Virus record (IMG/VR): IMGVR_UViG_3300011187_000006 | Location: 1 to 64,000 of that record | From: an uncultured virus (IMG/VR IMGVR_UViG_3300011187_000006) | Lineage: Duplodnaviria > Heunggongvirae > Uroviricota > Caudoviricetes | Length of the DNA: 64,000 bases | Reading direction: 5' to 3' (one strand) | Part shown: piece by piece, positions 1 through 64,000 of the stretch | How the letters are laid out: every line of letters begins with the position of its first letter | Position numbering within the stretch: the stretch's first letter is position 1 | Position numbers and translations under genes: made by a program | The notes under the pieces: generated by a model | The model's database searches: none | What the model was told of the DNA's origin: nothing | Seen by the model: only the letters and a program-made list of their open reading frames with translations

Positions 1-174
1 TTCTAAGTATCTTCTGTTTAAATATACACCACCATCAACATCAATGCTCAAATCATCATTAATAGTATAGTTCTCTATTCCATACTTATCACACACTTCT
101 ATAACTCCCTCTCTTGTAGTTGGTAAGTTAGGGCTAGTGCTTTCGAATATTTTATAGGGTTTTATATGTTTCAT
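1..174 (-). CDS. 5' part of a third leucine-rich-repeat-like paralog (runs off the window start)
   Basis: Reads MKHIKPYKIFESTSPNLPTTREGVIEVCDKYGIENYTINDDLSIDVDGG, near-identical to the N-termini of 738..1406 and 1408..2079. Confidence 0.85.
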   Translation of the reverse strand, partial: MKHIKPYKIFESTSPNLPTTREGVIEVCDKYGIENYTINDDLSIDVDGGVYLNRRYLE

Positions 175-175
175 T

Positions 176-688
176 TTACTTTTTAATTGTGGTAAACTCT
201 TTTTTTAAGAAGTTATTGAAATTCATAACAGATTTGCCCTTCTTGCTATCATCTTTAACACCATTCTTATCATCTTTTTTCTTCTGATTGAATGAATTTC
301 TAAGAGCTTTTAAATCTATTTTCTTCTCTCTTGACTTCTTACCAGTCATAGCACCATGATTTCTACCCATCGGTACCATTTGGAAAACCCTATTATTACC
401 ACTTGGATTATAAGGTGCTGCCACATCACCAGATCCAGATGTTCCACCATTGCTTGCCCAGCTAGTTCCTATAGTCTGACCACCAAGACCTGATGGTTGT
501 GATGAGACGATAGCTCCTGCACCACCACCTGCTGATGGTCCGCCAGTAGCCGAAGTGTTTTCAGTTAGTTTAGATTCTTCTATTTTTATAGCATCTAAAA
601 CGTTATACATTTTCAAACTACTAAGCTCTCTATTACTTATTAATTTACTCTTTAAATTATAAAGTTGTTCTAAATTAAGATTTTTCAT
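176..688 (-). CDS. Gly/Ser-rich hypothetical protein, possible virion internal protein
   Basis: 170-aa ORF with Gly-rich middle and Lys-rich tail; TATATA promoter-like motif upstream. Confidence 0.6.
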   Translation of the reverse strand: MKNLNLEQLYNLKSKLISNRELSSLKMYNVLDAIKIEESKLTENTSATGGPSAGGGAGAIVSSQPSGLGGQTIGTSWASNGGTSGSGDVAAPYNPSGNNRVFQMVPMGRNHGAMTGKKSREKKIDLKALRNSFNQKKKDDKNGVKDDSKKGKSVMNFNNFLKKEFTTIKK

Positions 689-737
689 ATTCTTTTAAAG
701 CATTTAAAGTATATATAAAAATAAGATAATGTATTAG

Positions 738-1406
738 TTATTCTATTATTTCATAGTGTTTTTTAATTTTATCTAAGTCAGGCATTTCTAAATCATTATC
801 TTTAATAAAAGTTTGGAGTCTATCTAACATAACAGTATCACCATTTCTAACAATCTCATAGTCTACGAAGTCTTCTATCATAAAGCTATCCGCTTTATTG
901 ATAAAGGTATATACTAATAAATTTACTGTGTTTTCCTCTATATCTATAATTCCATTTACTTCTGGGAAGTGTTCTAGGTCTTTTAATTCATTTCTATAAC
1001 AACTAAAATTACCACCTACTGTCTGTGGACCACCCTCTAGTGTTTTTAATTCATTATTATAACAATTAAAATCCCCATTTACCGTTTGTGGACTACCTTC
1101 TAATGTCTTTAATTCATTATAACCACAACCAAAATTACCACCTACTGTTAGTGGACTACCTTCTAACGATACTAATATATTTTCACGACAAAAAAATCCA
1201 CCACTCACATAATTAAATCTAAGAGGTAGATATTTTAAGTCTTGTATATTTAAATATACACTACCACCAACATCGATACTTAAATCATCATTAATAGTAT
1301 AGTTTCCTATTCCATACCTATTACACACTTGTATAACTTCTTCTCTTGTAGTTGGGAAGTTAGGACTTTTATTCTCGAATATTTTATAGGGTTTTATATG
1401 TTTCAT
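738..1406 (-). CDS. Leucine-rich-repeat-like protein (22-aa LxxLEGxPxxVxGxFxCxxN repeats)
   Basis: Internal tandem repeats visible in translation; paralog of the neighbouring gene. Confidence 0.75.
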   Translation of the reverse strand: MKHIKPYKIFENKSPNFPTTREEVIQVCNRYGIGNYTINDDLSIDVGGSVYLNIQDLKYLPLRFNYVSGGFFCRENILVSLEGSPLTVGGNFGCGYNELKTLEGSPQTVNGDFNCYNNELKTLEGGPQTVGGNFSCYRNELKDLEHFPEVNGIIDIEENTVNLLVYTFINKADSFMIEDFVDYEIVRNGDTVMLDRLQTFIKDNDLEMPDLDKIKKHYEIIE

Positions 1407-1407
1407 T

Positions 1408-2079
1408 TTATTCTATTATTTTATAGTGTTTTTTAATTTTTTCCAAATCTGGCATTTCTAAATTATTATCTTTAATGAAAGTTTGGAGTCTATCTAACAT
1501 AACAGTATCTCTGTTTCTAACTATTTCATAGTCGTTAAAATCTTCTATCATAAAGCTATCAGCATTTTCAATAAAGGTATATACTAAGTGATATACTGCG
1601 TTTTTCTTCATACTTATAAACCCATTCACTTCTGGGAAATGTTCTAAGTCTCTTAATTCATTTTTGTAACAATAAAAATTACCACCTACTGTTTGTGGGC
1701 TACCCTCTAATGTCTTTAATTCATTATGAGAACAATCAAAAAAACCATCTACTGTTTGTGGACAACCTTCTAATGTTTTTAATTTATTACTATGGCAATA
1801 AAAATGACCACCTACTGTTTGTGGACTACCTTTTAATGATCTTAATTTACGATTATAAGAACAATTAAAACTACCACTCACATAATTAAATCTAAGTGGT
1901 AAGTATTCTAATTTTTTATTACGCAAAAAAACACCACCATTAACATCAATACTTAAATCATCATTAATAGTGTATTTTCTTATATCATACTTTTCACACA
2001 CTTCTATAACTTCCTCTTTTGTAGTTGGGAAGTTAGTACTAGCACTCTCGAATATCTTATAAGGTTTTATATGTTTCAT
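1408..2079 (-). CDS. Leucine-rich-repeat-like protein, tandem paralog
   Basis: Same repeats and termini as 738..1406; TTAATATATA just upstream on the minus strand. Confidence 0.75.
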   Translation of the reverse strand: MKHIKPYKIFESASTNFPTTKEEVIEVCEKYDIRKYTINDDLSIDVNGGVFLRNKKLEYLPLRFNYVSGSFNCSYNRKLRSLKGSPQTVGGHFYCHSNKLKTLEGCPQTVDGFFDCSHNELKTLEGSPQTVGGNFYCYKNELRDLEHFPEVNGFISMKKNAVYHLVYTFIENADSFMIEDFNDYEIVRNRDTVMLDRLQTFIKDNNLEMPDLEKIKKHYKIIE

Positions 2080-2126
2080 AGAGTATATATTAATTTGTAT
2101 ATTATGTATTAAAATATAAACAAAAC

Positions 2127-2810
2127 ATGTTTCTTATAATATATAAATATAAAGGTAACCACCACCCAATGGATAGAATTAAAGAGTTAGAATTGAAAAA
2201 ACTTATAAAAGAGTTAGATTATATAGAAGAAAACTATAATTATGTATCCGAAATAGTCTCAAATTCTGATGATTTATTCACAAAAGCTATTGATGATGTT
2301 CTAGAAGATAATCCTAGTCTTAAAAAAGCATATAACAATAAATTAGAACAAGCTCTAAATAAAGACTTAGAAAATAAAATAAAAGAACTTAAAAATGAAA
2401 TATCACAAGAAAGTGAAAAGAATGATGATAATAAGGAAGAGAAGGAAAGCATTGAAGAGTCTGTTGGAAAAGTGGATGGTGATATAAAGTTAAAACAATT
2501 ATATAGGTCTATTGCTAAAATAACACATCCAGATAAAGTTAAAGATAAGAAAAAAAATAATACGTATATAAATGCTACTGTTGCATATAAAGATAAGGAT
2601 AGAATAGCTATGTATAGAATATGTGATGGGTTAGATATAAATTATAGCCTAGATGAAAGTGATAAGGATAACATGTTAGGAGTAATAGATTCTTATCGAG
2701 ATAAAACAGTATTTTTGGAATCTACCTTTACCTGGAAATGGTTTAATACAGAGGATAATAAAACAAAAGAAAATATTGTTATGACATTTATTAAAATGAA
2801 GTTAAGATAA
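2127..2810 (+). CDS. J-domain-like (DnaJ-type HPD motif) coiled-coil protein; true start probably 2169
   Basis: LKQLYRSIAKITHPDK motif. Confidence 0.6.
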   Translation: MFLIIYKYKGNHHPMDRIKELELKKLIKELDYIEENYNYVSEIVSNSDDLFTKAIDDVLEDNPSLKKAYNNKLEQALNKDLENKIKELKNEISQESEKNDDNKEEKESIEESVGKVDGDIKLKQLYRSIAKITHPDKVKDKKKNNTYINATVAYKDKDRIAMYRICDGLDINYSLDESDKDNMLGVIDSYRDKTVFLESTFTWKWFNTEDNKTKENIVMTFIKMKLR

Positions 2811-2814
2811 TGCT

Positions 2815-4623
2815 TTATTTACCCAACCAGTCCCATCTACAAGATCCACAATCAAAAATTCTATAATATCCAATTTCATTCATTATTTCTATTTCTGTTT
2901 TATCTGAACTATACCCCATTTTAACAAGCTTGTCCTTCCTCCAGTTAAACCTATGTGTTTTTATACCATCAATAACCCAGTAATAATTAGGTACAGTTTG
3001 ATGATTTCTCTTAAATTTTAATACATCATACAGATTTCCCTTTCCCCTAGACGAATCACTATAACTCATTACATATTCTGGATTATAATTCTTTATGAAG
3101 AAATTAAATAACTTAGATGCACCACCTATAACAGATGTATTTATCTTATTACAGAACCTTAATAACTCCCATCTATTTGCAGAGGATTTATGACCTAAAG
3201 ATTTTCTAAGGCTACCAAAACTTATTAAACTAACTAGTTCTTTCTCAAAAAATAAGCCTATTTTAACTCTAGAACCAACAAATCCCTGTATATGATTGTC
3301 TAATAAAAACTTCTTAACTATAGAGTTATCTTTTATCTCTTTAATAACACACTTTCTAGCAAATATCCTATCTGATTTATTTAACTTATAAGATATAATA
3401 GATTTTACAATATCTTTCTTATAATCCCAATCATCTTCCCAAATGTGTATTAATTGAATATCAACATCTTCACACTCTTTACTTTTGTCTAAATGGTAAC
3501 TCTTGGTCTTAAACAAATCACTATGCCAATAAAGTCCATTAAACTCAAATGCTATTTTTAAAGAAGGTATATATATGTCTAACTCCTTTGATATAATATC
3601 CCTAGCATTTGAAACAATCTTTCCCTTGTATATGCTTTTTATAAAGTCTAATACTTCTAGCTCTTTATTAGATTTACCACTAGATATAGGATTACAATAT
3701 ACACATACACCACTATTTGATTTAATACGAAACCACATAAGTTGTCTATTTATACTAAAATGCTTATCACATGTTTCACACACTAGCTTAAACACAGTAT
3801 CAGTATTGTTATTATTTTGCTTCTTTGATATAAAGGATACTTCTTTTGGTAAAGAATCTATAAGGCTTTTCATTTGTGTATTATTATAAGAATCAATTCT
3901 TTTTTTAGCTATTGTATTTGCCTTAAAGTGATGGTCAACTCCCCATTTTTTCATTGATGATTCTTTTATCTTCTCATTCCTATAGTCATTAAATAATGAT
4001 ATACTACCCCAATTTTCTTCTAGTGTTTTCTTCTTCTTTTCATCTATTAACTTCTTTTCATCTAATGATTTGTCCTTATTAGAATTTGCCCTTGTTCTAA
4101 TTATATCCTCTCTATCTGTGTTGTGTGAAAAGGTACTTATGCTTTTCTTAGATATTAGATTTGATTGCTGAGCCCATTTAACACCATACCTATCATCCAT
4201 AGTGGAGTTAAATCTAGCCTTAACATCATTATTATGCATATAATGCTTACCATCCCATTTCTCTTTAATCTTATATTGTTCTTTATCTTTTATCTCTTTT
4301 GACTTCTTAGGATTGTCTACACCATATTTATCTATACAAGTATTTTTTCTTGATATAACTACACATTCTTTAGAACCACATGTTTTTCTATGTCCATTTT
4401 TAAAGCCTATGAACTTAGTTCTTTGTCCACAAAAACATAGATTCGGTATATTAATTCTATTTATATAATAATATATTTTTTCTGATGTTGTTAAGGGAAT
4501 ATCCATAAATGATTTACCAAGTGAGTCATTTATGTGTTTTAAATACAAAAAATTCTCACTTTTATTCAAAAAGCTACACAATGATCCTATATTGCATGTC
4601 TTTTTTTCTATTAGTTCTCGCAT
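2815..4623 (-). CDS. Hef-like homing endonuclease (KYGVDNP-type repeats, PD-(D/E)xK-like nuclease, C-terminal GNAT-like domain)
   Basis: ELDIYIPSLKIAFEFNGLYWHS, IHIWEDDW and WELLRFC..GGASKL motifs; paralog of 10992..12731. Confidence 0.7.
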   Translation of the reverse strand: MRELIEKKTCNIGSLCSFLNKSENFLYLKHINDSLGKSFMDIPLTTSEKIYYYINRINIPNLCFCGQRTKFIGFKNGHRKTCGSKECVVISRKNTCIDKYGVDNPKKSKEIKDKEQYKIKEKWDGKHYMHNNDVKARFNSTMDDRYGVKWAQQSNLISKKSISTFSHNTDREDIIRTRANSNKDKSLDEKKLIDEKKKKTLEENWGSISLFNDYRNEKIKESSMKKWGVDHHFKANTIAKKRIDSYNNTQMKSLIDSLPKEVSFISKKQNNNNTDTVFKLVCETCDKHFSINRQLMWFRIKSNSGVCVYCNPISSGKSNKELEVLDFIKSIYKGKIVSNARDIISKELDIYIPSLKIAFEFNGLYWHSDLFKTKSYHLDKSKECEDVDIQLIHIWEDDWDYKKDIVKSIISYKLNKSDRIFARKCVIKEIKDNSIVKKFLLDNHIQGFVGSRVKIGLFFEKELVSLISFGSLRKSLGHKSSANRWELLRFCNKINTSVIGGASKLFNFFIKNYNPEYVMSYSDSSRGKGNLYDVLKFKRNHQTVPNYYWVIDGIKTHRFNWRKDKLVKMGYSSDKTEIEIMNEIGYYRIFDCGSCRWDWLGK

Positions 4624-4710
4624 GAGTAAGCATATATGTTTTAGTATATATCAAATATAGCCACTTTCTTAATATCAGAAAATAATATATAAGTAAAATA
4701 CTATTTATTT

Positions 4711-5496
4711 ATGGAAGGAGAAGATTACAAACCATTTCAAGGTGGTCAAACAATAGAAGAGTTTATAGATTCTATACAAACAGAATTAACAATAGCATGT
4801 TCTTTACCTAAGACATTACCAGATGAGGCAATAAGGCTTACAATAGAAAAAAGAGCATTGCCATATTTCTATAGGTCTTATATGTATGCAGTTCAGAAAA
4901 TGTACTTTTTAATAAGAAAGGAAGCCTTTCAGACAGATGAATTTACTAAGTATAACTATGTGACAGTTCCTTGTGAAATACAGTCTGTAACTTACTTATA
5001 TGAAGTTAGAGGGGATTCATTGTTTCAGTTGGGTATTAATACTCCTAATATGTCGGTTAATTTAGGTGTTACAAATCAACCCTACCTATCTTCCTACGTA
5101 ACCACAATCGGTGAGCTTGGGGTGTATAAAACAGTACTAGATAGTATGTCTGATATGCTTAACCAGATGAATAAGTATACATTAAAGCACCAATACAACC
5201 AATTAAACCACAGATTACACATATTGACTAATATTAAGCACAACGTGATTATGGAAGCCTATGCCGATATTCCTAAAGAGAATTTATTTAACGATGACCT
5301 TTTCTTTAAATATGTAGCAGGGTATGCTAAACAACAACTAGGCAACATGGTTGGTAGGTATGACTTCTCATTGCCTGGTGCTGTTAAGATAAATGGAGCT
5401 GACTTGGTATCACAGGGAAAGGAGGAAACTAAGGAGGTTACGGATTATATAGGCGAAATGTCTAATTCATCATTCTTCTTCATGGTTAAAAAATAA
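4711..5496 (+). CDS. Neck/head-completion protein, T4 gp13-like
   Basis: C-terminal AKQQLG...SLPGAVKING resembles the gp13 LPGGVxxNG motif. Confidence 0.65.
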   Translation: MEGEDYKPFQGGQTIEEFIDSIQTELTIACSLPKTLPDEAIRLTIEKRALPYFYRSYMYAVQKMYFLIRKEAFQTDEFTKYNYVTVPCEIQSVTYLYEVRGDSLFQLGINTPNMSVNLGVTNQPYLSSYVTTIGELGVYKTVLDSMSDMLNQMNKYTLKHQYNQLNHRLHILTNIKHNVIMEAYADIPKENLFNDDLFFKYVAGYAKQQLGNMVGRYDFSLPGAVKINGADLVSQGKEETKEVTDYIGEMSNSSFFFMVKK

Positions 5497-5545
5497 AATC
5501 TTTGTTCACCATCTATGGTATCCATATTTTTCTCATATATAATAT

Positions 5546-6370
5546 ATGAAAACAATATGCATATATACACTAGTAGATCCAATAACTAATCAGATAAGGT
5601 ATGTTGGCAAAACCCAATTAAAGGTAAATAAAAGGCTAAATGCACATATAACAACTTCTAAGCTAGGATCAAAATCTCACAAAGCTAATTGGATTAGATC
5701 TCTACTTGAAAAAGATAAAAAACCTACTATAGAAGTTATTGATGAGGTTTCTAGTGAGGATTGGGAGTTTTGGGAAACTTACTGGATAACACAACTAAGA
5801 TGCTGGGGATTTAACCTAACAAACTTAACTAGTGGTGGCATAGGACTCAATGGTTATAAACATAATAAAGATAGTAAGCTAAAAATGAGAAAATCCAAAC
5901 TAGGATGTACTTTGACAAATTCACATAAAGAAGAAATTTCAAAGTCTGTGAAAGACATATACATAGATAGGCCAAACTATAATAGGAGTGGTAATAATAT
6001 TAAAAAAGTAATTGATAAAGACTTACTATACAAATTATATATAACGGATAATCTATCTATACCAAGTATTTCTAAGGAATTAGGTTTTAGTGGAAAGAAA
6101 ATATGGCAGTCTTTACAAGACCATAATATTAAAAAAGAAAAAGAAGTTTGGAAAAAACAACTTAGTAACTCAAAGAAAATTGTGTATCAATATAGTTTAG
6201 ATGGTAACTTTTTAAAAGAATGGGATTCCCCAGCTCAAGTAAATAGAGAACTAGGTTATAATAAAGGCAATATAGCAAATGTGTGTAGGGGTTTGTCAAA
6301 GACAGCAATGGGATTCATATGGAGATATAAAGATGAGTTCATTAAGATTGATTTAGATTTGATAAGATAA
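5546..6370 (+). CDS. GIY-YIG homing endonuclease with NUMOD-type DNA-binding modules
   Basis: CIYTL...RYVGKT, NLTSGG and VYQYSLDG...TAMGFIWRY motifs. Confidence 0.8.
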   Translation: MKTICIYTLVDPITNQIRYVGKTQLKVNKRLNAHITTSKLGSKSHKANWIRSLLEKDKKPTIEVIDEVSSEDWEFWETYWITQLRCWGFNLTNLTSGGIGLNGYKHNKDSKLKMRKSKLGCTLTNSHKEEISKSVKDIYIDRPNYNRSGNNIKKVIDKDLLYKLYITDNLSIPSISKELGFSGKKIWQSLQDHNIKKEKEVWKKQLSNSKKIVYQYSLDGNFLKEWDSPAQVNRELGYNKGNIANVCRGLSKTAMGFIWRYKDEFIKIDLDLIR

Positions 6371-6398
6371 GCAATATTTGTAACTTAATATATACTTT

Positions 6399-6839
6399 AT
6401 GAATCATATTAAAAAATTCGAAAATTATACACCTGAATTAAACTATTCATTAGAATATTATAAAAAATTCAAAGAGTCGGATTTTCCCAAAACTCTAACT
6501 TTTAGTAATCCTAAAGCAACATATAAAAGAGTTGCATTTGTACCAGGATCTAATAAGGTATTTATGGACTATCGTTTAGATAGTAAAGATCCTAATAGGG
6601 ATAATAGTTACGAAGGAAGTATACCAGAGCAAGTTAGATTTAATTTTTCGGTCACATATGATATGACTGATAAGAAAGAGAAAACTAAATGCTTTGTGAA
6701 GATTGAAGCTGGGACACTTACTTGGTTAGAATTTGATTATGAGGATGGTGAAATTGATTACATGGATGTCAAAAGAGCTAAACTAACTACAAAATCATTT
6801 AGTGATATAAAAAAAATACTCAAAAAATACTCAATATAA
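6399..6839 (+). CDS. Hypothetical protein with MNHIKKFE N-terminal motif
   Basis: ORF track; TTAATATATA upstream. Confidence 0.6.
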   Translation: MNHIKKFENYTPELNYSLEYYKKFKESDFPKTLTFSNPKATYKRVAFVPGSNKVFMDYRLDSKDPNRDNSYEGSIPEQVRFNFSVTYDMTDKKEKTKCFVKIEAGTLTWLEFDYEDGEIDYMDVKRAKLTTKSFSDIKKILKKYSI

Positions 6840-6841
6840 TT

Positions 6842-7207
6842 ATGGGAAAAAGAAACAAAAGATTTATAAAAACAATGGCAATGTTTATAAAAGAAAGTGC
6901 TGAAGTGGACGAAACTTATATAGAGACAATTGAATTTGATGATGAAACATTAACTATACACAAAATTGCGGATAGTCCATTAAAAACACAGTTTTATGCT
7001 AATACATTGGAAGGAGAATCTTACATTGATATAAGTAAGATATTATCTGATAACATGTTAATAGATGCTGTGTGGATAGAGAAAGGTGGTGATGAAGAAA
7101 GAATAGCTGATAAAATAGATTGTTTGTCTAAAACAGACAAAACTACTAAGGCTGGTTTTAAAACTTTCATAATGTATAAAATGAACTACCCATTAGCTAA
7201 AGACTAA
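6842..7207 (+). CDS. Hypothetical protein whose 3' end is altered by the IS605 insertion
   Basis: Last codons (MNYPLAKD) come from the IS right end; removing 7181-8959 restores ...IMYKINK-stop. Confidence 0.55.
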   Translation: MGKRNKRFIKTMAMFIKESAEVDETYIETIEFDDETLTIHKIADSPLKTQFYANTLEGESYIDISKILSDNMLIDAVWIEKGGDEERIADKIDCLSKTDKTTKAGFKTFIMYKMNYPLAKD

Positions 7208-8382
7208 TGTGTTTCGGGTTTCACAGAGTGTGCTTCTTCACAGAAGTCTGATTTACTCTCCACCTTTGTATTGGACAGTCCCTGCCCAAATATTTTTAAA
7301 CCTTCTTTTAGAATGTTTTTACTTGCATTTATGTCCCTATCATGAGTTTCACCACAAGGTGAGCAAGTCCATTCTCTGTGTGAAAGTTTTAATCCTTGAT
7401 TTATCCAACCACAACTATTACAAGTTTTTGATGATGGAAAAAATCTACCTATTTTAACAAGTTCTTTTCCATACCAATTACACTTATATTGAAGTAATGT
7501 AACAAAATTACCCCAACTTACATCAGCAATATGTTTAGATAACTTATGATTTTTAATCATACCCTTTACATTCAAATCTTCAACACTTATTAAATCATAA
7601 GATTCGACAAGTTCTCTACTAACTTTGTGTAAGGTATCCAATCTACAACTTGCTATCTTTTCGTGAATTTTAGCAACTTTGAGTCTTTGTTTTTTAAACC
7701 CATTACTACCTTTTTGTTTACGAGATAAATGCTGTTGTACTTTCTTTAATTCTCTAGCATACTTTTTAGTATATTTATTATTTTTATATTTTTTATTATC
7801 TGAGGTAATCACAAAATCTTTGATACCTAAATCAATACCCACTTTTTTACCAGTTTTAGGTAATTGTTCGATTTCTTGTTCGGTGAAAATAGAAACATAA
7901 TATTTACCTGTTGGTGTTTTAGTAATGCTCATTTTACCAATTTTGCCTTTAATTTTTCTCCTATCTAATTTAACTTTAATACCACCTTTAAATTTAGGTA
8001 TAATTATTTTATTTTCTTCTAATCTACCAAACTGAGGAATAGTGAATGTGTTTTTGTTTTTTCTTGATTTAAAATTAGGAAACTGAGCATTACCACGAAA
8101 AAAATTAACATAAGAAGTATCTAAACACCTTAAAGCAAATTGTATAGTCTGGCTATTAACTTCTTTTAACCATTTATAATCTTCATCTTTCTTTAATTCT
8201 GTTAAAGATTTTGCTTGAACATAATAGTTATCTGATTTCTTATCTTTTTGATATTGTTCTTTACGCTCATTAAGAAAATGGTTATATATGAATCTTGAAC
8301 ACCCAAAATGTTTAGACAACAAGATTTCTTGCTCTTTATTTGGGCAAATTCTAAATTCATATGACTTATTAACGACTTTCAT
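7204..8382 (-). CDS. tnpB: RNA-guided endonuclease TnpB
   Basis: RuvC motifs GIDLG, VEDL and DRDINA; Zn finger CxxC...CxxC; HTH N-terminus. Confidence 0.93.
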   Translation of the reverse strand: MKVVNKSYEFRICPNKEQEILLSKHFGCSRFIYNHFLNERKEQYQKDKKSDNYYVQAKSLTELKKDEDYKWLKEVNSQTIQFALRCLDTSYVNFFRGNAQFPNFKSRKNKNTFTIPQFGRLEENKIIIPKFKGGIKVKLDRRKIKGKIGKMSITKTPTGKYYVSIFTEQEIEQLPKTGKKVGIDLGIKDFVITSDNKKYKNNKYTKKYARELKKVQQHLSRKQKGSNGFKKQRLKVAKIHEKIASCRLDTLHKVSRELVESYDLISVEDLNVKGMIKNHKLSKHIADVSWGNFVTLLQYKCNWYGKELVKIGRFFPSSKTCNSCGWINQGLKLSHREWTCSPCGETHDRDINASKNILKEGLKIFGQGLSNTKVESKSDFCEEAHSVKPETH

Positions 8383-8482
8383 AATATTATATATTAAATT
8401 TTTAAAGTCCCTTTTACAAAATCGTGAATTATTTTGTAAAAGTTTCCATCTTTGAGTAAAAAACTTTTAAAAATAATTTACT

Positions 8483-8896
8483 ATGTCTAAAAAATCTAAT
8501 TACAATTCAACAAATCGTTCGAAACATTATCTAAAATGTTATTTAATCTTTGTATGTAAATACCGAAAGAAATTACTTGTTGGTCAATTAAAAGATGATA
8601 TGAAACAATTATTATTAAATATTACTTCTAAAAGTGATTTTGAAATAGAAGTATTTGAAAGTGATATAGACCATATACATTTTTTAATTAGATATATACC
8701 TCGTTTATCTATTACATCAATTGTTAGAAAATTAAAACAAGAATCTACTTATCATATATGGCGTTCTACATATAGAAATTATTTATTTAATCATTTCTGG
8801 AAAGAAAAAACATTTTGGTCAGATGGTTATTTTGTTTGTTCAATTGGAGAAGCTAATCCAAATACCATCAAACAATATATTTTAACACAAGGTTAG
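8483..8896 (+). CDS. tnpA: IS200-type Y1 (HUH) transposase TnpA
   Basis: KYRK, DHIH, FWSDGYF and YI..Q motifs. Confidence 0.93.
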   Translation: MSKKSNYNSTNRSKHYLKCYLIFVCKYRKKLLVGQLKDDMKQLLLNITSKSDFEIEVFESDIDHIHFLIRYIPRLSITSIVRKLKQESTYHIWRSTYRNYLFNHFWKEKTFWSDGYFVCSIGEANPNTIKQYILTQG

Positions 8897-8974
8897 AATT
8901 ACTTTTTGTCAAATTCATCACAGAAGCTAAAGACTTCTGTGTTTTCTTTGGCGAATTATATAAATAAATAAATA

Positions 8975-9003
8975 AAAAAAACCACCTCTAATGTGGTTTT
9001 TTT
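8975..9003. terminator. Bidirectional intrinsic terminator
   Basis: A-tract, ACCAC/GTGGT stem, T-tract between convergent genes. Confidence 0.6.
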
Positions 9004-10064
9004 TATTTATGGAATCTATTAAAAGACATTTGTGATATTTGAATAATCTCTGGTCCGCCTATAAAATCTTCTAGTGTTCTACACCCAGTATATGACATAG
9101 CGGATTTTAAATAATCGCTAAAGTTTTCTACCCATCCGTCCAAAGTATATTCGACCAAGTTATATTTGGTTATACCTTCACCTGTTTTTAAATCTTTTTT
9201 ATTCCAGGCTTTCTGTACTTCTTTTGTTGACATACCTCTATAGTATTTATATACATTATCACCACTTTCAAATAATGTCCTAGCAGTCATATAATCCTTT
9301 TCTACATAAGTATTATCACTAAGCTTAGTATAACTAGTGCTACAACTTTCCATACATTTATTAAAAATACCACCAAGCATAACATAATCAGCACCAACTG
9401 CAATGGCTTTTATAACATCTGAAAAGCTTCTAAAGCCACCGTCTGCTATTATTTTTGTTGGCTTAGCATACAACAATCCTATATCATAACACTCTGATAT
9501 AAGCGATGCCATTGGGTAATGGATAGATACATTGGCAGATGTTGTACAAGAACTTCCGCCACCTATACCAACTCTTATATAATCAACACCAATAGCACAA
9601 TAAGTTTTATATGTTTCTGGGTTGGCTATATTACCAACCATAAGTTCCTTATCATTGCCATACTTATCTTTTATCTTTTTTGATATATTTATAAGTTTTT
9701 CCATATGACCATTAGCAACATCTATTAGTATCCTATTTGGTAATAACAAATCATTATTTACTTTCTCTATAATATCATCAAGTCCATATGAATAGAAATA
9801 CTTCTGTTCACTGCCTTTCTTGAACTTAACATTTCTAGGTAGACAAACGTTTATATCCTTATCGTGAAATGTTTTAGAATTATTCCCATCAATAACTGTA
9901 TCCATTGGTGCAGTGAATAAAGGAAGCATATTATATAAGTCTTTTATAGTAACTTCATTTCTTGAAGATATGCTACTTATAGCCTGTGGTACTAATGATA
10001 TGTCATTCCAATCTAGTTTTATATCTCTCATATTAGTAAAAGATATATCTACCTTGTTCATCAT
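9003..10064 (-). CDS. IMP dehydrogenase/GMP reductase family enzyme
   Basis: APMDTV, DVANGH, RVGIGGGSSCTT, IIADGG, YRGMS and SAMSYTG motifs; no CBS domain. Confidence 0.85.
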   Translation of the reverse strand: MMNKVDISFTNMRDIKLDWNDISLVPQAISSISSRNEVTIKDLYNMLPLFTAPMDTVIDGNNSKTFHDKDINVCLPRNVKFKKGSEQKYFYSYGLDDIIEKVNNDLLLPNRILIDVANGHMEKLINISKKIKDKYGNDKELMVGNIANPETYKTYCAIGVDYIRVGIGGGSSCTTSANVSIHYPMASLISECYDIGLLYAKPTKIIADGGFRSFSDVIKAIAVGADYVMLGGIFNKCMESCSTSYTKLSDNTYVEKDYMTARTLFESGDNVYKYYRGMSTKEVQKAWNKKDLKTGEGITKYNLVEYTLDGWVENFSDYLKSAMSYTGCRTLEDFIGGPEIIQISQMSFNRFHK

Positions 10065-10341
10065 CTATACAATAAATAGAAATGGGGTATAGTTTGACAA
10101 TTCCTTTCTCTTCCTTTACCATAACTCTAATAGTTCCATCTATAATCTCTTGATTACTTATCTTAGCAGTTGAGCCATTAAGACCTTTGAATACAGAAAA
10201 ACTATCACTAGTGCTATATATTTCCATAAAGTTCTCATTACCATTTATCCTACCCTTCATACTTTTGGGATAGGCTTTGTTAATCATACTCAAGATAGAG
10301 TCTTTCTCTGTGATTTCTACTTTTACTTCGTGTTTTGTCAT
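10033..10341 (-). CDS. Hypothetical protein
   Basis: ORF track; overlaps the start of the IMPDH/GMPR gene. Confidence 0.45.
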   Translation of the reverse strand: MTKHEVKVEITEKDSILSMINKAYPKSMKGRINGNENFMEIYSTSDSFSVFKGLNGSTAKISNQEIIDGTIRVMVKEEKGIVKLYPISIYCIDDEQGRYIFY

Positions 10342-10436
10342 TTTAATGATTTTTATTATTTATTATTTATTGTTTTATGCTCAATGTTCTAAAAAGTTTA
10401 ATAAAAGGAGGCTTTGAATAATAATATATACTTTTA

Positions 10437-10525
10437 ACACCGAGGGGCGAATGCCCTTACTTTAGGATCGGTGTAGTTATAACAACTATAAAAAGCCAGA
10501 AATTCGCTACTTCTGGCTTTTATTT
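10437..10525 (+). ncRNA. Candidate small structured RNA ending in a terminator
   Basis: ACACCGA/TCGGTGT stem enclosing GGGC-GAAT-GCCC; TAATATATA upstream; AAAAGCCAGAA/TTCTGGCTTTT hairpin downstream. Confidence 0.4.
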
Positions 10526-10876
10526 TTAAAGATATACTTGCTTTAACTTTAAATTTCTTATAAATGATTTATTTTCTATAGCTTGTGAATCAGTAACTGA
10601 CAATATAAATGTAACTCTAACATCACCGTTTTTGAAAGCCGATGAAATTGTCATTCTTTCTATAGTAGAATTGTATAATACATAAGACACTTTAGGACTA
10701 TTATCATCATATATTATAAATTCAATATCGCCACTAGTTCCTTTAATATCTAAATACACTTTTTTTGGAATGGTGCATGTCATTTTGACCGATTCCCAAC
10801 TTTGCCAGCTATCAGGTCTTATGTTACTAACAATCTTATTACAAATGTAAAATACACTATTGTATATGAATTTCAT
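10526..10876 (-). CDS. Hypothetical protein with C-terminal RxxKL motif
   Basis: ORF track; ends IRNLKLKQVYL; TATATTTG promoter upstream. Confidence 0.55.
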   Translation of the reverse strand: MKFIYNSVFYICNKIVSNIRPDSWQSWESVKMTCTIPKKVYLDIKGTSGDIEFIIYDDNSPKVSYVLYNSTIERMTISSAFKNGDVRVTFILSVTDSQAIENKSFIRNLKLKQVYL

Positions 10877-10991
10877 TTTATTTATTTAAAACAAATATAC
10901 TAAATAATTATATATTGACAACATAATCATTATAAAAAATATATTTTTAGTGTTTTTTGCAAGGAGCGATGGTTTAGATTATATATAGAAA

Positions 10992-12731
10992 ATGGATAAT
11001 AAAACAAGAGAAGAATATAATACATTTATAGAAAAGGTAAGTCAACACTCAGTAAAAGAGTCTTGGGTTAAAAAGAATTTGCCCAATTTTTATGAATTTA
11101 CAAATAATTTAATTGGAATATCATTTACAGAAAAGGTATACTTAATAGAAAATGAAAAAGCTAAGTGTAAATCATGTGATGGTAATGTAAAATTTTTATC
11201 AATAAAAAGGGGATATAGGGAATTTTGTTCTTATAAATGTTCTAATAATAATTTAGCCTTAATTAGTACTAAAATATTATCTTTTAAAAAAAATAGCATA
11301 GATAAATGGGGTGTTGATAATCCATCTAAAAGTGAAGTGGTCAGAGATAAAATCAAAAAAAGTAAATCTATGATAGATTACGATAAAGTGAATGAAAAAG
11401 TGAAAAAGACAAATAATGAAAGATATGGAGTTGATAACGTATCGCAAATAGATGAAATAAAGGCAAAGAAAAAAATAACAACTAAACATAACTTTGGTGT
11501 TGATAATCCTTTTGAGTCAGAGGAAATTAAAAATATAATAAAGAAGCAAAATATGGTAAAATATGGTGTCACACATCATATGAAGTTGGGAAAAGTGATT
11601 GATAAACTTAAAAAAGACAATATAAATAGATGGGGTGTTGATAATTATACAAAAACTAAAATGTATAAAGAATTAATGTTTGAGAAATATAGAGGTTGTG
11701 ATATTAGAACTAACTTAAATACTAGTACGAATTATATGAATTACTTAGGTTTGGGAAAACATGAGATGTATTGTGATAACAAAGAAAACCACACATTTAT
11801 TACCAATTCTAGTTTATACCATTTTAGGAATAGACTAAATAATAAGCAATGCACTACATGTTTCCCAGTTATGAGTACTTCGTTTAAGGAATTAGAATTG
11901 TATAACTTTATAAAGAGCATATATAATGGACAAATTATACAATCCTATAGAGATGGTCTAGAAATAGACATATATTTACCTGAATTAAAAATTGGATTTG
12001 AGTTTAATGGATTATACTGGCATAGTGAATTATTCAAAGATAAAAACTATCACCTAGACAAAACCAAGCATTTTAACAAAAGGGATATAAGAATTATACA
12101 TATTTGGGAAGATGATTGGTCAGATAGAAGGGATATCTTAGAAAGTCAGATAAAAAATTGGATTGGATTAACGGATAATAAAATATATGGTAGAAAATGT
12201 GTTATAAAAGAAATAGATGATGTTAGTGAATATAGAAACTTCTTAAATAATAACCATATACAGGGATATGTATCTGCATCTTTAAAAATAGGACTATATT
12301 ACAATGATGAATTGGTGTCCTTGATGACATTTGACCATTTTGAAGGACGTAAGAAGATGTTAGACTCTGAATGGAATTTGTCAAGGTTTTGTAATAAAAT
12401 AAATACTAGTGTTATAGGAGGTGCTAGTAAATTAATATCATATTTTAATAAAACATATAAACCAACTCGTGTCATATCATTTGCAGATAAATCATGGTCA
12501 ACTGGTAATTTGTATACTAATCTAGGATTTTATATTAAAAATATCACATATCCCAATTATTCATATATAGTTAATAAAAATAGATCAAATAAACAAAAGT
12601 GGACTAAGAAAAAGCTTATTAAGATGGGTTATGATAAAAATTTATCAGAATCCAAAATAATGGAAGATAACCTTGGTTCTTATAAAATATTTGATTGTGG
12701 ACAGATAAAGTTTGAAAAAATATATAGATAA
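10992..12731 (+). CDS. Hef-like homing endonuclease
   Basis: Repeated (W/Y/F)GVDN, EIDIYLPELKIGFEFNGLYWHS and WEDDW motifs. Confidence 0.7.
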   Translation: MDNKTREEYNTFIEKVSQHSVKESWVKKNLPNFYEFTNNLIGISFTEKVYLIENEKAKCKSCDGNVKFLSIKRGYREFCSYKCSNNNLALISTKILSFKKNSIDKWGVDNPSKSEVVRDKIKKSKSMIDYDKVNEKVKKTNNERYGVDNVSQIDEIKAKKKITTKHNFGVDNPFESEEIKNIIKKQNMVKYGVTHHMKLGKVIDKLKKDNINRWGVDNYTKTKMYKELMFEKYRGCDIRTNLNTSTNYMNYLGLGKHEMYCDNKENHTFITNSSLYHFRNRLNNKQCTTCFPVMSTSFKELELYNFIKSIYNGQIIQSYRDGLEIDIYLPELKIGFEFNGLYWHSELFKDKNYHLDKTKHFNKRDIRIIHIWEDDWSDRRDILESQIKNWIGLTDNKIYGRKCVIKEIDDVSEYRNFLNNNHIQGYVSASLKIGLYYNDELVSLMTFDHFEGRKKMLDSEWNLSRFCNKINTSVIGGASKLISYFNKTYKPTRVISFADKSWSTGNLYTNLGFYIKNITYPNYSYIVNKNRSNKQKWTKKKLIKMGYDKNLSESKIMEDNLGSYKIFDCGQIKFEKIYR

Positions 12732-12834
12732 ACAAGTCTTATATTAATATAAGTTAAACCTATCAAAAAATATCTAGAAATAACTAAACATAGTAGAGTT
12801 ATAATGATATATATAGTAAACAAAATTTAATTAT

Positions 12835-13803
12835 ATGAGCAAACAAGAAGAACCAATTTTAAAGGAAAATCCAAATAGATTTGTAATATTTCCATTACAA
12901 CATAACGATATTTGGCAAATGTATAAAACAGCAGAACATTCATTTTGGACTGCCGAAGAAATTGACCTATCACAAGATATGGACGATTGGGAAAATAAGT
13001 TAAATGATGATGAAAGATTTTATGTTAAGAATGTCTTGGCTTTCTTTGCGGCAAGTGACGGGATAGTTAACGAGAATTTAGCTGAAAATTTCTTAACTGA
13101 AGTTCAGTATGCAGAGGCTAAATTCTTTTATGGCTTCCAAATCATGGTAGAAAATATTCACTCGGAGACTTACTCTCTATTAATTGATACTTACATCAAA
13201 GATAATGAGGAGAAAGACCGCTTGTTTAATGCACTAGAGACTGTGCCTTCTGTGAAAAAGAAAGCAGATTGGGCTTTACAATGGATTGAATCAGATTCAT
13301 TTGCTGAGCGTTTAATTGCTTTTGCAGCAGTTGAGGGTATATTTTTCTCTGGATCATTTTGTTCTATCTTCTGGTTGAAGAAAAGAGGTTTAATGCCAGG
13401 TCTTACATTTTCAAATGAACTTATATCAAGAGATGAAGGCTTACATTGTCAATTTGCAACTATGATACATAACGATCATGTTATAGACCAAGTTCCAAAA
13501 GAAAGAATTAAGGCTATATTATGTGATGCTGTTGAAATTGAGAAAGAATTCGTATCAGAATCTTTACCAGTTGCACTTATTGGTATGAACTCAGACCTTA
13601 TGAAGCAGTATATAGAGTTTGTTGCAGACTTCTGGTTATTAGAACTAGGTTGTGAAAAAGTTTATAATTCTGAAAATCCATTTGATTTTATGGACATGCT
13701 TTCTTTACAAAACAAAACCAACTTTTTCGAAAAAAGAGTGGGTGAATATCAAAAAGTATCTGATAAAGCTATTGATTATGATGACCTTGATGAAGATTTC
13801 TAG
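12835..13803 (+). CDS. nrdB: Ribonucleotide reductase class Ia beta subunit
   Basis: [35 protein letters not shown] and NFFEKRV motifs. Confidence 0.97.
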
Positions 13804-13824
13804 AAATTTATATTTCATTTTAAT

Positions 13825-13856
13825 AAAAACCCATAATTATATTATGGGTTTTTTTA
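13825..13856 (+). terminator. Intrinsic terminator after nrdB
   Basis: AAAACCCATAAT/ATTATGGGTTTT stem plus T-tract. Confidence 0.75.
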
Positions 13857-13903
13857 TTTAATATATAACGTAAGTGATAAACTTAAAATGAGTAAAATAA
13901 ACT

Positions 13904-14452
13904 ATGAAATATTTAAGCAAATTCAGTGAAGTAGAAGTAATAAATGAATCTTTACCTAGGCAAAAAAGTGTAGACCAGCTGGAAAGAGTTATGAAGTTAT
14001 CTTCTAAGACAGATATAGGGAATAGAATATCAGATATGAGTAAGGAAGGTGCTAATATTGTGTATATTAGAAATCCTATTGAGAATGGATTAGAGTCATA
14101 TGAAGATTTTGAAAAAAAGAATAAAAAGTTTATACCATCATGGAACTTAAAACACTTAATGTCTCCTTTTAACGAAAGCTTTGAGTATGATAAAGATTCT
14201 AGAGGTAATACAGATCACACCGAGACAGAAAAAATAGCAACTGAAATACTTCCTCGTTTAGAAAAAATGAGAAGTGATGGTGAATCTGTAACAGTAAGAG
14301 TATTGGATAAGATGTTAGATAAGCTAGATATACACAAAAGTAAATTTGACTCAGTAATGCACCATGTTGTTGATAAAGGATTCGACCTTGATATGGAACA
14401 AGATTTAGGTGCAGATGAAGATGAAAGCTACTTAGATATTAAGATTAAGTAA
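13904..14452 (+). CDS. Hypothetical protein, possible head-internal protein
   Basis: MKYLSKFSE...INE N-terminus; TTAATATATA upstream. Confidence 0.55.
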   Translation: MKYLSKFSEVEVINESLPRQKSVDQLERVMKLSSKTDIGNRISDMSKEGANIVYIRNPIENGLESYEDFEKKNKKFIPSWNLKHLMSPFNESFEYDKDSRGNTDHTETEKIATEILPRLEKMRSDGESVTVRVLDKMLDKLDIHKSKFDSVMHHVVDKGFDLDMEQDLGADEDESYLDIKIK

Positions 14453-14684
14453 TTACCTAAGAACCATATACTTAATACCATTAACTATTTTAGTTTCATA
14501 CTTACTACCATCATTTACTTTTTTCTTAGTTGACTTTTTAGTAGACGAAGCGGTTTTTTTATTCTTTTCTGGTTCTCCATACTTATTTTTAAGAAGTTCT
14601 TTCATTGAAAATTTTTCCATAGCAGTTGTTTTTTTTACAAATATAATATTTTAATATATATATAAATTAAAAATAAGTAAAAAT

Positions 14685-15218
14685 ATGATAATTACAAGCT
14701 ATTCATTGTTCATCAATGAGAAAAACGAAACCAAAGAAGAAAAAATATATGAATATGGATGTGCTATGTTATACTTCAATGTTAAGAACTGGGAAGAAAT
14801 AACTAGCTTTATAGACAAAGAGGATATAGGTGAAGATGGTTTGGAAGATGAGCCTCACTTAACACTTCTATTTGGACTTCATAAAGATGAAGTTAGCATA
14901 GATGACGTGAAAAAGGCATTTGAAGGTTATACTTCTATTGATATAGAATTAGAGTCAGTTGATTTATTTGAGAATGATAAGTTTGATGTTGTTAAATTCA
15001 AAGTTAAAAAAACTAAAGAATTGTTAGATATTAATGAAAAATTATCTATATTGCCACATACTACAGACTTCCCTGATTATAATCCACATATCACAATAGC
15101 TTATGTGAAGAAAGGTAAGGGTAAAAAGTATGTTGTTGATAATTACAATGCTACTCTATCATCTAAAAAAGTTATGTACTCGGCAGATGAAAAGACTATG
15201 TTTAAACTAGAAGAATAA
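14685..15218 (+). CDS. 2H phosphoesterase, Acb1 (T4 57B)-like putative anti-CBASS nuclease
   Basis: Two HxT motifs (PHLTL; DFPDYNPHITIAY). Confidence 0.7.
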   Translation: MIITSYSLFINEKNETKEEKIYEYGCAMLYFNVKNWEEITSFIDKEDIGEDGLEDEPHLTLLFGLHKDEVSIDDVKKAFEGYTSIDIELESVDLFENDKFDVVKFKVKKTKELLDINEKLSILPHTTDFPDYNPHITIAYVKKGKGKKYVVDNYNATLSSKKVMYSADEKTMFKLEE

Positions 15219-15234
15219 CCTTAAAATAAATAAA

Positions 15235-15975
15235 ATGAATTACAAGTCAATACCAGAAATGCTTAGTTGGTTAGAAAATAAATCTGAAATAAATTGGATT
15301 TTACTGGACACTGAAACCACAGGACTCAAAGGTTCTAAAATAGAGCAACTAACTCAAGTGTCTGCTAAGTTAGTTAAATATGATTATTTAGAAAATAAAT
15401 TCTTATACAAGGCAGAATTTGATGAAAAAATATTATTAACCGCTGAAACAATTAGGCGTTATGATATAGTTAAGCCTATATTAGAGTTTAATCATTATGA
15501 TGATGGTGATTATGTGTATAAAAATGAAAATATTGTACTAGATAGTTTTTTTGAATTTATAAAACAAAATACTCCTAGTCTATTAGTTGCACAAAACGCA
15601 CCGTTTGATGTTGATATGTTAACTGGTAGGTATAATCATAAAATAGTTGAAGAAGTTTTTGATACTAAAATGCTTATTAGGTTATATTTAATACCTATTT
15701 TCCAAAAATTATCTGAAACTGATAACCATTATAAAGAACTCCTAAATAAAATTGGAACATCTGATAGAGACAATGGTCTTATATCATCTTCTTTGTCCAA
15801 AATCGGTCCAGCACTAGATATAGATATGAAAGGATACCATGATGCACTTACAGATTGTGTATTAATGGGTGAGATGTGTATAAGTATATTTAGAACTATG
15901 AAAGATAACCATTCTTTAGACATAGAGAAGTATCAGCTAGATAGAGTGAATGTTATAAAGACTAAGAAACAATGA
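15235..15975 (+). CDS. DEDDh 3'-5' exonuclease (DnaQ-like)
   Basis: LDTETTG, AQNAPFD and YHDALTD motifs. Confidence 0.85.
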   Translation: MNYKSIPEMLSWLENKSEINWILLDTETTGLKGSKIEQLTQVSAKLVKYDYLENKFLYKAEFDEKILLTAETIRRYDIVKPILEFNHYDDGDYVYKNENIVLDSFFEFIKQNTPSLLVAQNAPFDVDMLTGRYNHKIVEEVFDTKMLIRLYLIPIFQKLSETDNHYKELLNKIGTSDRDNGLISSSLSKIGPALDIDMKGYHDALTDCVLMGEMCISIFRTMKDNHSLDIEKYQLDRVNVIKTKKQ

Positions 15976-16175
15976 AATTAGATACAACAGATAAAACAAC
16001 AAGACCAGATTCCAAGCTATTTGAAGGTTGTTTAGTGTTTTGGGAATATGAGGAAATGGTATATCTTAGAGTATATAATAAAGAAGCAGAAACTGGGATA
16101 ATATCTTTCAAAAACCTTGATAAACCATATTTAGAAGTTCCTTTAGTTGAACTATCTATTATTTGGACACAGTGA
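15972..16175 (+). CDS. Small hypothetical protein
   Basis: ORF translationally coupled to the exonuclease gene. Confidence 0.5.
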   Translation: MKLDTTDKTTRPDSKLFEGCLVFWEYEEMVYLRVYNKEAETGIISFKNLDKPYLEVPLVELSIIWTQ

Positions 16176-16377
16176 ACTTTAGATAGATAGGGTGAATATG
16201 TTAAATAAATACTAAAAAATAAACAAACAGTAATATTGCTTATATAAAGATTCAGTATTATAAAGTGTCGAGAAATAAAGAAAAATAAATAAAAATAAAT
16301 CTAAACTTTTCAGACCTTTTTAATATAACATATATCAACAATTAAGTTGAATATAAAAATAAATAAAAAGCAATATT

Positions 16378-17352
16378 ATGGAAGAATTAGATCAATTATT
16401 TGACGGAAGTCTAGACACGAAAATGGACTTCTTAGAGGAAAAAAAGACCTCAAACAACGATGGAATTTATCGTGTTGACTTGACAAAGGTTAAGGACACT
16501 AAAAGAGGATATCGTTCAGTTGTTAGGTTTTTACCTAACCTAACAGAGGAAGGTAAATTAGGACAAGTAGCACTTGAAAAGATTTCACACTATGTAGAAA
16601 TTAAAGAACCAAGAGAATTAGGTGGTTATTATGACTCTCCTAAAAACTTTGGAGAACCATGTCCACTTACAAATCTTTTTTACCAGATGAAGAACTCTAA
16701 GAATGCAGTTCTTGTTGAGAAGGCGAACGTTCTTAACTACTCTAGAAAGTACTACTCTTATGTATTAGTACTTGAAGATGAGCAACAACCAGAGTTAGTT
16801 GGTAAGATTATGGTTATGCAGTATGGTAAGACAATTAAGGACAAGATTTCGGCAGAAAAGAATGGAGAAATCTCTGGTGAACCTTGTAATGTGTTTGAAC
16901 TAGCAGATGGTAAGGACTTTGTATTAATCGTAAAAGAAATCTCTACAGGAGATGCAACTTACCCTGATTACAAAATGAGTATGTTTAAGCAACAAACTAC
17001 ATCTCTACCAATCTACTTTAAAGAAACTAAAGAGTTTAAGAATGTACCTTTAGATGAAAATAACAAAGTAAGTCAAAAGGCACAAGGAAAGATTAAAGGA
17101 TTTTTATTAGATAGAGATCATAATGTAGAAGACTTCGGTCCTAAGCCACTTACTGACGAACAACATTCGAAAATTTCAGAAATTACGAATATATTACTTG
17201 GTAAGTCGTCTAATAGCTTTAATAGTGCTAATTCAACTAGTGCTTCTGAACAAAAGCCCGAATCAAGCGACTTCGATTTCGAGAATAACTTCACGGAAGG
17301 TAAAGAAGAAGCAGTTAGTACTGACGAAGATGACTTTTTTGACGACCTCTAG
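16378..17352 (+). CDS. Single-stranded DNA-binding protein, T4 gp32-like
   Basis: VVRFLP, CPL, GKDFVL and PDY motifs; acidic C-terminal tail DEDDFFDDL. Confidence 0.8.
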   Translation: MEELDQLFDGSLDTKMDFLEEKKTSNNDGIYRVDLTKVKDTKRGYRSVVRFLPNLTEEGKLGQVALEKISHYVEIKEPRELGGYYDSPKNFGEPCPLTNLFYQMKNSKNAVLVEKANVLNYSRKYYSYVLVLEDEQQPELVGKIMVMQYGKTIKDKISAEKNGEISGEPCNVFELADGKDFVLIVKEISTGDATYPDYKMSMFKQQTTSLPIYFKETKEFKNVPLDENNKVSQKAQGKIKGFLLDRDHNVEDFGPKPLTDEQHSKISEITNILLGKSSNSFNSANSTSASEQKPESSDFDFENNFTEGKEEAVSTDEDDFFDDL

Positions 17353-17367
17353 TAGATAGTTAATATT

Positions 17368-17403
17368 AAAAAAGCACACATTATACAATGTGTGCTTTTT
17401 TTT
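17368..17403 (+). terminator. Intrinsic terminator
   Basis: AAAAAGCACACATT/AATGTGTGCTTTTT hairpin. Confidence 0.75.
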
Positions 17404-18495
17404 GTTGTATTATTAAACAAATTAATATTTAAGTATATAATAATAAATAATAAAAGTGTTTTGATAGAATATTTAAACAAAATTATTAAAACAATAAAAA
17501 ATAAAATAAATAACATGACTTTAGCTAACAAAACTTTTAGAAACAATAAGACAGGAGAAACTATAAGAGTTTTAGATAATTTTGGGGATACTGTAGTTTT
17601 AGAAAACAAGACTAAGATTGATAAGAGTGTATTATTAGATACATCTAAATACTCGGAACAAATAGATCCTAGTTCTTTTTTAGATACATCTAGTGCCTTT
17701 TCTAGTGTGCTTAATGACATCAAAAATCTAAAAACAGATGATATGATTGATGAAAATGTTAGTTTTGATAGAGATGACTCTTTTAAACCTTCTAGTAATG
17801 AGAGTGCAATCATACAATCTAGCGAAGAGGAAGAAAGAGCAGCATTAGCTAAAAAGTATGGTGCTGAGGTTGATGTTTCTGATAGTGTGAATAAGCAGAA
17901 TGAAGCTATGAATAGAATCATAAACGGTGATGATACCCCTAGTGAAAATCCTAGTAATGCTAGAAAATCACAAGATATATCTTATGATACTAAACAAACT
18001 AGCGAAACTAGGGAAACTACAACAAGACAATCTAATGCAGAACCTATACAACAAACACAGAGGATAGATGAAGATCCGATTATAGCAATGTTTAAAAATG
18101 TCAAGAAGAATGTACCGTTTACTTTTGATTTAGAGATAGATAGGAAAATACCTCGTCTAGATTTTATAGAGATGATGGAGGATTCATATAATGTATCTAT
18201 TATTGATTTTTTAGCTGAGGAATTCACTAGAGAATTATTACATAATCCATCCTTAGTAAAAGATAGAATTAAGAGAGAAATTGAGATAAAAGTCTATGGC
18301 GAATCTAAATCTGATAAGAAAGAATCTAAACCTAAAGCTAAAGCTAAATCTAGTAAAAAGCCTAGTGCAAGTGATAGGGTTAAATCGATATCTAAGTTAG
18401 AAACAGTAGAAGAAATTGGTGTAGCTTTAAAAGGCGAGACTGCTAAGACTGTAAAAGAAGCGGGTAAGAAAAGAATTAGTGAACTAAAAAAATAG
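17392..18495 (+). CDS. Hypothetical protein (likely start ~17515, MTLANKTF)
   Basis: Long ORF; the upstream part overlaps a terminator. Confidence 0.65.
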   Translation: MLFFVVLLNKLIFKYIIINNKSVLIEYLNKIIKTIKNKINNMTLANKTFRNNKTGETIRVLDNFGDTVVLENKTKIDKSVLLDTSKYSEQIDPSSFLDTSSAFSSVLNDIKNLKTDDMIDENVSFDRDDSFKPSSNESAIIQSSEEEERAALAKKYGAEVDVSDSVNKQNEAMNRIINGDDTPSENPSNARKSQDISYDTKQTSETRETTTRQSNAEPIQQTQRIDEDPIIAMFKNVKKNVPFTFDLEIDRKIPRLDFIEMMEDSYNVSIIDFLAEEFTRELLHNPSLVKDRIKREIEIKVYGESKSDKKESKPKAKAKSSKKPSASDRVKSISKLETVEEIGVALKGETAKTVKEAGKKRISELKK

Positions 18496-18502
18496 ATATA
18501 AT

Positions 18503-18898
18503 ATGATTCAAGAAAATTTATTACAATCAGCAGTAACTATAAGACAAGAGTATTTAAAGGTTTCATCTAATATAGAACTATATCACAAAAGATCAAAAGA
18601 AATAGTATCTATTCTAGATAAGAATATAGAGAGTCTAGATAAGCTACAAAAAGACATCAAGAGTAAGAAGGTAACTGATCCAGAGAAGTCAATATCTAAG
18701 CTAATGGAGGTTATTAAAGAGGTAGAGGTAGAGGGAAATAAGCTAGAAACACTTATGGCACCCATGAATAAAGAGATTGAGAAACTACAAAAGGAAGAAA
18801 ATGAGTTATTTAGAACATTAAAAGAAAAAAACCCAGAATTATCTGATGATCAGATAATTAAAGAGGTTGGGGATAGGCTTAGACAAGAAAATTTATAA
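18503..18898 (+). CDS. Coiled-coil hypothetical protein
   Basis: ORF track. Confidence 0.6.
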   Translation: MIQENLLQSAVTIRQEYLKVSSNIELYHKRSKEIVSILDKNIESLDKLQKDIKSKKVTDPEKSISKLMEVIKEVEVEGNKLETLMAPMNKEIEKLQKEENELFRTLKEKNPELSDDQIIKEVGDRLRQENL

Positions 18899-18979
18899 AT
18901 TCTGACTATGTAAAATAATCGATTACTGTATTATCTCATAATAAAAGTAAAAAACTACATTTTAATAGAATATGTTTTG

Positions 18980-18987
18980 TATATTTG
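18980..18987 (+). promoter_or_regulatory. Bacteroidota-type -7 promoter box upstream of the cas operon
   Basis: TATATTTG matches TAnnTTTG, 30 nt before cas7. Confidence 0.55.
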
Positions 18988-19017
18988 TCAAAATAATATA
19001 AACTTAAAACATAAATT

Positions 19018-20103
19018 ATGAGTAATTCACCAGTAAGTGGTATTCTAGTAGACTTTAAATTAGAAGGAAGTGGTATTGTAAACTTTGATTCAACAGATCA
19101 GAAGTTCATGTTCTTCAAAGATGCTAATAAAAAAGATGATGATAGAATGCCAAAAGTAAAAGCATTGGCACAGATTAACGATAATTGTAACTATTCTAAA
19201 AAGAATTTCTTCTATAACGAGAAAGGTCAGTTAGATTTTAAGGTTAAGATATCAGCAGAATGTTTTAACAAGGCACTGTTTAAAGAAGATTACGTAGAAG
19301 ATAACCCAAGAGCTTTATATGATAAGAATACTCTTTATAACTACCTAGGATCTACACATGCAATCCTAAAGGGTTATTTGAAAGCAACAAAGGGTGAAAG
19401 TTTAAAAAGAAAAGGTCCAATAACCACAGGCAATATCCAACAGACATGTACTGCACTACCTACTTTACCACAAGCAGTTAAAGCAGGTAGTAAAAAGTCT
19501 CCAATCTCTGGAAAGGGTAGTACAAGCTTGTTTCAATATGAGTCTTTAGGAGATATAAAATATAGTGGTACTTCCTTTATAGACATTGGACAATTACAAT
19601 TTTTATCTTGTGATGCAGCTTTCGATAGATATGGATTTAATCCAGATAATGCTGAGATATTGATAAAGTCTTTGAATATGAATCTTAATAGCACTGATAC
19701 AAAGTTGGCATATTACAAATTATCAACATCATGTCTAGATCTTGCAGAATATGGTATTAAGCTGAATGATGATAATGTTGTATATTTGGTAAAAGAATAT
19801 ATATACCGTTTGTTAAAAACACAAATAAAAAGAAGTAATGCTAGTGCTGATGTAATTAGCGTTAGAATAAAGCTAGTAAGAGATCCTTATGTAGATACTA
19901 TGAGAAATCCAGAAGGTTGGGATGATATAAAAAATATGAAAGATATTAAAAATATCTCGTTTAAACCCTTTGATTTTTATGAGGAAGTTAGTGGTGTTAT
20001 AGTTGAAAAAACAGAAGAAAGAATTAATAAAGGTATCGAAAAAGAAAAGGCTATAATCAAAGAGGCGGCTGAAGAGAAAGCATTAAAGTCTAAAAAGAAA
20101 TAA
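19018..20103 (+). CDS. cas7: Divergent Cas7-like Cascade backbone protein
   Basis: First gene of the operon before cas6 and the array; N-terminal beta strand plus GIVNFD and KISAECF pattern of the Cas7 RRM; 361 aa. Confidence 0.65.
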   Translation: MSNSPVSGILVDFKLEGSGIVNFDSTDQKFMFFKDANKKDDDRMPKVKALAQINDNCNYSKKNFFYNEKGQLDFKVKISAECFNKALFKEDYVEDNPRALYDKNTLYNYLGSTHAILKGYLKATKGESLKRKGPITTGNIQQTCTALPTLPQAVKAGSKKSPISGKGSTSLFQYESLGDIKYSGTSFIDIGQLQFLSCDAAFDRYGFNPDNAEILIKSLNMNLNSTDTKLAYYKLSTSCLDLAEYGIKLNDDNVVYLVKEYIYRLLKTQIKRSNASADVISVRIKLVRDPYVDTMRNPEGWDDIKNMKDIKNISFKPFDFYEEVSGVIVEKTEERINKGIEKEKAIIKEAAEEKALKSKKK

Positions 20104-20112
20104 AAATAATTT

Positions 20113-20982
20113 ATGGAATATCTTAAACTAATATTCAAAGATGCCAAATTATTTAGGTATAATAAAGGCACTAAAGACAAGTCTATATATTCTGGACCTA
20201 AAGTTCATAGAGTTAATAGAAATAACTTATTTTCTTATGTAGAGCCAATAACACATCATCAATTGTCTAATTCAATTCATGTACTTCTAGGTGAGAGACC
20301 TGTTCCTCTTCATAGAAAAGTCTTTTATAAGAGAATAAGTGAAATTGATGACTTGGTGTCAAATTCACTTATTCGTGTAGAAACTGTGTTTAAACCTGTT
20401 TTTAAAAACAATAAGGTCAATAAGTATCTAGAGACTATATCAACTAAGAAAGCTTTCTACAATTCATTTAATCCATCAATTAAATTGAATTGGGAACTAG
20501 TTAGAAAATATATGACTTATAATAAAGGTCTAGCCTGGGGGTATTTTGTAAAGGAGTTTTCAAAAATACTTAAAAAGAACATTCTAGAATATAACTACAA
20601 AGACATAGAGTCAGAGATAAGAAATATAAAAGATGACACAAAAGTCAAAGCTGTTTTTGTAGCTATTTCTAGACTTGGTAAAACAGCATTGGTTAGAACT
20701 ATCCAGACTGGTAAAAATACTGTAACTTCATCAATACAAGATGGAAGTCCTATATTGGTAAATAGTGGTATTGAGAAGTTTGAAATATACAATGGTGAAA
20801 TATTAATACCAGTAAATGACTTTTTACGAGAAAGGGAGAGTGTGATGAAGCCATTTTCAACTATATTAGATGGTGGTATTGTATTTATTGATGGCATCAT
20901 TGATGAAGAAGATATAAGTAGCAGAGAGTTTGATAAATACAAAAAAGTATCTGATATATCAAATCAAATTATTAACCATTAA
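20113..20982 (+). CDS. cas5: Divergent, enlarged Cas5-like protein
   Basis: Lies between cas7 and cas6; YLKLIFKDAKLF N-terminal strand and C-terminal LDGG loop; 289 aa. Confidence 0.55.
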   Translation: MEYLKLIFKDAKLFRYNKGTKDKSIYSGPKVHRVNRNNLFSYVEPITHHQLSNSIHVLLGERPVPLHRKVFYKRISEIDDLVSNSLIRVETVFKPVFKNNKVNKYLETISTKKAFYNSFNPSIKLNWELVRKYMTYNKGLAWGYFVKEFSKILKKNILEYNYKDIESEIRNIKDDTKVKAVFVAISRLGKTALVRTIQTGKNTVTSSIQDGSPILVNSGIEKFEIYNGEILIPVNDFLRERESVMKPFSTILDGGIVFIDGIIDEEDISSREFDKYKKVSDISNQIINH

Positions 20983-20992
20983 AACATAAAAC

Positions 20993-21697
20993 ATGAGAAT
21001 TAAAATTAGTTTTACTCCAAACACTGAACCATTAATTAATAACCAGAAAATAGTAAATGGATTTATACATAAATGTCTAGGCAAGAACAACAAATATCAT
21101 AACTCTGTATCAGATTATACAATATCAAACCTAGAAGGTGGTGTGTTTATAAATGGTGGACGAGATGTAAATTTTCCAAATGGTGGCTTTATTGTTGTGA
21201 GTTCGTTGAAAGAAGATTTTATCGGTAAAGTCATAAATGGATTACATTTAGATGGTAATCTAGGAAAGGGTATGAAAGTAAATGGTATTGATTACATATC
21301 TGGAAATTTTTATAGTGGATATAATCATTTTAAAACACTTAGGAATGGTATTCTTCTAAAGACAAAATTAGGATTTTTAACATTAAAAGATAGTGGATTT
21401 GAAAAAGCTTTAGAAGAACAAACTAGATCCAAGTTTTCTAAGATAAATAAAGGATTAAGTTTCAAAGACTTCAAAATTGAAATTGGTCATAATAACAAAT
21501 CAAACAGAACTATAAATGTTTATGTAAATAACATCAGAAACAAATCTAGCTATTGTCCACTCACTATATATGGTGATAGAAGTCTTATTGAACATATATA
21601 TAATTATGGATTGGGTAATAGCACTGGTTCGGGGTTTGGGACTCTAATTAGAACTGATAATATTAGCAAATACCATCCAAAAGAAGAGCTATTTTAG
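20993..21697 (+). CDS. cas6: CRISPR RNA endoribonuclease Cas6
   Basis: C-terminal Gly loop GLGNSTGSGFG; adjacent to the array. Confidence 0.92.
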   Translation: MRIKISFTPNTEPLINNQKIVNGFIHKCLGKNNKYHNSVSDYTISNLEGGVFINGGRDVNFPNGGFIVVSSLKEDFIGKVINGLHLDGNLGKGMKVNGIDYISGNFYSGYNHFKTLRNGILLKTKLGFLTLKDSGFEKALEEQTRSKFSKINKGLSFKDFKIEIGHNNKSNRTINVYVNNIRNKSSYCPLTIYGDRSLIEHIYNYGLGNSTGSGFGTLIRTDNISKYHPKEELF

Positions 21698-21719
21698 TAG
21701 TTTTTATATCCTAAATGAC

Positions 21720-21754
21720 ACTTATATATCTAGCTGAAAGCTAGATATATAAGT
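21720..21754. promoter_or_regulatory. Perfect 16-bp hairpin in the array leader
   Basis: ACTTATATATCTAGCT-GAA-AGCTAGATATATAAGT, 3 nt before the first repeat. Confidence 0.6.
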
Positions 21755-21757
21755 TAG

Positions 21758-22520
21758 GATAGTAATCATATTAATACGCAAGGTAATCACAACGAACTTG
21801 TAATTCCGAACACGGAAAGCCTAGATAGTAATCATATTAATACGCAAGGTAATCACAACTATTCTCTACATTAGTATGCCCCAAAATACGATAGTAATCA
21901 TATTAATACGCAAGGTAATCACAACACTTATAGCTAAACGAATTATACCGTTTTTGATAGTAATCATATTAATACGCAAGGTAATCACAACACTTACAAC
22001 GCAAGCTAGAAAATCTTGCAAGATAGTAATCATATTAATACGCAAGGTAATCACAACTCGATAATTAATATTTTGAATGAGCGTAAAGATAGTAATCATA
22101 TTAATACGCAAGGTAATCACAACCATATAACCTTTAGTCGCTTGTTAATCATAGATAGTAATCATATTAATACGCAAGGTAATCACAACGATAGCGACTC
22201 TGATGCCTACGTAAAGAACGATAGTAATCATATTAATACGCAAGGTAATCACAACAGATACTCTCAAGTTAATAACTGAATTAGTGATAGTAATCATATT
22301 AATACACAAGGTAATCACAACCACAAATCAAAGTTCCAACAACTCGATTATGATAGTAATCATATTAATACGCAAGGTAATCACAACCCATAAAAATTTG
22401 TAGCAAAAGACCTCCTAGATAGTAATCATATTAATACGTAAGGTAATCACAACGGTAGCTTAATAAGTAGCTTCATCATTCTTTGATAGTAATCATATTA
22501 ATACGTAAGGTAATTATCTA
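21758..22520 (+). CRISPR. CRISPR array 1: 12 repeats (GATAGTAATCATATTAATACGCAAGGTAATCACAAC, 36 nt), 11 spacers of 30-31 nt
   Basis: 66-nt periodicity read directly; first 8 repeats identical, last one degenerate. Confidence 0.97.
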
Positions 22521-22533
22521 CATAGATAAAAAT

Positions 22534-22546
22534 AGTTCTTTGACAT
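22534..22546 (+). promoter_or_regulatory. boxA-like antitermination motif between the two arrays
   Basis: AGTTCTTTGACAT resembles the boxA consensus (GYTCTTTAACA / GTTCTTTGA). Confidence 0.4.
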
Positions 22547-22618
22547 TTTAAAACAAACCACTAAATAATTAAATGTAGTAATTACAACACTTTATTGACA
22601 TATGCTTTAATAGCACTA

Positions 22619-23511
22619 TATAGAAATCATATTAATACATAGGGTAATCACAACCTTAACACAAATATCTACCAAAAGGCTTAGATAGTGATCATATTAA
22701 TACGTAAGGTAATCACAACGAGATGAGAAGAAATGTTTCTGAGGTGATTGATAGTAATCATATTAATACGTAAGGTAATCTCAACTGGTAATTATTTTAT
22801 AAAGCATGGTAGCATGATAGTAATCATATTAACACGTAAGGTAATCACAACAATATAGATGATGTTCTGCCTCCTACTTTAGATAGTAATCATATTAATA
22901 CATAAGGTAATCACAACTAAATACACGTTTAAACTGTCTGAATATGAAATATTAATCATATTAATACGCAAGGTAATCACAACGAATAGTACTTTAGATG
23001 TTTCTTAACTTCTGATAGTAATCATATTAATACGCAAGGTAATCACAACATCCAATCAACTACTAAAAAAAGTCCATTTGATAGTAATCATATTAATACA
23101 CAAGGTAATCACGACACAATTTCAGCCATTATCATAGCTTCTGTTGATGGTGATCATATTAATACGCAAGGTAATCACAACTACTCTTCTCCCAGGAGTA
23201 AAAGTTATGTAGATAGTAATCATATTAATACGTAAGGTAATCACAACAGAAAGTTTATTAATCGTCCAAAAAACTTTGATAGTAATCATATTAATACATA
23301 AGGTAATCACAACCAAAAATAGGGTGAAAGTAATACTAAGCTAGATAGTAATCATATTAATACGTAAGGTAATCACAACTACGAAGTAGACTTAACACCC
23401 CTTTTTGGAGATAGTAACCATATTAATACATAAGGTAATCAAAACCGACCTTCGCAACAATCGAAGCTAATTATTAGTAGTAATCATATTAATACATAAG
23501 GTAATCATAAA
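22619..23511 (+). CRISPR. CRISPR array 2: 14 more variable repeats, 13 spacers of 29-30 nt
   Basis: Same repeat family with point variants; terminal repeat degenerate. Confidence 0.97.
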
Positions 23512-23565
23512 TATATATAGCAATTGTTTTTTTTTATTAGTATATTCGCAGTCTAAAATATTAAT

Positions 23566-25815
23566 ATGATAGTAGCAAAGTCGAATAATGGTAATAATAT
23601 ATCATTAGAGGAACATTCAAAGGAAGTCAGTGATAAGGCTGTGAAAGAATTAAAAAAATTACCAAATGTGAAAGAACACTTAATGGTAAACATAAAGGTA
23701 GCTTCTCTATTGCACGATATTGGGAAGTCAACAGACTCTTTCCAAAAACATATAAATGGAGAGAAAGTAGATAAGAAACATAAAAACAAGTACTTACATC
23801 AACAAGTTTCATGGGCTTTTGTAGATACTTATTTCGATTATGTAAATTATTTCAAAGACAACGAAATAAAGAATTGTGTTGGTAAAAACATAATACCCAA
23901 TCTAATATATTGGCATCATGGTATCTTGGACAATGAGGGGATTTGTGCCAAAGATGTTTTAGGTAGTATACCATCTAGTGATATAGATACCATGAAGAAA
24001 GAGCTTGGTAAACTAATTGACAGTAAGTATATCATTAATAATCCTAAAAAAAATAACAATACTAGACCTGATTACTTTTTATTTAACAAAGATAGGAAAG
24101 AAAAAACAGACAACCTCAACCGAGATATAACATTAATTAGAATGATATTAGTTTATTCTGATAGAACTATATCTGGTGCTGATGATATAAATCTTAAAAA
24201 AGCAAACAAGTTCTTATTTGAAGTTTGTCACTTCCCTGACGACAAAAGATTCAAAGAGCAAAAAAAGATTATAAATGATATTAAGGATGAGGATAAAACT
24301 ACAATAATTAAAGCACCTACAGGATTTGGTAAAACTATGTTAGGTCTTATGTGGAGTGAGAAGTCAGATAAAAAGTTATTGTGGGTATGTCCTAGAAATA
24401 ATATAGCAATATCAACATACTATTCTATTGTAAAAGAATTAGAAGACTCTGAAAAGAAAGTAAATATAGAACTAAGGTATGCTGGGAAGGTTCAAAAGTC
24501 AAGCTTTAATGGAGAAGGAAAAGAAGCAGATATCATTATTACAAACATTGATTATTATCTAAGACCATATAGTAATGCTGGTAAAGACATGTCTCTTATG
24601 TATTTTATAATACATAGTGATGTTATATTTGATGAGTATCATGAAAATGTAACTGATTTACCTATATTTAGCCTCTTTATAAACCTTATGAGAGTTAGAA
24701 ACATAAAGACAGATTCTAGAACTTTGTTATTAAGTGCTACACCCATCGATATAAGCCATTTGTGGACTACTAATTCAAACAAAACTAAGATTATACCCAA
24801 TGATAAAAATCACTTACCTTCTATACATAATAAAAAATATAATGTTAATATTGTAAATAAGATACCTAATACAATATCAAACAATGAGATATTATTTGTT
24901 AATTCAATAAAAGAATCACAAGAAATTGCAAAGAAATTAACAAATGCTATATTAATACACTCTAATTTCATAGAAGGTGATAAATCAAAGATGTTTGATA
25001 AATTGTTAAATGATTATGGTAAGGATTCTAAAACAACTAACAGAAAGCCTTACATATCAACACTTATTTTACAAGCGGCTCTTGATATATCTTTTAATAA
25101 TCTATATGAGATACCATTATCCCCAGAATCCACATTACAACGGATAGGAAGATGTAACAGATGGGGTCGGAATAAAACTGCTACTATAAATATTATAGAC
25201 ACTTGTCCCACCACATCAAATGGCTATGTCGTTGATATAAAATATAATGAGAGTTTAAGAAAACTTTGGGTTGATCATTTAAAATTATTGAGTGGTAGTT
25301 CCTTAACACTTGACGAGATATATGTACATTATAATGATTTTAATATTACAAATAATACTGAAATAGTAGATTACATAGATGACAGTCTTCATCAAAGTAA
25401 TGAAAGTTCGAGTAACAATATATACCCAGTCAAGCATTATAACACAACACCACCAAGTTATATGTCGGCAAATTCTAACCCACTTAGAAGCAACGGTTCA
25501 GAAGTATTTTTTATAGTACAGGACGTTAAAGGCAAATGGGTTGGTCCATTCACCAAGAGCATGTACGATAGTTTTGATAAAGATTTTAATGAAGGTGGTA
25601 CCGCCATTTCGGTAGGTAAGATGATAAAAATAATAAAAAATATATCATCACCTACTTCTGGGTATAAATATAATTATGGTATAAATAGTAATAAACATTA
25701 TAAAAATATTAAAATAGACGATCTTAGAAGAAAAGCTAGGTTAGATAAATCACCCTATATAGCTATTAATTTCTCTTACGACTATAGGCTAGGGATAATT
25801 AAAAAGATTATTTAA
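23566..25815 (+). CDS. cas3: Cas3 HD nuclease-SF2 helicase
   Basis: EEH, HDIGK, WHHG and SD HD motifs; APTGFGKT, DEYH, SATP and QRIGRCNR helicase motifs. Confidence 0.95.
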   Translation: MIVAKSNNGNNISLEEHSKEVSDKAVKELKKLPNVKEHLMVNIKVASLLHDIGKSTDSFQKHINGEKVDKKHKNKYLHQQVSWAFVDTYFDYVNYFKDNEIKNCVGKNIIPNLIYWHHGILDNEGICAKDVLGSIPSSDIDTMKKELGKLIDSKYIINNPKKNNNTRPDYFLFNKDRKEKTDNLNRDITLIRMILVYSDRTISGADDINLKKANKFLFEVCHFPDDKRFKEQKKIINDIKDEDKTTIIKAPTGFGKTMLGLMWSEKSDKKLLWVCPRNNIAISTYYSIVKELEDSEKKVNIELRYAGKVQKSSFNGEGKEADIIITNIDYYLRPYSNAGKDMSLMYFIIHSDVIFDEYHENVTDLPIFSLFINLMRVRNIKTDSRTLLLSATPIDISHLWTTNSNKTKIIPNDKNHLPSIHNKKYNVNIVNKIPNTISNNEILFVNSIKESQEIAKKLTNAILIHSNFIEGDKSKMFDKLLNDYGKDSKTTNRKPYISTLILQAALDISFNNLYEIPLSPESTLQRIGRCNRWGRNKTATINIIDTCPTTSNGYVVDIKYNESLRKLWVDHLKLLSGSSLTLDEIYVHYNDFNITNNTEIVDYIDDSLHQSNESSSNNIYPVKHYNTTPPSYMSANSNPLRSNGSEVFFIVQDVKGKWVGPFTKSMYDSFDKDFNEGGTAISVGKMIKIIKNISSPTSGYKYNYGINSNKHYKNIKIDDLRRKARLDKSPYIAINFSYDYRLGIIKKII

Positions 25816-25816
25816 T

Positions 25817-25875
25817 AAGTGTTCATTATTTTATCCTGTTCAGTGACACTGAACACTTTAAAATAATGAACACTT
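25817..25875. repeat. Long nested inverted repeat downstream of cas3
   Basis: AAGTGTTCATTATTTTA/TAAAATAATGAACACTT (17 bp) enclosing TGTTCAGT-GAC-ACTGAACA. Confidence 0.8.
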
Positions 25876-25932
25876 TAAAACAACTTAATTAGAGCAACTA
25901 CCATTTAATATATATGTAAAACAATTACATTA

Positions 25933-27882
25933 ATGGCTAAAATCTCTAAATTTGTAAAATTAAATAAAGATATATTATTAGAATATATTTATAATGATGC
26001 TAACCTACTGAGTGAACCATATAACATATTGGTTAACTCAAAAGATAGGACAACTGGATATTTTTCAACAAGTACATCATCCACTAGCAATACAAAAACA
26101 AATCAATTATTTAGACTAGATCCAATAGAATCTAAATGGGGTAAGGTAGATGAAAGTAATTATACATTTTTACAAGAAAAAAACTATACTGCATCCTCAC
26201 CACTAAGACATGATACAGTTAAAATACATTTACCTATAAATTGGACATTTGGACAATACTTAGGATTTTATGTTAGAATATATGCATTTGATAGGTTAAA
26301 TCAAACACAACATGATTTATCAAATTTCTATTTTGATATGACAGATGTTGAACAACAGTATTTACTTAATTTTTCATCACCACCACTTCTATTCCAAGAG
26401 AAACTTTGGGGTAAGAATATTGTATTAGATATACCAGCTTTAAGTGAGGTTTCTACACAATTAACAAATCAAGAACCAACTGAAAATAGTCTTAACTCTG
26501 TTCTTACTAATGGTCTTGGTTTAAATATAAATTCCCCTGTATTTATAGATTTTCATTTTATAAATAAAACTCAGAGAATAAATCAAATAAAGACATATTT
26601 ATTAGAAAGTGCAATTACTACAACAATTCCACAGACACCAGAATTTGAAAAACTAGGTCTTAAAATAGAAAACTCCCCTAATGGTGACTTTTTTGAGATT
26701 TATGGAACATACAATGGTAATATAGCCGAATTTAAAAGGTTTATAGATGATGCAATACCATTGGGTAACAGATACTATGTACAATACAATATAACGATAT
26801 ATGAGCAAAATATAAGGGGTAAAACAACTACTATAACACTTACTAATAACTTCAATGAGACTGTTGAATATAGACCTATTATAAAGTACTCAACCACGAC
26901 TGCTATTATAGATGTAGAACTTAGACTTATAGACTCTGTTGACCAGTCTTATATAATAAGAAGGGCATCATATGGTATGTTACAAGATGAGGTATCTAAG
27001 TATTCTCTTAGAATGACTAAAATAAATATAGCTAATGCATCCAAGCCAAAGGTGTATAATATAAAATCTTCAATAAATCCAGATTTAGTTGGAGTTGCTA
27101 ACTCTTTTGGTGTTATACCAATAAACAACACTCCTAAATCACCTATTAGACCTAGAATAACACTAGATGAATTAAATTCAAATAATAACAATAGTAATAA
27201 TGGTGGCAATGGTGGCGTTATTGTAGAACAAGTTAAAGTACCATTCCCTGTTTTGGTAGATAGGTTTAATATAATGGCTAAATCAGAAAGTTCAGTATTG
27301 GACGAAAGTAGGTTCTATGGATTTGGTAAAATACAAATACTTTTATATCCGTTTGATAATGTAATATCATTCACAATAGCTTCTGGTACTAATGAAAAAC
27401 CAAAATACCTAGATTTAACAGGTTATTCTGAAATTCTATTTACCATAAAGAACGACAAAACATCAATATCATTCTCTCCTTTTATAGAATCTGGTGAAGT
27501 AGACCTAGCAAATGGTATAGTTGTATTTAAAATAACACAAGGTAAATTCAGTCAAATAAAACAAATATTTACTAGTGGTATAAACGTTTTTTATATAACT
27601 GGTACTAATTCATCAACTACTTCAGTTGTCTATACTGGGTTGTTTAAAATATATGATGATATGAACAATGTTGGAGAATTAAATGATGACATAGAAAATG
27701 GTGGGGTAGAACAAGATGTTGTAACTGAACCAGAGAAGGAAACTGCAATAGTAACTAGAAGAGTTATTAGTGATGACAACAGACCAATTAAAAAGTCTAG
27801 TTCTGCTAATACACCCAATACTAATAGCAGACCAAATGATGTTAGATTTAGGGATTCTGGTGATGATATATTCAATGAATAA
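25933..27882 (+). CDS. Large hypothetical protein, probably virion structural
   Basis: 649-aa ORF with beta-rich composition; TTAATATATA upstream. Confidence 0.55.
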   Translation: MAKISKFVKLNKDILLEYIYNDANLLSEPYNILVNSKDRTTGYFSTSTSSTSNTKTNQLFRLDPIESKWGKVDESNYTFLQEKNYTASSPLRHDTVKIHLPINWTFGQYLGFYVRIYAFDRLNQTQHDLSNFYFDMTDVEQQYLLNFSSPPLLFQEKLWGKNIVLDIPALSEVSTQLTNQEPTENSLNSVLTNGLGLNINSPVFIDFHFINKTQRINQIKTYLLESAITTTIPQTPEFEKLGLKIENSPNGDFFEIYGTYNGNIAEFKRFIDDAIPLGNRYYVQYNITIYEQNIRGKTTTITLTNNFNETVEYRPIIKYSTTTAIIDVELRLIDSVDQSYIIRRASYGMLQDEVSKYSLRMTKINIANASKPKVYNIKSSINPDLVGVANSFGVIPINNTPKSPIRPRITLDELNSNNNNSNNGGNGGVIVEQVKVPFPVLVDRFNIMAKSESSVLDESRFYGFGKIQILLYPFDNVISFTIASGTNEKPKYLDLTGYSEILFTIKNDKTSISFSPFIESGEVDLANGIVVFKITQGKFSQIKQIFTSGINVFYITGTNSSTTSVVYTGLFKIYDDMNNVGELNDDIENGGVEQDVVTEPEKETAIVTRRVISDDNRPIKKSSSANTPNTNSRPNDVRFRDSGDDIFNE

Positions 27883-27926
27883 GAGATTTTCATAAGTTAA
27901 TATATACTATAAATACATATAATTGA

Positions 27927-28526
27927 ATGAGACTTAGTTCGCAATCATCACAGTTCATCTTTAACCTACCACAATCATTTCTTCCAAATGAATTGATAGA
28001 GAGTTATCAACCTATATTGGAAAAAAACTGGGTTCAGTATGAAAACGTCATAGACTATATAAATTCTACAATCTTGTCAGTGAATTTTCCAGGTATATCT
28101 TTTGATATGCCAGAGCAGATAAGAATGAGGGGTAAGAAAAGAAATTTCAAACCTTCTAAGAATCCACAAGATATAGTATCTACTAGAGAACTTCAAATAA
28201 CTTTTAGATCAGTTGATGCTTATCTTAATTATTGGCTATTATTTGATATTATAAACAAGCATTATATAGATGTTGAGAATTCTTTTCTGGATCCATTTAC
28301 TATAACATCATTGGACATACACAGAGATGCTATATACATAATTAAATTTGGTGAGATAATTCTTAGGAGTTTATCAGATGTCAATTTCAATTACTCCCAA
28401 CAAAGAGTTACTGGTAAAGAATTTACACTAACGTTTAGTTTCAACTTCTATGACATAGAATTTTTATTAGATAAGAGTAAGGTATTAGAGACAAAGAATA
28501 TTACTACTATAATACAAAAAATATAA
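27927..28526 (+). CDS. Putative tail tube/tail-completion-fold protein
   Basis: SVNFPGISF start and FTLTFSFN end pattern; late promoter motif upstream. Confidence 0.4.
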   Translation: MRLSSQSSQFIFNLPQSFLPNELIESYQPILEKNWVQYENVIDYINSTILSVNFPGISFDMPEQIRMRGKKRNFKPSKNPQDIVSTRELQITFRSVDAYLNYWLLFDIINKHYIDVENSFLDPFTITSLDIHRDAIYIIKFGEIILRSLSDVNFNYSQQRVTGKEFTLTFSFNFYDIEFLLDKSKVLETKNITTIIQKI

Positions 28527-28530
28527 CTAT

Positions 28531-28809
28531 ATGGAATATTTAAAAGAATGGAAAGAGTTCAATCCTGTATTAGATTTAAAAGTAAAGGAGTATGTGAGTA
28601 TGAATAAGTACAACCTACCAGATTTATGGAACAAGAGTTTGTCTGAGGACGAAAATGTAGATTCTATGATTGAGTACTTTACTAAGTATCCAAATGAAAT
28701 GGTACATTCTATAAGCAATGATAACATAAGAAAAGCGAGTCAGAAATCTAACTCGCTTGAATATGTGCCTATTCTACAGAATATAGGGGGTCATTCTTTC
28801 GAAGCCTAA
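28531..28809 (+). CDS. Hypothetical protein (MEYLKEWKEF N-terminus)
   Basis: ORF track. Confidence 0.55.
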   Translation: MEYLKEWKEFNPVLDLKVKEYVSMNKYNLPDLWNKSLSEDENVDSMIEYFTKYPNEMVHSISNDNIRKASQKSNSLEYVPILQNIGGHSFEA

Positions 28810-30947
28810 ATTTCTTCGTCCTTGGGCTTAGAAACTCTCTTCTTTCTTTTCTTACCAAGACTAACTACTGACTCATCCAAATCTTTATCATAGCTAATTG
28901 TTAGTGTAGAACCCTCTTTAGGACTTTCTTGGATGATAAACTCTGTTACATAATCATCAATCCAAGTCTGTAAAGCTCTTTTAAGAGGTCTAGCACCACT
29001 ATCTAAGTTATAACCAACATCTAGAAGGTGTTCCTTCAATTCATCTGTTACAATTAGATTATATCCAATATCAGAACCTCTTTTAAGTGTCTTAGTAATT
29101 TCAAGTTCAACAATCTTCATAATGTCATCTCTGTCCAAATCTTTGAAGTAGATAATATCATCTAATCTATTGATAAACTCTGGTGGAAAAGCCACACTTA
29201 ATTCCTTTTGTAAAATAGCTTTAACTTTATTGTGTTCTTTCTCAACTGATGTTTTTGTTGAGAAGCCTAGTCCAGTTCCAAAACTCTTAACCTTTCTAGT
29301 ACCAACGTTTGATGTCATCAGAATAACACAATTCTTAAAAGATACTTTTCTTCCATGTGAATCTGTTACAACTCCATCATCTAACATTTGTAAAAATAGA
29401 TTGACAACATCAGGGTGGGCTTTCTCAATTTCATCAAAAAGAATAACAGAGTAAGGCTTTCTCCTTACCTTATCCAATACATTACTATCTTCATATCCAA
29501 CATACCCAGGTGCAGAACCTTGGATTCTAGTAAGGGAGACTTTCTCCATGTATTCAGACATATCTAAACGAATAATAGAATCCTCTGAGTCAAACATATA
29601 CTTAGCAATTTGTTTAGCCAATTCAGTTTTACCAACTCCACTATTACCAATTAGTATTCCTGAGAAAATTGGCTTGTTAGGATCTTTCATACCAACTCTA
29701 CCTCTCTGTATAGCTTGTACTACTTTTTTAACTGCTTTGTCTTGACCAACAACGTTATTTGAAATAACATCAAACATTTTGGCTAATTTAGAATTTTCTT
29801 TTTGCCCAACCTTACTAACAGGAACTCCAGTTATCATAGATACTACTTGTGCAACATCTTCTTGTGACACAACTTGTGGGTTATTTTTAGTATCTTCTTC
29901 CCACTTATCTCTAGCCAATTCTAATTCGGCATCAAGTTCTTTCTCAACATCTCTAAGTCTAGCAGCTTGTTCATATTTTTGAGACCTAATTACTTTTTTC
30001 TTTTCTTCTTTAATATCCTCAATCTTTTTCTCGATTTCAGTTATCCTTTTAGGAACAACTATATTTGAGATATGAACTCTTGATCCTGCCTCATCTAATG
30101 CATCAATTGCTTTGTCTGGTAAGAATCTATCACTCATATATCTGACTGTAAGATCAACACAAGATTCAATTGCCTCTTGTGAGTAAACCACATTATGATG
30201 CTTCTCATATTTATCTTTGATGTTTCCTATGATTTGTAAAGTTTCCTCTGGTGTGGCAGGTTCTACGATTACTTTTTGAAATCTTCTTTCCAAAGCAGCA
30301 TCTTTCTCAACATGCTTTCTGTATTCGTCTAATGTTGTTGCACCAATTATCTGAATTTCACCACGTGCTAATGCTGGTTTGAACATATTGGAGGCATCTA
30401 GGCTACCAGATGCTCCACCAGCACCAACCATAGTATGAATTTCATCGATAAAAAGAATAACATTTGGCTCATCTTCTATTTCACTCATAAGAGCCTTAAC
30501 TCTTTCTTCAAATTGACCCCTATATTTAGTACCAGCTACCATAGATGCTAAGTCTAACATAACAATTCTTTTATCAAAAAGAACTCTACTTACCTTTCTC
30601 TGTACAATTCTAAGTGCTAGACCTTCTGCAATAGAAGATTTACCAACACCAGCTTCACCAATGAGAATAGGATTGTTCTTTTTTCTCCTAGATAAAATTT
30701 GAGAAACACGTTCTATTTCTTTATCTCTACCAACAATAAGATCTAGCTTACCATCTTCTGCCATATTAGTAAGATCTCTACTATATGTATCAAGGACAGG
30801 AGTCTTAGATTTACCATTCTTCTTGTCAGGGACTTTAAAATCTTCATCTGGTGGTCCATCATCTGCAATAGAGTTTTTCACATCGATAGTTTTTCTTAAG
30901 TAATCTTTCCCTTCTTTGTCTTTTTGCATAATTTGATTTTTATTCAT
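28806..30947 (-). CDS. clpC: ClpC/ClpB-family AAA+ ATPase lacking the N-terminal Clp repeat domain
   Basis: Two Walker A motifs (GEAGVGKS, GNSGVGKT), FIDEIH, FDEIEKAH, UVR-type middle domain, PGYVGY. Confidence 0.9.
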   Translation of the reverse strand: MNKNQIMQKDKEGKDYLRKTIDVKNSIADDGPPDEDFKVPDKKNGKSKTPVLDTYSRDLTNMAEDGKLDLIVGRDKEIERVSQILSRRKKNNPILIGEAGVGKSSIAEGLALRIVQRKVSRVLFDKRIVMLDLASMVAGTKYRGQFEERVKALMSEIEDEPNVILFIDEIHTMVGAGGASGSLDASNMFKPALARGEIQIIGATTLDEYRKHVEKDAALERRFQKVIVEPATPEETLQIIGNIKDKYEKHHNVVYSQEAIESCVDLTVRYMSDRFLPDKAIDALDEAGSRVHISNIVVPKRITEIEKKIEDIKEEKKKVIRSQKYEQAARLRDVEKELDAELELARDKWEEDTKNNPQVVSQEDVAQVVSMITGVPVSKVGQKENSKLAKMFDVISNNVVGQDKAVKKVVQAIQRGRVGMKDPNKPIFSGILIGNSGVGKTELAKQIAKYMFDSEDSIIRLDMSEYMEKVSLTRIQGSAPGYVGYEDSNVLDKVRRKPYSVILFDEIEKAHPDVVNLFLQMLDDGVVTDSHGRKVSFKNCVILMTSNVGTRKVKSFGTGLGFSTKTSVEKEHNKVKAILQKELSVAFPPEFINRLDDIIYFKDLDRDDIMKIVELEITKTLKRGSDIGYNLIVTDELKEHLLDVGYNLDSGARPLKRALQTWIDDYVTEFIIQESPKEGSTLTISYDKDLDESVVSLGKKRKKRVSKPKDEEI

Positions 30948-31076
30948 AATGTTTATAGTGATTGATAAGTATTTTGTTTCTTAAATATGGACAAATATAC
31001 AAAATAGTTTTAATTAAATTGTTATAATTTGCTCAATAATTTTTTTAGTTTTTATAACCAACTGATTCATTGTGTT

Positions 31077-31433
31077 TTAATGAAGTATTTTTTTTAATTT
31101 GTAGCTTCTTATTTCTTGTTTGCTTAATCTTACAAAGTGATCACTGCAAAAAGTAATATGCATTGATTTAGAATTGGGATTATATCCATACGTAACATTT
31201 TTAACAAATGTGTTATAAAAATTAAACACATTGCTATTAACATTAAATTTGTACATATTTTTTAGTTTATTCAATAGATCCAAATCCAAATTTGTAATAA
31301 TTGACCAATCTATAGAAGGTATTACATCAGTGTATGTTGTATATGAATTTGATAGAGTGTTAAAATCAGTAACTTCTATTATTTCAGTAACTTCTATTAT
31401 TCCTATCCCCTCTATATTAATTTCAGTTATCAT
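31077..31433 (-). CDS. Hypothetical protein with C-terminal RxxKL motif
   Basis: Ends IRSYKLKKILH. Confidence 0.55.
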   Translation of the reverse strand: MITEINIEGIGIIEVTEIIEVTDFNTLSNSYTTYTDVIPSIDWSIITNLDLDLLNKLKNMYKFNVNSNVFNFYNTFVKNVTYGYNPNSKSMHITFCSDHFVRLSKQEIRSYKLKKILH

Positions 31434-31927
31434 GCTAGTCTAAGTGGATATAGTAAATTTCTTATAAATACATTTTCCTCACCACCTATTGTATCAACCC
31501 ATTCTTCATAAGATTGACCACCAAGAATGTCAGCGTCATATTCAGGATATTTTTTCCTATTAAAAACTCTCTCGTCTATTATTAGACAAAAGGCAGTTAA
31601 TTGATCTCCGAGATCTGGTTCGTAAAAATCACTTGTTAGGATACCTCTATCAGTTAACATCTTGTGATAATTATTGAGACTACCTAGACAATTACCATCA
31701 ATACCTTTTCTGATGTTAGTAGTACCACCATTTAATATAACAAAAGTTTCGTGATTATCTGCCCAATCTATATACTGTTTATGATATTTATTAAAGGAAT
31801 TGAGTTTAGTAACATTTCTTCCATATCTAACTACGGAGTGTCCAAACTGTATTCCCTTTTGTATGTCCGATATATTATAAGGGACTAGTCCATACATTCT
31901 TAATTCTAGATTTTCTTCCTTTTTCAT
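31430..31927 (-). CDS. Peptidyl-tRNA hydrolase 2 (Pth2)-like protein
   Basis: MYGLV...IQFGH...FYEPDLGDQLTA pattern. Confidence 0.55.
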   Translation of the reverse strand: MKKEENLELRMYGLVPYNISDIQKGIQFGHSVVRYGRNVTKLNSFNKYHKQYIDWADNHETFVILNGGTTNIRKGIDGNCLGSLNNYHKMLTDRGILTSDFYEPDLGDQLTAFCLIIDERVFNRKKYPEYDADILGGQSYEEWVDTIGGEENVFIRNLLYPLRLA

Positions 31928-31946
31928 AATTTTTTAATTAAATTAA

Positions 31947-31977
31947 AAAAGTTTATCTTTAAAAGATAAACTTTTTT
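31947..31977. terminator. Hairpin terminator
   Basis: AAAAAGTTTATCTT/AAGATAAACTTTTT. Confidence 0.55.
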
Positions 31978-32059
31978 ACAAAGGGCTATGATTTTATCCT
32001 TCGAGATGGGAAGGGCTTATCACAATTAAGCTTTGCCTATTATACTAGCACCCAATTAG

Positions 32060-32147
32060 CGAGAGAGGATAGGATTCGAACCCCGAAGTCTGTTAAGACA
32101 CTCATATTACTTTATATAAGCCCATTTGACCACTCTGGAACTCTCTC
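32060..32147 (-). pseudogene. tRNA-Ser-like element with aberrant anticodon loop and mismatched T stem
   Basis: GAGAGAG/CTCTCTC acceptor, AGTGG D loop, GTCT/AGAC variable arm, TTCGAAT; no 7-nt anticodon loop. Confidence 0.55.
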
Positions 32148-32152
32148 ATATT

Positions 32153-32392
32153 CTATACTTTTTCAAATCCACATCTTTTAAGATAGTCTTGTCCAACTTC
32201 TGTACCTAACCATTGTACAGTAGAATTTACAATTTTTAATTCTCTTTTTGTTAGTATTTCATACTTAGAATTAAAATCACCAAAAACTCTTGATTCTATT
32301 TCTGCTAAGTTTACTTCCTCTGAGAACTCATCTACCATTTTTTTCTCTAATAAATTTCTTTCAAATCTATGATTTTTAAATGTGTCTGCCAT
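32153..32392 (-). CDS. Hypothetical protein
   Basis: ORF track; TATATTTG upstream. Confidence 0.55.
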   Translation of the reverse strand: MADTFKNHRFERNLLEKKMVDEFSEEVNLAEIESRVFGDFNSKYEILTKRELKIVNSTVQWLGTEVGQDYLKRCGFEKV

Positions 32393-32461
32393 GGTTATAG
32401 TTTTAGTTTATGGTTTTGTTTAAACAAATATACGAATAAATAATTGATTTGTATATATTTT

Positions 32462-33163
32462 TTATTTTATTGTGAATAGTTTTTCTGTGGCTCTTAACTT
32501 TTTATCTGTTATCCCATTCCCACTTGATGATATTTCTTTTTCCCACACACATTCAAAATCATCAGGAGCATTATATTCACTTATAAATACTTGATGACCT
32601 TCATTTGATGCCTTTCTACACCAGTCCCAAAACATATTATGATTAATTTTATTATCACCAATATAAGGTCTAGCACCTCTATAAGGTGGATCGCAATAAA
32701 TAAGACTGTTTGGTGGTATATCTAGACACTCATAGCTACAACAAACAAATTCAACATCTGTTAGATTTGGTTGTTGTTTCATAACATTATTATATGCTTC
32801 AATATCATAGTCTCTATTTCCTTTGTTATCTCTTCTATAAGAGCCGAACCACACACTACCGAATACTAGTTGTGTAGCAAAGTAACCAACCATTTCAAGT
32901 GGATAATCATCTCTGTTATCCTTCAAATGTAGATATTCTTCCTTAGACACATTCTTTGGTGGTATCCAGCCTTTTTGTAAAGCTTTGTGTAGTGCTATCA
33001 TATATTTATTACTATCAGAACCAATTCTATTGCCACCAACTTTATCAATTGTGTTCCCACCACCCACAAAAGGCTCGACATAATATTGTCCATTAGTTCT
33101 ACCTTCTAGTATAATTGGCAATATGTACTTAGATATTCTATTCTTACTCCCTAAATACTTCAT
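32462..33163 (-). CDS. DNA adenine methyltransferase (Dam/D12 family)
   Basis: YLGSK, YVEPFVGGG and YCDPPY motifs. Confidence 0.88.
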   Translation of the reverse strand: MKYLGSKNRISKYILPIILEGRTNGQYYVEPFVGGGNTIDKVGGNRIGSDSNKYMIALHKALQKGWIPPKNVSKEEYLHLKDNRDDYPLEMVGYFATQLVFGSVWFGSYRRDNKGNRDYDIEAYNNVMKQQPNLTDVEFVCCSYECLDIPPNSLIYCDPPYRGARPYIGDNKINHNMFWDWCRKASNEGHQVFISEYNAPDDFECVWEKEISSSGNGITDKKLRATEKLFTIK

Positions 33164-33175
33164 TTATATTTTTAT

Positions 33176-33694
33176 TTATTTTTCAACGGTAACTACTATA
33201 TCAAATTTATCTTCCTCATTAATAATTGCGTATTTTTCTAACATATCCTTTAATACTGTTAAGGAGATATGCTTTTTTTCTTCTCGTTTTCTTTTATCAT
33301 TTCTAATAGTATACTTTTCATCATCTAACAAAGGGAATAAAATAGCTACTCTAGTATAATCTTTTTTAAAATAGTTAAGAGTGTTTTTTCTTTTTTTAGA
33401 CATATTAGTCATATCAACAATAGCACATCTTCTATTTTTGTTAGATTCTATGAGCCTTTCTCTTAATAGTGTATTTACTTCTTTCTCATCAACTTCTGAA
33501 TAAGACTTATTATAATCATCACTACTTGATAACTCCATAATTATATCATCTCTAGATATAATATCAATATTTTCATAACCTTTCATATTTAGTATATTCT
33601 CTTTAATCCAAGTGGTTTTGCCAGATAGTGGTAATCCAATCAACATTATGATAAATGGTGTCTTTAATTCGGATATGTTTAAGGCTGGCTTCAT
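33176..33694 (-). CDS. P-loop kinase (AAA_33/PNK-like)
   Basis: GLPLSGKT, ISRDD and VDMTN motifs. Confidence 0.75.
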   Translation of the reverse strand: MKPALNISELKTPFIIMLIGLPLSGKTTWIKENILNMKGYENIDIISRDDIIMELSSSDDYNKSYSEVDEKEVNTLLRERLIESNKNRRCAIVDMTNMSKKRKNTLNYFKKDYTRVAILFPLLDDEKYTIRNDKRKREEKKHISLTVLKDMLEKYAIINEEDKFDIVVTVEK

Positions 33695-33732
33695 TTTGCA
33701 AATGTAGTAATTATATTTAATATATACCTTAT

Positions 33733-34770
33733 ATGATTAAAAATTATTTAAGTTTTAAAAACCATTCTATTATGGAAAAGTTAATAACAGAATCTGTTGT
33801 GTATTACTCACCAAATTTTAGAAATACTATATCAATAATTGGTGGTGATATATCAGATGCATTACTTTCATTAGAAGGCGAGGATATAAACCCAGATATA
33901 ACTTTTATTGATAACGGTAAAAAAGAAGGATATGTTAGTTTTACAACAATGAATAGTGCTATTAGAAAAGTTAATAATAATGTCAGAGTACCCATAACTA
34001 AATTTGATGAGTTTAGTGAAGAATTGGCAGATGAGATACACAATAATGATGTTGGTGGCATATACAAAGGGAATAGAAGTGAGTTTAAAATAGGCAAATT
34101 TATTAATAGAGCATTCCCGAGTCGATTTAGTAAAGAAGAAGTTGAAAATTTTGTAAATAAATATAAATCAAACTCAAATTATTCAGAAGCACACATTGAA
34201 ATAGTATCTGGTGATGAAATACCAGAGTGGTATGACGCGGACAAACACTTTATACAAAAACGAACTGGTACACTAGGGAAGTCTTGTATGGTAGGCGTTG
34301 ATTCTAATTTGTTTAAAATGTTTGTAAATAATAAAGATGTTTGTAGCCTAGCAATATTAGTTAAAGATGGTAAGTTATTAGCTAGAGCTTTAGTATTTAA
34401 ACTAAATGGTATTAATACTATAAGTGATGAACTTGGGGATCTAGAATATTATATGGATAGAAGATATTATTTCACTGATTCAGATGGTGATAAGTTAGTT
34501 AAATATGCTAAGGATAATGGTTGGGGTTACAGAACTCACAATAGTATTAAAAACATGGATTTAATGAACTATGGTGATAAGACATATAGAGTTAATATGA
34601 ACATAAAGTTAGAAGGTGATTATAATGCTTATCCATTTATGGATACTTTCAGAAATTACGATAAGGAAAGAAAAATTTTATATAACAATAATGTAGAATA
34701 TGAGGGATACTATCTACTTGATAGCACATGTGGTGGATATAACACTAGAGGTGGTGATTTGGGCCTTTAA
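33733..34770 (+). CDS. Hypothetical phage protein
   Basis: 345-aa ORF; GTLGKSCM and YMDRRY motifs; TTAATATATA upstream. Confidence 0.6.
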   Translation: MIKNYLSFKNHSIMEKLITESVVYYSPNFRNTISIIGGDISDALLSLEGEDINPDITFIDNGKKEGYVSFTTMNSAIRKVNNNVRVPITKFDEFSEELADEIHNNDVGGIYKGNRSEFKIGKFINRAFPSRFSKEEVENFVNKYKSNSNYSEAHIEIVSGDEIPEWYDADKHFIQKRTGTLGKSCMVGVDSNLFKMFVNNKDVCSLAILVKDGKLLARALVFKLNGINTISDELGDLEYYMDRRYYFTDSDGDKLVKYAKDNGWGYRTHNSIKNMDLMNYGDKTYRVNMNIKLEGDYNAYPFMDTFRNYDKERKILYNNNVEYEGYYLLDSTCGGYNTRGGDLGL

Positions 34771-35125
34771 ACTGCTCAACAACCCTAACATAGTTATGTA
34801 GTATGCTATTTATATTATGAGCACCAACTGTGTTGTCAGAATGTACATACCATTTAGGCATTTTTAAACTATTATCTAAACATATCTCTATTAAATAATT
34901 GGCAGCATCTTTACCAGTGTATTCTTTACTATCTTTATATGAAGCTATGTCGTGATCAAATGATATAAGTGTTATATTTTCTATATTATCATCTAAGAAT
35001 TTAATGAAAGAAAAATAATCTCTTATTATAATCCATTTATTAGAATCAGAATATTCATTACCTAATCCTTTAGTTTTATTATGTGACATATTTGGTTCTC
35101 TTATATCATCTAAGAATATATTCAT
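34745..35125 (-). CDS. Cyclic-phosphate-processing receiver-like domain protein
   Basis: FLDDIR, ISFDHD and VHSDNTVG motifs. Confidence 0.6.
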   Translation of the reverse strand: MNIFLDDIREPNMSHNKTKGLGNEYSDSNKWIIIRDYFSFIKFLDDNIENITLISFDHDIASYKDSKEYTGKDAANYLIEICLDNSLKMPKWYVHSDNTVGAHNINSILHNYVRVVEQFKGPNHHL

Positions 35126-35574
35126 ATTTTATATGAGTTTAAAAAGTATTTTTCATTTTCTGTTAGATTATCAATTCCTACGCTAGATATCCTATCTAAT
35201 ACAAAGTCTATATCTAATTTTCCAAGAACCCATTCATTTAGGCAAATAATGAAGTCTTCAAAGTCTTCACAATTTTCCTTATTGATGTTATGTCTTAAGT
35301 TATCTTCTAGATTAACAGTTGAATTTAATATTCTATCGGAAAAATCTTTAACATATATATTTATTTTGTTTTTATCCATAACACCCACGTAAGTTCTCAT
35401 CTCTACCTCAGTAGTTATTAAATAACATACATAGTTACCTTCTTCGTGAAAATAGAAATATGCCTCAGCCTCTAACTCTTCAACATCATCTAGGTCTTCA
35501 TCAGAGAAATACATAAATAGGTCATCTAACTCTTCATCAGTAACATCAAACTTAATTTTATATATACGATCCAT
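35122..35574 (-). CDS. Acidic hypothetical protein
   Basis: Ends LDRISSVGIDNLTENEKYFL. Confidence 0.55.
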   Translation of the reverse strand: MDRIYKIKFDVTDEELDDLFMYFSDEDLDDVEELEAEAYFYFHEEGNYVCYLITTEVEMRTYVGVMDKNKINIYVKDFSDRILNSTVNLEDNLRHNINKENCEDFEDFIICLNEWVLGKLDIDFVLDRISSVGIDNLTENEKYFLNSYKI

Positions 35575-35711
35575 ATACTATATATTCAAATATAACAGTT
35601 TAGTTTGAATTATATGTTGTTTTTTGTGTTAATTTTTTTTGTTGCTTATTAACAACAAAAAGTGCTAAAATGTTGCTTATTAACAACATTTAGTTTTAAC
35701 TATAATTTTTG

Positions 35712-35784
35712 TCGAAGATGTCCGATTCGAACAGCAATTCGATGTCCCAAACATCGTGTGTTACCAGATTACACTACACCCTCG
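35712..35784 (-). tRNA. tRNA-Pro(TGG), imperfect T stem
   Basis: Anticodon arm CGATG-TTTGGGA-CATCG. Confidence 0.7.
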
Positions 35785-35793
35785 CTATACTTG

Positions 35794-35867
35794 TTACCCC
35801 AGTAGGGTTCGAACCTACAATCTCCTGGACCAAAGCCAGACGTGTTAACCAATTACACTATAGAGCA
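35794..35867 (-). tRNA. tRNA-Gln(TTG)
   Basis: Cloverleaf; TCTGG-CTTTGGT-CCAGG. Confidence 0.88.
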
Positions 35868-35873
35868 TTTTTG

Positions 35874-35945
35874 CAGTCCATAGGGGATTCGAACCCCTAT
35901 CTTCCGAGAGACAGTCGGAAATGATAACCTTTACACTAATGGACT
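35874..35945 (-). tRNA. tRNA-Asp(GTC)
   Basis: Cloverleaf; TCCGA-CTGTCTC-TCGGA. Confidence 0.88.
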
Positions 35946-35957
35946 ATTAAAAATTTG

Positions 35958-36031
35958 TCGAGAAGACAGGAATCGAACCTGCTAACTGATGCCTCCAATG
36001 CACCCGTGCTTATAACCTTAGTCACTTCTCG
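35958..36031 (-). tRNA. tRNA-Pro(TGG)
   Basis: CGAGAAG/CTTCTCG acceptor; GGTGC-ATTGGAG-GCATC. Confidence 0.78.
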
Positions 36032-36040
36032 ATTAACTTG

Positions 36041-36114
36041 TTACCCCAGCAGGGTTCGAACCTGCAATCTTCTGGACCAAAACCAGATGTGTTAGCCAAT
36101 TACACTATGGGGCA
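36041..36114 (-). tRNA. tRNA-Gln(TTG)
   Basis: Cloverleaf; TCTGG-TTTTGGT-CCAGA. Confidence 0.9.
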
Positions 36115-36126
36115 ATTTAATATTAG

Positions 36127-36199
36127 CAGCTCTGATGGGAATCGAACCCACTCCGTTACGTGAGACAGACGTACATCTTAACCATTTGACCTCAGAGCT
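36127..36199 (-). tRNA. tRNA-Asp(GTC)
   Basis: Cloverleaf; TACGT-CTGTCTC-ACGTA. Confidence 0.88.
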
Positions 36200-36207
36200 A
36201 TATAAAC

Positions 36208-36246
36208 AAAAAAACTCGGTTAATCTAAAAGACTAACCGAGTTTTT
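36208..36246 (-). terminator. Attenuator terminator upstream of the Asp/Gln/Pro tRNA cluster
   Basis: AAAACTCGGTTAGTC...GATTAACCGAGTTTTTTT on the minus strand. Confidence 0.85.
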
Positions 36247-36264
36247 GTTTTTATTATTTAAATA

Positions 36265-36369
36265 TCAACTTAAATTTAAAACATAGTTAGCACCTTTCGT
36301 ATCAGAATCCTGATCGATATCAACTTGGGGTTGAGGGTTAACTACTATGTTTAAGTTTAAATTTTTCAT
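36265..36369 (-). CDS. Leader peptide MKNLNLNIVVNPQPQVDIDQDSDTKGANYVLNLS
   Basis: 34-aa ORF between promoter and terminator; P/Q/D block matches the downstream tRNAs. Confidence 0.8.
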   Translation of the reverse strand: MKNLNLNIVVNPQPQVDIDQDSDTKGANYVLNLS

Positions 36370-36530
36370 TATGTTTTATATATTAACTTTTATTTCTCTC
36401 TATGGTTATTTATAGACTTTTTTTTTATAAAAGTTTAGAATTATATTATTTCTATGCAAATATAATATAAATAAATGGTTTATACAAGGTTTTTTTTAAA
36501 TTAAAATAATCTTTTTTAATATATAGAGTT

Positions 36531-38756
36531 ATGGTAAATATAAACTCAGATTTTGAGAAAGGAATAATAACTATATCAGATGAATATGACGTGATGGCAA
36601 CTGGTGTTGAAGATGAAACTCCTTATCTAAATTCTATCAATGATGAATACATATTATCTTTTGATAAGTTAGATAATGTGGAAAAGTTCAAAAGATTTAC
36701 ATACGATAGTTTAGGTCTTAAACAAGATAGATTTCTCTTACAATATTATAGAGTTTCCAGAGATGGTAACACATGGTCTGAGTGGTTAGACTTAAATATT
36801 AATATAACCAACTTCCCAGTTGTTGATACACTAGATAGTATGTACCTTGAAATTAAATGGGTGAGAAAGGGAACTTCTGAAATAGGTAGTATAAGAATAC
36901 TAGAATATAAATTAGAAGGTATTATAGATAGACAAGAAATACAATTCAATGGTGAACAAGCATTTTATATAGAGCCAGGTGATTCTAAGATAGTAAAAGC
37001 ACCTTTCATATATAAAGTTTTTAAATTAGAAGATATACAAATCATTAATATAACTAGTTTAGATGACATAAGTATAAAGTATAGATTCTCACAAGATAAC
37101 TCTAGAACTTGGACTGAATGGGAACCATTGACTAAAGAAAATATAACAACCAAAAGGATAAACCCTATACGTTTCTTTGAAATAGAATATCTTATTGATA
37201 ACAAATCGGGATCAGTGTCTAGGTTTCAAGACATAAATTTAGTAGGAGATTTTCAAAATGTTAAGGAAGATTATAAAAAGAGTAATCTATTTGGGATAAG
37301 AGAATGTTGTAAATCCAACCAGATAGGCTATATAAACAGTGAAGGTAAGTATATAATGAATGATAATTTAAACACAACAGGTAACAACTGTGAAGGTGAG
37401 AATGATGCATTTAAACCAATGACAGATACAGACAAGGCTCAGTTATATAATCCTTATGAACAAACACAAGCTACTCAACTATATGAAAAATTAAGTACAG
37501 ACTCTGAACAAGTACTAGGACATAAAGTAACTTATTATGCAACTGATCCAGATGCCAATGGTCAAGACCACACACTTAATGAATATCAATTATATAATGT
37601 TGTGTGTGAGGGAGATTTAAAAATATCTATTGATGGTAATAATTTTCCAGACTCACAGATTAAGATGAACATATTCGATTTAGGATTATTTGATTCAATG
37701 GAAGCACATATAACAAAGAAACAATTTAAGGAAATGTTTGGTGTCCAGAGAAGACCTTCTAAAGAAGATTTTATACATTTTTGTCAAGTTAATAGAATGT
37801 ATCAAGTTGACCATGCTCAACAGTTTAGAAATTTTAATAATGCGGCTGTTTATTATAAACTTATTCTCAAAAAATATTCTCAAAAATCAAATGTTCAGAC
37901 AGATATTCCAGAAATTTCTAATAGCATTAGTGAGTTAACAAAGAATACTACTATTGATGAACTATTTGGAAAGGAGATAGAACAAGATAAGAAGTCAATT
38001 GCTAATAAGAAGGAACAACAACCTTTATCTAGAGATCCTATTAGACTTGAGTATTTTTCTGAAGTTGATAAAGAACTTATTGAAAACTCAACAACCATAA
38101 TATCTAAATATTGTTATGATTTATCAACAGTAGAATATAATGGTTTGGCAGTTCAATACAAGAACTTTAATTCTATACTTGATGTATCTGACAACATATC
38201 ATTACAAGTTTGGTTTAGTATAAATAACTACATAAAAGATGAAGTTTATAAATTTATGGACGTTTATGACAATGGGATTAATAAAGGATGGAAGTCTAGT
38301 CTAAAGAATGATAGCATTACAGTTACTATGAATGAAGAAGAATATATATTTGAGTTAAATGATGGGGAAAGTGATGCATTAGAGGAAGATACTTGGTATT
38401 GTTATGTGCTAAATTTAAACCAACGTCAAAGGTATATTGAAAATTATATATATAAGAGAAATGTAGATATAGAAGATGATGCAAAAATGCTTAATAGTAC
38501 AATTTTGAGAAAAGAGTATTATAATAAACAAGACATAGAACCTATTCAGTATAATATTGATAAAAATCCTAAGATATTAGCATCTGATATGAAGGTTACT
38601 AACATAAGACTTTTTAGTGATGTTATCCCAGAGGAAGCTCATAATAAAGTATTGAATCAATATATATTGGGTGATGACTCTAAATATTTAATATTTGGTG
38701 ATAATGCCAATGATAAAATTTATCTAAAGAATTTTCCATTAAACGAAAATTTCTAA
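36531..38756 (+). CDS. Virion protein with a T4 gp14-like (neck/head closure) domain
   Basis: Central GHKVTYY...PSKEDFIHF..NRMYQV pattern; TTAATATATA upstream. Confidence 0.5.
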   Translation: MVNINSDFEKGIITISDEYDVMATGVEDETPYLNSINDEYILSFDKLDNVEKFKRFTYDSLGLKQDRFLLQYYRVSRDGNTWSEWLDLNINITNFPVVDTLDSMYLEIKWVRKGTSEIGSIRILEYKLEGIIDRQEIQFNGEQAFYIEPGDSKIVKAPFIYKVFKLEDIQIINITSLDDISIKYRFSQDNSRTWTEWEPLTKENITTKRINPIRFFEIEYLIDNKSGSVSRFQDINLVGDFQNVKEDYKKSNLFGIRECCKSNQIGYINSEGKYIMNDNLNTTGNNCEGENDAFKPMTDTDKAQLYNPYEQTQATQLYEKLSTDSEQVLGHKVTYYATDPDANGQDHTLNEYQLYNVVCEGDLKISIDGNNFPDSQIKMNIFDLGLFDSMEAHITKKQFKEMFGVQRRPSKEDFIHFCQVNRMYQVDHAQQFRNFNNAAVYYKLILKKYSQKSNVQTDIPEISNSISELTKNTTIDELFGKEIEQDKKSIANKKEQQPLSRDPIRLEYFSEVDKELIENSTTIISKYCYDLSTVEYNGLAVQYKNFNSILDVSDNISLQVWFSINNYIKDEVYKFMDVYDNGINKGWKSSLKNDSITVTMNEEEYIFELNDGESDALEEDTWYCYVLNLNQRQRYIENYIYKRNVDIEDDAKMLNSTILRKEYYNKQDIEPIQYNIDKNPKILASDMKVTNIRLFSDVIPEEAHNKVLNQYILGDDSKYLIFGDNANDKIYLKNFPLNENF

Positions 38757-38773
38757 AAAAAAAAAGAATAATA

Positions 38774-39409
38774 ATGAAACATTTAAAAAAGTTTAATGAG
38801 GCAATAATAGATTGGAAGTCTGATAATTTAGAAAAGTTTATAAAAGAGGTCGAGGCTGAGTGGAGTATTGGTGTTGATGAATTACAAAGAATTGGTACAA
38901 AAAATGATATAGAGGTTGTTTATTACAGAACATTCTATGATGAATTACCAACTGATAAAATGAGGGAAGATGCACCACCAAATGGTATGAAAGTATTTGG
39001 TTTATTAAACCCAGTTACTAAAAAGCCTAGATTGGTTCTTGCTAATAATGTAAGATATCTTGAGAGTAATGATATCAGTTTTGCTATCCACGTATTAAAG
39101 CATGAAAATATACATTTAAAACAAGGTTTGAGACGACCAGCTGATTTAAATTTTGAATTTTTAGGAAACATTTCAGATCAAAAGGCTTATTTTTCGAATA
39201 AAGATGAGGTAATGGCTTTTTCACAATCTATAACAGACCTAATAATGGAAAGAAATCCAAATGATATAAAAGATGCATTTTCTAAATTAAAAAGTATTGG
39301 TCTATGGATGGGAATATCAAGGGCGGTGAGTGATGATATTAAGAAAAGGTATAAAAAATACATTTATCTTTATTTAGAAAAAGAGTTTGAAGAAATAAAT
39401 GGTAAATAA
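38774..39409 (+). CDS. Hypothetical protein with HExxH motif and MKHLKKFNE N-terminus
   Basis: LKHENIH...EVMAF; possible zincin-like domain. Confidence 0.55.
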   Translation: MKHLKKFNEAIIDWKSDNLEKFIKEVEAEWSIGVDELQRIGTKNDIEVVYYRTFYDELPTDKMREDAPPNGMKVFGLLNPVTKKPRLVLANNVRYLESNDISFAIHVLKHENIHLKQGLRRPADLNFEFLGNISDQKAYFSNKDEVMAFSQSITDLIMERNPNDIKDAFSKLKSIGLWMGISRAVSDDIKKRYKKYIYLYLEKEFEEINGK

Positions 39410-39427
39410 AAATTAATATATAAGAGT

Positions 39428-39859
39428 ATGATAAAAAAATATAAAGACTTTAACAATAAAAAAGTGAGCGAAGCAGTAACTGCAAAAGCTAAAAAGACAG
39501 AGATATTTGGTGTTGATAGAAAACCATCTAATGTTATGTCTAGGGAGGAGCAAGATTTCTATGACTACTATACTAGAAAGAAATTTAGAGGTATGTCAAA
39601 ATATGAACTTAATAGTAAAGTATTCGATTTGGCACAAAGAGATGATGATTTAGCAGTGTTGGCACAATTCTGTTTGCAAATAGAAAGAGAAAGTATCGCT
39701 GGTGATGATTACATCGCTAAAGAAATAGATAAAGGGATAGAAGATGTTATTCCTGTAGTAACAGATAATACTGGTGATGCTGGTAAAGATTTAGATGATA
39801 TATCTTTAGATGATATAGATGAGATAAGGGATGATATAGAAAGTCTTAAAAATAAATAA
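39428..39859 (+). CDS. Hypothetical protein (MIKKYKDF N-terminus)
   Basis: ORF track; TTAATATATA upstream. Confidence 0.55.
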   Translation: MIKKYKDFNNKKVSEAVTAKAKKTEIFGVDRKPSNVMSREEQDFYDYYTRKKFRGMSKYELNSKVFDLAQRDDDLAVLAQFCLQIERESIAGDDYIAKEIDKGIEDVIPVVTDNTGDAGKDLDDISLDDIDEIRDDIESLKNK

Positions 39860-39871
39860 AACAAATAATAT

Positions 39872-39912
39872 AAAAAAGAGGGGATATAATTAATTATATC
39901 CCCTCTTTTTTT
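39872..39912. terminator. Bidirectional terminator ending the tRNA operon
   Basis: AAAAAAGAGGGGATATAAT/ATTATATCCCCTCTTTTTT. Confidence 0.85.
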
Positions 39913-39913
39913 G

Positions 39914-39999
39914 TACCGCTAGTTGGACTTGAACCAACAATAAGATTTCTCTAACTTGGATATGAGCCAAGCACAATTACCACATCTGTTCATAGCGAT
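39914..39999 (-). tRNA. tRNA-Met(CAT) (or Ile2) with a long variable arm
   Basis: CTTGG-CTCATAT-CCAAG; variable region TTAGAGAAATCTTAT. Confidence 0.75.
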
Positions 40000-40003
40000 T
40001 TAG

Positions 40004-40093
40004 TACACCAGGTGGGATTTGAACCCACGTTGTTCACCTCAAAGGGTATCAGATTTTAAGTCTGATGCGTTTCATCCACTTCGCCACTGGTGC
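40004..40093 (-). tRNA. tRNA-Leu(TAA)
   Basis: TCAGA-CTTAAAA-TCTGA; long variable arm. Confidence 0.88.
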
Positions 40094-40103
40094 ATTTTTT
40101 TAG

Positions 40104-40177
40104 AGCTGACAGAGGGATTCAAACCCACAACTTTTTGATTACAAATCAAAATGCTCTACCAATTGAGCTATGTCAGC
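40104..40177 (-). tRNA. tRNA-Thr(TGT)
   Basis: TTTGA-TTTGTAA-TCAAA. Confidence 0.85.
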
Positions 40178-40184
40178 ATATTAG

Positions 40185-40256
40185 AGTACCTAGAGGGATT
40201 CAAACCCCCGTACGATGGGTTGCAGCCACCTACCTAAATCACTCGGTCATAGGTAC
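40185..40256 (-). tRNA. tRNA-Cys(GCA)
   Basis: GGTGG-CTGCAAC-CCATC; U discriminator. Confidence 0.85.
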
Positions 40257-40262
40257 ATTTTG

Positions 40263-40336
40263 TAGTTCTGGTTGGATTCGAACCAACGACTTCTTCCTTG
40301 TAAGGGAAGCATTCTGAACCCCTGAATTACAGAACT
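40263..40336 (-). tRNA. tRNA-Val(TAC)
   Basis: CTTCC-CTTACAA-GGAAG. Confidence 0.88.
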
Positions 40337-40345
40337 TTTTATTTG

Positions 40346-40426
40346 TACCCTAGATAGGACTCGAACCTATATTTTCAGCTTCCAATTACCCTTAATTGTT
40401 TAGAAGACAATCGGGACTACTAAGGC
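40346..40426 (-). tRNA. Non-canonical tRNA-Arg(TCT) lacking a D arm
   Basis: GCCTTAG/CTAGGGT acceptor; ATTGT-CTTCTAA-ACAAT only ~8 nt after it; long variable region; normal T arm. Confidence 0.7.
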
Positions 40427-40436
40427 ATTTATTTTG

Positions 40437-40526
40437 TACCAGTGGTCGGACTCGAACCGACAATGTTTACCTCTTGGGTACTAGTTCCTAAGACTAGCGT
40501 GTTTCATCCAATTTCACCACACTGGT
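40437..40526 (-). tRNA. tRNA-Leu(TAG)
   Basis: CTAGT-CTTAGGA-ACTAG; long variable arm. Confidence 0.88.
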
Positions 40527-40532
40527 ATTTAT

Positions 40533-41273
40533 TTATATTTTACTATGTATTTCTCTATGACAATTAGAACATAATAAAATACATTTATCAACTTCTTTTT
40601 TTAACCTTTCAAGTGACCAAGACTTTCCGCCGATACTAAAATCTTTTTCATTAGGATCTAAATGATGAAATTCTAAAGCACTTATACATTTAGAATATCC
40701 ACATTTTTCACATTTACCACCTTTATATTCTAGTAGTTCGACTTTCTTTCTTTTTCTCCAAGATACTACATATATTGCTTTTTCTTTCTTTATTTCATCT
40801 TTTGTCATTTTTTTTCTTTTTTTAAGTGTTACATATTTTCGTATAGTACGAAAAGAATGTCCCATTTCTTTACTAACTTTCTTAATACTACCCAACTTAT
40901 CATATTGTGTTCTTATTTCATCTATCTCTGTTTCTGATAATTTACCATATTTACCACAATTTACCAAATCGTGCATTCTACATATTTTAGATATGGACTT
41001 TATTGAAATATTTGTTTTTTCTTTTATATCAGAATAACTTAATTTATTTTTCCTTAATTTTATTACCTCACCAATATCATAGTTTTCTATTAAAAATGAT
41101 TTATCTTTAAACTGTTTCTTATTTTTTTCAATTACATTTTTCAATTTTATTTTATTATTAGATTTTATTTTAGAGCAATGATAAGATACTGTTGATTTAG
41201 AACAGTTTAATTCTTCACATATTGTTTTATAGCTATGTCCCATTTTTCTTAGTTCTAATATTCTTTCTTTCAT
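40533..41273 (-). CDS. HNH endonuclease with N-terminal HTH repeats, inserted in the tRNA cluster
   Basis: CEKCGY...LEFHH...LCSNCHREIH. Confidence 0.88.
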   Translation of the reverse strand: MKERILELRKMGHSYKTICEELNCSKSTVSYHCSKIKSNNKIKLKNVIEKNKKQFKDKSFLIENYDIGEVIKLRKNKLSYSDIKEKTNISIKSISKICRMHDLVNCGKYGKLSETEIDEIRTQYDKLGSIKKVSKEMGHSFRTIRKYVTLKKRKKMTKDEIKKEKAIYVVSWRKRKKVELLEYKGGKCEKCGYSKCISALEFHHLDPNEKDFSIGGKSWSLERLKKEVDKCILLCSNCHREIHSKI

Positions 41274-41344
41274 ACTATTTATTTTTTATAGTATATATAA
41301 ATATTAGAACTCACCCCTAAACATACATGTCATTTATCTAAAAG

Positions 41345-41426
41345 TCGGCACAGTAGGACTCGAACCTACGTTTTCAACTTACCAACTACAGTTCTCCAAG
41401 GTATCAGCTTGGGCTGGTATGTGCCG
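41345..41426 (-). tRNA. Non-canonical tRNA-Ile(GAT) lacking a D arm
   Basis: CGGCACA/TGTGCCG acceptor; CCAAG-CTGATAC-CTTGG 7 nt after it; long variable region; normal T arm. Confidence 0.7.
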
Positions 41427-41434
41427 ATTATTTG

Positions 41435-41508
41435 CTCCTCCCACGAGATTTGAACTCGTAACCTTCTGATTAACAGTCAGATGCATCTGCCAGTTGAGCT
41501 AGAGAGGA
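41435..41508 (-). tRNA. tRNA-Asn(GTT)
   Basis: TCTGA-CTGTTAA-TCAGA. Confidence 0.9.
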
Positions 41509-41520
41509 TTGTAATATCTG

Positions 41521-41605
41521 TACTAATGATGAGATTTGAACTCATATAATCATTTCTGATTAAAGGATTTTGAATCCCTCGTGTCTACCATTCCACCACA
41601 CTAGC
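41521..41605 (-). tRNA. tRNA-Leu(CAA)
   Basis: AGGGA-TTCAAAA-TCCTT; long variable arm. Confidence 0.88.
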
Positions 41606-41612
41606 ATAAAAC

Positions 41613-41648
41613 AAAAAAACCCCTAGAATTTTCATTTCTAGGGGTTTT
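41613..41648 (-). terminator. Attenuator terminator upstream of the 10-tRNA cluster
   Basis: AAAACCCCTAGAA...TTCTAGGGGTTTTTTT on the minus strand. Confidence 0.88.
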
Positions 41649-41671
41649 AGTTATTTGTATTTTTTATTTCA

Positions 41672-41791
41672 CTATGTCATAAGATGAAATTTATTAAATA
41701 CACTAGAACCCCTAGATGGTCTATTACATAACATAATATTCACCACATTGAGCGTTAAGTTTCTATTTGTATTTAGGTTTAAATTTTTCAT
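41672..41791 (-). CDS. Leader peptide MKNLNLNTNRNLTLNVVNIMLCNRPSRGSSVFNKFHLMT
   Basis: 39-aa ORF; codons 3-24 use only amino acids of the downstream tRNAs. Confidence 0.82.
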   Translation of the reverse strand: MKNLNLNTNRNLTLNVVNIMLCNRPSRGSSVFNKFHLMT

Positions 41792-41936
41792 CGCTATTAT
41801 ATATTAAATTTTATTTCTTCCTTTGGTTATTTATATTCTTTTTTTACTAAAAGTTTAAATTATTTTAGGTTCTGTGCAAATATATAACTAATATTTGTTT
41901 CTCACAAGTGTTTTTTAAAAAGATTTAAATTTATTT

Positions 41937-42158
41937 TCATATGAGTTCTAATTCAACTTCACTATCATGACTAAACGTATAGTATTGGTCATGGTTTAAG
42001 TTTATATCAATCCCACTTTCGATAGTATCTATACGCCTATCGGATTTATCGCTTACATCTAGTCGCTTAACAACACTATCATTGTCATAATCCTTAATCT
42101 CGATATACTTAAAAAGAGGTACATTAGTATCTATAATAGAATTATTGTCTTTATTCAT
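41937..42158 (-). CDS. Small hypothetical protein
   Basis: ORF track. Confidence 0.5.
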   Translation of the reverse strand: MNKDNNSIIDTNVPLFKYIEIKDYDNDSVVKRLDVSDKSDRRIDTIESGIDINLNHDQYYTFSHDSEVELELI

Positions 42159-42223
42159 TGTTTTATTATTATTATTGTGTAAATATAGAAGCTAATAGCC
42201 AAAAAATTTATAAAAACATTTAA

Positions 42224-42490
42224 CTAGGCTTGTGATTCGCTTTGTTCTTTTGTCCATTGTGTGAAGTGTAGCATATATGCTGGTTCAAATCCGTTTGTTT
42301 TAAGTGGGTGGTCGCTATTCATTATTACATCAATCGCACTTTTTGGTAGTATTTTAGCCTTTTGGTCATCATTTAATTTGCTATCCAAGTACTTGTGAAA
42401 TTCAATTCCGATTTCATCAATATCCTCATTGCTTATTTCGCCAATCTCAGAGAAGTTCTTTCTGATGAAGTATCTAAATGTATCTTTCAT
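42224..42490 (-). CDS. Small hypothetical protein
   Basis: ORF track; co-oriented run. Confidence 0.5.
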   Translation of the reverse strand: MKDTFRYFIRKNFSEIGEISNEDIDEIGIEFHKYLDSKLNDDQKAKILPKSAIDVIMNSDHPLKTNGFEPAYMLHFTQWTKEQSESQA

Positions 42491-42493
42491 AAT

Positions 42494-42841
42494 TTAAAAG
42501 TTGTTTGTTATTAATTTGGTCTGTAATTTCTTATGTCTTGCCAATCTCCAGTTCTCTAAATACACCATATCCTTTTTAGTCCTCCAAGAGTAACCACTTT
42601 GAAACCCAGTATTAATATTAATTAAGCCAAGGTTTTTAATAAGTTCAGTTGCTTGTTCACATGATATCGTTAGCTTTATCTCGGTATTTTGAGAGTCTTT
42701 TCTAATATATTTGACTATTTTCCAAGAATTGTCTACTTTCCACTCAGCAAGCATCCATAAATGATTCCACTTGTCTGTGACTAAGTCAATATCTATATCG
42801 TTAATATCAGTATATTTGAATGTTCCTTTTGTTATTTTCAT
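42494..42841 (-). CDS. Hypothetical protein
   Basis: ORF track; co-oriented run. Confidence 0.5.
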   Translation of the reverse strand: MKITKGTFKYTDINDIDIDLVTDKWNHLWMLAEWKVDNSWKIVKYIRKDSQNTEIKLTISCEQATELIKNLGLININTGFQSGYSWRTKKDMVYLENWRLARHKKLQTKLITNNF

Positions 42842-42842
42842 T

Positions 42843-43037
42843 TTAATACGTGCGTTTATTAATTAAATAATTTTCTTCTGCTAGTATTCTTAGGTTGTGT
42901 TTCAAATCAGATAAATTACAATCAATTACTTTACCAAACTTTGCACCACCTATTCTACATCCAAACTTTAGATTGCCAAAGTATGCAGTTCTAAGTGTTG
43001 TATTTATGTACAAGGTATACATTTTTCTAATTAACAT
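42843..43037 (-). CDS. Small hypothetical protein
   Basis: ORF track; co-oriented run. Confidence 0.4.
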   Translation of the reverse strand: MLIRKMYTLYINTTLRTAYFGNLKFGCRIGGAKFGKVIDCNLSDLKHNLRILAEENYLINKRTY

Positions 43038-43049
43038 AGTTCATTTTAT

Positions 43050-43325
43050 TAATTATGTCGTAAAATACATCGGTCTTCAGCCGATGTGATGTTAGACATA
43101 GGCAAATATACAAATAAAATTTATAATACCAATAGGGAAGGCAGACTTATTAATATATATGTTAATGGATGCCTACCTTAACTGGATGTGTTAGTCTTAA
43201 TTAAATAAATAAATATATGGTAAGGGACTTGCCATTACAAAGGTGGAGAATAAATCAGACTTTAGTGATAAAGCACATTCTATGAAACCCGAAACACATT
43301 AGTCTTTAGCTAATGGGTAGTTCAT
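43050..43325 (+). mobile_element. Non-autonomous IS605-derived MITE carrying a TnpB right-end (omega) RNA scaffold
   Basis: Left hairpin ACATCGG-TCTTCAG-CCGATGT followed by GATG; 43217-43325 closely matches the reverse complement of 7181-7290. Confidence 0.75.
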
Positions 43326-43432
43326 TAGCCTATTTTCTGTAGCTACTAGGAAAACATTTAGAACTACTGACAATATCCCATTAGTTTCTTTTTTATTAGA
43401 TTCCATAGTGTATAGTTTTATATTTATTACAT

Positions 43433-43669
43433 TTATTTTTTGGAAGTTTTCCAACCGTTCTTTTTATCAAATATAATTATAGTTCCTCTTTTTACAGAAT
43501 CTTTAAAAGTTTGTTTATCTGGGTCATCACAACTACATTTATTAGTGTGTCCACAATAACATAATTTTTCACCATGTCTATCTTTTGATTCTTCTCTTAT
43601 TTTTAGCCAGTAGTAGTGAGCAAGGTTAGTAATTGATAAATTTCTAAACCATTTTTTAATATTTTTCAT
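43433..43669 (-). CDS. Small Cys-containing hypothetical protein
   Basis: CYCGH...CSC motif. Confidence 0.5.
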   Translation of the reverse strand: MKNIKKWFRNLSITNLAHYYWLKIREESKDRHGEKLCYCGHTNKCSCDDPDKQTFKDSVKRGTIIIFDKKNGWKTSKK

Positions 43670-43779
43670 AATAACTTCTTTGTTTGTTCACAATACTATT
43701 ATCTGTAGTAAATTATATGATACAAACATACTGAATATATTTCGAATTATTAAAGTATTTATGAAATATTTTATTAAAT

Positions 43780-43938
43780 TTATTCCTTTTTCTTATTTCT
43801 CCATCCTTCTAAATCACGCTCAATGAACTTTCTAATCCTTTTTGATATGTTTATTGAGTTCTCATCACACATTTCGTGATATTCTTCTAATAATTTTGGT
43901 GGTATTCTAAATGAAAACATTTTATTCTTTGTACCCAT
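43780..43938 (-). CDS. Small ribbon-helix-helix-like DNA-binding protein (52 aa, not in ORF track)
   Basis: MGTKNKMFSFRIPPKLLEEYHEMCDENSINISKRIRKFIERDLE... Confidence 0.6.
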   Translation of the reverse strand: MGTKNKMFSFRIPPKLLEEYHEMCDENSINISKRIRKFIERDLEGWRNKKKE

Positions 43939-44025
43939 GATTTTTTATATTTTATTATATATATAAAAGTATATATCTCCCCTGTTGTATATATCAAATA
44001 AAAAGGTTATATTTGTTTAATATAT

Positions 44026-44577
44026 ATGACAACTATGAAAACTAAAAAAGAAACAAAGCTAAGAAAGGCTCTATTATTTATGATAGAGGCACACGATGGA
44101 CAGTTTAGAAAATTTTCTGGCAAAGAATATGCATGGCACCCAATTGCAGTAAGCAAAATAGTTAGGGAGGTCAAGGTGAGTAAAAATAAGGAGCTAATTT
44201 GTATTGCGGCATTACTTCACGACACTGTTGAAGATTGTGATGTTACTATTAGTAATATAGAAGAAGAGTTTGGAAAAATGGTCAGTAGTATAGTAGAAGA
44301 ACTTACATCTGATAATAACAAAATAGAGAAGGTAGGTAAATCACAGTATTTATTAAATAAAATGCTAAATATGACTAGTTATGCTCTTGTTATAAAGTTA
44401 GCTGATAGATTACACAATTGCTCAGATTTAGAACAAGGTAGTGATAAATTTGTCAGCAAGTATGTGACAGAAACTAGATTTATTTTAGATGGTTTAGTAT
44501 CAAGGAATCTATCACAAACACACAATGAATTGATGTCTTTGATAGATTCTAAGATAAGTCCATTTGAGAATAACTAG
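44026..44577 (+). CDS. Small alarmone hydrolase, (p)ppGpp HD-domain (Mesh1/SpoT-like)
   Basis: AHDGQFRK, YAWHP, LLHDTVED and KLADRLHN motifs. Confidence 0.85.
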   Translation: MTTMKTKKETKLRKALLFMIEAHDGQFRKFSGKEYAWHPIAVSKIVREVKVSKNKELICIAALLHDTVEDCDVTISNIEEEFGKMVSSIVEELTSDNNKIEKVGKSQYLLNKMLNMTSYALVIKLADRLHNCSDLEQGSDKFVSKYVTETRFILDGLVSRNLSQTHNELMSLIDSKISPFENN

Positions 44578-45014
44578 TCATTAGAATCATCTAATAATTT
44601 CCTTAGCTTTCTTGTCCTGATATGAAAGTCATTGTAAAGAGTTTTCTCTTTTAAAAGCCTATCTATTTTTTTATCAATTTCAACTAATCCATAGTCTATA
44701 TTTATCTTGTGCACATCATGTGAATCTGCTTCAATGGTATCATTTTCTAGATTAAATTTAAATTTAATTTTTAAATCTTTTACAAGCGTTTTAGAAAATT
44801 TACTAGAATCAATGTCTTTAAAGTTATTATCCTTTATTATTCTTATAAGCAATTTCTCTTTAGTGTTTAAATCTCCTTCACCAGTTACCATCATTATGCT
44901 ATTACTTGCAATACCAATTATTTCTACAAGTGAACCATAGTAATGGACTGAACGACCATTATCATAATGTGATGTAAATAAAAATAAATCTCCTTTTGTG
45001 ATTTTTTCTCCCAT
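44574..45014 (-). CDS. Hypothetical protein with C-terminal RxxKL motif
   Basis: Ends IRTRKLRKLLDDSND. Confidence 0.55.
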   Translation of the reverse strand: MGEKITKGDLFLFTSHYDNGRSVHYYGSLVEIIGIASNSIMMVTGEGDLNTKEKLLIRIIKDNNFKDIDSSKFSKTLVKDLKIKFKFNLENDTIEADSHDVHKINIDYGLVEIDKKIDRLLKEKTLYNDFHIRTRKLRKLLDDSND

Positions 45015-45016
45015 AT

Positions 45017-45688
45017 CTAATGTTTATAATGTTTATATAGTTTAATCCCAGCATCAATTGATGATGAAACATCTGATTCGCAGTATTTTACAACTGAATC
45101 TAAATTACCAGACCAGTATGCTTTATGGACTTTAGAACCATCTAGTTCATTCTTAGGGGATTCCACACCTAATTCATAACACATTTCATCAAAGGTATGT
45201 GATAATAAGTAACCAGTTTTCCAATCATCAGACATATCAGCTACTCTCATCTCCCATGGTTTCTTATCATATACATATATCATATCAACTGGCTCTATAC
45301 CATATTTATGTAATTTGTGTAATATCCAAGGAATATCAAAATGTTTTATCCTGAATCCACATAAATGAAAAGCTTTTTTTTCTATGTATTTTAGAGATTC
45401 ATTGAACTTATTGACTAAATCCTTTTCATTATCAGAGTATAACGATTTTATTCTTTTTTCTCCGTTAACGGTAAATCCAAATGATATACATATTATCTTA
45501 CCATATGTTGATATTATCCCACCATTTTCAATGTATGCTTGCTCTATACTCCCACACTTTTCTATCCAATTCATTTTTTTGCATTTGGCTTCAAATAAAG
45601 CTGATCCCCTCTCATCGTTTTCCTTAAATGATTCGAAGTTTTCATACTCACTTGTGGTTTCTATATCAAAATGTAATAACTCTACCAT
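45017..45688 (-). CDS. PolB-type 3'-5' exonuclease (DEDDy)
   Basis: FDIET, HFDIPW and YCESDV motifs. Confidence 0.82.
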   Translation of the reverse strand: MVELLHFDIETTSEYENFESFKENDERGSALFEAKCKKMNWIEKCGSIEQAYIENGGIISTYGKIICISFGFTVNGEKRIKSLYSDNEKDLVNKFNESLKYIEKKAFHLCGFRIKHFDIPWILHKLHKYGIEPVDMIYVYDKKPWEMRVADMSDDWKTGYLLSHTFDEMCYELGVESPKNELDGSKVHKAYWSGNLDSVVKYCESDVSSSIDAGIKLYKHYKH

Positions 45689-45804
45689 AGTTTCTTTATT
45701 AATATATACATACCTATGGAAAAGTTTATATAAAAAGGATACTTTAACATTTGTATCTGTTTACTATGTAAATATTTAATATATAAGTAAATAAATAAAT
45801 TATA

Positions 45805-46146
45805 ATGATACATCTTAAAAAGTTTTTAGAACAGAATGAAGAAACAGAGGAGGTAAATGATAACTCTCAGCTAATAGATGATGTTAATAGCTGTATAGAG
45901 TTACTAAATAAGTCAATGGAAAAGACTAAAGTTAAAGCCTTTTCAGTAGACCTAGGAGAGTTTATTAAGATATGTGAAGCTTTTGTGTATGCACTTGAGA
46001 ATAAATCACACCATCTCTCTAATATATCGGATTTGGTATTTGAAAGTTCTGTTTATTGTGCTGATAGGTGTTTAGAGTTTAAACACGAAGAAACTGCAAA
46101 GGCTTGTATAGCACTATCAGAAACAGCAGAAGATATTGTGGAATAA
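45805..46146 (+). CDS. Hypothetical protein (MIHLKKFLE N-terminus)
   Basis: ORF track; TTAATATATA upstream. Confidence 0.55.
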   Translation: MIHLKKFLEQNEETEEVNDNSQLIDDVNSCIELLNKSMEKTKVKAFSVDLGEFIKICEAFVYALENKSHHLSNISDLVFESSVYCADRCLEFKHEETAKACIALSETAEDIVE

Positions 46147-46147
46147 A

Positions 46148-46522
46148 CTACCACTTACCCTCTTCTAATAATCCTTTGTGTGTTTCTAGTTCTTCTCTAG
46201 TACATACCCAATGATTCCAGTTATTTTTCAATTTACGATGGTCATAATTAAGTGCAGATCCATTATTTCTACCTATATGTGACATTATAGATTCTGTCAC
46301 AATACTAAAGTTTCTGTATTGGTTTTCACCACAGCCACAACCAGTAGAAGATCCATTATTAAATTCCCATATAAGTGGCTTTAAATCACAAATTGGACAA
46401 TTCAACCAATGCTCAACGTCTTTTGGTATTTTGTATGCTGATATACATTTATATCTATTATTAACTATATCAATTTTAATACCTCTTATAATGTCTTTAA
46501 TATTTGTATCCATGCTTTCCAT
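46148..46522 (-). CDS. Zn-finger-like hypothetical protein
   Basis: CPIC...CGC...WN pattern. Confidence 0.5.
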   Translation of the reverse strand: MESMDTNIKDIIRGIKIDIVNNRYKCISAYKIPKDVEHWLNCPICDLKPLIWEFNNGSSTGCGCGENQYRNFSIVTESIMSHIGRNNGSALNYDHRKLKNNWNHWVCTREELETHKGLLEEGKW

Positions 46523-46532
46523 AGTGTATTAA

Positions 46533-46949
46533 TTATTTTAAATTTAATTCTTTTAAGTGAGTTAGTTCAACATTTCTTAGCCCTAGGTTATTTCTATAGT
46601 AGTATCTTGATGTAAGACTTGTGTTTATCCTAAATGGTTTTGTAGTTGGTATTATATTAACAAAGTCAGTCGAACTAATTTTGTTAATAATAAATTGAAA
46701 ATTTTTGTAGTTATTCTCACTAACTAGGTTTATACACTTCCTTGCACTTTCTGAACTTCTAAAAAATAAGGCAAAGTATATATTATTTTGGGGTTCGATA
46801 TATCCCCTAGGTCCATTATAGTAAAGGGTCTCTAATGTTTCTGTTTGATGAGACAACACTTGAGCAATCCTTAATCTTCTATATTGTACAAGTGTGTACA
46901 TTTCTATATAATATAGATATCTAATTCGTGTCTTATTTTGATTATTCAT
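46533..46949 (-). CDS. Hypothetical protein, paralog of 46942..47379
   Basis: Shared YIE(M/V)Y...R..(R/K)(I/L)..V and NIY...F patterns. Confidence 0.5.
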   Translation of the reverse strand: MNNQNKTRIRYLYYIEMYTLVQYRRLRIAQVLSHQTETLETLYYNGPRGYIEPQNNIYFALFFRSSESARKCINLVSENNYKNFQFIINKISSTDFVNIIPTTKPFRINTSLTSRYYYRNNLGLRNVELTHLKELNLK

Positions 46950-47379
46950 TAATGTTGTCTATTTCCCTACACTTTAATGTTTCCATATATGCTTTCTCAT
47001 CACGCACAATGCCTATATTAATTATGTATAATCCCATATCCCATTTTGAACACTCTGGTACTTTTAGCGGTATTAATTTTATAAACTCTAATCTATTAAT
47101 TTCGATTATTTCCATAGTTAGATTCTTTTTATCACACTTTTCTTTCATAGCAGCCTTTTGGTTGATAGCACTTTGTTTCTTCTTCCAAAAGCTAGAAAGA
47201 TATATATTCTTTATAGAAGTATTTCTACTTAGTGTATTAAAATAGGTGGGTCTTATGTTATTATCTAATCCCATTACTTTATTTAGTTTTTTACTCCTAA
47301 GTGCTGCTATATCATATACTTCAATGTAGAAAAATGTATTTAATCTATAACGTTTTCTTTTCTTTTTAAGTTCTGCCAT
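46942..47379 (-). CDS. Hypothetical protein
   Basis: ORF track; paralog of 46533..46949. Confidence 0.5.
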   Translation of the reverse strand: MAELKKKRKRYRLNTFFYIEVYDIAALRSKKLNKVMGLDNNIRPTYFNTLSRNTSIKNIYLSSFWKKKQSAINQKAAMKEKCDKKNLTMEIIEINRLEFIKLIPLKVPECSKWDMGLYIINIGIVRDEKAYMETLKCREIDNINE

Positions 47380-47438
47380 AACTAATTACATATATCTATT
47401 TAATTCCTAATTTTTTTAATCTGTTTTTTCTAATTTCA

Positions 47439-47675
47439 CTAATTGGAGTTTTCACTAATTGGAGTTAGCTTTATCTCTCTCATTTCGTACCTTATGCCAT
47501 TTTGTGAAATTACATATGAATCTATAGGATAATAAGCTTTATTTATAAATTCTTGTATAGTTAAACCTACTGGCTCAACGAGTTTTATTATCTTATCAAA
47601 TTTAGGATTCTTATCATATCCAGACATGTATACAAAATGCATACCAATAAGGCTATCTTCTTTATTAAATTTCAT
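47439..47675 (-). CDS. Hypothetical protein truncated by a 16-bp tandem duplication
   Basis: TTCACTAATTGGAGTT occurs twice at 47435-47466. Confidence 0.55.
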   Translation of the reverse strand: MKFNKEDSLIGMHFVYMSGYDKNPKFDKIIKLVEPVGLTIQEFINKAYYPIDSYVISQNGIRYEMREIKLTPISENSN

Positions 47676-48581
47676 CTATGAATACAATTTGTCTAGTTTG
47701 ACAGATCGATTATGTGTCTTTATAATGGATTTTTCTTCACCATCTAACCATTCTGATTCTGATTCTAAATCATTAATGATTAGATTATTTATTTCTTTAT
47801 TAAATTTGTATCTATATAAATCATCACCTTCTTGTGATCCATATAAGCTTGGTCTCAATAATACTTTCAATTCATTTGTCATCGTTGAAATAAGATTATA
47901 TTGTTTAATTATATAGTCTTTAAATATTAAATCAATTGGTAGCAATTCAAACATATTATATTGCCATAATGATTGAATATATGTCTTTTTTCTTGTAGTT
48001 TGTTTTCTTATTAAATCAAAAAACTCTTTCGAAATTTCTTCTGTAATATCAGCTTCTGTCATACTTTCAATATATGATATTCTTTCTGATATGTTTGTTA
48101 TGTTATAATCATCAATACCATCTAAAATACTTTTTATGTAAGCACCTCTAGTATATTCTTCGGGGTTGTCAATATTTATATCTAGGCTTCCATTGTCTAT
48201 GTAGTCAATGACTTCTGTTCTAAAAAAAGATATGAACAAATTGTCAATTATGTCTGTGTTTTTAACCTCTTCATCATAAGTTCTACTACTAGAATGTATT
48301 AGATTAAGTAATTCATATATATTTATGTTAAAGAATTTTTCTAACATTTCTACATTTATGTCATTTTCTATATGTCTTAATCTTCCATAGCTATCATATC
48401 GACCATTTATTGGAAACCCAAATGGTGAGAAGAACTCTTGTGTACCACTTTCTGATACAATTATGTTCTTATGTGAATTGAAATTTTCACTTCCACCAGG
48501 GACTAATATCTGAATACTTGCTCTATCGCCGTCACTTATGACTGTATTAGATATTGAACATATTATATTAAAACTACCCAT
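47676..48581 (-). CDS. Hypothetical phage protein
   Basis: MGSFN..C..S and GRYDSYG motifs; C-terminal RSVKLDKL. Confidence 0.6.
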   Translation of the reverse strand: MGSFNIICSISNTVISDGDRASIQILVPGGSENFNSHKNIIVSESGTQEFFSPFGFPINGRYDSYGRLRHIENDINVEMLEKFFNINIYELLNLIHSSSRTYDEEVKNTDIIDNLFISFFRTEVIDYIDNGSLDINIDNPEEYTRGAYIKSILDGIDDYNITNISERISYIESMTEADITEEISKEFFDLIRKQTTRKKTYIQSLWQYNMFELLPIDLIFKDYIIKQYNLISTMTNELKVLLRPSLYGSQEGDDLYRYKFNKEINNLIINDLESESEWLDGEEKSIIKTHNRSVKLDKLYS

Positions 48582-48843
48582 TTTTACATTTTTTATGATG
48601 AATAAAATCCTTGATACCGATGTATAAGGTCAAGATGCCTACTAATGCCCAAACTATTGTAAAATATGGACTGTGTAGTAAATCTGAAAATAAACCACTG
48701 TGATTTGTTGGTGTGTCTTGTAGTTCTATAGATGCCTTTACAAGCATAAAAGATTGAACAAATTGAAATATATGAAGGCTAGCATGTAGTATGTTAAGTA
48801 CGCCAAGTCCTATTATAATAAATGATTTCTTAAAAGTTTTCAT
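48574..48843 (-). CDS. Two-transmembrane-helix protein
   Basis: Two hydrophobic segments. Confidence 0.55.
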   Translation of the reverse strand: MKTFKKSFIIIGLGVLNILHASLHIFQFVQSFMLVKASIELQDTPTNHSGLFSDLLHSPYFTIVWALVGILTLYIGIKDFIHHKKCKNG

Positions 48844-48902
48844 ATTATTTTTTTACAAATATACAAATAAAAAATATTATACAAGTATTTTATGGTATTT
48901 AA

Positions 48903-49130
48903 TTAATCTACTTCGTAATCCCAAAAATCAATACCTATTGTAACTTCTTCTTGATAGCTATTTCTTAGCTTATCTAGCAGATGTTCTTTAATATCATTTT
49001 TAAAATCAGATACATTATTTTCTATTTGTAATTCGTTCAACCTATTATAGTCATTGCAAGAATTAATCTTTACTTTAACTTTAAGTGTTACCTCGATTTC
49101 CTTATCTATTTTATAGTTTCTATTTGACAT
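48903..49130 (-). CDS. Small hypothetical protein
   Basis: ORF track. Confidence 0.45.
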   Translation of the reverse strand: MSNRNYKIDKEIEVTLKVKVKINSCNDYNRLNELQIENNVSDFKNDIKEHLLDKLRNSYQEEVTIGIDFWDYEVD

Positions 49131-49139
49131 TATTTTGTT

Positions 49140-50375
49140 TTAACTATCAACAAATTCTTGTTTGATTATTTTTATTATCTTCTCAATAGTCACATCCTCT
49201 AAATCTGTCATATTTACAAGTTCACTAAAACCATAAGATAGTAATGATTTAGCAGTATCTATACCAGCTTTTTTAAATTCATTTATTACCCATAAATCAA
49301 CTTCATCAGAAAATTCCATAAGATCTATATCTTCCTCTGTAGCTTGCTCATCATTTATAAGATTTATTTCTAGACCAGTAAGTAAGCTAGTTAATCTTAT
49401 ATTAGAACCTTTCTTACCAATAGCCTTACCAATATCTTCACCATTTAAATGAACGTCAGCTTTACCATCTTCTACCTTTATAAATTTAACAACGGCTGGT
49501 TTTAACGACCTAGTTATATATAAATCCATATTATTTGTGTAGCTTATGATATCTATACTCTCACCATTTAGCTCTCTAGTAACTGCCATTATTCGACTTC
49601 CTCTACTACCAACACAAGTTCCAACAGGATCAATTCTATCATCATATGTTTCCACTGCTACCTTAGCTTTAATACCAGGTACTCTAACTATGTTCTTTAT
49701 ATTTATTAGACCATCGAATATTTCAGGTATTTCTTGTTCCATTATTCTTTCTAGAAACTTACTTGATGTTCTTGATGCAATAATGTATGGCTTATTGTTT
49801 CTAATTTCAGCTTCTTCTACCACAAATGATATTGTATCACCTTTTCTGTAAAACTCACCAGGTATCTGATTATCTTTTGGTAAACAAATTTCAATACCCT
49901 CATCATCTAGTAATATAACCATATTTCTTTTTATGTGATGGACTTCGGCATTGAAAATATATCCAATCATATCTTCAAACTTCTCTATTGTTGATTTATT
50001 TTCGTAGTCTTTTATTCTAGCCTTTAGATTCTGTCTTAAACTTAATATAGATCTTCTTCCTAATTCTGATATTTTGAATTCTTGTGGATATTCTTCCCCT
50101 ATTTCAAAATCTGACTCCACCTTAAGAACTTCTGAAATTTCTATTTCAGTATTGTGGTTTTCAACCTCGCCATCTTGTACAACGATTTTGTTTTGCCATA
50201 TTTCTAAATCTCCGTTATCTGGGTTTAGAATTATATCAAAGTTTTCATCTGTATCATATTTTTTTCTAAACTCAAATCTAAAAACAGAGTCTAGGATTTC
50301 CATTATCTCTATTTTATTAATCATTTTGTCTGACTTAAGCTCAGTAAATGAATCTATAATTGATGTGTTATTCAT
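49140..50375 (-). CDS. nusA: Transcription termination/antitermination factor NusA
   Basis: S1 and KH domains: EIPEIFDG, RIDPVGTCVGSRGSRI and AIGKKGSNIRL. Confidence 0.95.
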   Translation of the reverse strand: MNNTSIIDSFTELKSDKMINKIEIMEILDSVFRFEFRKKYDTDENFDIILNPDNGDLEIWQNKIVVQDGEVENHNTEIEISEVLKVESDFEIGEEYPQEFKISELGRRSILSLRQNLKARIKDYENKSTIEKFEDMIGYIFNAEVHHIKRNMVILLDDEGIEICLPKDNQIPGEFYRKGDTISFVVEEAEIRNNKPYIIASRTSSKFLERIMEQEIPEIFDGLINIKNIVRVPGIKAKVAVETYDDRIDPVGTCVGSRGSRIMAVTRELNGESIDIISYTNNMDLYITRSLKPAVVKFIKVEDGKADVHLNGEDIGKAIGKKGSNIRLTSLLTGLEINLINDEQATEEDIDLMEFSDEVDLWVINEFKKAGIDTAKSLLSYGFSELVNMTDLEDVTIEKIIKIIKQEFVDS

Positions 50376-50632
50376 ATATTTAATTTATTATTTTTTATTT
50401 TCTATTTTCTAGTATATGCTTTTATTAAAATTGATTGTTTGTGATATTAGAAGTTTATCATAAGTAGCACTTACACACTTATACTTACAAACAGATAATA
50501 AGTTGTATTTTTTATATAATTAATACTACTCATCTCATAATTAAATTAATAACCTACTCTGCACAACAATGTATAAAATTACCTAATTTTTAAAGTCCCT
50601 TATTTAATAGATATTTGGGACATTATCATAGT

Positions 50633-50854
50633 CTATTTTTCTGTTTTTACACTTTTTCTAGTATTTAAATCCACTTTAAATATTTCTCCACACTTACAAG
50701 TATGGGGTGAATGTCTGTTTACACCTACTAGTATATCATATGGGCAGTTTTCTAAATCAACTACTTCTAAAAAACCATCACCACTCTTACTTTGAAAATC
50801 TTTCTTCTCACCACATGAAGGGCAAGGTACTTTTACTGTATCGTATAGTCCCAT
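50633..50854 (-). CDS. Small Zn-ribbon protein
   Basis: MGLYD...CPSCG..FQSKSG...CKCG. Confidence 0.55.
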   Translation of the reverse strand: MGLYDTVKVPCPSCGEKKDFQSKSGDGFLEVVDLENCPYDILVGVNRHSPHTCKCGEIFKVDLNTRKSVKTEK

Positions 50855-50985
50855 AATTTATTTTTAAATAATTATCATTTCATAATCAGAATTAAGTAAA
50901 GCACTATTATTCTCATTAAGATATCCTCTCATTGTGGTTGCTATAGTCTTTCTTAATTTCATTGTTTTTCTCTTATATATAAATA

Positions 50986-51414
50986 TCAGTCATTCAATAA
51001 CATTTGAATATTTAAGTATCTTTTGTTTTCTTTCTTCATCATCCATTGATCCTTACAACTATTTATTGATGGGTGTAAACCATTATATTCTTCTTTGTTT
51101 ATCTTATTTTCATCAATATAAGGAATAATTTTATTAACTACAGACGTTATATTAGCTTCCCTTAGTGGAACTGAATTTAATTCTAGAATTATATAATATA
51201 TTGATGTTGTATTTTTATCAGTAACACCCCATATTTTAGTCCAAGTATCCAACTTAACACTTTTGGTTATATTATTATTTTCAATATCAGTTCCTATATG
51301 GAGTATCCACTTTTCTCTAAGATAGCTTGGTGATAGATGTAATATATCAATACCACATTCAGTGCTAATATTGAAATAAAAGTTAATTATATTATTTGTT
51401 TGAATTGTGGTCAT
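50986..51414 (-). CDS. Hypothetical protein
   Basis: ORF track. Confidence 0.5.
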   Translation of the reverse strand: MTTIQTNNIINFYFNISTECGIDILHLSPSYLREKWILHIGTDIENNNITKSVKLDTWTKIWGVTDKNTTSIYYIILELNSVPLREANITSVVNKIIPYIDENKINKEEYNGLHPSINSCKDQWMMKKENKRYLNIQMLLND

Positions 51415-51542
51415 ATAGATTTGTATTATTAAGTGATTAGTGTTGTTAATTCATCTAAAAACATGCAACATCATGATATATAGTAAAATAATATTATAAT
51501 TTTTCTTTCTTTTAGAATTCTTACTATGCAAATATATACTAA

Positions 51543-52298
51543 TTAAATTACTCTTAAAGACTTTATCCAATTTTTAACATTAAAAGATGGACATGCTTTT
51601 GATGAAAATTCATTATGTCCATGAAATGTTATTCTAGGTAATTTATGTTTAAAAGCTCTATAAATGGTTTCATAGACATCCTTTTGCTTTTTAGTTATAT
51701 TATCCAATGCTCTACCATTTCGGTCAACACCACCAATATATGATATATTTATAGTAGTAGAATTGATACCACGAACACCATTAGAGACTCTGTTAAAGTC
51801 TAGTAGTTGATTCCAAGTTCCATCTGGCCTAACAATTATATGATAACCTGGTGAACGCCACCCAAGTGTATTCTTCCAATAATTCACAATGGCAGATACA
51901 GTAGCTTTTTGAGATGTTGCAGTACAATGGAAAACAAGCCTTTTTATATTCCTAGTAATATCACTAGATTCTATTAGGTTTATAAGTTCCCTTGTACTAG
52001 GGGACAAAGGTTGTGTTTCCTCAATATCTTCTACACAGAACATACACTCTGGATCAGATACAGAATCTTCTTCGTTTAGATCAACATCGTAAATTGGTCT
52101 TATTCTATTCTTATCGTTTTTTACTAAAACAGACCAAGTATTAGGACCAACTATACCATCTACGCTTAATCCATTATCTCTTTGAAAATTCTTCAAAGCT
52201 TTCAAAGTGTTAGGACCAAATATACCATCAGGTTTTAGTCCTAACAAGTTTTGTAAATCCTTAACTTTTTCTCCTCTACTTCTAAATCTTATAATCAT
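51543..52298 (-). CDS. Endolysin: peptidoglycan-binding domain plus N-acetylmuramoyl-L-alanine amidase (T7 lysozyme-like)
   Basis: DGIFGPNT/DGIVGPNTW; FHCTAT, GYH, YIGG and GHNEF..KACPSF. Confidence 0.9.
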   Translation of the reverse strand: MIIRFRSRGEKVKDLQNLLGLKPDGIFGPNTLKALKNFQRDNGLSVDGIVGPNTWSVLVKNDKNRIRPIYDVDLNEEDSVSDPECMFCVEDIEETQPLSPSTRELINLIESSDITRNIKRLVFHCTATSQKATVSAIVNYWKNTLGWRSPGYHIIVRPDGTWNQLLDFNRVSNGVRGINSTTINISYIGGVDRNGRALDNITKKQKDVYETIYRAFKHKLPRITFHGHNEFSSKACPSFNVKNWIKSLRVI

Positions 52299-52591
52299 AA
52301 TAATATGTACATTTTCTCTATATATATATTATTAATATGTTTCTAAGAAATCTCCATTAATGAATCACCACCATAAACTATCACATCTACTGAATTTGTT
52401 AGCTTAGAAATCGGTGACATGTCCACAATATCAACAACTCACCTATCTATAGTGAAGCTTTGATATTTTCTAGCCTGATGATTTTTAGACAACTTCTCCA
52501 ATTCATCTGATGCAAATTTAGTAATTACTCCTCTCTCTATCTATCTCGCACTCAAATCTTCTATAATTATTGTTTTTTTTTAATTAAGCTG

Positions 52592-52669
52592 TGGAGGATA
52601 TCGGATTTGAACCGATGTATGACACAGCTTGCAAAGCTATCGCTTACGACCAGACTGAGCTAATCCCCC
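52592..52669 (-). tRNA. tRNA-Ala(TGC)
   Basis: G3:U70 acceptor pair; ATAGC-TTTGCAA-GCTGT. Confidence 0.85.
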
Positions 52670-52677
52670 CATTAATG

Positions 52678-52751
52678 AGCAAATGATAGGATTCGAACCT
52701 ACAACTTTCTGAATGGAAATCAGACACTCTAGCCAATTGAGCTACATTTGC
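52678..52751 (-). tRNA. tRNA-Gly(TCC)
   Basis: TCTGA-TTTCCAT-TCAGA. Confidence 0.87.
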
Positions 52752-52762
52752 ATTTTATATCG

Positions 52763-52836
52763 AGCAGGTAATCGGGATCAAACCGATTCTATTCTAGCTT
52801 GGAAGGCTAGTGCACCATCACTTATGCGTTACCTGC
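52763..52836 (-). tRNA. tRNA-Gly(TCC)
   Basis: CTAGC-CTTCCAA-GCTAG. Confidence 0.8.
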
Positions 52837-52844
52837 TTATTTTG

Positions 52845-52918
52845 TTGGTATGATGGGTATCGAACCCACTATCTCATGGATATAAGCCATGTGCTTTTAC
52901 CATCTAAGCTACATACCA
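52845..52918 (-). tRNA. tRNA-Ile(TAT)
   Basis: CATGG-CTTATAT-CCATG. Confidence 0.85.
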
Positions 52919-52932
52919 ATTTATAATAAAAT

Positions 52933-52961
52933 AAAAAACCCAGTCATTTCTGACTGGGTTT
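52933..52961 (-). terminator. Attenuator terminator upstream of the Ile/Gly/Gly/Ala cluster
   Basis: AAACCCAGTCA-GAAA-TGACTGGGTTTTTT on the minus strand. Confidence 0.88.
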
Positions 52962-52984
52962 ATGATAATTTATAATTAAATTAA

Positions 52985-53059
52985 TTACATAACAATTCCC
53001 AGCCAATGAGTTTTCCCTTTGCCTATCGCTATTATTGCTATGTTATTAATTGTTCTCAT
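52985..53059 (-). CDS. Leader peptide MRTINNIAIIAIGKGKTHWLGIVM
   Basis: 24-aa ORF; ATA GCA ATA ATA GCG ATA GGC AAA GGG block. Confidence 0.8.
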   Translation of the reverse strand: MRTINNIAIIAIGKGKTHWLGIVM

Positions 53060-53106
53060 AATTGTTATATTACACTATATATTAAAAGTTTACTCTCCCT
53101 CTTAAA

Positions 53107-53325
53107 TTAATCTGTATTTTCTAAAATTTTAATCTGTATTTCTGTTCCTTCATAATCAAATCCTCTCTGATAGGTAGGATTTAGATAGTCTTCAAAACTA
53201 TTAAAAGATACTTCTCTAAATATCCCTTTATGGTAAGTTTTCAGTCTTGGTCGATTACCTCGATGTAACAAATCATGTTTTATGTCGAATTCGCCAATTC
53301 CTTCTATCTCTATTTTTAAAACCAT
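53107..53325 (-). CDS. Small hypothetical protein
   Basis: ORF track. Confidence 0.5.
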   Translation of the reverse strand: MVLKIEIEGIGEFDIKHDLLHRGNRPRLKTYHKGIFREVSFNSFEDYLNPTYQRGFDYEGTEIQIKILENTD

Positions 53326-53578
53326 AATAATTTATTTTTGTAATTCAATTTCTTTTAATATCCTTTTCGGATAAAAAAACGAAAAATGTGTCTTAGCTTG
53401 CTCAACATTGTAGGCTTTAAATACACATTTATGTATTTTTTTACCAGTCTTATAAACATATACACACTTAAAATCTTGTATTGTGTTTTTTTCCATTTAA
53501 AAGCTTTTTAAAATTAAATAATAGGCAAATATAAGCATTATATTATTATAATCCTATTTTAAACAATATTTAAATTAG

Positions 53579-53651
53579 TACTCCGTGGGAGAATTGAACT
53601 CCCGTTACCAAGTTGAAAGCCTGGGGTCCTAGTCCACTAGACGAACGGAGC
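53579..53651 (-). tRNA. tRNA-Glu(TTC)
   Basis: CCAGG-CTTTCAA-CTTGG. Confidence 0.88.
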
Positions 53652-53661
53652 ATGTACTAAG

Positions 53662-53744
53662 TGGGCGTAGTGGGACTCGAACCCACAATACCTTTCGGAA
53701 TCGGTTTTACAGACCGACATGACTACCTGTGCCATATTACCCCC
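53662..53744 (-). tRNA. tRNA-Tyr(GTA)
   Basis: TCGGT-CTGTAAA-ACCGA; variable arm CC-GAAA-GG. Confidence 0.82.
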
Positions 53745-53757
53745 ATATTTTTAAAAC

Positions 53758-53794
53758 AAAAAACCCAGTCTATATTACTAGACTGGGTTTTTTT
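53758..53794 (-). terminator. Attenuator terminator upstream of the Tyr/Glu tRNAs
   Basis: AAACCCAGTCTA...TAGACTGGGTTTTTT. Confidence 0.88.
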
Positions 53795-53810
53795 TATACT
53801 ATAATTTAAT

Positions 53811-53894
53811 TTACATTATAGACATCAAAAGACTAGCCGAGCGTTTTCGTTCAGATTCTTCATAATAATATTCTATGTTAGTAAAAGTATTCAT
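53811..53894 (-). CDS. Leader peptide MNTFTNIEYYYEESERKRSASLLMSIM
   Basis: 27-aa ORF; GAA TAT TAT TAT GAA GAA TCT GAA block. Confidence 0.82.
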   Translation of the reverse strand: MNTFTNIEYYYEESERKRSASLLMSIM

Positions 53895-53914
53895 TTTATT
53901 TATTTATTTATTTG

Positions 53915-53987
53915 TAGCGGGAGTTGGACTCGAACCAACGACCTCTAGGTTATGAGCCTAGCGAGCTACCTACTGCTCTACCCCGCG
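53915..53987 (-). tRNA. tRNA-Met(CAT), initiator-like
   Basis: CGCGGGG start with unpaired position 1:72; CTAGG-CTCATAA-CCTAG. Confidence 0.88.
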
Positions 53988-54122
53988 ATTTATGTTTATA
54001 TACTATATATTAAAAAAGTTTTGTCTCTTTTGATATTTATTATACAAATATATGAAATGTATTAATTTAACACACTATTTTTAAGATATAATTAACAAAG
54101 ATATTATTTTAATATATATGGT

Positions 54123-54455
54123 ATGAGAGCTACTACAAGACAAATAGAAGGACAAAGAGTTGAAAGTGAAAGGGAAGTAACTGGACAAGAGGCAGAGGAA
54201 CTACTAAGAAAGTACGGTTACTCTGATAGACAAGATACTATAAGAGATAATAGTGTAAATAAATCAGATAATCTAACATTTGAGGAAATGCTTAAAGAAA
54301 AAGAGGAAAAGGATAAGCAAAAGATGCATGGTGCTAAACCAATAACATTTCATTCTGATAATGGATATCACTCTGAGACTAAGTATGGTTCTGATGAAAG
54401 CACAGGACTTGGATTTAAGATTGAAGTAACAAGTGATATGAAATTACCTAAATAA
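54123..54455 (+). CDS. Hypothetical protein
   Basis: ORF track; TTAATATATA upstream. Confidence 0.55.
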   Translation: MRATTRQIEGQRVESEREVTGQEAEELLRKYGYSDRQDTIRDNSVNKSDNLTFEEMLKEKEEKDKQKMHGAKPITFHSDNGYHSETKYGSDESTGLGFKIEVTSDMKLPK

Positions 54456-54458
54456 CAA

Positions 54459-54980
54459 TTATCTTAATATGGAATTTATCTTTAAATGTCTTATCTTTTC
54501 TTTAGTTTTATGGAACCACCAAGTTTTATCATATGCTTTTCTCATTTGTTTCCAGTCAGGTTTTTTGTCCCAAACGTCATAAACAAATAAACTATCTTGC
54601 CATAATATAAGAGTACTAATCTCACTAGGAAAATCATACATTAACATCTCACTATCATCATTTGTTACACTTATATTATATTCCCATGTTCTTCTATAAT
54701 CATACCATTCCAACTCAAAGGTCTGATCTATTGGTATTGTATTTAAAAACACACCCATTTCTGGATAACATATAAGACTACTATTTCCTTTACTTCTTTT
54801 GTATAAATATTTCTCGTATAAAAAATGTTGTCCAATCTCCAATTGCTTAGACATATTGAAGATATCATATTCTTTATAGTGGCTTGTGAATTTTCTTCCA
54901 TTATCTATTTTCTCATAAATATCAAGAGTTTTTTTCTTGAAATCTCGTACTTCTTTAACTGATTTAAAATTCCGTGTCAT
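54459..54980 (-). CDS. Hypothetical protein with C-terminal RxxKI motif
   Basis: Ends IRHLKINSILR. Confidence 0.55.
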   Translation of the reverse strand: MTRNFKSVKEVRDFKKKTLDIYEKIDNGRKFTSHYKEYDIFNMSKQLEIGQHFLYEKYLYKRSKGNSSLICYPEMGVFLNTIPIDQTFELEWYDYRRTWEYNISVTNDDSEMLMYDFPSEISTLILWQDSLFVYDVWDKKPDWKQMRKAYDKTWWFHKTKEKIRHLKINSILR

Positions 54981-55157
54981 ATGAAAGCATATTTACTTAT
55001 ATATTAAAATTACTACATTAAGTTTAAAAGCAATTGTGAAATTAAATATATATAGTATAATAAAAAATATTATAACGTATGGTATTAGTATACTTTCAAA
55101 AAAAAATAACAATAGACTAAGCAATTGCTCCTGAGCCAGGTGGTTATGTAATAGCAT

Positions 55158-55592
55158 ATGACCGAGATAATTATTTTAGGAGGTGGTAAAATAAATATGA
55201 ATGGTGGTAGTATATTATCAACACAAGGAAGTGATGATATAAAAATGGAATCTAGTGGTCTAAGTTATTCTAATCTAATATATGATTCAGAAAATAACTA
55301 TTTAGGATTTAGTGGTACATCATCATCAGTATTTTCATCAACACCAGAGTACTTTGCATTAGCATTTGATGAAGAAGGTGTACTATACAGTAACGCTAGT
55401 AATGGCACTAGTAGTAGTACTTGGTCAAGATATTTAACAGTTGATGATGCTACTCCACTAGAATATGTTTCTATACCAACAAACAGTACATCTTCGGGTG
55501 TTCAAGGACAAAGAGATTCAGACGACTTATTTATTTACGAATGTATATCAACAGACAATTGGGTTAGATACGAAATCGATCAAAATTTTTAA
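55158..55592 (+). CDS. Hypothetical protein with a tail-fibre-like C-terminal module
   Basis: PTNSTSSGVQGQ...FIYECISTDNWVR. Confidence 0.45.
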   Translation: MTEIIILGGGKINMNGGSILSTQGSDDIKMESSGLSYSNLIYDSENNYLGFSGTSSSVFSSTPEYFALAFDEEGVLYSNASNGTSSSTWSRYLTVDDATPLEYVSIPTNSTSSGVQGQRDSDDLFIYECISTDNWVRYEIDQNF

Positions 55593-55694
55593 AAAATAAA
55601 AAGAAGTGGCTATAACATAAAAATCTAAAGACTTACGAACACACCGTTTCCTTGTGGAATATATCTTATTATGCTTAAATAGATATAGTTGTGT

Positions 55695-56111
55695 TTATTG
55701 GTTATAAATTTCTCTAAAATATTTAGACACTAACTTCTTATCTGCTGGTAATTTACTAAACTTTTTCATAATACCACCTATGTTATCAACACCATCTTTT
55801 ATAAATTGTGAAACTTTCTCTTTTATCTCAATTTCGCTCATTTCTTTAGGAAGATACTTAGATATAATCTCAAGTTCTTCTTTAGCTACTTCATCACCAT
55901 TTGATAAGCTTTCCTTTAAAGATTTAGTCATCTTATTTAAAATTTTAGTAACTTCCTTATCAGATAGTGTTTCTACTCGCATATTCTTCTCTAATGTTTG
56001 AATTTCGCCTTTGACTACTGATAGAAGCTTTTTATCTAAATCTTTTCTAGCTTTAAAAGCCATCATGTAATCTTTACTGATTTCTTCCTTTAATGATAAT
56101 TTGTTTGACAT
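55695..56111 (-). CDS. GatB/YqeY domain protein
   Basis: LKEEI..D...AFKAR, ELEIISKYLP and IGGIMK motifs. Confidence 0.85.
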   Translation of the reverse strand: MSNKLSLKEEISKDYMMAFKARKDLDKKLLSVVKGEIQTLEKNMRVETLSDKEVTKILNKMTKSLKESLSNGDEVAKEELEIISKYLPKEMSEIEIKEKVSQFIKDGVDNIGGIMKKFSKLPADKKLVSKYFREIYNQ

Positions 56112-56142
56112 CTTATAGTTATTTAGTTATTTATTATTAAAA

Positions 56143-56297
56143 AATATGAGAGACAAAAGCTTTTGTTAAGTGTGGACGGAAGCCTAGAACTCTAGTGTAC
56201 TTAACTTTTAGTGATCTAATCACTTGGGCTTACCTTTTAATGGTCTTGTGACCTTCTTTAAGCGTTGCTAAAACACTCATTTTAAGTCTCTCATATT
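56143..56297. ncRNA. Candidate ~155-nt multi-stem structured RNA
   Basis: 12-bp closing stem AATATGAGAGAC/GTCTCTCATATT with several internal hairpins. Confidence 0.5.
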
Positions 56298-56575
56298 CTG
56301 GATATTGTTATTAATATAATACACACCAGAAATATATTACATACTTTTTTATCATATATTTATATATATACGGGGTAGTTCATTGATTTTTATCAAAAGT
56401 AAAAAATTATTTGTCAACTACTTACTACCATAATTCCATTCATTCTACATACTTATACGTTATCGTATATTTTAAGTAATTGTATAAATGGCTCTAACAT
56501 AAAACTATCTTCAATTCAATTGTATCTACTAAGTTATGATTTTGGACTATCACATTTAAAATAAACAATTTGATA

Positions 56576-56791
56576 TTATTTAGAATTTCTGCACAAGATA
56601 TCCAATTTAGAACTAAGTTCATCATCAATTAATGTCTTGTCTGGTAGTTTTCTCCAATTCCAATAACCACAAGAGTATTCCTCTGTTGCTATGAATTTTA
56701 CCTGTTGTTTAAACAATCCAAGAAGAACAGAGTCTTGACAAGTTAATACTATGTTATTTTTTTTATTAATTTCTTTTTTAATTACCCTCAT
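56576..56791 (-). CDS. Small hypothetical protein
   Basis: ORF track. Confidence 0.45.
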   Translation of the reverse strand: MRVIKKEINKKNNIVLTCQDSVLLGLFKQQVKFIATEEYSCGYWNWRKLPDKTLIDDELSSKLDILCRNSK

Positions 56792-57501
56792 CGTACTTTA
56801 TTTATTACTTTTTTGTTAATTGTCTCTTCTAAACTAATGTCTATTTCTGATATTTCACAATATATGTTTTTTTCGTTACATACTTTTAGAGTAGTACCAC
56901 TTCCCCCAAATGGATCATAGACCTTTCTTACATTAGGTAAGCTCTCTAAAATGTTTGAAACTATTTCATCTGGCATAACAGCAATATGGCCTTCTTTTTT
57001 TCTTTTATGAGTAGGGACACATCGCCAAACATCACTCAATTTATTTTCATTGTATAATTTTGTTTTGGGATTTTTAACCAACCAATAGATTCTTTCTGAA
57101 AATGGAAAAAATCTAATCTTATCACAATTGGCACTTTTACCCATATCCCAGACAATTTCTTGTTTTAATAAAAAATTGCTTTTTAATATCCAAGATAGGG
57201 GATGTGTTGCAACTCCATTTTTTATTCTAACCTTATGATTGTAGAACATGCTCCCACCATCCTCAAGTATTCTATAACATCCATTCAGTATTTCTATTTG
57301 CCATTCTTGATAAGCACCTTCGCTCATATCATTATTCGCATAAGTGCCAAACTGTAAATTATTACTATGCATTTTACCAATATTGTAAGGTGGTGATGTT
57401 ATAATAGTGTCAAAACTACCATCTTCAAACCTAGGCATCGTTTCTTCACAAGGTTCTAAATGTATCATGTGTTTTTTTCGATTATTTTTAATATATTTCA
57501 C
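56788..57501 (-). CDS. DNA methyltransferase (N4C/N6A, beta class)
   Basis: ITSPPYN precedes YDPFGGSGTT. Confidence 0.88.
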   Translation of the reverse strand: MKYIKNNRKKHMIHLEPCEETMPRFEDGSFDTIITSPPYNIGKMHSNNLQFGTYANNDMSEGAYQEWQIEILNGCYRILEDGGSMFYNHKVRIKNGVATHPLSWILKSNFLLKQEIVWDMGKSANCDKIRFFPFSERIYWLVKNPKTKLYNENKLSDVWRCVPTHKRKKEGHIAVMPDEIVSNILESLPNVRKVYDPFGGSGTTLKVCNEKNIYCEISEIDISLEETINKKVINKVR

Positions 57502-57766
57502 TCAATCTATTGTTTATATCTTTTTTTAATGCTTCTCTAGAATCCGTTGTATCTTCAATATAATAGCTTATTATATTTCTTTGGGATCTATATTTTCCAC
57601 CAAAACCAAAGTGTCCACAAAATCTCCATTCAGAACAACCGTTTTCACCACTACAATGGTTATAAACAAAGTCTTGTCTGTCAGACTCATTCGCACCTGC
57701 TAATTCTACTAATACATCATATACTGAATTAGCTTTTTTTGTTTGTAAAAATTCGTTCATAATCAT
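57488..57766 (-). CDS. Hypothetical protein
   Basis: EWRFCGHFGFGGK motif. Confidence 0.5.
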   Translation of the reverse strand: MIMNEFLQTKKANSVYDVLVELAGANESDRQDFVYNHCSGENGCSEWRFCGHFGFGGKYRSQRNIISYYIEDTTDSREALKKDINNRLSEIY

Positions 57767-57811
57767 ATTTAAAATATTTTGGCAAATATACTTATTTAAT
57801 ACAATACAAAG

Positions 57812-58246
57812 TTATGTATTTCTAGATATTTCTCTTTTTAAATCTTTTTCTTTTAAATCTTTTCTTTTATCATACAGTTTTTTACCCTTGCCAAGTCCTA
57901 TCTTTACTTTTATCTTATTAGATTTAATAAACACTTTTAAAGGCACACACGTATTTCCTTTATCTTTTAGAAATTTCTGTATCTTCTCTATTTGTTTTTT
58001 TGTCAAAAGTAGCTTTTTATCCCTATCTTCTATATGTACAACAGATGGGTGTGCATGGCTATATTTGCTTACTCTAAAGCTTTTAATATAGACCTCAGAG
58101 TTAGATATGAATATAAAAGAATCATTCATAGACACATTACCATCCCTAATGCTTTTAACCTCACCACCTTCTAACATTATACCACAGTCAAATTCCTCTA
58201 ATATATTAAAATCAAAATATGCTCTTTTATTTTTTATAGTTTTCAT
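57812..58246 (-). CDS. smpB: SsrA-binding protein SmpB
   Basis: NKRAYFD, GIML.GGEVKSIR, R.KKLLL and GKGKKLYDKR motifs. Confidence 0.93.
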   Translation of the reverse strand: MKTIKNKRAYFDFNILEEFDCGIMLEGGEVKSIRDGNVSMNDSFIFISNSEVYIKSFRVSKYSHAHPSVVHIEDRDKKLLLTKKQIEKIQKFLKDKGNTCVPLKVFIKSNKIKVKIGLGKGKKLYDKRKDLKEKDLKREISRNT

Positions 58247-58247
58247 T

Positions 58248-58733
58248 TTAGACGTATCTATTTTTTACACTAGTTATTATATTATTTTCTATATTACATC
58301 CAAAACTAGAACTATATAAGATTTTTCTATCTATACTTGTGATATTATTATTATTTAAAACTGTGAATATTAAGTTGTATTTGCTTGTTCTAACATACCT
58401 TAATATATCTAACAAATCCTTGCCTCTCTTAACAAATGAAGAATATGAATATCCATGAATTTCATTTATATGAATTACAAAGGTGTCTACATCTTTCTCT
58501 CTGGGTATTTTACTATTATTTATGTTCTCACTACCTAATAACTCTTTTATTCTAAGATTGCGGATTGATGATTTAATACCATATTTAGTGAACTCATTAA
58601 TGTATTTGATGTGTGTTTCTTTTGTGGTTAAATATTTGAACACATCTATGCTATGAGTATCATACTCTATAAAGGATATTTTCGACATACGCATAAAACG
58701 AGTAGTTTCCTCTATTGATATTGAATCTCTCAT
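58248..58733 (-). CDS. Hypothetical protein
   Basis: ORF track. Confidence 0.5.
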   Translation of the reverse strand: MRDSISIEETTRFMRMSKISFIEYDTHSIDVFKYLTTKETHIKYINEFTKYGIKSSIRNLRIKELLGSENINNSKIPREKDVDTFVIHINEIHGYSYSSFVKRGKDLLDILRYVRTSKYNLIFTVLNNNNITSIDRKILYSSSFGCNIENNIITSVKNRYV

Positions 58734-58741
58734 ATCTTAAT

Positions 58742-59062
58742 TTATATGTGCTTATCTAGTTCGGTGATTATATCTTTCTTAGACAACACGGCTGATGTTC
58801 TTGATACTATTTCACCATCTTTGTATACTAGTATAGTAGGAATACTCCTTATACCTAATAGTGCTGGTATCTTGCTATTATTATCAACATTTAGCTTACC
58901 AACTCTAATTTTGTTGAGGTATTCGCTAGAAATTTCATCTATTATTGGTGATAAAGATTTGCAAGGTGCACACCAATCAGCATATAAATCTATTAATACT
59001 ATCCCTTTCTTGACAAAATTATCAAAAGTATTATCTTTTAAATCTGTAATATAAGCTACCAT
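58742..59062 (-). CDS. trxA: Thioredoxin
   Basis: WCAPC and IRSIPT motifs. Confidence 0.92.
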   Translation of the reverse strand: MVAYITDLKDNTFDNFVKKGIVLIDLYADWCAPCKSLSPIIDEISSEYLNKIRVGKLNVDNNSKIPALLGIRSIPTILVYKDGEIVSRTSAVLSKKDIITELDKHI

Positions 59063-59075
59063 AATTCATTTATTT

Positions 59076-59681
59076 TTAAGAATACATTTTATCTATTTTA
59101 TCGAAATTGTTTTCACATATGTCAATTAAAAGCATACGACCATTTCTAATCTGTGATTTTATAGTGGACAAGTTTTTACCAAGATCACTAGAGATGTCTT
59201 TATAAGACATCTTTCTAATCTCTCTCATTTCAATAACTGTTCTATAAGGCTCTTTTAACCTATATATCGAATCTTTCATTAACTTAGCCTTTTTATTAAT
59301 AACAATATACTTAGACTCATCTTCATCTTCATCATTTGATATGAAGCTTTTCATTGTTGTACCATCATTGTCATATTCAACATCGAGTGATATAGACTTT
59401 TTGCTTTTTTTCACATCTTGATAAGATAAATTTTTAGCTATTGTAAATAACCATGTAGAAAATTGTGCCTTTGATTTATCATAAAGTTCTATTTTATTAA
59501 ATGCTACTATGAAAGAGTCAGTAGATATATCCTCTGCCTTTTTTCTATCATTACATATCTTAGATGTGAAGTATATTAGTTTAGGATAATACTTTTTATA
59601 TAGAAATGTAAAATCTTTACCAGTTCTTTCTTTAAATAATTTCTCTTTTTCCGAGAAATAGCTTTCTTGTTTTATTTCCAT
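59076..59681 (-). CDS. ECF-type RNA polymerase sigma factor
   Basis: AEDI...FSTWLFTIAKN (region 2); SYKDIS...TIKSQIRNGR (region 4). Confidence 0.9.
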   Translation of the reverse strand: MEIKQESYFSEKEKLFKERTGKDFTFLYKKYYPKLIYFTSKICNDRKKAEDISTDSFIVAFNKIELYDKSKAQFSTWLFTIAKNLSYQDVKKSKKSISLDVEYDNDGTTMKSFISNDEDEDESKYIVINKKAKLMKDSIYRLKEPYRTVIEMREIRKMSYKDISSDLGKNLSTIKSQIRNGRMLLIDICENNFDKIDKMYS

Positions 59682-59759
59682 TTATTGCCTTTTATTTTTA
59701 GTTATTAAACACTAATAGTTATATATTATATTTGTAATAAGTTGTGTATATATTAAGTA

Positions 59760-60173
59760 TTATTTTAATACAGTTTTTAGCTTTTCACTTCGTTGAAACC
59801 TTATATCATCATCCAAAAATATTATAGCATCCGATTCTACCCAAGAACCATCTATCATTTCCATTATTTTAGAAATATTTTCCTTTGATGATGCTCTACT
59901 ATTGTTAATATTAATATCATCAACTCTTATTTTAGAAATCATAGTACCTGAATTATTTTTAACAACCTTAAGTTCTGTTATTTCAAAAACAACACCAAAA
60001 TGATATTCATCATTAGGACTATAAACCATTGTAAATTCTTTTTGATATATGCCACGTCTTGAGTTAATATAAGGATCTAGTTTCTTTTTTTTTAAAAAAA
60101 ACATAACATAATTATATAAAAAAATTATCCCCATCCCTATCCCTATTCCAATTAATAATGATATCATGTCCAT
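59760..60173 (-). CDS. Membrane-anchored hypothetical protein with C-terminal RxxKL motif
   Basis: N-terminal TM segment; ends QRSEKLKTVLK. Confidence 0.55.
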   Translation of the reverse strand: MDMISLLIGIGIGMGIIFLYNYVMFFLKKKKLDPYINSRRGIYQKEFTMVYSPNDEYHFGVVFEITELKVVKNNSGTMISKIRVDDININNSRASSKENISKIMEMIDGSWVESDAIIFLDDDIRFQRSEKLKTVLK

Positions 60174-60174
60174 A

Positions 60175-62043
60175 TTATATTTCGTTTAAGATTTTTTCCA
60201 ATCCCTCTACACTCAAAATCTCTATTCCTAAACTAGTAGCCTTCACCTCCTTTGAAGAACCGCTTCCTAATTCCTTCACTACTAAGTATGTAGTGTTCTT
60301 AGAGACAGATGTGCTTACCTTACCACCATTAGATTCGATTATTTCATTTAAATCTTTTCTTCTTACACCAGTAAAAACAAATGACTTTCCTTTAAGATTT
60401 TCAGATTCAATATTCTTATCTTCATAACTTATAGTTACTGGTAGGTCTTTAATAAATTCAAAAAACACATCAAACGAATCTACATATACATTAGCACTAG
60501 TGTCTGCAAAGCCTTCTAATGCTTTAACTTCTTCAACACTTGGTCTATGTTTAAAATGTTCTAGAAGTGCTAGCTTCTTAGACCCTAAGCCTTTGAATAT
60601 ACCAGTGGCATGTTGCAATTTGCTAAGCCTAACATCAGTAACTGATTTTTTAAAAGAATTATATACTTTTTCAGCTTTTTTCTTGCCAAATCTATCAATT
60701 TGTAATAAATCATCTATTGATAGGCTTAGAACATCTTTAATACTTCTATAATTAGCATCCCATAGTTGTCTAATAGTACCATCAGATACATTATCAGTAC
60801 CTAGTATTTCAAAAAATGCTATAATTTTTTTAATTTTTTGCTCATCAGTTTCAGTCTTCGTAATAAGTTCTATCCCATTTTCATCCCATTCAAGTTCGCT
60901 GCCTTCTATTAGAGGTATTTCAAAATCAACTCTTTCTAATACATCAACTATAAGAGGTATAACCATACCACTTCTTTTAATGGTTATAACTGCACCTATG
61001 CCTATACCCATTTCCTTTACAAATCTTGCATTATTACCAGTTACATTAGATACTTTAACACCATCAAGTTGAACAGGGTTTATATTTACAATAGGTTTTA
61101 CTAAGCCATGTTTTGAAACATTCCAAGTCATGTCTAATACTTGTGTTGTGGCAGTCTGTTCAAAACTATTATGCTTAAATGCTCTAGCAAAGACTGGATT
61201 TTTAGAAGAAGTCTCTCTACCCAAAACTCTTTGGTGGTTCAAATCATTTACCTCTATTATAATACCATCAATTTCAAATTCTTCAGACCATTCTTTGAAT
61301 AACTCAATCATTAAATCCTCTGTTATGTCGGATATCCTACATATTTTATATTTAACTTTTGATTCTTGGTTTTTATTTAAGAATTCTATAACTTGCTTTT
61401 TACTTTGAAAGTGTGGTCTAAATTCATTAGATATCCCATACTTTATATATTTACAATCTTTTAATTTATCAGTAGGTGTTTTAGAATTTAATAATCCAGC
61501 AACTAGATTTCGTGGATTTGCAAACTGTGTCGAGTACTTATCAGTGAATACTCTTTTGGCTATCATCACCTCACCATAAGTATATTGAAATAAACTTTCA
61601 TTAGATATAAGCTTATTTCCTATGAGGTCATAGTGTTCGTTTGACTTTTGACCAACAATACCATCCCCTCTTGTGTATGCATCCCCATTACTCTCGTCAA
61701 CACAAAGTGCTAGACCATCATATTTAGGGGTTAGTATAACCAATGTAGATTTGGGGACATCCCTAAGTCTAGACCAATCGTCAATATCTTCTATTGTTTT
61801 TATCTTATTCATAGATGCCATTACAATAGGAAGTTTTTGCTTTCGACTTTCATCTTCTGTTGCGTGTCCTATCTTTGTAAGTAATTCATCACTTGGTGAT
61901 AGTTTACTTAATTCATCAACTAAACCATCATATACTTTATCCGACATAATAGGAACACCTAATCGATAAGCATCATTGGCTTCTACAATTCTTTTTTTAA
62001 GATTACTAATCATATTTTTTTTATTTTGAACAAATATAAGCAA
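60175..62043 (-). CDS. ligA: NAD-dependent DNA ligase
   Basis: KYDG adenylation motif, TRGDG, NPRN, HhH repeats and BRCT domain. Confidence 0.95.
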   Translation of the reverse strand: MLIFVQNKKNMISNLKKRIVEANDAYRLGVPIMSDKVYDGLVDELSKLSPSDELLTKIGHATEDESRKQKLPIVMASMNKIKTIEDIDDWSRLRDVPKSTLVILTPKYDGLALCVDESNGDAYTRGDGIVGQKSNEHYDLIGNKLISNESLFQYTYGEVMIAKRVFTDKYSTQFANPRNLVAGLLNSKTPTDKLKDCKYIKYGISNEFRPHFQSKKQVIEFLNKNQESKVKYKICRISDITEDLMIELFKEWSEEFEIDGIIIEVNDLNHQRVLGRETSSKNPVFARAFKHNSFEQTATTQVLDMTWNVSKHGLVKPIVNINPVQLDGVKVSNVTGNNARFVKEMGIGIGAVITIKRSGMVIPLIVDVLERVDFEIPLIEGSELEWDENGIELITKTETDEQKIKKIIAFFEILGTDNVSDGTIRQLWDANYRSIKDVLSLSIDDLLQIDRFGKKKAEKVYNSFKKSVTDVRLSKLQHATGIFKGLGSKKLALLEHFKHRPSVEEVKALEGFADTSANVYVDSFDVFFEFIKDLPVTISYEDKNIESENLKGKSFVFTGVRRKDLNEIIESNGGKVSTSVSKNTTYLVVKELGSGSSKEVKATSLGIEILSVEGLEKILNEI

Positions 62044-62161
62044 AATAATTAATACAATAACAAGAATTATATAAATATTTAAATATTAATAAGGTTTTTG
62101 TCATTGCATTAATTATATGAAATGGAATAGTTTTAATATATAAATAAAATATAATTATAAT

Positions 62162-64000
62162 ATGTCTATAAATAGTAGCTTTCCAAAAGTAGCAGATCAA
62201 GTTATAAGTTTCAACAAAAATTTGGTAGATACTTTATCAAAGATAAACACGTTGACAACAACAACATCATCATCTGTTGATATCCAGATATTTGACGAAG
62301 AGGGTGTTCTGAGAAATTATACATTGCCTTCTTTTGTATCCCTAAAGGGTGAGATAGACAGGTTGAATAATAACATAAATTCACTATACAGCATAGATGC
62401 TAATGGATCTATGATTCAACAAAGTGGTAGCAACAAATTTAAAAAAATAATAACAGTTGATTTAAACAGAGATCCAATACCAGTATCTGATTTGGGTGTG
62501 GTTATTGATTTCAAGACAAAGGCTAATTGGTTCTTTGATTCAATGATAGATCCTATGTTACAAGTGGAATTTGATCTATCTTCTAAAATAGATAACAATG
62601 TTAGTAAATGCTTAGTCAGAAGGTATATTATAGAGTTTGAAAGAACTAATGACGATGTCCTAACACCAAACGGACAGTCTGCTTTAAATAGCTTTAATCA
62701 AACATTTAGGGGACAGACTGATATAACCATTATTGAGTTTAATAAATGGACAGAAACCACACCAGGTGTATCTAATCCAAGAAATGTTAGATTTGATGAA
62801 GAAAAATTTGAACTAGAGCCTAATACTATACGCTTTGATGGTGAGTTTACTGTACTTAAAACTGATGAAGATAGGCTTAATAGAAAGCTTTGGTATGTAC
62901 TTAACACACTAAACTACATAGATATGAGTAATAATGATGAAGTTCTTGAACTATCTATAGATGATGATGTCATTATAAATACTACTAAATCATCCACTAG
63001 ATATCGAGTTTTAGAAATATCAAAGAGTGATTCTAATCCACGTGTTAGATTCGAAAGAGTTGAGGGTATAGAACCTATTGCAATTGGCAAAGGAACACTT
63101 AAAATATATTCACCAGTTGTATATAACAAATCTGTAAGAGTAAGCATAGGATATAATGAAAGGAATGTTATTTTTCTAAAACCAATAAATACTGATAATA
63201 ATCTAGTTGCTAAAAAATGGAGCAAAGGGACTGGGTTTTTTACTAATGATTTAAGAATGTCATCAGATGATGATACTGATGGTTTGACAATGGAGCAATT
63301 TTATACAGAATATGTTAATGACTATGGTGTGGTTTTACAGGATTTAGTTTCTAAGAAAATACCAAATAAATTAGGTGCTACACCAGTTGCTCCTATATTA
63401 GATATAAACAATTTTAAAGTTGCTCAGGTGAATAAGCACTTGACAAATACGTCTAATAACTCTGAATTGAAACAAAAGAGTAACTATCAATCTAGCCTTA
63501 AATCAGAAGTCAGACAAATAGAGAAAGCTATTTCTGATAGAAACAAAAAGATAAAAATAACTAGATTCAAATCTGAATCAGAAAAGAAACAAGCTAGTTT
63601 AGAATTAAAAGACCTCACATCTAAGAAAGAAACTAGAAGTAGGTTATTAAACACAGTCACAAAAGAGATAATTGATATTTCTAGAAGTGTGGATACCAAA
63701 TCAGAACCCAAATATAGACTAAGAGGATTCTGGGAATTCCCAACTGCTATATCTAAGCGTGGAACACTCCCACAGGAAGTTATACAGTTTAGAATACAGT
63801 ATAGGTATGTTAGTGTTGATGGAGAGGAGACCCCAATAGAACAGTATAAAATAGAAGGTACAAAAGCTAGTTTTTCAAATTGGAAAACTACAAAAACGGA
63901 TATAAGGGAAAGAATTTTTGATACACAAACTGGTCAATATTTATGGAAAGATGAAGATTTGTCTAATCCTGATGTACCAAATATAAATAGTCTAGATATA
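62162..64000 (+). CDS. 5' part of a large, probably structural protein (runs off the window end; absent from the ORF track)
   Basis: Starts MSINSSFPKVADQVISFNKN after TTAATATATA; appears open to the window end (not every codon checked). Confidence 0.7.
   Translation, partial: MSINSSFPKVADQVISFNKNLVDTLSKINTLTTTTSSSVDIQIFDEEGVLRNYTLPSFVSLKGEIDRLNNNINSLYSIDANGSMIQQSGSNKFKKIITVDLNRDPIPVSDLGVVIDFKTKANWFFDSMIDPMLQVEFDLSSKIDNNVSKCLVRRYIIEFERTNDDVLTPNGQSALNSFNQTFRGQTDITIIEFNKWTETTPGVSNPRNVRFDEEKFELEPNTIRFDGEFTVLKTDEDRLNRKLWYVLNTLNYIDMSNNDEVLELSIDDDVIINTTKSSTRYRVLEISKSDSNPRVRFERVEGIEPIAIGKGTLKIYSPVVYNKSVRVSIGYNERNVIFLKPINTDNNLVAKKWSKGTGFFTNDLRMSSDDDTDGLTMEQFYTEYVNDYGVVLQDLVSKKIPNKLGATPVAPILDINNFKVAQVNKHLTNTSNNSELKQKSNYQSSLKSEVRQIEKAISDRNKKIKITRFKSESEKKQASLELKDLTSKKETRSRLLNTVTKEIIDISRSVDTKSEPKYRLRGFWEFPTAISKRGTLPQEVIQFRIQYRYVSVDGEETPIEQYKIEGTKASFSNWKTTKTDIRERIFDTQTGQYLWKDEDLSNPDVPNINSLDI

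Follow-up and report, generated by a model that had tools for sequence, protein, structure and literature searches.

According to the excerpted account in PMC12956352, type I-F2 (also I-Fv) is the most compact of the type I CRISPR-Cas systems described. In that excerpt, a typical I-F2 locus encodes Cas6f, a Cas2-Cas3 fusion and cas1f, and its arrays consist of 27-nt repeats with 32-nt spacers. PAM reading there falls to Cas5 alone, by way of its AH domain, and Cas3 is brought in by Cas7. The system is under development for genome editing, as stated in excerpts of PMC12956352 and PMC11343773. CRISPR-Cas loci are also carried by phages, and the excerpted text of Al-Shayeb et al. 2020 (PMC7162821) reports that nearly every CRISPR system of phages is without Cas1, Cas2 and Cas4.

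Here we describe a CRISPR-Cas module in a 64,000-nt stretch of viral DNA (the window; positions 1 to 64,000 of IMG/VR record IMGVR_UViG_3300011187_000006). The module is a divergent, mostly viral relative of I-F2 and is smaller than it. It is likely that the phage encodes in it a type I system of the I-F2 kind, confined to interference, that operates without Cas8 or Cas11. We found no published description of this lineage in the literature covered, outside which one key paper lies. For comparison, we used I-F2 of Shewanella putrefaciens CN-32 (PDB 5O6U, 5O7H, 9G44) and the plasmid loci of Acinetobacter lwoffii and Legionella longbeachae (L037, L038).

A four-gene CRISPR-Cas locus in a phage genome

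The locus consists of four cas genes and two CRISPR arrays, all on the plus strand (Table 1). An initial sequence-only reading had placed cas7-like, cas5-like and cas6 genes before the arrays and an intact HD-helicase cas3 after them, and we confirmed the ORFs at the same coordinates. The assignment to type I (class 1) follows from a Cas3 with HD nuclease and SF2 helicase and from Cas7, Cas5 and Cas6 effector genes that adjoin a CRISPR array.

Table 1. Features of the phage CRISPR-Cas locus (window coordinates).
Feature	Position	Strand	Description
cas7	19018..20103	+	361 aa, Cas7fv-like backbone subunit
cas5-like gene	20113..20982	+	289 aa, modelled RAMP core with helical insertion at ~122–215, proposed PAM reader
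cas6	20993..21697	+	234 aa, endoribonuclease of the canonical Cas6 type rather than Cas6f
Leader of array 1	21698..21757	+	16-bp perfect palindrome at 21720–21754
CRISPR array 1	21758..22520	+	12 repeats of 36 nt, 11 spacers
Inter-array leader of array 2	22521..22619	+	sigma-70-like site at 22540–22569
CRISPR array 2	22620..23511	+	14 repeats, 13 spacers
cas3	23566..25815	+	749 aa: HD nuclease, SF2 helicase, C-terminal domain; without Cas2 fusion

The source record is a phage fragment, classed as virus, whose completeness CheckV estimates at 11%; the recovered share of the phage genome is about 11–20%. Its phage origin is supported. PHROG matches in the record include an endolysin, a sigma factor, a DNA ligase, a ribonucleotide reductase, homing endonucleases and a head-tail adaptor, and 19 tRNA genes are present. 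Upstream of the module lies a gp32-like SSB (16378–17352). The flanks had been taken for ordinary phage genes, which does not hold throughout: two ORFs directly upstream (17392–18495 and 18503–18898) and one downstream (25933–27882) are without a family match in Pfam, NCBIfam, PADLOC and PHROGs.

Cas7 and Cas3 are closest to I-F2 proteins

Cas7 is homologous to Cas7fv/Cas7f2. It matches the NCBIfam Cas7fv model with an E-value of 1e-24 and 87.4 bits, which is below the equivalog cut-off of 200 bits, and PADLOC Cas7fv with 1e-19. When a Cas7 profile was compared with PDB sequences, Cas7fv chains were the only matches (E 5.5e-34), and an hhalign comparison with plasmid Cas7fv gave 99.6% (E 1e-24, 269 columns). 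An AF2 model of Cas7 (pLDDT 82) retrieved I-F2 Cas7 chains as its best six Foldseek matches (E 1e-15), followed by the I-A family at 1e-7. These searches bear out a Cas7 call that had initially rested on position and weak motifs. Moreover, all four plasmid matches obtained by tblastn are annotated cas7fv, and Pfam 38.1 already holds this Cas7 in a family named 'Cas7fv-like'. Among PADLOC models, Cas7 matches Cas7fv/Cas7f and not Cas7b, and the Cas7 proteins of two relatives have weak matches to Cas7b (1e-5 to 1e-6). Cas7 carries an extra Lys/Glu-rich C-terminal helix (residues 326–360). Related Cas7 clusters are mostly viral.

Cas3 scores 47.5 bits with TIGR01596 cas3_HD (cut-off 43.45) and 80 bits with TIGR01587. 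All of its motifs are intact, including HD, Walker A (GFGKT), DEYH, SAT and motif VI (QRIGRCNR). The best PADLOC model for the helicase is Cas3fv (5e-48). The best PDB match is the I-F2 Cas3 9g44_A with 6e-32, whereas the next Cas3 reaches only 6e-4. In BLASTP, the protein aligns to residues 120–792 of the 985-aa I-F2 Cas2-3 (E 2e-34), indicating that it is the same protein minus the Cas2 part. The Cas3 proteins of relatives measure 737–817 aa. The sequence-only reading regarded this stand-alone Cas3 as not I-F-like; it was right about the missing Cas2 fusion, but the nearest structure is that of I-F2. Since Cas7 and Cas3 are both closest to I-F2 proteins, the locus is a divergent relative of I-F2, and the earlier suggestion of an undescribed compact subtype outside I-F is not sustained.

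A Cas5-like protein with a modelled helical insertion and a canonical Cas6

For the 289-aa protein encoded between cas7 and cas6, searches of Pfam, NCBIfam, PADLOC and PHROGs gave no family. At the sequence level, no similarity of its family was found to PDB sequences, nor to Cas5fv in hhalign (probability 0.45%, E 0.13). Structure prediction yields a RAMP/Cas5 fold, as had been anticipated for this ORF, and the best structural match of the model is Cas5fv, with modest scores. Within the topology of the fold, the modelled helical insertion sits where Cas5fv has its PAM-reading AH domain. By analogy, the insertion may read the PAM. The idea that it stands in for Cas8 gains from the model.

Cas6, in line with the initial reading, is not I-F-like. 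It matches Pfam Cas_Cas6_C with 45.5 bits (cut-off 23), TIGR01877 with 53 bits (cut-off 58.65) and PADLOC Cas6b with 1e-36, and its glycine-rich loop GLGNSTGSGFG at residue 206 is intact. BLASTP detected no similarity to Cas6f (E 0.59).

The Cas6b match, the best for Cas6 in PADLOC, raises the question of whether the module is a reduced I-B-type system, or an I-B/I-F2 chimaera, that lost Cas8b independently and resembles I-F2 in lacking a large subunit only by convergence. Full-length Cas3 including its N-terminal HD domain matches Cas3b models (4e-38), the repeats are unstructured as in canonical Cas6 systems, and the weak Cas7b matches of the two relatives point the same way. However, Cas7 is far nearer Cas7fv than any Cas7b, both the Cas3 helicase and the best PDB match of Cas3 lead to I-F2, and Cas5fv is the best match of the modelled Cas5-like protein. 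A swap of Cas6 alone accounts for the I-B-like features, and we regard a I-B origin as very unlikely.

The four-gene module is conserved

All four proteins are co-conserved in 9 related loci at 27–42% identity. Another 36 loci of at least 6 kb carry the module with the same repeat, and many of them lie on contigs of 100–600 kb. All 36 fetched loci were recruited by a tblastn match to Cas5, and counts for 37 loci include the window. Cas7 and Cas6 are each present in 37 of these loci, Cas3 in 35 and, by ORF calling, Cas5 in 31. In 33/37 there are arrays whose repeats have an identical 3' end. The commonest gene order is cas3-cas7-cas5-cas6-array, found exactly in 22/37 loci. Proteins of the module are still annotated 'hypothetical protein'. 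At 50% identity and E ≤ 1e-3, the Cas5-like family falls into at least 526 clusters.

The sequence-only reading had noted that Cas8, Cas11 and adaptation genes are missing, and they are indeed absent from the locus and from the 36 further loci. Apart from spurious ORFs across arrays, no fifth gene family is common to three or more of the 37 loci. Beyond the locus, the Csy1 model of Cas8 found no match in five records, four of them complete related phage genomes.

One may still ask whether the four genes are self-sufficient, or whether a large and perhaps a small subunit is supplied in trans from the phage genome or the host. Only 11–20% of this phage genome is in hand, three ORFs adjoining the module are without known family, and Csy1 was the sole Cas8 model searched in the complete relatives. 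Against this stands the wider sampling: the three ORFs have no homologue adjoining the module in the 9 related loci and are not among the families common to the 37 loci, of which none is a fifth member of the module. Moreover, I-F2 shows, in the excerpt of PMC12956352, that such an architecture works without Cas8, and the Cas5-like protein is predicted to have an insertion of the kind that replaces Cas8 there. Supply in trans therefore seems decidedly unlikely.

Arrays, leaders and spacer turnover

The two arrays between cas6 and cas3 have a 66-nt period and together hold 26 repeats and 24 spacers. As a G follows 22/24 spacers, the repeat is best taken as 36 nt and the spacers as 30 nt. The repeats are unstructured (MFE 0 to –4.6 kcal/mol) and have the conserved 3' end AAGGNAATCACAAC. 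Repeats of array 1 are nearly identical, whereas those of array 2 have 0–5 mismatches. Each array ends in a degenerate repeat (6 and 5 mismatches), and both leaders are therefore taken to lie on the left, toward cas7-cas5-cas6. The array 1 leader DNA folds with –13.1 kcal/mol (z –8.5), a value equalled by 0/200 shuffles. The array 2 leader holds the region's best sigma-70-like site (TTGACA-18-AATAAT, 11/12); over the region as a whole, such sites are as numerous as expected by chance.

Near-identical phage copies share trailer-end spacers of array 1 and differ at its leader end. In the window, leader-end spacers 1–3 are followed by spacer 4. In a 96%-identical contig, three different spacers precede 4, 9, 10 and 11; a 99%-identical contig has one more new spacer and then one in common with the 96%-identical contig. 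These differences indicate that spacer gain is ongoing. No protospacers were found for the array spacers, and hence no PAM, target or direct sign of interference.

Cas1 was found in none of 11 records (the source record, 9 virus records and one MAG), of which four virus records are at least 98% complete. Cas2 was found in none of five records, and both genes are missing from all four complete relatives. In this particular phage, with about 11–20% of its genome recovered, either gene may lie elsewhere. Likewise, no Cas1-type family is common to the 37 loci. Arrays of 36-nt repeats with 30-nt spacers are a trait of type II rather than of type I-F. It is conceivable, though not favoured here, that this geometry reflects loading of the arrays in trans by a host adaptation module of another type.

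The absence of adaptation genes, the lack of an identified target and the array 2 repeats with up to 5 mismatches would fit a decaying or repurposed remnant that has lost DNA cutting, for example a crRNA sponge or regulator. Yet the nuclease and helicase motifs of Cas3 are all intact, the array 1 repeats are nearly identical and their leader end is gaining spacers. In addition, full-length copies of the four genes occur in dozens of loci at 27–42% identity, which requires purifying selection. We consider a remnant extremely unlikely.

Discussion

From these data we infer how an interference-only system of the I-F2 kind might operate here. The arrays would be transcribed rightward from their left-hand leaders. 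Cas6 would cleave the unstructured 36-nt repeats near the conserved 3' end AAGGNAATCACAAC, and each resulting crRNA would bear a short 5' handle and a guide of 30 nt. On each crRNA, a minimal Cascade of approximately five or six Cas7 subunits, one Cas5-like subunit and Cas6 could assemble, in which the helical insertion of the Cas5-like subunit would read the PAM and open the duplex. The stand-alone HD-helicase Cas3 would then use the Cas7 backbone as its docking site, as in I-F2, before degrading the target, most likely a competing phage, another mobile element or host DNA. New spacers would be installed by adaptation machinery encoded outside the module.

On paper, the module does the job of I-F2 with about 220 fewer residues and with a different Cas6, Cas5 and repeat, and thus offers a second, independent test of a Cascade without Cas8 or Cas11. 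It may also provide a smaller scaffold than I-F2. The at least 526 Cas5-like clusters and the mostly viral Cas7 clusters point to a widespread weapon of large phages that is still labelled 'hypothetical protein'. With spacers turning over at the leader end and neither cas1 nor cas2 in the complete relatives, adaptation in trans becomes directly testable.

We tentatively propose, as a possibility that we would not yet favour, a broader view. The module might represent a separate lineage, mainly viral and sister to I-F2, that merits its own variant or subtype name, and the smallest complete type I interference module so far (four proteins, 1,633 aa). Its arrays would gain spacers although the complete genomes encode no Cas1 or Cas2, perhaps because a host adaptation module of another type loads them in trans. 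The conserved 3' half of the repeat could then serve the phage Cas6 and Cas5; its variable 5' half could track the host integrase.

Comparison with known systems

The closest known system is I-F2. Both lack Cas11 and Cas8 (in the complete relatives, as searched with the Csy1 model), both are linked to mobile elements, and their Cas7 and Cas3 HD-helicase proteins are homologous. In both, Cas5 has a helical insertion in its RAMP core, in the phage protein according to a model for which Cas5fv is the best fold match. Most relatives also have the order cas3-cas7-cas5-cas6-array of canonical I-F2 loci. These shared features, the specific proximity of Cas7 and Cas3 and the Pfam 38.1 label would all be expected of a plain member of I-F2 with nothing new beyond sequence divergence.

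Several differences argue against such plain membership. Whereas I-F2 uses Cas6f/Csy4 and a 27–28-nt hairpin repeat with 32-nt spacers, the phage system has a canonical Cas6 and 36-nt unstructured repeats with 30-nt spacers. Its Cas3 has no N-terminal Cas2 domain (749 aa versus 985 in I-F2), cas1 is missing in place of the cas1f of I-F2, and Cas7 bears the extra C-terminal helix. Thus four features typical of I-F2 in the excerpt of PMC12956352 (Cas6f, the Cas2 fusion, 27/32-nt array geometry and cas1f) are not found here. Cas5 measures 289 aa versus 337 and is unrecognisable by sequence, and Cas7 stays under the equivalog cut-off. Compared with the A. lwoffii I-F2 locus, the four proteins amount to 1,633 aa instead of 1,851 aa. 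The locus therefore agrees with an already defined subtype in Cas7 and Cas3, but not in Cas6, Cas2 fusion, cas1 or array geometry, and plain I-F2 membership appears unlikely.

As in type I-B, the module's Cas6 is of the Cas6/Cas6b kind, its repeats are unstructured, and its Cas3 has an N-terminal HD domain and lacks Cas2. In contrast to I-B, the module has no Cas8b, cas1, cas2 or cas4, and its Cas7 and Cas3 are much nearer I-F2. The I-F1 system of Vibrio phage ICP1 is likewise a phage-carried I-F-family system and, in the excerpt of PMC10161043, is used by the phage. However, ICP1 encodes Cas8f/Csy1 as its large subunit, together with Cas2/3 and an adaptation module, none of which occurs in the present system. 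The module resembles the CRISPR-Cas systems of huge phages, as excerpted from PMC7162821, in residing in very large phage genomes and in lacking Cas1, Cas2 and Cas4. Whereas the type I variant of huge phages in that excerpt is a I-C system without Cas6 and with a helicase for Cas3, the system described here has both Cas6 and a full Cas3.

The four-gene module and its relatives

The locus comprises four ORFs on the plus strand, encoding proteins of 361, 289, 234 and 749 aa, with two CRISPR arrays between the third and the fourth. A profile search with the Cas5-like protein retrieved 13 loci in IMG/VR, one in a genome collection and 51 in metagenomes. The 13 IMG/VR loci include four of the same phage and nine relatives on contigs of 15–597 kb, two of them near-identical. 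In the nine distinct relatives examined first, all four proteins are co-conserved at 27–42% identity.

Across the 37 loci that are 6 kb or longer, the window included, Cas7 and Cas6 are each present in 37/37 and Cas3 in 35/37; the two loci without Cas3 lie at a contig end and start with cas7. Cas5 was found in 31 of the 37 loci by a simple ORF caller, all 36 loci besides the window having been selected by a tblastn match to Cas5. The exact order cas3-cas7-cas5-cas6-array occurs in 22/37 loci and that of the window, with cas3 after the arrays, in 4/37. Bar spurious ORFs across arrays, no fifth family is common to three or more of the 37 loci, which bears out the sequence-only reading of a four-gene locus without Cas8, Cas11 or an adaptation gene. 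Three unannotated ORFs flank the module, and the upstream pair could be imagined as a hidden Cas8 and Cas11. These ORFs belong to no family, and neither they nor the neighbouring SSB gene is conserved beside the module in nine relatives, ruling the three out as module parts.

Coordinates of features in the window
Feature	Position	Strand	Description
Homing endonuclease	2815–4623	−	phrog_3339
Transposase gene	7204–8382	−	phrog_506, E 2e-136
Transposase gene	8483–8896	+	phrog_2577, E 6e-37
Homing endonuclease	10992–12731	+	phrog_3339
Flanking ORF, upstream	17392–18495		367 aa, low-complexity; no match in Pfam, NCBIfam, PADLOC, PHROGs
Flanking ORF, upstream	18503–18898		131 aa, coiled coil; no match in the same four databases; Csa5 at E 0.06 only
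cas7	19018–20103	+	
Cas7 C-terminal helix	19993–20100	+	residues 326–360
cas5-like	20113–20982	+	
cas6	20993–21697	+	
Leader palindrome	21720–21754		perfect 16-bp stem, z −8.5
Array region	21758–23511		both arrays
Array 1	21758–22520		12 repeats, 11 spacers; repeat mismatches 0–1 except last
Array 2	22620–23511		14 repeats, 13 spacers; repeat mismatches 0–5
cas3	23566–25815	+	
Flanking ORF, downstream	25933–27882		649 aa; no match in Pfam, NCBIfam, PADLOC, PHROGs
Lon-like ATP-dependent protease	28806–30947	−	713 aa; phrog_4871, E 4e-220
tRNA cluster	35711–36199	−	
tRNA cluster	39913–41605	−	
tRNA cluster	52591–53987	−	

Relationships of the four proteins

The Cas7 call, originally based on position and weak motifs, is upheld by matches to Cas7fv and by a structure model. 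Against the NCBIfam Cas7fv model the protein scores 87 bits (E 1e-24), under the 200-bit equivalog cut-off, and in PADLOC it matches Cas7fv at 1e-19 and Cas7f at 8e-16. In the PDB, a profile of 13 lineage members matched the two I-F2 Cas7 sequences and nothing else (5.5e-34), and hhalign gave 99.6% over 269 columns with plasmid Cas7fv. The predicted model (pLDDT 82) has I-F2 Cas7 chains as its top six structural matches (E ~1e-15), followed by I-A Cas7 at 1e-7. Viral sequences make up 58–84% of the closest Atlas clusters, which have 84, 763 and 204 members. Cas7 carries an extra long, Lys/Glu-rich C-terminal helix that is absent from the Cas7fv proteins of 315–329 aa, and the basic tail is also found in the consensus of 13 lineage members. 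It might help to keep the displaced strand in place or to contact Cas3.

Cas3 has the full set of HD and helicase motifs. Its best PDB match is the I-F2 Cas3 (6e-32), the next Cas3 following at 6e-4, and it aligns to residues 120–792 of the 985-aa I-F2 Cas2-3 (E 2e-34). Judged from these alignments, it is the I-F2 Cas2-3 protein minus the Cas2 part. Cas6 matches Pfam Cas_Cas6_C over the cut-off and PADLOC Cas6b at 1e-36, contains the glycine-rich loop and is an ordinary Cas6; no sequence relationship to Cas6f was detected. The proposal of a lineage whose Cas6 and stand-alone Cas3 are not I-F-like stands in part: it agrees with the ordinary Cas6 and with a Cas3 without Cas2, but not with Cas7 and Cas3 being closest to I-F2.

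The Cas5-like protein is unrecognisable as a Cas5 from its sequence. Its sole PDB profile matches, to mitochondrial ribosomal mL64/CRIF1 (E 0.003), cover a helical stretch and were taken as chance. Matches in the ESM Atlas to small GTPases and unrelated folds were uninformative, the Atlas's own model having a pLDDT of 0.30.

Arrays, repeats and leaders

The arrays follow a strict 66-nt period, with 26 repeat copies in total. As each array ends in a degenerate repeat, the leaders are at the left-hand side of the arrays, which are transcribed in the same direction as the cas genes. A G follows 22 of the 24 spacers, so that one unit comprises a 36-nt repeat and a 30-nt spacer. This geometry of 36-nt repeats and ~30-nt spacers (period 66) is found in all lineage arrays, namely those of the window and of the related loci L005 and L010–L017. 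It is the classic geometry of type II systems and not of I-F.

Wherever a consensus could be built, the related repeats measure 36 nt and have essentially no structure; their 3′ half is conserved and their 5′ half variable. The repeat end AAGGGAATCACAAC occurs with at most three mismatches in arrays of 33/37 loci; all repeats end in CAAC, and in several relatives they start with GTTG or ATTG. No CRISPR repeat family in Rfam reached the gathering threshold. Host arrays with the 3′ motif were absent from 401 sampled Bacteroidia genomes (at most two matches per genome, the control being alike), and Bacteroidia may not be the host's group.

A strong palindrome lies in the leader a few bases 5′ of the first repeat. 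Of eight leaders tested, three further ones, in the related loci L010, L011 and L013, have similar stems (z −7.3, −4.2 and −3.8); another has a weaker stem (z −2.5), and in three no stem reaches significance. The palindrome may act as a terminator for the cas operon, or as a leader element used in spacer integration. In the 597-kb relative, a second array lies ~30 kb away from the cas genes at the record end (595.7–596.5 kb of G005; locus L025), and other relatives (L054, L055) have an additional array between cas3 and cas7.

Spacer turnover, adaptation and targets

Cas1 was found in 0/11 records (the phage's own record, nine virus records and one MAG), four of the virus records being at least 98% complete and 310–597 kb long. 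Cas2 and Csy1, the one Cas8 model searched, were each found in 0/5 records, again including four genomes at least 98% complete.

All 24 spacers recur in a 100%-identical contig from another assembly. In two further contigs, whose flanks are ~96% identical, array 1 opens with three different spacers at the leader end and continues with spacers 4, 9, 10 and 11. In a 99%-identical contig, array 1 starts with another new first spacer, then one shared with the two ~96% contigs, then spacer 4. Polarised acquisition typically leaves such a pattern, in which trailer spacers are shared and those at the leader are lineage-specific, and the pattern suggests it for array 1. Array 2 differs internally between phage copies and keeps its first spacer, a pattern that differential loss or recombination fits better than fresh acquisition. 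Given leader-end turnover and no adaptation genes, adaptation must come from genes outside the module: those of the host or, the genome being incomplete, phage genes not yet recovered.

No protospacer was found in the sequences searched. The spacers matched nothing outside arrays in the 78.7-kb record and the related loci, gave chance-level matches to GenBank phages and plasmids, and showed array-to-array similarity only in five related huge-phage records; an exact IMG/VR scan with the first of the 24 spacers returned the array itself only. Matches to Lak megaphages (E 0.04 or worse) fall in a region without an array and were rejected.

The phage genome

The record is a single viral contig of 78,739 bp with 28.7% G+C; its first 64 kb make up the window. 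By CheckV, this record covers an estimated 11% of the genome, and a 141.5-kb contig belonging to the same phage covers 20%. The complete genome may therefore be very large: taken together, the estimates imply about 700 kb, close to the largest phage genomes on record. PHROG matches include a gp32-like SSB, ribonucleotide reductase, homing endonucleases, a head-tail adaptor, endolysin, a sigma factor and an NAD-dependent ligase. In GenBank phages, tblastn found no relative of Cas7 or Cas5, and no similar DNA was detected.

The genome also encodes 19 (ARAGORN) or 20 (Rfam) tRNAs in three clusters, with duplicated Gln and Asp genes and no suppressor tRNA seen. A transposase gene pair looks like an IS200/IS605-type tnpB and tnpA element by size and arrangement. 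Two large homing-endonuclease genes are paralogous (E 1e-113 and 6e-120), and a Lon-like protease gene lies near the CRISPR locus.

Proposed mechanism and comparison with I-F2

In I-F2, as described in PMC12956352, Cas5 alone reads a GG PAM via an alpha-helical domain (Q113, K253); the Cas7 subunits then guide the strands and themselves recruit Cas3, without Cas8 or Cas11. The homologies to I-F2 lead us to propose that the present system works alike, with two differences. By analogy, the Cas5-like subunit would read the PAM, and Cas7 would guide the strands and recruit Cas3. The canonical Cas6 would make crRNA from an unstructured repeat, and Cas3 would be a separate protein that works without a link to Cas2. 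We infer ~5–6 Cas7 per 30-nt guide, and likewise the cleavage site, PAM and targets.

The literature covered, including passages of PMC11656645, PMC12669027, PMC7162821, PMC10910872 and PMC11127173, yielded no description of the four-gene lineage. Extended Data Fig. 1 of PMC12669027 reportedly shows 'a I-F variant intermediate between I-F1 and I-F2', which could already be the present lineage. The lineage is in part already in databases, the Cas7 relatives being assigned to Pfam PF28157, which Pfam 38.1 names 'Cas7fv-like'.

Canonical I-F2 loci on two plasmids encode cas1f, cas2/3 (985 aa), cas7fv (329), cas5fv (337) and cas6f (200). The gene order is the same, whereas the present lineage has neither cas1 nor a Cas2 domain. 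Its four proteins add up to 1,633 aa, compared with 1,851 aa for the A. lwoffii I-F2 locus. Comparison of the sequences points to I-F2 as the closest relative, and the system probably works like I-F2. Four typical features of I-F2 are missing here (Cas6f, the Cas2-3 fusion, cas1f, and 27-nt repeats with 32-nt spacers) and Cas5 is unrecognisable; we therefore place the system outside I-F2 proper. The suggestion of an undescribed compact subtype does not hold: with I-F2 as its closest relative, this is not a categorically new subtype.

Follow-up and report, generated by a model that had tools for sequence, protein, structure and literature searches.

An I-F2-like CRISPR cassette with Cas13b-like repeat ends in a giant lake phage, and a possible host source of its spacers

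The minimal Cascade of type I-F2 (I-Fv), described from Shewanella putrefaciens, is built on a Cas7fv backbone without Cas8 or Cas11, a Cas5fv-type subunit taking the place of the large subunit, and works with a Cas6f (Csy4) endoribonuclease, a Cas2-Cas3 fusion and Cas1. The norm of type I-F geometry is a 28-nt repeat and a 32-nt spacer. Phage CRISPR systems without adaptation genes are already known: in the available excerpts of Al-Shayeb et al. 2020 (PMC7162821), nearly all CRISPR-Cas systems of huge phages are without Cas1, Cas2 and Cas4, have compact arrays and carry spacers that target other phages. Adaptation in trans within one cell is known too, between types VI-B and II-C and, for plasmids, between types IV-A3 and I-E. 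A first-pass annotation of the DNA studied here had held that Flavobacterium VI-B arrays gain spacers in trans through II-C Cas1-Cas2, and the excerpted text of Hoikkala 2021 (PMC8092290) confirms this for F. columnare by cas1 deletion and describes a leader-distal GTTGT motif as shared. The same excerpts give II-C repeats as about 11 bp longer than VI-B repeats, with F. columnare as the exception, which makes it uncertain whether even the VI-B arrays of other species are filled in trans.

The locus described here lies in the first 64,000 nt (the window) of a 78.7-kb IMG/VR record, IMGVR_UViG_3300011187_000006, a fragment of a giant lake phage that is about 11% complete by CheckV. Our best explanation, to which we assign a probability of roughly 60%, is an I-F2-like phage cassette whose arrays would be transcribed from the + strand, processed to crRNAs with a Cas6-generated handle, and supplied with spacers by a host II-C Cas1-Cas2. 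The features of the cassette and its borders are as follows.

17392 to 18898, + strand: two conserved megaphage genes, p367 (367 aa) and p131 (131 aa), not cas genes; left border of the cassette
19018 to 20103, + strand: cas7 (361 aa), Cas7fv-like backbone subunit, by NF040577 and PDB matches
20113 to 20982, + strand: cas5-like gene (289 aa), best structural matches in minimal I-F2 entries
20993 to 21697, + strand: cas6 (234 aa), a Cas6 endoribonuclease of generic or I-B kind, by PF01881 and TIGR01877
21698 to 21757, + strand: leader of array A, with a perfect 14-bp palindrome; spacers vary at the adjoining array end
21758 to 22520, + strand: array A, 12 repeats and 11 spacers (ten of 30 nt, one of 31 nt)
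22521 to 22618, + strand: insert between the arrays, 98 nt, not a spacer
22619 to 23511, + strand: array B, 14 repeats with 13 spacers, of which 12 are 30 nt long and one 29 nt
23566 to 25815, + strand: cas3 (749 aa), HD nuclease and SF2 helicase without a Cas2 fusion, by TIGR01596, TIGR01587, PF22590 and PF00270
25933 to 27882, + strand: p649, a conserved megaphage gene (649 aa) of no family; right border of the cassette

Borders, genes and type of the cassette

The cassette, about 7 kb long and ordered cas7-cas5-cas6-arrays-cas3, sits inside a run of conserved megaphage genes. Its borders are set by synteny with LR745206.1, an uncultured phage of 634,780 bp that has homologues of gp32, p367 and p131 and, just 56 nt beyond them with no cas genes in between, a homologue of p649 (62% identical). 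Because this synteny sets the borders, p367 and p131 are ruled out as Cas8 and Cas11; the genes inside are cas7, cas5, cas6 and cas3 only, with Cas8 and Cas11 absent. These four genes are also present at loci L001, L002 and L006 and at most of the 48 loci of the Cas7 family. Across gp32-p367, two records, 635 kb and 642 kb long, are 71% identical to the window DNA; Al-Shayeb et al. 2020 (PMC7162821), as excerpted, assign genomes larger than 634 kb to the Mahaphages, a clade whose predicted hosts are Bacteroidetes.

By its sequence, the Cas7 is a distant member of the Cas7fv type. It matches NF040577 (Cas7fv) with an E value of 1.1e-24 and 87 bits, short of the equivalog cut-off of 200 bits, and the PDB chains 5o6u_C (Cas7fv, E 2.9e-13) and 9g44_F (E 2.7e-13). 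Its relatives are rare, forming four clusters among 5.8 billion proteins, and tblastn against GenBank phages returned no match. The Cas5-like subunit finds its best structural matches in the entries of the Shewanella putrefaciens I-F2 complex (PDB 5O6U/5O7H; 9G44). Cas6 matches PF01881 (E 1.6e-11) and TIGR01877 (E 5.5e-14; 53 bits, slightly below the cut-off of 58.65), and bacterial homologues of it occur in three of 401 Flavobacteriales genomes, one of them within an I-B operon. In Cas3, the match to TIGR01596 (cas3_HD) spans residues 14–203, TIGR01587 (cas3_core) matches with an E value of 1.8e-22, and PF22590 and PF00270 match as well.

Like the I-F2 minimal Cascade, the phage cassette combines a Cas7fv-like backbone with a Cas3 nuclease-helicase and has neither Cas8 nor Cas11. 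It departs from I-F2 in several respects: in place of Cas6f (Csy4) it has a Cas6 of generic or I-B kind, its Cas3 stands alone instead of being fused to Cas2, searches of the 78.7-kb record found neither Cas1 nor Cas2, repeats of 36 nt alternate with spacers of 30 nt, and the system is carried by a phage. From type I-B it differs in the absence of Cas8, in its Cas7fv-like Cas7 and in a repeat unlike the ~30-nt kind that ends in ATTGAAA(G/C); Cas6 alone is of I-B kind. The nearest bacterial Cas6 homologue lies in the I-B operon of G216, whose repeat is 30 nt long, ends in CAATTGAAAG and alternates with 36-nt spacers; the first-pass annotation had raised the possibility that the window repeat groups with I-B repeats of this sort, and it does not. 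From identity and architecture, the cassette is very probably a phage-borne, Cas8-less type I interference system of the I-F2 (I-Fv) kind in a Mahaphage-like genome. Judging from their families, Cas5 and Cas7 would assemble on the 30-nt guide and Cas3 would degrade matching DNA.

Arrays, repeats and guides

The repeat, GATAGTAATCATATTAATACGCAAGGTAATCACAAC (36 nt), occurs in 26 copies between 21758 and 23511 and nowhere else in the window, on either strand, with up to nine substitutions allowed; TRF places arrays of period 66 over 21758–23382. The substitution-tolerant search returned the spacer counts of the first-pass annotation, with 22 of 24 spacers of 30 nt, one of 31 nt (22454–22484) and one of 29 nt (22655–22683), and the repeat consensus ends, as had been noted, in GGTAATCACAAC. 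What had been read as one array attached to a class 1 effector is two arrays in tandem, of 12 and 14 repeats, with a 98-nt insert between them; the effector is indeed class 1. In array A, 9 of the 12 repeats equal the consensus exactly and the terminal repeat is without its 3′ end, while array B is more degenerate, 13 of its 14 repeats differing from the consensus at one to six bases. The insert holds a badly degenerate repeat remnant (22553–22588, ending GTAGTAATTACAAC) and the best sigma-70-like site of the + strand, TTGACA-18-AATAAT at 22540–22569, which is promoter-like; the whole insert is identical across the window (W) and loci L003, L009 and L016. The leader palindrome has its arms at 21721–21734 and 21740–21753, and its 5-nt loop (21735–21739) is inverted (TGAAA against TTTCA) in L009, L016 and L017 and in contigs of sequencing runs X1, X3 and X8. 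By eye, the phage leader shows no likeness to VI-B leaders.

Both arrays would be transcribed on the + strand from the leader 3′ of cas6, with the promoter-like site of the insert as a possible second start for array B. Across 18 repeats of related arrays, pairing of positions 17–20 with 25–28 is satisfied in 79.2% of cells, with compensatory change in two of the four pairs; the covariation of this hairpin is 0.364 against 0.228 in shuffles, and one of 500 shuffles reaches it. A register with a 5-nt loop (18–20 with 26–28) scores below the one with a 4-nt loop. In the window repeat itself the hairpin has just 3 bp, in a shifted register, with a minimum free energy of −0.6 kcal/mol and a z score of 0.05. 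An 8-nt AUCACAAC handle had been proposed at first pass; it agrees with a small hairpin that stops 8 nt short of the 3′ end of the repeat, shows compensatory changes in related arrays, and is followed by the part of the repeat that is most conserved among the 18 arrays. Cas6 would cut each repeat at the 3′ base of this hairpin (positions 17/18–28) and leave AUCACAAC as the 5′ handle; that its cut produces a handle of some 8 nt we regard as probable.

In runs X1, X3, X4 and X8, loose contig ends border spacers s4, s13, s17 and s20 exactly, with sequence that is not repeat; a further 18 loose ends exist. Because contigs of the same metagenomes hold these four spacers in such flanks, the targets of the cassette are other DNA elements in the same lakes. 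The four flank pairs show no clear adjacent motif, just a T at −5 and −4 in four of four. Three of the four protospacers, as read by hand from the flanks, run in the sense direction of an open frame, so that a + strand crRNA could not pair with those mRNAs. In blastn of the whole array against GenBank phages, 22 records matched at 83–87% identity over 36–47 nt with E values of at least 0.04, none of them convincing; comparison of the window spacers with 14 large phage records gave repeat-to-repeat matches only, and exact scans of IMG/VR with s1, s2, s4 and s20 recovered the arrays themselves only. When 195 collected spacers were compared with the record and related loci, those of the window matched nothing and no bacterial spacer matched the phage record. 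The spacer search and PAM derivation suggested at first pass have thus yielded four spacers with non-repeat flanks in metagenomes, but no convincing GenBank match and no PAM.

That the Cas13b repeat of Bergeyella has the same last 12 nt, as stated at first pass, is borne out by the array beside Cas13b and Csx27 in B. zoohelcum ATCC 43767, whose repeat is GTTGGAACTGCTCTCATTTTGGAGGGTAATCACAAC. The exact 12-nt tail recurs at a spacing of 60–72 nt at 13 genome loci; 10 of them are separate CRISPR-like sites, each in a member of the Bacteroidota, and five of the ten adjoin Cas13b (NF038190, E 1e-238 to 1e-275) with Csx27 or Csx28. No homologues of the window's Cas proteins were found at the tail-matching bacterial loci. 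The phage arrays are like VI-B arrays (Bergeyella zoohelcum, Capnocytophaga, Chryseobacterium, Sphingobacterium) in their 36-nt repeat, 30-nt spacer, period of 66 and last 12 nt; VI-B loci and phage cassette are also alike in that Cas1 and Cas2 are absent from the locus and the last repeat of the array has a degenerate 3′ end. In ungapped comparison, 20–26 of 36 positions are identical between window and VI-B repeats; outside the tail 10–14 of 24 match, and 29 of 20,000 shuffles reach 14. The two differ at the leader-proximal end, which is GATAG and not GTTG in the window repeat, and in the effector, which in the phage is a DNA-targeting class 1 complex. They differ also in fold: VI-B repeats have a terminal GUUG...CAAC helix and an internal one, whereas the window repeat has neither and folds at −0.6 kcal/mol (z 0.05) against −11.2 kcal/mol for the Bergeyella VI-B repeat. 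For this reason the suggestion that phage crRNAs load or jam host class 2 effectors is unlikely for Cas13b.

The first-pass annotation took 36/30 geometry and GTTG...CAAC ends to typify both II-C and VI-B arrays. For VI-B the shared 36/30 geometry and 12-nt 3′ end stand, whereas II-C repeats are not generally 36 nt: the Cas9-linked (II-C) repeat of Bergeyella is at least 45 nt long with a period of 77, its spacers being 30 nt if the repeat is taken as 47 nt, and only its ...ACAAC end is common to the window repeat. Unlike a type II-C array, those of the phage come with neither Cas9 nor Cas1 found in the record. Cas13b (NF038190) was not found in nine related phage records, with a Bergeyella positive control in the search of four of them, and no Cas13b-like frame was present among 21 window ORFs scanned between 10992 and 34770. 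The 1109-aa neighbour of the L026 array was considered as a Cas13b and is not recognisable as such. The repeat-database comparison proposed at first pass was made with Rfam, where the window array has no CRISPR-DR match at E ≤ 1; this is uninformative, because control VI-B and I-B arrays match nothing either. A text search of the literature for the 12-mer tail returned unrelated papers only, and the literature searched, on huge phages, type I-F and Cas1, held no I-F2-like phage systems with Cas13b-like repeats.

Repeat kind, spacer turnover and the source of spacers

Among the 48 loci of the Cas7 family, repeat kind and Cas6 kind go together. All 26 loci with 36/30 arrays of the window's repeat family have a Cas6 of the I-B kind, which is also found at two loci with no detected array but at none of ten with classical hairpin repeats (27–36 nt, ending (A/G/C)(T/C)(T/G)GAAA(G/C)). 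Repeats of the 36/30 clade end mostly in ...AATCACAAC and at a few loci in ...AATTTCAAC or ...ATTCACAAC, and their spacers are 30 nt long, against 33–38 nt in the classical relatives. A quick Cas7 tree places 25 rows with the window's repeat family and nine classical rows on opposite sides of its midpoint root, with moderate support for the split (SH-aLRT 86).

As for cas1 or cas2 elsewhere in the phage genome, a point raised at first pass, neither Cas1 nor Cas2 was found in the 78.7-kb record (G000), which represents about 11% of that genome. Nor was Cas1 found in G001–G005; by PF01867 it was not found in G003 (77% complete), G002 (71%) and G011 (596,785 bp, 98% complete), the last of which holds a related system with arrays ending in ...GGGAATCACAAC. 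The search of LR745206.1 covered the repeat tail only. At 13 loci of the clade, 150 flanking ORFs included no member of the Cas1, Cas2 or Cas4 families. Where relatives do have Cas1, its gene lies directly 3′ of cas6, the place of the array in the window. Several classical-repeat relatives are likewise without Cas1 in the locus, and the loss therefore extends beyond the 36/30 clade.

Near-identical phages differ in the spacers that array A has gained at its leader end: the array reads s1 s2 s3 s4... in W and L003, s25 s26 s27 s4... in L009 and L016, and s35 s27 s4... in L017; 35 spacers are known in all. The spacer content of array B forms a mosaic pattern when compared with near-identical phages, which could reflect recombination or differential loss rather than acquisition. 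Since no adaptation genes were found and yet the leader end gains spacers, since geometry and 12-nt tail are VI-B-like, and since VI-B arrays without Cas1-Cas2 are filled by II-C in F. columnare (PMC8092290, as excerpted), we infer that the host's II-C-type Cas1-Cas2 would insert spacers into the phage arrays in trans. We hold supply by host Cas1-Cas2 to be slightly short of an even chance; the Cas13b-like repeat end and the absent acquisition genes together hint that the phage depends on its host for new spacers. In Bergeyella, Chryseobacterium sp. and Capnocytophaga stomatis, Cas9 and a type II Cas1 share the genome with tail-matching VI-B arrays, and of five further tail-matching VI-B genomes two have no Cas1 at all. 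Extended to the whole clade, and only tentatively, Cas8-less I-F2-like systems of megaphages may have swapped their Cas6-repeat module for another, with arrays that serve as substrates for the II-C Cas1-Cas2 of a Bacteroidota host. The route would then be the same in-trans one that fills Cas13b arrays, with a host class 2 module supplying 30-nt spacers to a viral class 1 effector that targets DNA.

Other accounts of the same data have to be weighed against supply by the host. The phage's own Cas1-Cas2, with or without Cas4, might lie in the remaining ~85–90% of its genome, and the likeness to VI-B would then be one of shared repeat ancestry. This account retains some probability because the record covers no more than about 11% of the genome (20% for the near-identical relative G001, by CheckV), and the classical-repeat relative L045 does have Cas1 and Cas2 beside its operon. 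We nevertheless consider it quite improbable: Cas1 was not found in G011, G003 or G002, all with the same system and repeat kind, and the position that it occupies in relatives is taken up by the array here. An account by shared descent or exchange of arrays, with no cross-talk at present, would have a VI-B-kind array and an I-B-kind Cas6 captured once, the 3′ end being fixed as the crRNA 5′ handle read by Cas5/Cas7 and the spacers varying through recombination with arrays of co-infecting relatives. It accords with the switching of Cas6 kind and repeat kind as one module in the Cas7 family, with the mosaic, non-polar differences of array B, with the strong conservation of the handle in 18 arrays, and with several dispersed arrays of the window's repeat family in related phages, which are possible recombination partners. 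We judge it unlikely, however, as variation in array A is confined to the leader end, among three lineages with the older spacers in common, which is the signature of integration, and as spacers have moved to 30 nt, the II-C/VI-B length, from the 33–38 nt of classical relatives, a length that the integrase sets and not the handle.

A further account, in which the phage crRNAs serve a host class 2 effector, by loading Cas13b or as a decoy, and the type I genes are secondary, would explain the 12-nt 3′ end shared with Cas13b repeats. It draws support as well from other phages that carry arrays of full VI-B-like repeats without cas genes, among them G009, a complete genome of 362.6 kb with terminal repeats in which Cas13b, Cas1 and homologues of the window's Cas7 and Cas3 were not found. 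The window repeat, however, is missing both VI-B helices and begins with GATAG instead of GUUG, its arrays lie inside an intact cas operon in which Cas6 kind co-varies with the repeat, and the orientation of three of four protospacers would keep a + strand crRNA from pairing with those mRNAs. We consider this account very improbable.

Implications and comparison with known systems

If an I-F2-like cassette is indeed supplied by host II-C Cas1-Cas2, phage systems without adaptation genes and in-trans adaptation would be brought together over the boundary between virus and host and over that between CRISPR classes, with a class 1 effector drawing on an array that looks served by class 2. The ...GGTAATCACAAC repeat end would offer a sequence handle for host prediction of uncultured megaphages, and the arrays would show which part of the repeat the II-C integrase needs and which the effector. 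The cassette itself would be a compact type I system of four genes, unusual in its 30-nt guide. Should the supply prove otherwise, the likeness of the repeats still documents array exchange between Bacteroidota and their giant phages.

The I-F system of phage ICP1, as given in excerpts of PMC10161043, has Cas1, Cas2/3 and a small Cas8f, unlike the cassette described here. The VI-B array of F. columnare, in the excerpted text of PMC8092290, is like the phage arrays in having no Cas1-Cas2 of its own, in gaining 30-nt spacers, in its GTTGT (...ACAAC) motif and in transcription from the leader end. In that case both loci lie on one bacterial chromosome and a cas1 deletion demonstrated the dependence, whereas the phage case concerns a viral array with a class 1 effector and is argued from sequence. 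Plasmid IV-A3 systems that use host I-E Cas1-Cas2 (Benz et al. 2024, via excerpts of PMC11656645 and PMC8092290) likewise pair a mobile class 1 effector and array with no adaptation module. According to the same excerpts, their repeat and leader resemble those of the host system and they serve competition between elements, a role to which the phage case is likened too. IV-A3, however, is carried by plasmids and the relation runs from class 1 to class 1, whereas the phage repeat resembles arrays that are served by a class 2 system.

The cas cassette and its place in a megaphage genome

The cassette runs in the order cas7 (361 aa), a cas5-like gene (289 aa), cas6 (234 aa), CRISPR arrays A and B, and cas3 (749 aa). 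Cas7 matched the NCBIfam Cas7fv model (E 1.1e-24, 87 bits, below the cut-off of 200) and two PDB chains, 9g44_F and 5o6u_C (E 2.9e-13 for the latter, which is Cas7fv in the Shewanella I-Fv Cascade). Cas6 matched generic Cas6 families, and Cas3 comprises HD and helicase parts without a Cas2 fusion. The system appears to be type I, of the I-F2 kind, lacking Cas8 and carrying a foreign Cas6. A I-B assignment of the effector was ruled out, as Cas7 is Cas7fv-like and Cas8 is absent.

The record is 78,739 bp long with a CheckV completeness of 11%; the window covers its first 64 kb, at a G+C content of 26–32%. Neighbouring genes are phage-typical, encoding an RNR beta subunit, gp32, a DEDD exonuclease, a 2H phosphoesterase, a ClpB-like ATPase and Dam. 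The DNA from gp32 to the flanking gene p367 shows 71% identity to a pair of records titled 'uncultured phage' (634,780 and 642,428 bp); genomes above 634 kb are described as the Mahaphage clade, with Bacteroidetes as predicted hosts (Al-Shayeb 2020, PMC7162821). In LR745206.1, a gap of 56 nt separates the homologues of gp32, p367 and p131 from those of p649 and p199, which come next, and the window's cas genes and arrays (about 18.9–25.9 kb) thus form a ~7-kb cassette inserted between conserved megaphage genes. The same synteny ruled out p367 and p131 as Cas8 or Cas11. Two neighbours drew separate attention:

14685–15218: 177-aa 2H phosphoesterase with matches to 2'-5' RNA ligase families and to the anti-CBASS family Acb1 (PF23474, E 6.1e-7; 29.7 bits against a cut-off of 27); beside the DEDD exonuclease, a possible anti-defence gene
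28806–30947, minus strand: 713-aa ClpB/ClpA-like protein with a double AAA+ ATPase (TIGR03346, below the cut-off at E 1.8e-229), in which about 145 residues at the N-terminal end of the ClpB model are missing

Array structure and a repeat tail shared with Cas13b loci

The CRISPR locus at 21758–23511 is real (period 66 by TRF). Allowing up to 9 substitutions, the 36-nt repeat GATAGTAATCATATTAATACGCAAGGTAATCACAAC has 26 copies there and no further copies elsewhere on either strand of the window. As the first-pass annotation had counted, 22 of the 24 spacers are 30 nt long, with one of 29 and one of 31. The locus is two arrays, not one:

Array A and its leader, array B and the sequences between and across them
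21721–21753: within the leader of array A, a perfect 14-bp palindrome around a 5-nt loop (21735–21739)
21758–22520: array A, 12 repeats, 9 of them consensus, the terminal one without its 3' end
98 nt between the arrays: insert with a very degenerate repeat remnant and the best plus-strand sigma-70-like site
22619–23511: array B, 14 repeats, 13 deviating from the consensus by 1–6 bases
21765–23378, minus strand: TTGTGA-16-TATGAT, a sigma-70-like match (9 of 12) in the reverse complement of nearly every repeat

All arrays of this repeat family, phage and bacterial, have a terminal repeat that has lost its 3' part, which fits a leader on the 5' side. The palindrome loop reads TGAAA in the window, the phage locus L003 and metagenome run X4, and TTTCA in phage loci L009, L016 and L017 and contigs of runs X1, X3 and X8; it may represent a hairpin-loop inversion polymorphism, a cas6 terminator or a regulator site. 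The minus-strand sites recall promoters described within II-C repeats (PMC8092290), as consensus matches only, to a sigma-70 consensus from which Bacteroidota promoters differ.

The pattern 'last 12 nt, 48–60 nt, last 12 nt' was searched in one genome each of 185,579 species and returned 13 loci; two were period-60 coding repeats in Clostridia and two overlapped, leaving 10 CRISPR-like places. All 10 are in Bacteroidota and have 36-nt repeats with 30-nt spacers. Cas13b (E 1e-238 to 1e-275) with Csx27 or Csx28 adjoins at least five of them, by a scan of the 22 nearest among 101 neighbouring ORFs (Bergeyella zoohelcum, Chryseobacterium sp., Sphingobacterium hungaricum, a Bacteroidales MAG and Capnocytophaga stomatis), and homologues of the window Cas proteins were found at none of the 10. 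The likeness to the Bergeyella Cas13b repeat, named in the first-pass annotation, was upheld by this search and by alignment. The window repeat is identical to the bacterial repeats at 20–26 of 36 positions, and outside the 12-nt tail at 10–14 of 24; in 20000 shuffles, 14/24 (Sphingobacterium) was reached 29 times and 11/24 (Bergeyella) about 250 times. The folding energy is -0.6 kcal/mol (z 0.05), versus -11.2 for Bergeyella, and neither the terminal GUUG/CAAC helix nor the internal helix of VI-B repeats was found in the folded window repeat. Separately, in Flavobacteriales bacterium UBA7612 (L026, 10662–13991), a VI-B-like array that shares the tail is immediately preceded by the gene for a 1109-aa protein. 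This protein did not match NF038190 at 1e-5 and showed no clear likeness to a Cas13b by BLASTP; it may be either a highly divergent Cas13b or some other effector.

Cas6, the repeat and predicted crRNA processing in related phages

Viral records held 20 loci with the tail pattern. L003, L009 (which coincides with L014), L016 and L017 are near-identical to the window (96–100% amino-acid identity), and the same four genes recur at 25–33% identity in three distant relatives, L001, L002 and L006. A Cas7 profile search gave 11 viral and 45 metagenome loci; five duplicates or near-identical copies were dropped, and 48 loci were examined. Arrays of the window repeat family with 36/30 geometry occur in 26 of these 48, extending the original observation from one array to a clade, with repeats mostly ending ...AATCACAAC and in a few cases ...AATTTCAAC or ...ATTCACAAC. 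A homologue of the window Cas6 is present in all 26, as well as in two loci without a detected array, and in none of the 10 loci with classical hairpin repeats (27–36 nt, with the end (A/G/C)(T/C)(T/G)GAAA(G/C), spacers 33–38 nt), three of which have a Cas6e-like protein of 174–176 aa (PF08798) instead. The kind of Cas6 thus tracks the kind of repeat, and the two switch jointly, behaving as an exchangeable module. In a quick maximum-likelihood Cas7 tree (44 rows, midpoint-rooted), 25 rows with the window repeat family and nine classical rows fall on opposite sides of the root (SH-aLRT 86). The nearest bacterial relatives of the phage Cas6 were found in three of 401 Flavobacteriales genomes (26–32% identity). 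One lies in a I-B operon whose array combines 36-nt spacers with a 30-nt repeat ending CAATTGAAAG; the window-clade repeat does not resemble it and is no ordinary I-B repeat.

Across L045, L047, L079, L082 and L094, the Cas7fv-like family pairs with at least two kinds of Cas6: the Cas6e-like protein of 174–176 aa and, in L045 and L047, a 184-aa putative Cas6 with no family match. Small arrays of the window repeat family are also dispersed far from cas genes, up to three per record, in the related huge phages G002, G003 and G005 (L004, L005, L010, L011 and L019); no homologue of the window Cas7 or Cas3 was found in G005 (128 kb, 41% complete). Another huge phage, G009, has a genome of 362,603 bp that is rated 100% complete and bears direct terminal repeats; it carries three small arrays at 9–898 (L020) with fully VI-B-like repeats, GTTGTTGATCTATTGAATTTGAAAGGTAGTCACAAC. 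No Cas13b, Cas1 or homologue of the window Cas7 or Cas3 was found in it, and this phage is a candidate user of host Cas13b.

Across 18 type I-linked repeats, positions 17–20 pair with 25–28 around a GNRA-like loop, with 79.2% of cells paired and compensatory changes in two of the four pairs (U-G/A-U at 18/27, C-G/U-A at 19/26). Covariation was 0.364 versus 0.228 in shuffles, a value reached by 1 of 500. The window repeat's own helix has only 3 bp, its register shifted by one. Since the helix ends 8 nt before the repeat 3' end, we infer by analogy with other Cas6 enzymes that a cut at its base would leave AUCACAAC as the 5' handle.

Targets and the origin of spacers

BLAST of the spacers against phage genomes, as first suggested, gave no convincing protospacer in GenBank phages. 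Exact scans of IMG/VR for four spacers found none either, nor did searches of 14 large phage records and of the record that contains the window. The window stretch is present in 24 DNA runs labelled salt-lake or lake-water metagenome. In contigs of four runs, loose ends border at least four spacers precisely, with non-repeat sequence on both sides, and there are 18 more loose ends:

Spacers flanked by non-repeat DNA
s4: X1, X3, X8
s13: X1
s17: X8
s20: X1, X4

These are protospacers in co-occurring DNA. The six bases upstream, in spacer sense, are CTTTGC, CTTGTG, TTTTCT and CTTTTT, with T at -5 and -4 in 4/4; four flank pairs are too few to call the PAM that the first-pass annotation had sought. 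By hand reading, an open frame runs in spacer sense through three of the flanked stretches and in antisense through the fourth, a pattern that weakly fits DNA rather than mRNA targeting. In the distant relatives, three spacers match their own contigs, at L002 8372–8401 and 10380–10409 and L006 16795–16826 (30/30, 3 mismatches in 30 and 3 mismatches in 32 over the full spacer). In spacer sense, TATTA stands directly ahead of each site. The perfect match falls shortly before the start codon of an ORF (182 aa) that is two genes upstream of cas6. Such matches may reflect self-regulation or targeting of close relatives.

The first-pass annotation proposed that the phage borrows host II-C adaptation machinery. 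Neither cas1 nor cas2 was found in the 78,739-bp record (rated 11% complete), and Cas1 was not found in five related records of 93–282 kb or in G011 (596,785 bp, rated 98% complete), which has a related operon and arrays ending ...GGGAATCACAAC. No Cas1, Cas2 or Cas4 family was detected in 150 of 190 selected non-core ORFs (13 clade loci, L047 and part of L079). Among other loci, L045, with classical repeats, has Cas1 and Cas2 after cas6, and L068 has Cas1. Array A reads s1 s2 s3 s4 ... s11 in the window and L003, s25 s26 s27 s4 s9 s10 s11 in L009 and L016, and s35 s27 s4 in L017. New cas6-proximal spacers thus precede older shared ones, the mark of polarised integration. Array B varies in a mosaic pattern among near-identical phages, which fits loss or recombination.

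A VI-B array of F. columnare gains spacers via II-C Cas1 (Hoikkala 2021, PMC8092290). The same source describes a leader-distal GTTGT motif common to II-C and VI-B repeats (...ACAAC on the VI-B transcribed strand) and transcription of VI-B arrays from the leader end. The window repeat keeps the ...ACAAC end exactly, as does the Bergeyella II-C repeat (period 77), and Cas9 with type II Cas1 shares a genome with the tail-matching VI-B array in Bergeyella, Chryseobacterium sp. and C. stomatis. Clade spacers have the 30-nt length of VI-B and II-C spacers, unlike those of the clade's classical relatives (33–38 nt). Leader-end spacer changes, the ...ACAAC end, 30-nt spacers and this co-residence make in-trans filling by host II-C-type adaptation the best reading, in which host Cas1-Cas2 would insert spacers into the phage arrays. 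Against it, no likeness to VI-B arrays was seen by eye in the leader or the leader-proximal repeat end, Cas1 is entirely absent from two of five additional VI-B genomes, and Hoikkala 2021 (PMC8092290) doubt in-trans filling where II-C repeats are longer.

CRISPR systems that lack adaptation genes are on record for huge phages, as are phage arrays whose repeats resemble those of hosts (Al-Shayeb 2020, PMC7162821). In-trans adaptation has been shown for VI-B with II-C (Hoikkala 2021, PMC8092290) and for plasmid IV-A3 with host I-E (PMC11656645). The literature covered gave no account of a phage-borne I-F2-like system whose repeats resemble those of Cas13b, which is a weak sign that there is none. 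The suggested cross-class, cross-border adaptation is directly testable. The original observation holds and extends further than first seen, and its interpretation is supported in part: the 36/30 geometry, Cas13b-like tail and class 1 effector stand. In F. columnare the VI-B array is filled in trans by II-C Cas1; for the phage arrays, we infer a comparable route.

Follow-up and report, generated by a model that had tools for sequence, protein, structure and literature searches.

Codon-matched leader ORFs and terminators precede blocks of phage tRNA genes and probably act as ribosome-mediated attenuators

The window that we analyzed is a stretch of 64,000 nucleotides from an uncultured member of the Caudoviricetes (IMG/VR record IMGVR_UViG_3300011187_000006). 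On its minus strand, a promoter-like motif, a 34-codon open reading frame (ORF), a strong intrinsic terminator and six genes for tRNAs (Asp-Gln-Pro-Asp-Gln-Pro, in this order) follow one another closely. The motif, TTAATATATA (36377..36386), lies 7 nt before the ATG of the leader ORF (36265..36369, 34 codons plus TGA). Its stop codon is followed after 18 nt by the terminator (36203..36246), in which 36246..36230 pairs with 36226..36210 in a 17-bp stem ahead of a U tract, and 10 nt separate the stem from the first tRNA gene. The promoter-like motif and the full terminator are thus about 170 nt apart, with the ORF alone in between. Downstream of the terminator are the six tRNA genes, and up to position 35711 there is no protein gene. 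The motif, ORF and terminator sit within a divergent intergenic region, and the nearest minus-strand feature upstream, at a distance of 3.5 kb, carries a terminator of its own, so that the terminator of this unit cannot serve any other transcript. The sequencing runs listed with the stretch 35712..36369 are of DNA, from lake and salt-lake metagenomes.

All six tRNA genes are on the minus strand: tRNA-Asp(GUC) copy 1 (36126..36199, 50.7 bits), tRNA-Gln(UUG) copy 1 (36040..36114, 64.6 bits), a tRNA-Pro(UGG) that we call type II (35958..36031, 30.4 bits), tRNA-Asp(GUC) copy 2 (35873..35945, 58.5 bits), tRNA-Gln(UUG) copy 2 (35793..35867, 60.8 bits) and a type I tRNA-Pro(UGG) (35711..35784, 40.1 bits). 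ARAGORN called five of the six (36031..35958 was missed), as did Rfam with its gathering speed filters (35784..35711 was missed), and a sensitive Rfam run recovered all six at a cut-off of 29 bits.

Two elements upstream of the leader resemble promoters. The TTAATATATA motif occurs 22 times in the window against 3.4 expected (none of 100 shuffles reaches 22), and its copies sit 4-30 nt 5' of ORF starts, including those of three leaders, and of tRNA-Met; the ATATA within it is invariant in all seven aligned leaders. A second element, the TATATTTG box (36457..36464, minus strand), precedes the leader start by about 88 nt and is a possible host-type promoter element. It occurs 26 times on the minus strand of the contig and 12 times on the plus strand, including copies upstream of a second leader (41884) and of tRNA-Met and a third leader (54052), and the same box precedes the homologous leaders in the megaphages LR756502 and LR745206. 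This reading goes back to the Bacteroidota -7-like consensus TAnnTTTG, and the promoter role of TATATTTG is put forward here as presumptive.

The codon content of the leader ORF mirrors the tRNA genes behind it. As the initial annotation had stated, nine of the twelve sensor codons (codons 12-23, 36336..36301) specify Pro (two), Gln (three) or Asp (four), the others being Val, Ile and Ser. Asp, Gln and Pro together account for 12.2% of the codons in the 49 long ORFs of the contig, which gives a binomial chance of about 1e-6 for nine in twelve, uncorrected for the choice of window. When the best 10-codon window is compared with a null set of short ORFs, this leader scores 8/10 (P = 0.0015), a value reached by 2 of 1336 null ORFs. 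Under strict wobble, the downstream anticodons read only 7 of 33 leader codons, and the two Pro codons (CCT and CCC) require extended wobble at U34. The ORF has in-frame homologues, with ATG and stop, in six diverged relatives; across the seven diverged leaders of this family (family A), start codon, frame and stop are all retained. Sensor Pro codons differ between relatives at the third position only, and in the alignment of leader codons 10-23 (n = 7) the variable columns number 1, 2 and 5 of 14 at codon positions 1, 2 and 3. Such conservation bears signs of translation, and we infer that the ORF is translated.

The RNA of the leader region is predicted to adopt mutually exclusive folds. As a whole it folds at -48.6 kcal/mol (z = -7.2), and none of 200 shuffles is equally stable. 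Region 1 (36336..36363) is the 5' arm of a hairpin that encloses the sensor codons, and region 2 (36267..36294) is the 3' arm. The pairing around these codons that the earlier reading had described is present and belongs to a helix that is longer, though interrupted (36363..36336 with 36294..36267). The same reading had proposed that GCUAACU (36291..36285, in region 2) can switch to the terminator 5' arm GGUUAGU, and this pairing turns out to be the core of the alternative fold. The predicted energies are -25.5 kcal/mol for the sensor hairpin (1:2), -12.9 kcal/mol for the alternative (2:3) and -22.6 kcal/mol for the terminator (3:4), a hierarchy that resembles that of the E. coli trp leader. 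Sub-threshold Rfam matches on the terminator, including one to the "trpB motif" (25.5 bits; the cut-off is 59), were set aside as chance.

The terminator and antiterminator are conserved across seven aligned relatives. In the terminator, 88.5% of the cells are paired, with 2 compensatory pairs; in the antiterminator, 76.8% are paired, compared with 23-48% when the arms are slid. All seven aligned leaders have GCUAAY, read as Ala-Asn codons, although the invariance of the GCTAAY, GTTAGTC and GATTAAC columns is partly pre-selected because four of the seven relatives were retrieved by a pattern that fixed all three. By the measure of duplex energy, the family-A antiterminator is modest (-8.9 kcal/mol, z -1.9). 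The core of region 1, GUUAAC(C), pairs with region 2 in six of seven relatives. When the exact 1:2 register of the window is projected onto the seven-sequence alignment, 65.7% of it is paired, no better than in shuffles (488/500 reach this value); in each relative, region 2 folds onto a segment 5' of the sensor in a register of its own. The 1:2 pairing is accordingly based on the per-sequence folds and the RNAalifold core rather than on alignment projection.

The arrangement recurs on the minus strand of the window in three further units, making four in all. The largest (39872..41807) comprises a motif (41807..41798), a leader (41791..41672), a terminator (41648..41616), the genes for tRNAs Leu, Asn and Ile-like, an HNH gene, then Leu, Arg-like, Val, Cys, Thr, Leu and Met, and a final terminator (39911..39872). 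Its leader is rich in Asn, Leu, Thr, Val, Met, Cys and Arg codons, with 26 of 38 codons read by the downstream tRNAs, and its antiterminator is predicted at -17.3 kcal/mol (z -5.9). In the Tyr/Glu unit (53578..53894), the leader (53894..53811) has three Tyr and four Glu within eight codons and is followed by a terminator (53792..53759), tRNA-Tyr and tRNA-Glu; we found no convincing antiterminator in this unit (z +0.9). The fourth unit (52591..53085) has a motif (53085..53076), a leader rich in Ile ATA, Ala and Gly codons (53059..52985), a terminator (52961..52936), and tRNAs Ile(UAU), Gly(UCC) twice and Ala(UGC), with an antiterminator of -13.6 kcal/mol (z -4.0). There are also RNA-repair-like genes in the neighbourhood.

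The layout extends to other phages. The window phage comes from a megaphage clade, of which LR745206 and LR756502, complete and each larger than 630 kb, have seven units apiece. The units are sorted by isotype, many diverged tRNA copies share an anticodon, and about seven leader sensors together precede tRNAs for nearly all amino acids. In relatives, units can stand in series, a Gln-only attenuator lying behind the Pro/Asp/Gln unit; the first leader retains its Gln codons despite the Gln tRNAs being behind the second attenuator. A pattern scan of IMG/VR gave 13 loci, from which L017 and L021, with a leader identical to that of the window, were treated as duplicates and not aligned, and seven (L009, L010, L011, L013, L015, L019 and L020) were excluded as chance matches in unrelated DNA. 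Four diverged relatives from IMG/VR share the layout, as does phi4:1, a cultured Cellulophaga phage in which three units cover the 22 tRNAs and one of them has 11 consecutive codons that are all readable by the seven tRNAs that follow. A strict terminator finder recovered two of these three units; in the third the stem is imperfect, and we identified it by visual inspection. Altogether, a promoter, ORF and terminator with matched composition stand before tRNA blocks in at least nine phages, and this recurrence argues that leader units and terminators do not precede tRNA blocks by chance.

We compared the units systematically, using the 17 that a single script identified across the window contig and the two megaphages. 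A seventh family member in LR756502 comes in addition to these. As the three phages share seven families, the 17 units are not independent. By the best 10-codon window, 16 of 17 leaders are enriched for the isotypes of their own operon (P <= 0.023, against a null of 1336 short ORFs that includes the leaders themselves) and one is not (P = 0.11). The choice of codon also tracks the anticodons: CGT, CGC and CGA precede Arg(acg) and Arg(tcg), even though AGA makes up 73% of the Arg codons of the window phage; ATA precedes Ile(tat), and runs of CAA and CAG precede Gln tRNAs. We then swapped terminators between units. The 3' part of a leader pairs with the 5' arm of its own terminator at a mean of -12.0 kcal/mol, compared with -7.4 kcal/mol for foreign terminators. 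Among the 17 terminators, the own one comes first for 10 leaders and within the top four for 17/17, an outcome equalled in none of 20,000 permutations (P = 5e-5). In the Leu/Asn family, leader and terminator have changed together between the window and LR745206.

Recurrence, conservation and the complementarity tests lend strong support to the proposal of the initial annotation that the leader gates the tRNA block. We consider it probable that the unit is a ribosome-mediated transcription attenuator of the leader-peptide (trp) type that regulates tRNA genes. A test gene whose codons match the tRNAs behind it, combined with a switchable stop, means that the phage probably makes matching tRNAs when decoding is slow. 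If the sensor codons were read fast, the ribosome would reach the stop codon and sit between regions 2 and 3, and the terminator would form; it would also form if the ribosome left and region 1 paired again with region 2. With the terminator formed, few tRNA transcripts would be expected. If Asp-, Gln- or Pro-tRNA were scarce, the ribosome would stall in the hairpin loop and keep region 1 off region 2. The freed region 2 (GCUAACU and its neighbours) could then pair with the newly made terminator 5' arm, and RNA polymerase would enter the tRNA genes. As the new tRNAs would relieve the stall, decoding capacity would come under negative feedback. In the phage and its relatives, each tRNA block has one such unit, spelled in the amino acids of that block. 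Under equilibrium folding with a ribosome footprint masked at every codon, the terminator wins at every position, so the switch is assumed to be kinetic; since such folding cannot model a kinetic switch, it was dropped as a test. The direction of the switch, like the feedback, is what we infer from the arrangement of codons and pairing arms.

Several other accounts of the locus have to be weighed against this attenuator. The unit could be a gauge of translation or amino-acid starvation in general, with tRNA genes that merely happen to lie downstream of the ORF. Any leader-peptide attenuator senses charged tRNA, so that an amino-acid shortage would stall the ribosome too, and the sensor also contains Val, Ile and Ser codons. 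However, a general gauge would not need what we find, namely seven of seven families spelled in the amino acids of their own block and partly in the exact codons, and extra tRNA is no cure for an amino-acid shortage; we regard this account as unlikely. The leader RNA has alternative terminator and antiterminator folds, and it contains codons complementary to the anticodons of the tRNAs behind it. This might also suggest a switch of the T-box type, in which the codon run would bind tRNA anticodons directly and no translation would take place. Such an RNA-only switch is very improbable given that every leader keeps its codons in frame between an ATG and a stop at a fixed distance from the terminator, that synonymous third-position changes are tolerated, and that stretches of 7-11 codons do not resemble a single specifier. 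Within 35690..36400, Rfam gave no match to a T-box or other riboswitch at the gathering score, and no T-box at E <= 1.

AT-rich DNA abounds in short ORFs and the terminator is very stable, as would be expected if a constitutive terminator or RNA-processing hairpin had a short ORF beside it by chance. The recurrence of the layout with matched composition in at least nine phages and the swap test (P = 5e-5) speak strongly against this, and we give it little credence. A control, the tRNA-rich Rhodococcus phage Francesca, points the same way, with 0/16 tRNAs behind a terminator-like hairpin, although this control is weak because actinobacterial terminators may differ. The peptide might instead be the product, a small protein with a function of its own, and its N-terminal residues are indeed similar between families. 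This would hardly explain why the central part of the peptide is replaced altogether when the tRNA block behind it differs, while the flanks that are conserved coincide with the RNA pairing arms, and we find the idea scarcely credible.

The trp and his operons of enterobacteria, and the thr and ilv operons with their multivalent leaders, are controlled by class I leader-peptide attenuators. The phage units have in common with them regulatory codons strung together in a short ORF, 1:2, 2:3 and 3:4 pairings that are predicted to be mutually exclusive, and a terminator before the regulated genes; as in the thr and ilv leaders, one leader would sense several amino acids. Looked at as a candidate for this class, the Asp/Gln/Pro unit has a short ORF between motif and terminator, clustered codons, a terminator, and an antiterminator that shares a strand with it. 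To our knowledge, all described class I attenuators regulate amino-acid biosynthesis or synthetase genes; that this unit precedes tRNA genes is a point of novelty and not a matter of mechanism. In contrast to the trp, his, thr and ilv systems, the regulated genes here are tRNA genes rather than biosynthetic enzymes, so that the output tRNA would itself be the molecule sensed. A single phage genome can have as many as seven units, each spelled differently, and there is little or no 5' untranslated region (7 nt past the promoter-like motif). E. coli pheST, which has an attenuator with the pheM leader, is similar in that a component of the translation apparatus serving the sensed amino acid is under leader-peptide attenuation. 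It is, however, a single cellular unit in which one amino acid controls a synthetase protein, and not a viral one controlling tRNA genes. T-boxes likewise couple tRNA status to terminator read-through before translation-related genes, but they bind uncharged tRNA directly, with no ribosome, and Rfam finds no T-box features here. The hosts of the unit-bearing phages are probably Bacteroidota.

Why phages carry tRNA genes and how these genes are controlled has been debated for decades, and a full-text literature search returned no description of codon-matched attenuator control of tRNA genes. If the attenuator reading is true, phages gauge how particular codons are being decoded and produce the tRNAs for them as needed, and terminator read-through at each unit would be a direct and cheap readout of which host tRNAs are limiting during infection. 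The units would also be compact parts for codon-specific or tRNA-specific sensors. As the cultured Cellulophaga phage phi4:1 shares the design, the idea can be tested now.

The attenuator reading connects to current work on tRNA-cutting defence systems; studies of PARIS and retrons reportedly also set phage tRNAs against host tRNA nucleases. A more speculative extension, which we rate as possible but doubtful, is a modular circuit for the surveillance of decoding, with about seven sensors that would each watch a few codons. Where host tRNAs were cut or depleted, for example by anticodon nucleases, the affected sensor alone would open, and the released tRNAs (with U37 in the Asp loops, C33/A37 in a Pro loop, and diverged bodies) would be poor nuclease substrates. 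Such sensing and resupply would be a counter-defence that goes beyond the tuning of codon usage. Excerpts of van den Berg et al. 2023 (PMC10264068) describe phage tRNAs that counter host tRNA nucleases and that, like the U37 Asp and C33/A37 Pro tRNAs here, have altered anticodon loops; the excerpted text does not describe regulation of phage tRNA genes ("promoter" has 0 matches and "regulat..." has 2).

The tRNA genes themselves are less simply related than their order suggests. The initial annotation spoke of a duplicated Asp-Gln-Pro triplet with the same anticodons but diverged bodies, the Gln pair being close. The order and the anticodons (gtc, ttg and tgg, each twice) are as it described, and so is the divergence, with identities of 70% for Asp, 89% for Gln and 68% for Pro and with anticodon stems that differ within both the Asp pair and the Pro pair. 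A simple duplication does not account for the cluster, as relatives have one to four copies per isotype in other orders; the copies are old paralog lineages retained across phages. The initial annotation suggested that the divergent duplicates may hedge against sequence-specific anticodon nucleases; duplicates of this kind would be compatible with nuclease evasion, dosage or other specialisation alike. Both Asp copies share one anticodon loop, CUGUCUC, with U at position 37, on different stems, and the type I Pro gene has the canonical loop UUUGGGA. The type II Pro lineage, with seven homologous copies in relatives, has an unusual anticodon loop (C33/A37), C1-G72/A73 and a weak, atypical D arm. 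Across the seven homologues of the type II gene at 36031..35958, 9 of 20 pairs in the acceptor, anticodon and T stems are compensatory, and the cloverleaf, judged by conserved stems and anticodon loop, is retained.

The unit opens on the minus strand with the motif TTAATATATA (36386..36377, -), followed by a leader ORF of 34 codons (36369..36265, -), an intrinsic terminator of 17 pairs and a T run (36246..36210, -), and a block of tRNA genes that begins at 36199 (-) and reads Asp(GUC), Gln(UUG), Pro(UGG), Asp(GUC), Gln(UUG), Pro(UGG). The initial annotation had described this order with its repeated anticodons, as well as a sensor in which nine of twelve codons are Pro, Gln or Asp. Our coordinates, tRNA order and codon counts bear the description out: leader codons 12-23 contain 2 Pro, 3 Gln and 4 Asp, while these three residues account for only 12.2% of codons in the contig's long ORFs. 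The first Pro gene is absent from the ARAGORN calls and the second from a fast Rfam run; a sensitive Rfam run recovers all six tRNAs (64.6 to 30.4 bits, cut-off 29). As the unit occupies an intergenic region between divergent genes, with the next minus-strand gene upstream 3.5 kb away and furnished with its own terminator, the terminator at 36246..36210 could have no other user. In its anatomy the unit matches a trp-type attenuator, and attenuation is the most likely working model. Downstream, between the last tRNA and the ORF at 35574, an 18-nt near-palindrome occurs twice (35640-35657 and 35671-35688, 31 nt apart); it could act as an operator or as a weak terminator.

The same succession of motif, short ORF, terminator and tRNAs occurs three more times in the window, on the same strand. 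The leader of unit b (41791..41672, -) is rich in Asn, Leu, Thr, Val, Met, Cys and Arg, its first 21 bases resemble those of the Asp/Gln/Pro leader (2 matches versus 0.04 expected), and 26 of its 38 codons are read by the tRNAs downstream (Leu, Asn, Ile(-like), Leu, Arg(-like), Val, Cys, Thr, Leu, Met; -). Unit c (leader 53894..53811, -) has 3 Tyr and 4 Glu within eight codons and continues with tRNA-Tyr and tRNA-Glu, and unit d (leader 53059..52985, -) has many ATA (Ile), Ala and Gly codons, with tRNAs for Ile(UAU), Gly(UCC) (two genes) and Ala(UGC) following. All tRNA genes of the window, 19 by ARAGORN and 20 by Rfam at gathering score, are on the minus strand.

Two complete genomes of uncultured megaphages were reached by BLAST: LR756502.1 (642 kb, 50 Rfam tRNA matches) and LR745206.1 (635 kb, 61 matches). 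PMC9723777 places both among the largest known phages and gives as their sources a lake in France and a subsurface sample from Japan. The window's source record, 78.7 kb long, has a CheckV completeness of 11%, which likewise implies a very large genome. Among the sequencing runs in which the stretch was found, none is an RNA run. One script found 17 leader-plus-terminator units ahead of tRNA blocks in the window contig and the two megaphages, and one more was found by eye in LR756502. Each megaphage has seven unit families: His/Phe/(Trp)/Lys, Arg/Ser, Glu/Tyr, Ile/Gly, Asn/Leu/Thr/Val and others, Pro/Asp, and Gln alone, the last with a run of Gln codons in the leader and then 3-4 Gln tRNAs. 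The clade carries about seven isotype-sorted units per genome, with instances of units in series and many diverged copies of the same anticodon.

To quantify the codon match, we took the best 10-codon window of each leader and used as null 1336 short ORFs of the same DNA, the leaders themselves included. Isotypes of the leader's own operon are enriched in 16 of 17 leaders (P <= 0.023), the remaining one having P = 0.11; the Asp/Gln/Pro leader scores 8 of 10 codons, a value reached by 2 of the 1336 ORFs. Codon choice also mirrors the anticodons: AGA makes up 73% of Arg codons in the window phage, yet the Arg/Ser leaders, ahead of Arg(acg)/(tcg), use CGT, CGC and CGA. A pattern scan of IMG/VR returned 13 loci, from which we discarded 7 as chance matches; of the 6 true relatives of the unit, two have a leader identical to the window's. 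Seven diverged leaders all retain the ATG, the frame and the stop, their Asp-Gln-Asp core is invariant, and their Pro codons differ at the third position only. Over codons 10-23, the variable columns number 1, 2 and 5 at the first, second and third codon position (of 14 each), the pattern that selection on a translated sensor would give.

The 181-nt leader region has a predicted energy of -48.6 kcal/mol (z = -7.2), and none of 200 shuffles is as stable. It is predicted to fold into a long interrupted hairpin, whose arms (region 1, 36363..36336; region 2, 36294..36267) enclose the sensor codons, and then the terminator, at -25.5 and -22.6 kcal/mol, respectively. The pairing around the sensor codons noted previously is part of this hairpin, and the alternative GCUAACU/GGUUAGU pairing noted with it forms the core of a fold between region 2 and the terminator's 5' arm and loop (-12.9 kcal/mol when region 1 and the 3' arm of the terminator are excluded). 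Across seven relatives, a biased sample in that four were retrieved with a pattern fixing three of the conserved pairing motifs, 88.5% of terminator cells are paired, with 2 compensatory pairs, and 76.8% of cells of this antiterminator, versus 23-48% in slid controls and a level reached by 17 of 500 shuffles. The complete 1:2 helix, in the register that it has in the window, lacks column-wise conservation in the same alignment; the RNAalifold core is GUUAAC(C), immediately 5' of the sensor, which pairs with region 2 in six of seven.

A swap test, in which each of the 17 leaders is set against all 17 terminators, is free of this retrieval bias. Leaders pair better with their own terminator than with others (means of -12.0 versus -7.4 kcal/mol); the own terminator ranks first in 10 units and among the top four in all 17, and 0 of 20,000 permutations do as well. 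In the Leu/Asn family, the window (-17.3 kcal/mol, z = -5.9) and LR745206 (-15.6 kcal/mol, z = -4.1) differ in leader and terminator alike, the two having changed together. Equilibrium folding of the Asp/Gln/Pro leader prefers the terminator in every case, as it likewise does for the E. coli trp leader.

Starting from the observed layout, conservation and complementarities, we infer leader translation, a kinetic choice between the folds and feedback. Without a ribosome, or after a fast run to the stop codon, either regions 1 and 2 would pair or the ribosome would sit between regions 2 and 3 (the terminator's 5' arm), and the terminator would form. A ribosome stalled at Pro, Gln or Asp codons inside the 1:2 loop would hold the two arms apart, so that the freed region 2 could capture the emerging 5' arm and transcription would proceed into the tRNA genes, whose products, additional Asp, Gln and Pro tRNAs, would relieve the stall. 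Leader-peptide attenuation is a textbook class of mechanism. Its application to tRNA genes is, as far as we found, not: full-text searches of the literature other than subscription journals yielded no account of such control.

Similarity of a tRNA-Gln also led to a cultured phage, Cellulophaga phage phi4:1 (NC_021788.1). Its array of 22 tRNAs has three leader/terminator units at its head and as dividers, each leader contains a stretch complementary to its own terminator, and one leader has a run of 11 codons that are all decoded by the seven tRNAs following it. One of these leader ORFs is annotated as the hypothetical protein gp075 (5451-5570 of the NC_021788.1 locus); the TTG start given in the annotation is doubtful. 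In a tRNA-rich Rhodococcus phage taken as control, 0 of 16 tRNAs stand behind a terminator-like hairpin.

Within the Asp/Gln/Pro block, identity between the two copies is 70% for Asp, 89% for Gln and 68% for Pro, in agreement with the diverged Asp and Pro copies and close Gln pair of the initial annotation. A recent duplication of the triplet is rejected: in relatives, the copy number per isotype ranges from one to four and the order differs, and several paralog lineages show higher identity between phages (85-97%) than paralogs do within a phage (mostly 51-79%, with 86-89% in a few pairs). In each of the six relatives from outside the window's lineage, the Gln tRNAs sit behind a second, Gln-only attenuator, which we did not find in the contig of the window's lineage; there, they are interleaved with Asp and Pro under a single leader. 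The two Pro genes belong to two old types. One has the usual anticodon loop; the other, a weak Rfam match (35958-36031, -), has an atypical D region, A37, U or A at position 34, and at position 33 C in relatives and U in the window. Its seven copies (the window's, and in loci of relatives L007:22870-22943 and 23443-23516, L008:10132-10205 and 10590-10663, L014:1669-1742 and L016:1403-1475) show compensatory changes in 9 of 20 pairs, and their ARAGORN labels vary among Pro, Ser and an undetermined tRNA whose anticodon has four bases. The Asp copies share one anticodon loop, with U37 in both. Unusual anticodon loops were proposed as nuclease evasion by van den Berg et al. (PMC10264068); for the unusual-loop tRNAs here, such evasion is only a possibility.

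TTAATATATA occurs 22 times in the window (G+C 28.7%) versus 3.4 expected, nearly always 4-30 nt before an ORF start, a leader (three) or a tRNA-Met, e.g., at 36516-36525 (+), 54013-54004 (-) and 2093-2084 (-). From this recurrence and placement, it is probably a phage-specific promoter with very short 5' untranslated regions. The only hints of a host, the tRNA similarity to the Cellulophaga phage and a TATATTTG box that we take to resemble the Bacteroidota -7 element, suggest Bacteroidota. Among the tRNA blocks are homologues of NusA (49140-50375, -) and SmpB (rescue of stalled ribosomes; 57812-58246, -) and a YqeY/GatB-like protein (55695-56111, -); a sigma-70-family gene lies at 59076-59681 (-). 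RNA-repair-like genes encode a cyclic-phosphate-processing receiver domain directly 3' of the Asp/Gln/Pro block (34745-35125, -), an AAA_33/KTI12-like P-loop kinase (33176-33694, -) and a LigT/2'-5' RNA ligase/Acb1-like protein (14685-15218, +). Cas6-like (20993-21697, +) and HD/DEAD Cas3-like (23566-25815, +) genes make up a putative phage-borne CRISPR-Cas remnant or system (20993-25815, +). This content is in keeping with a phage that devotes genes to translation and RNA conflict, and is no proof regarding the unit itself. NusA, a termination/antitermination factor, could tune the attenuators.

An IS200/IS605 pair (7204-8896) comprises a TnpB-like gene (7204-8382, -) and a TnpA Y1 transposase (8483-8896, +). 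HNH/HTH homing-endonuclease-like ORFs lie between tRNA genes of attenuator-controlled operons, at 40533-41273 (-) and in gaps 155-935 and 1781-2841 of a relative's locus (L018). Two tRNA-like genes, 40346-40426 (-; anticodon UCU, 39.1 bits in Rfam) and 41345-41426 (-; GAU, 28.8 bits), have almost no D arm in the Rfam alignment and a variable region of 22-23 nt; ARAGORN misses or misreads them, and LR756502 has a similar UCU gene. A tRNA-Met gene (53914-53987, -) stands immediately after the promoter motif and immediately before the Tyr/Glu leader, an order also found in LR745206 (locus L006, 25871-26116), so that this leader would be translated from a transcript starting with a tRNA.
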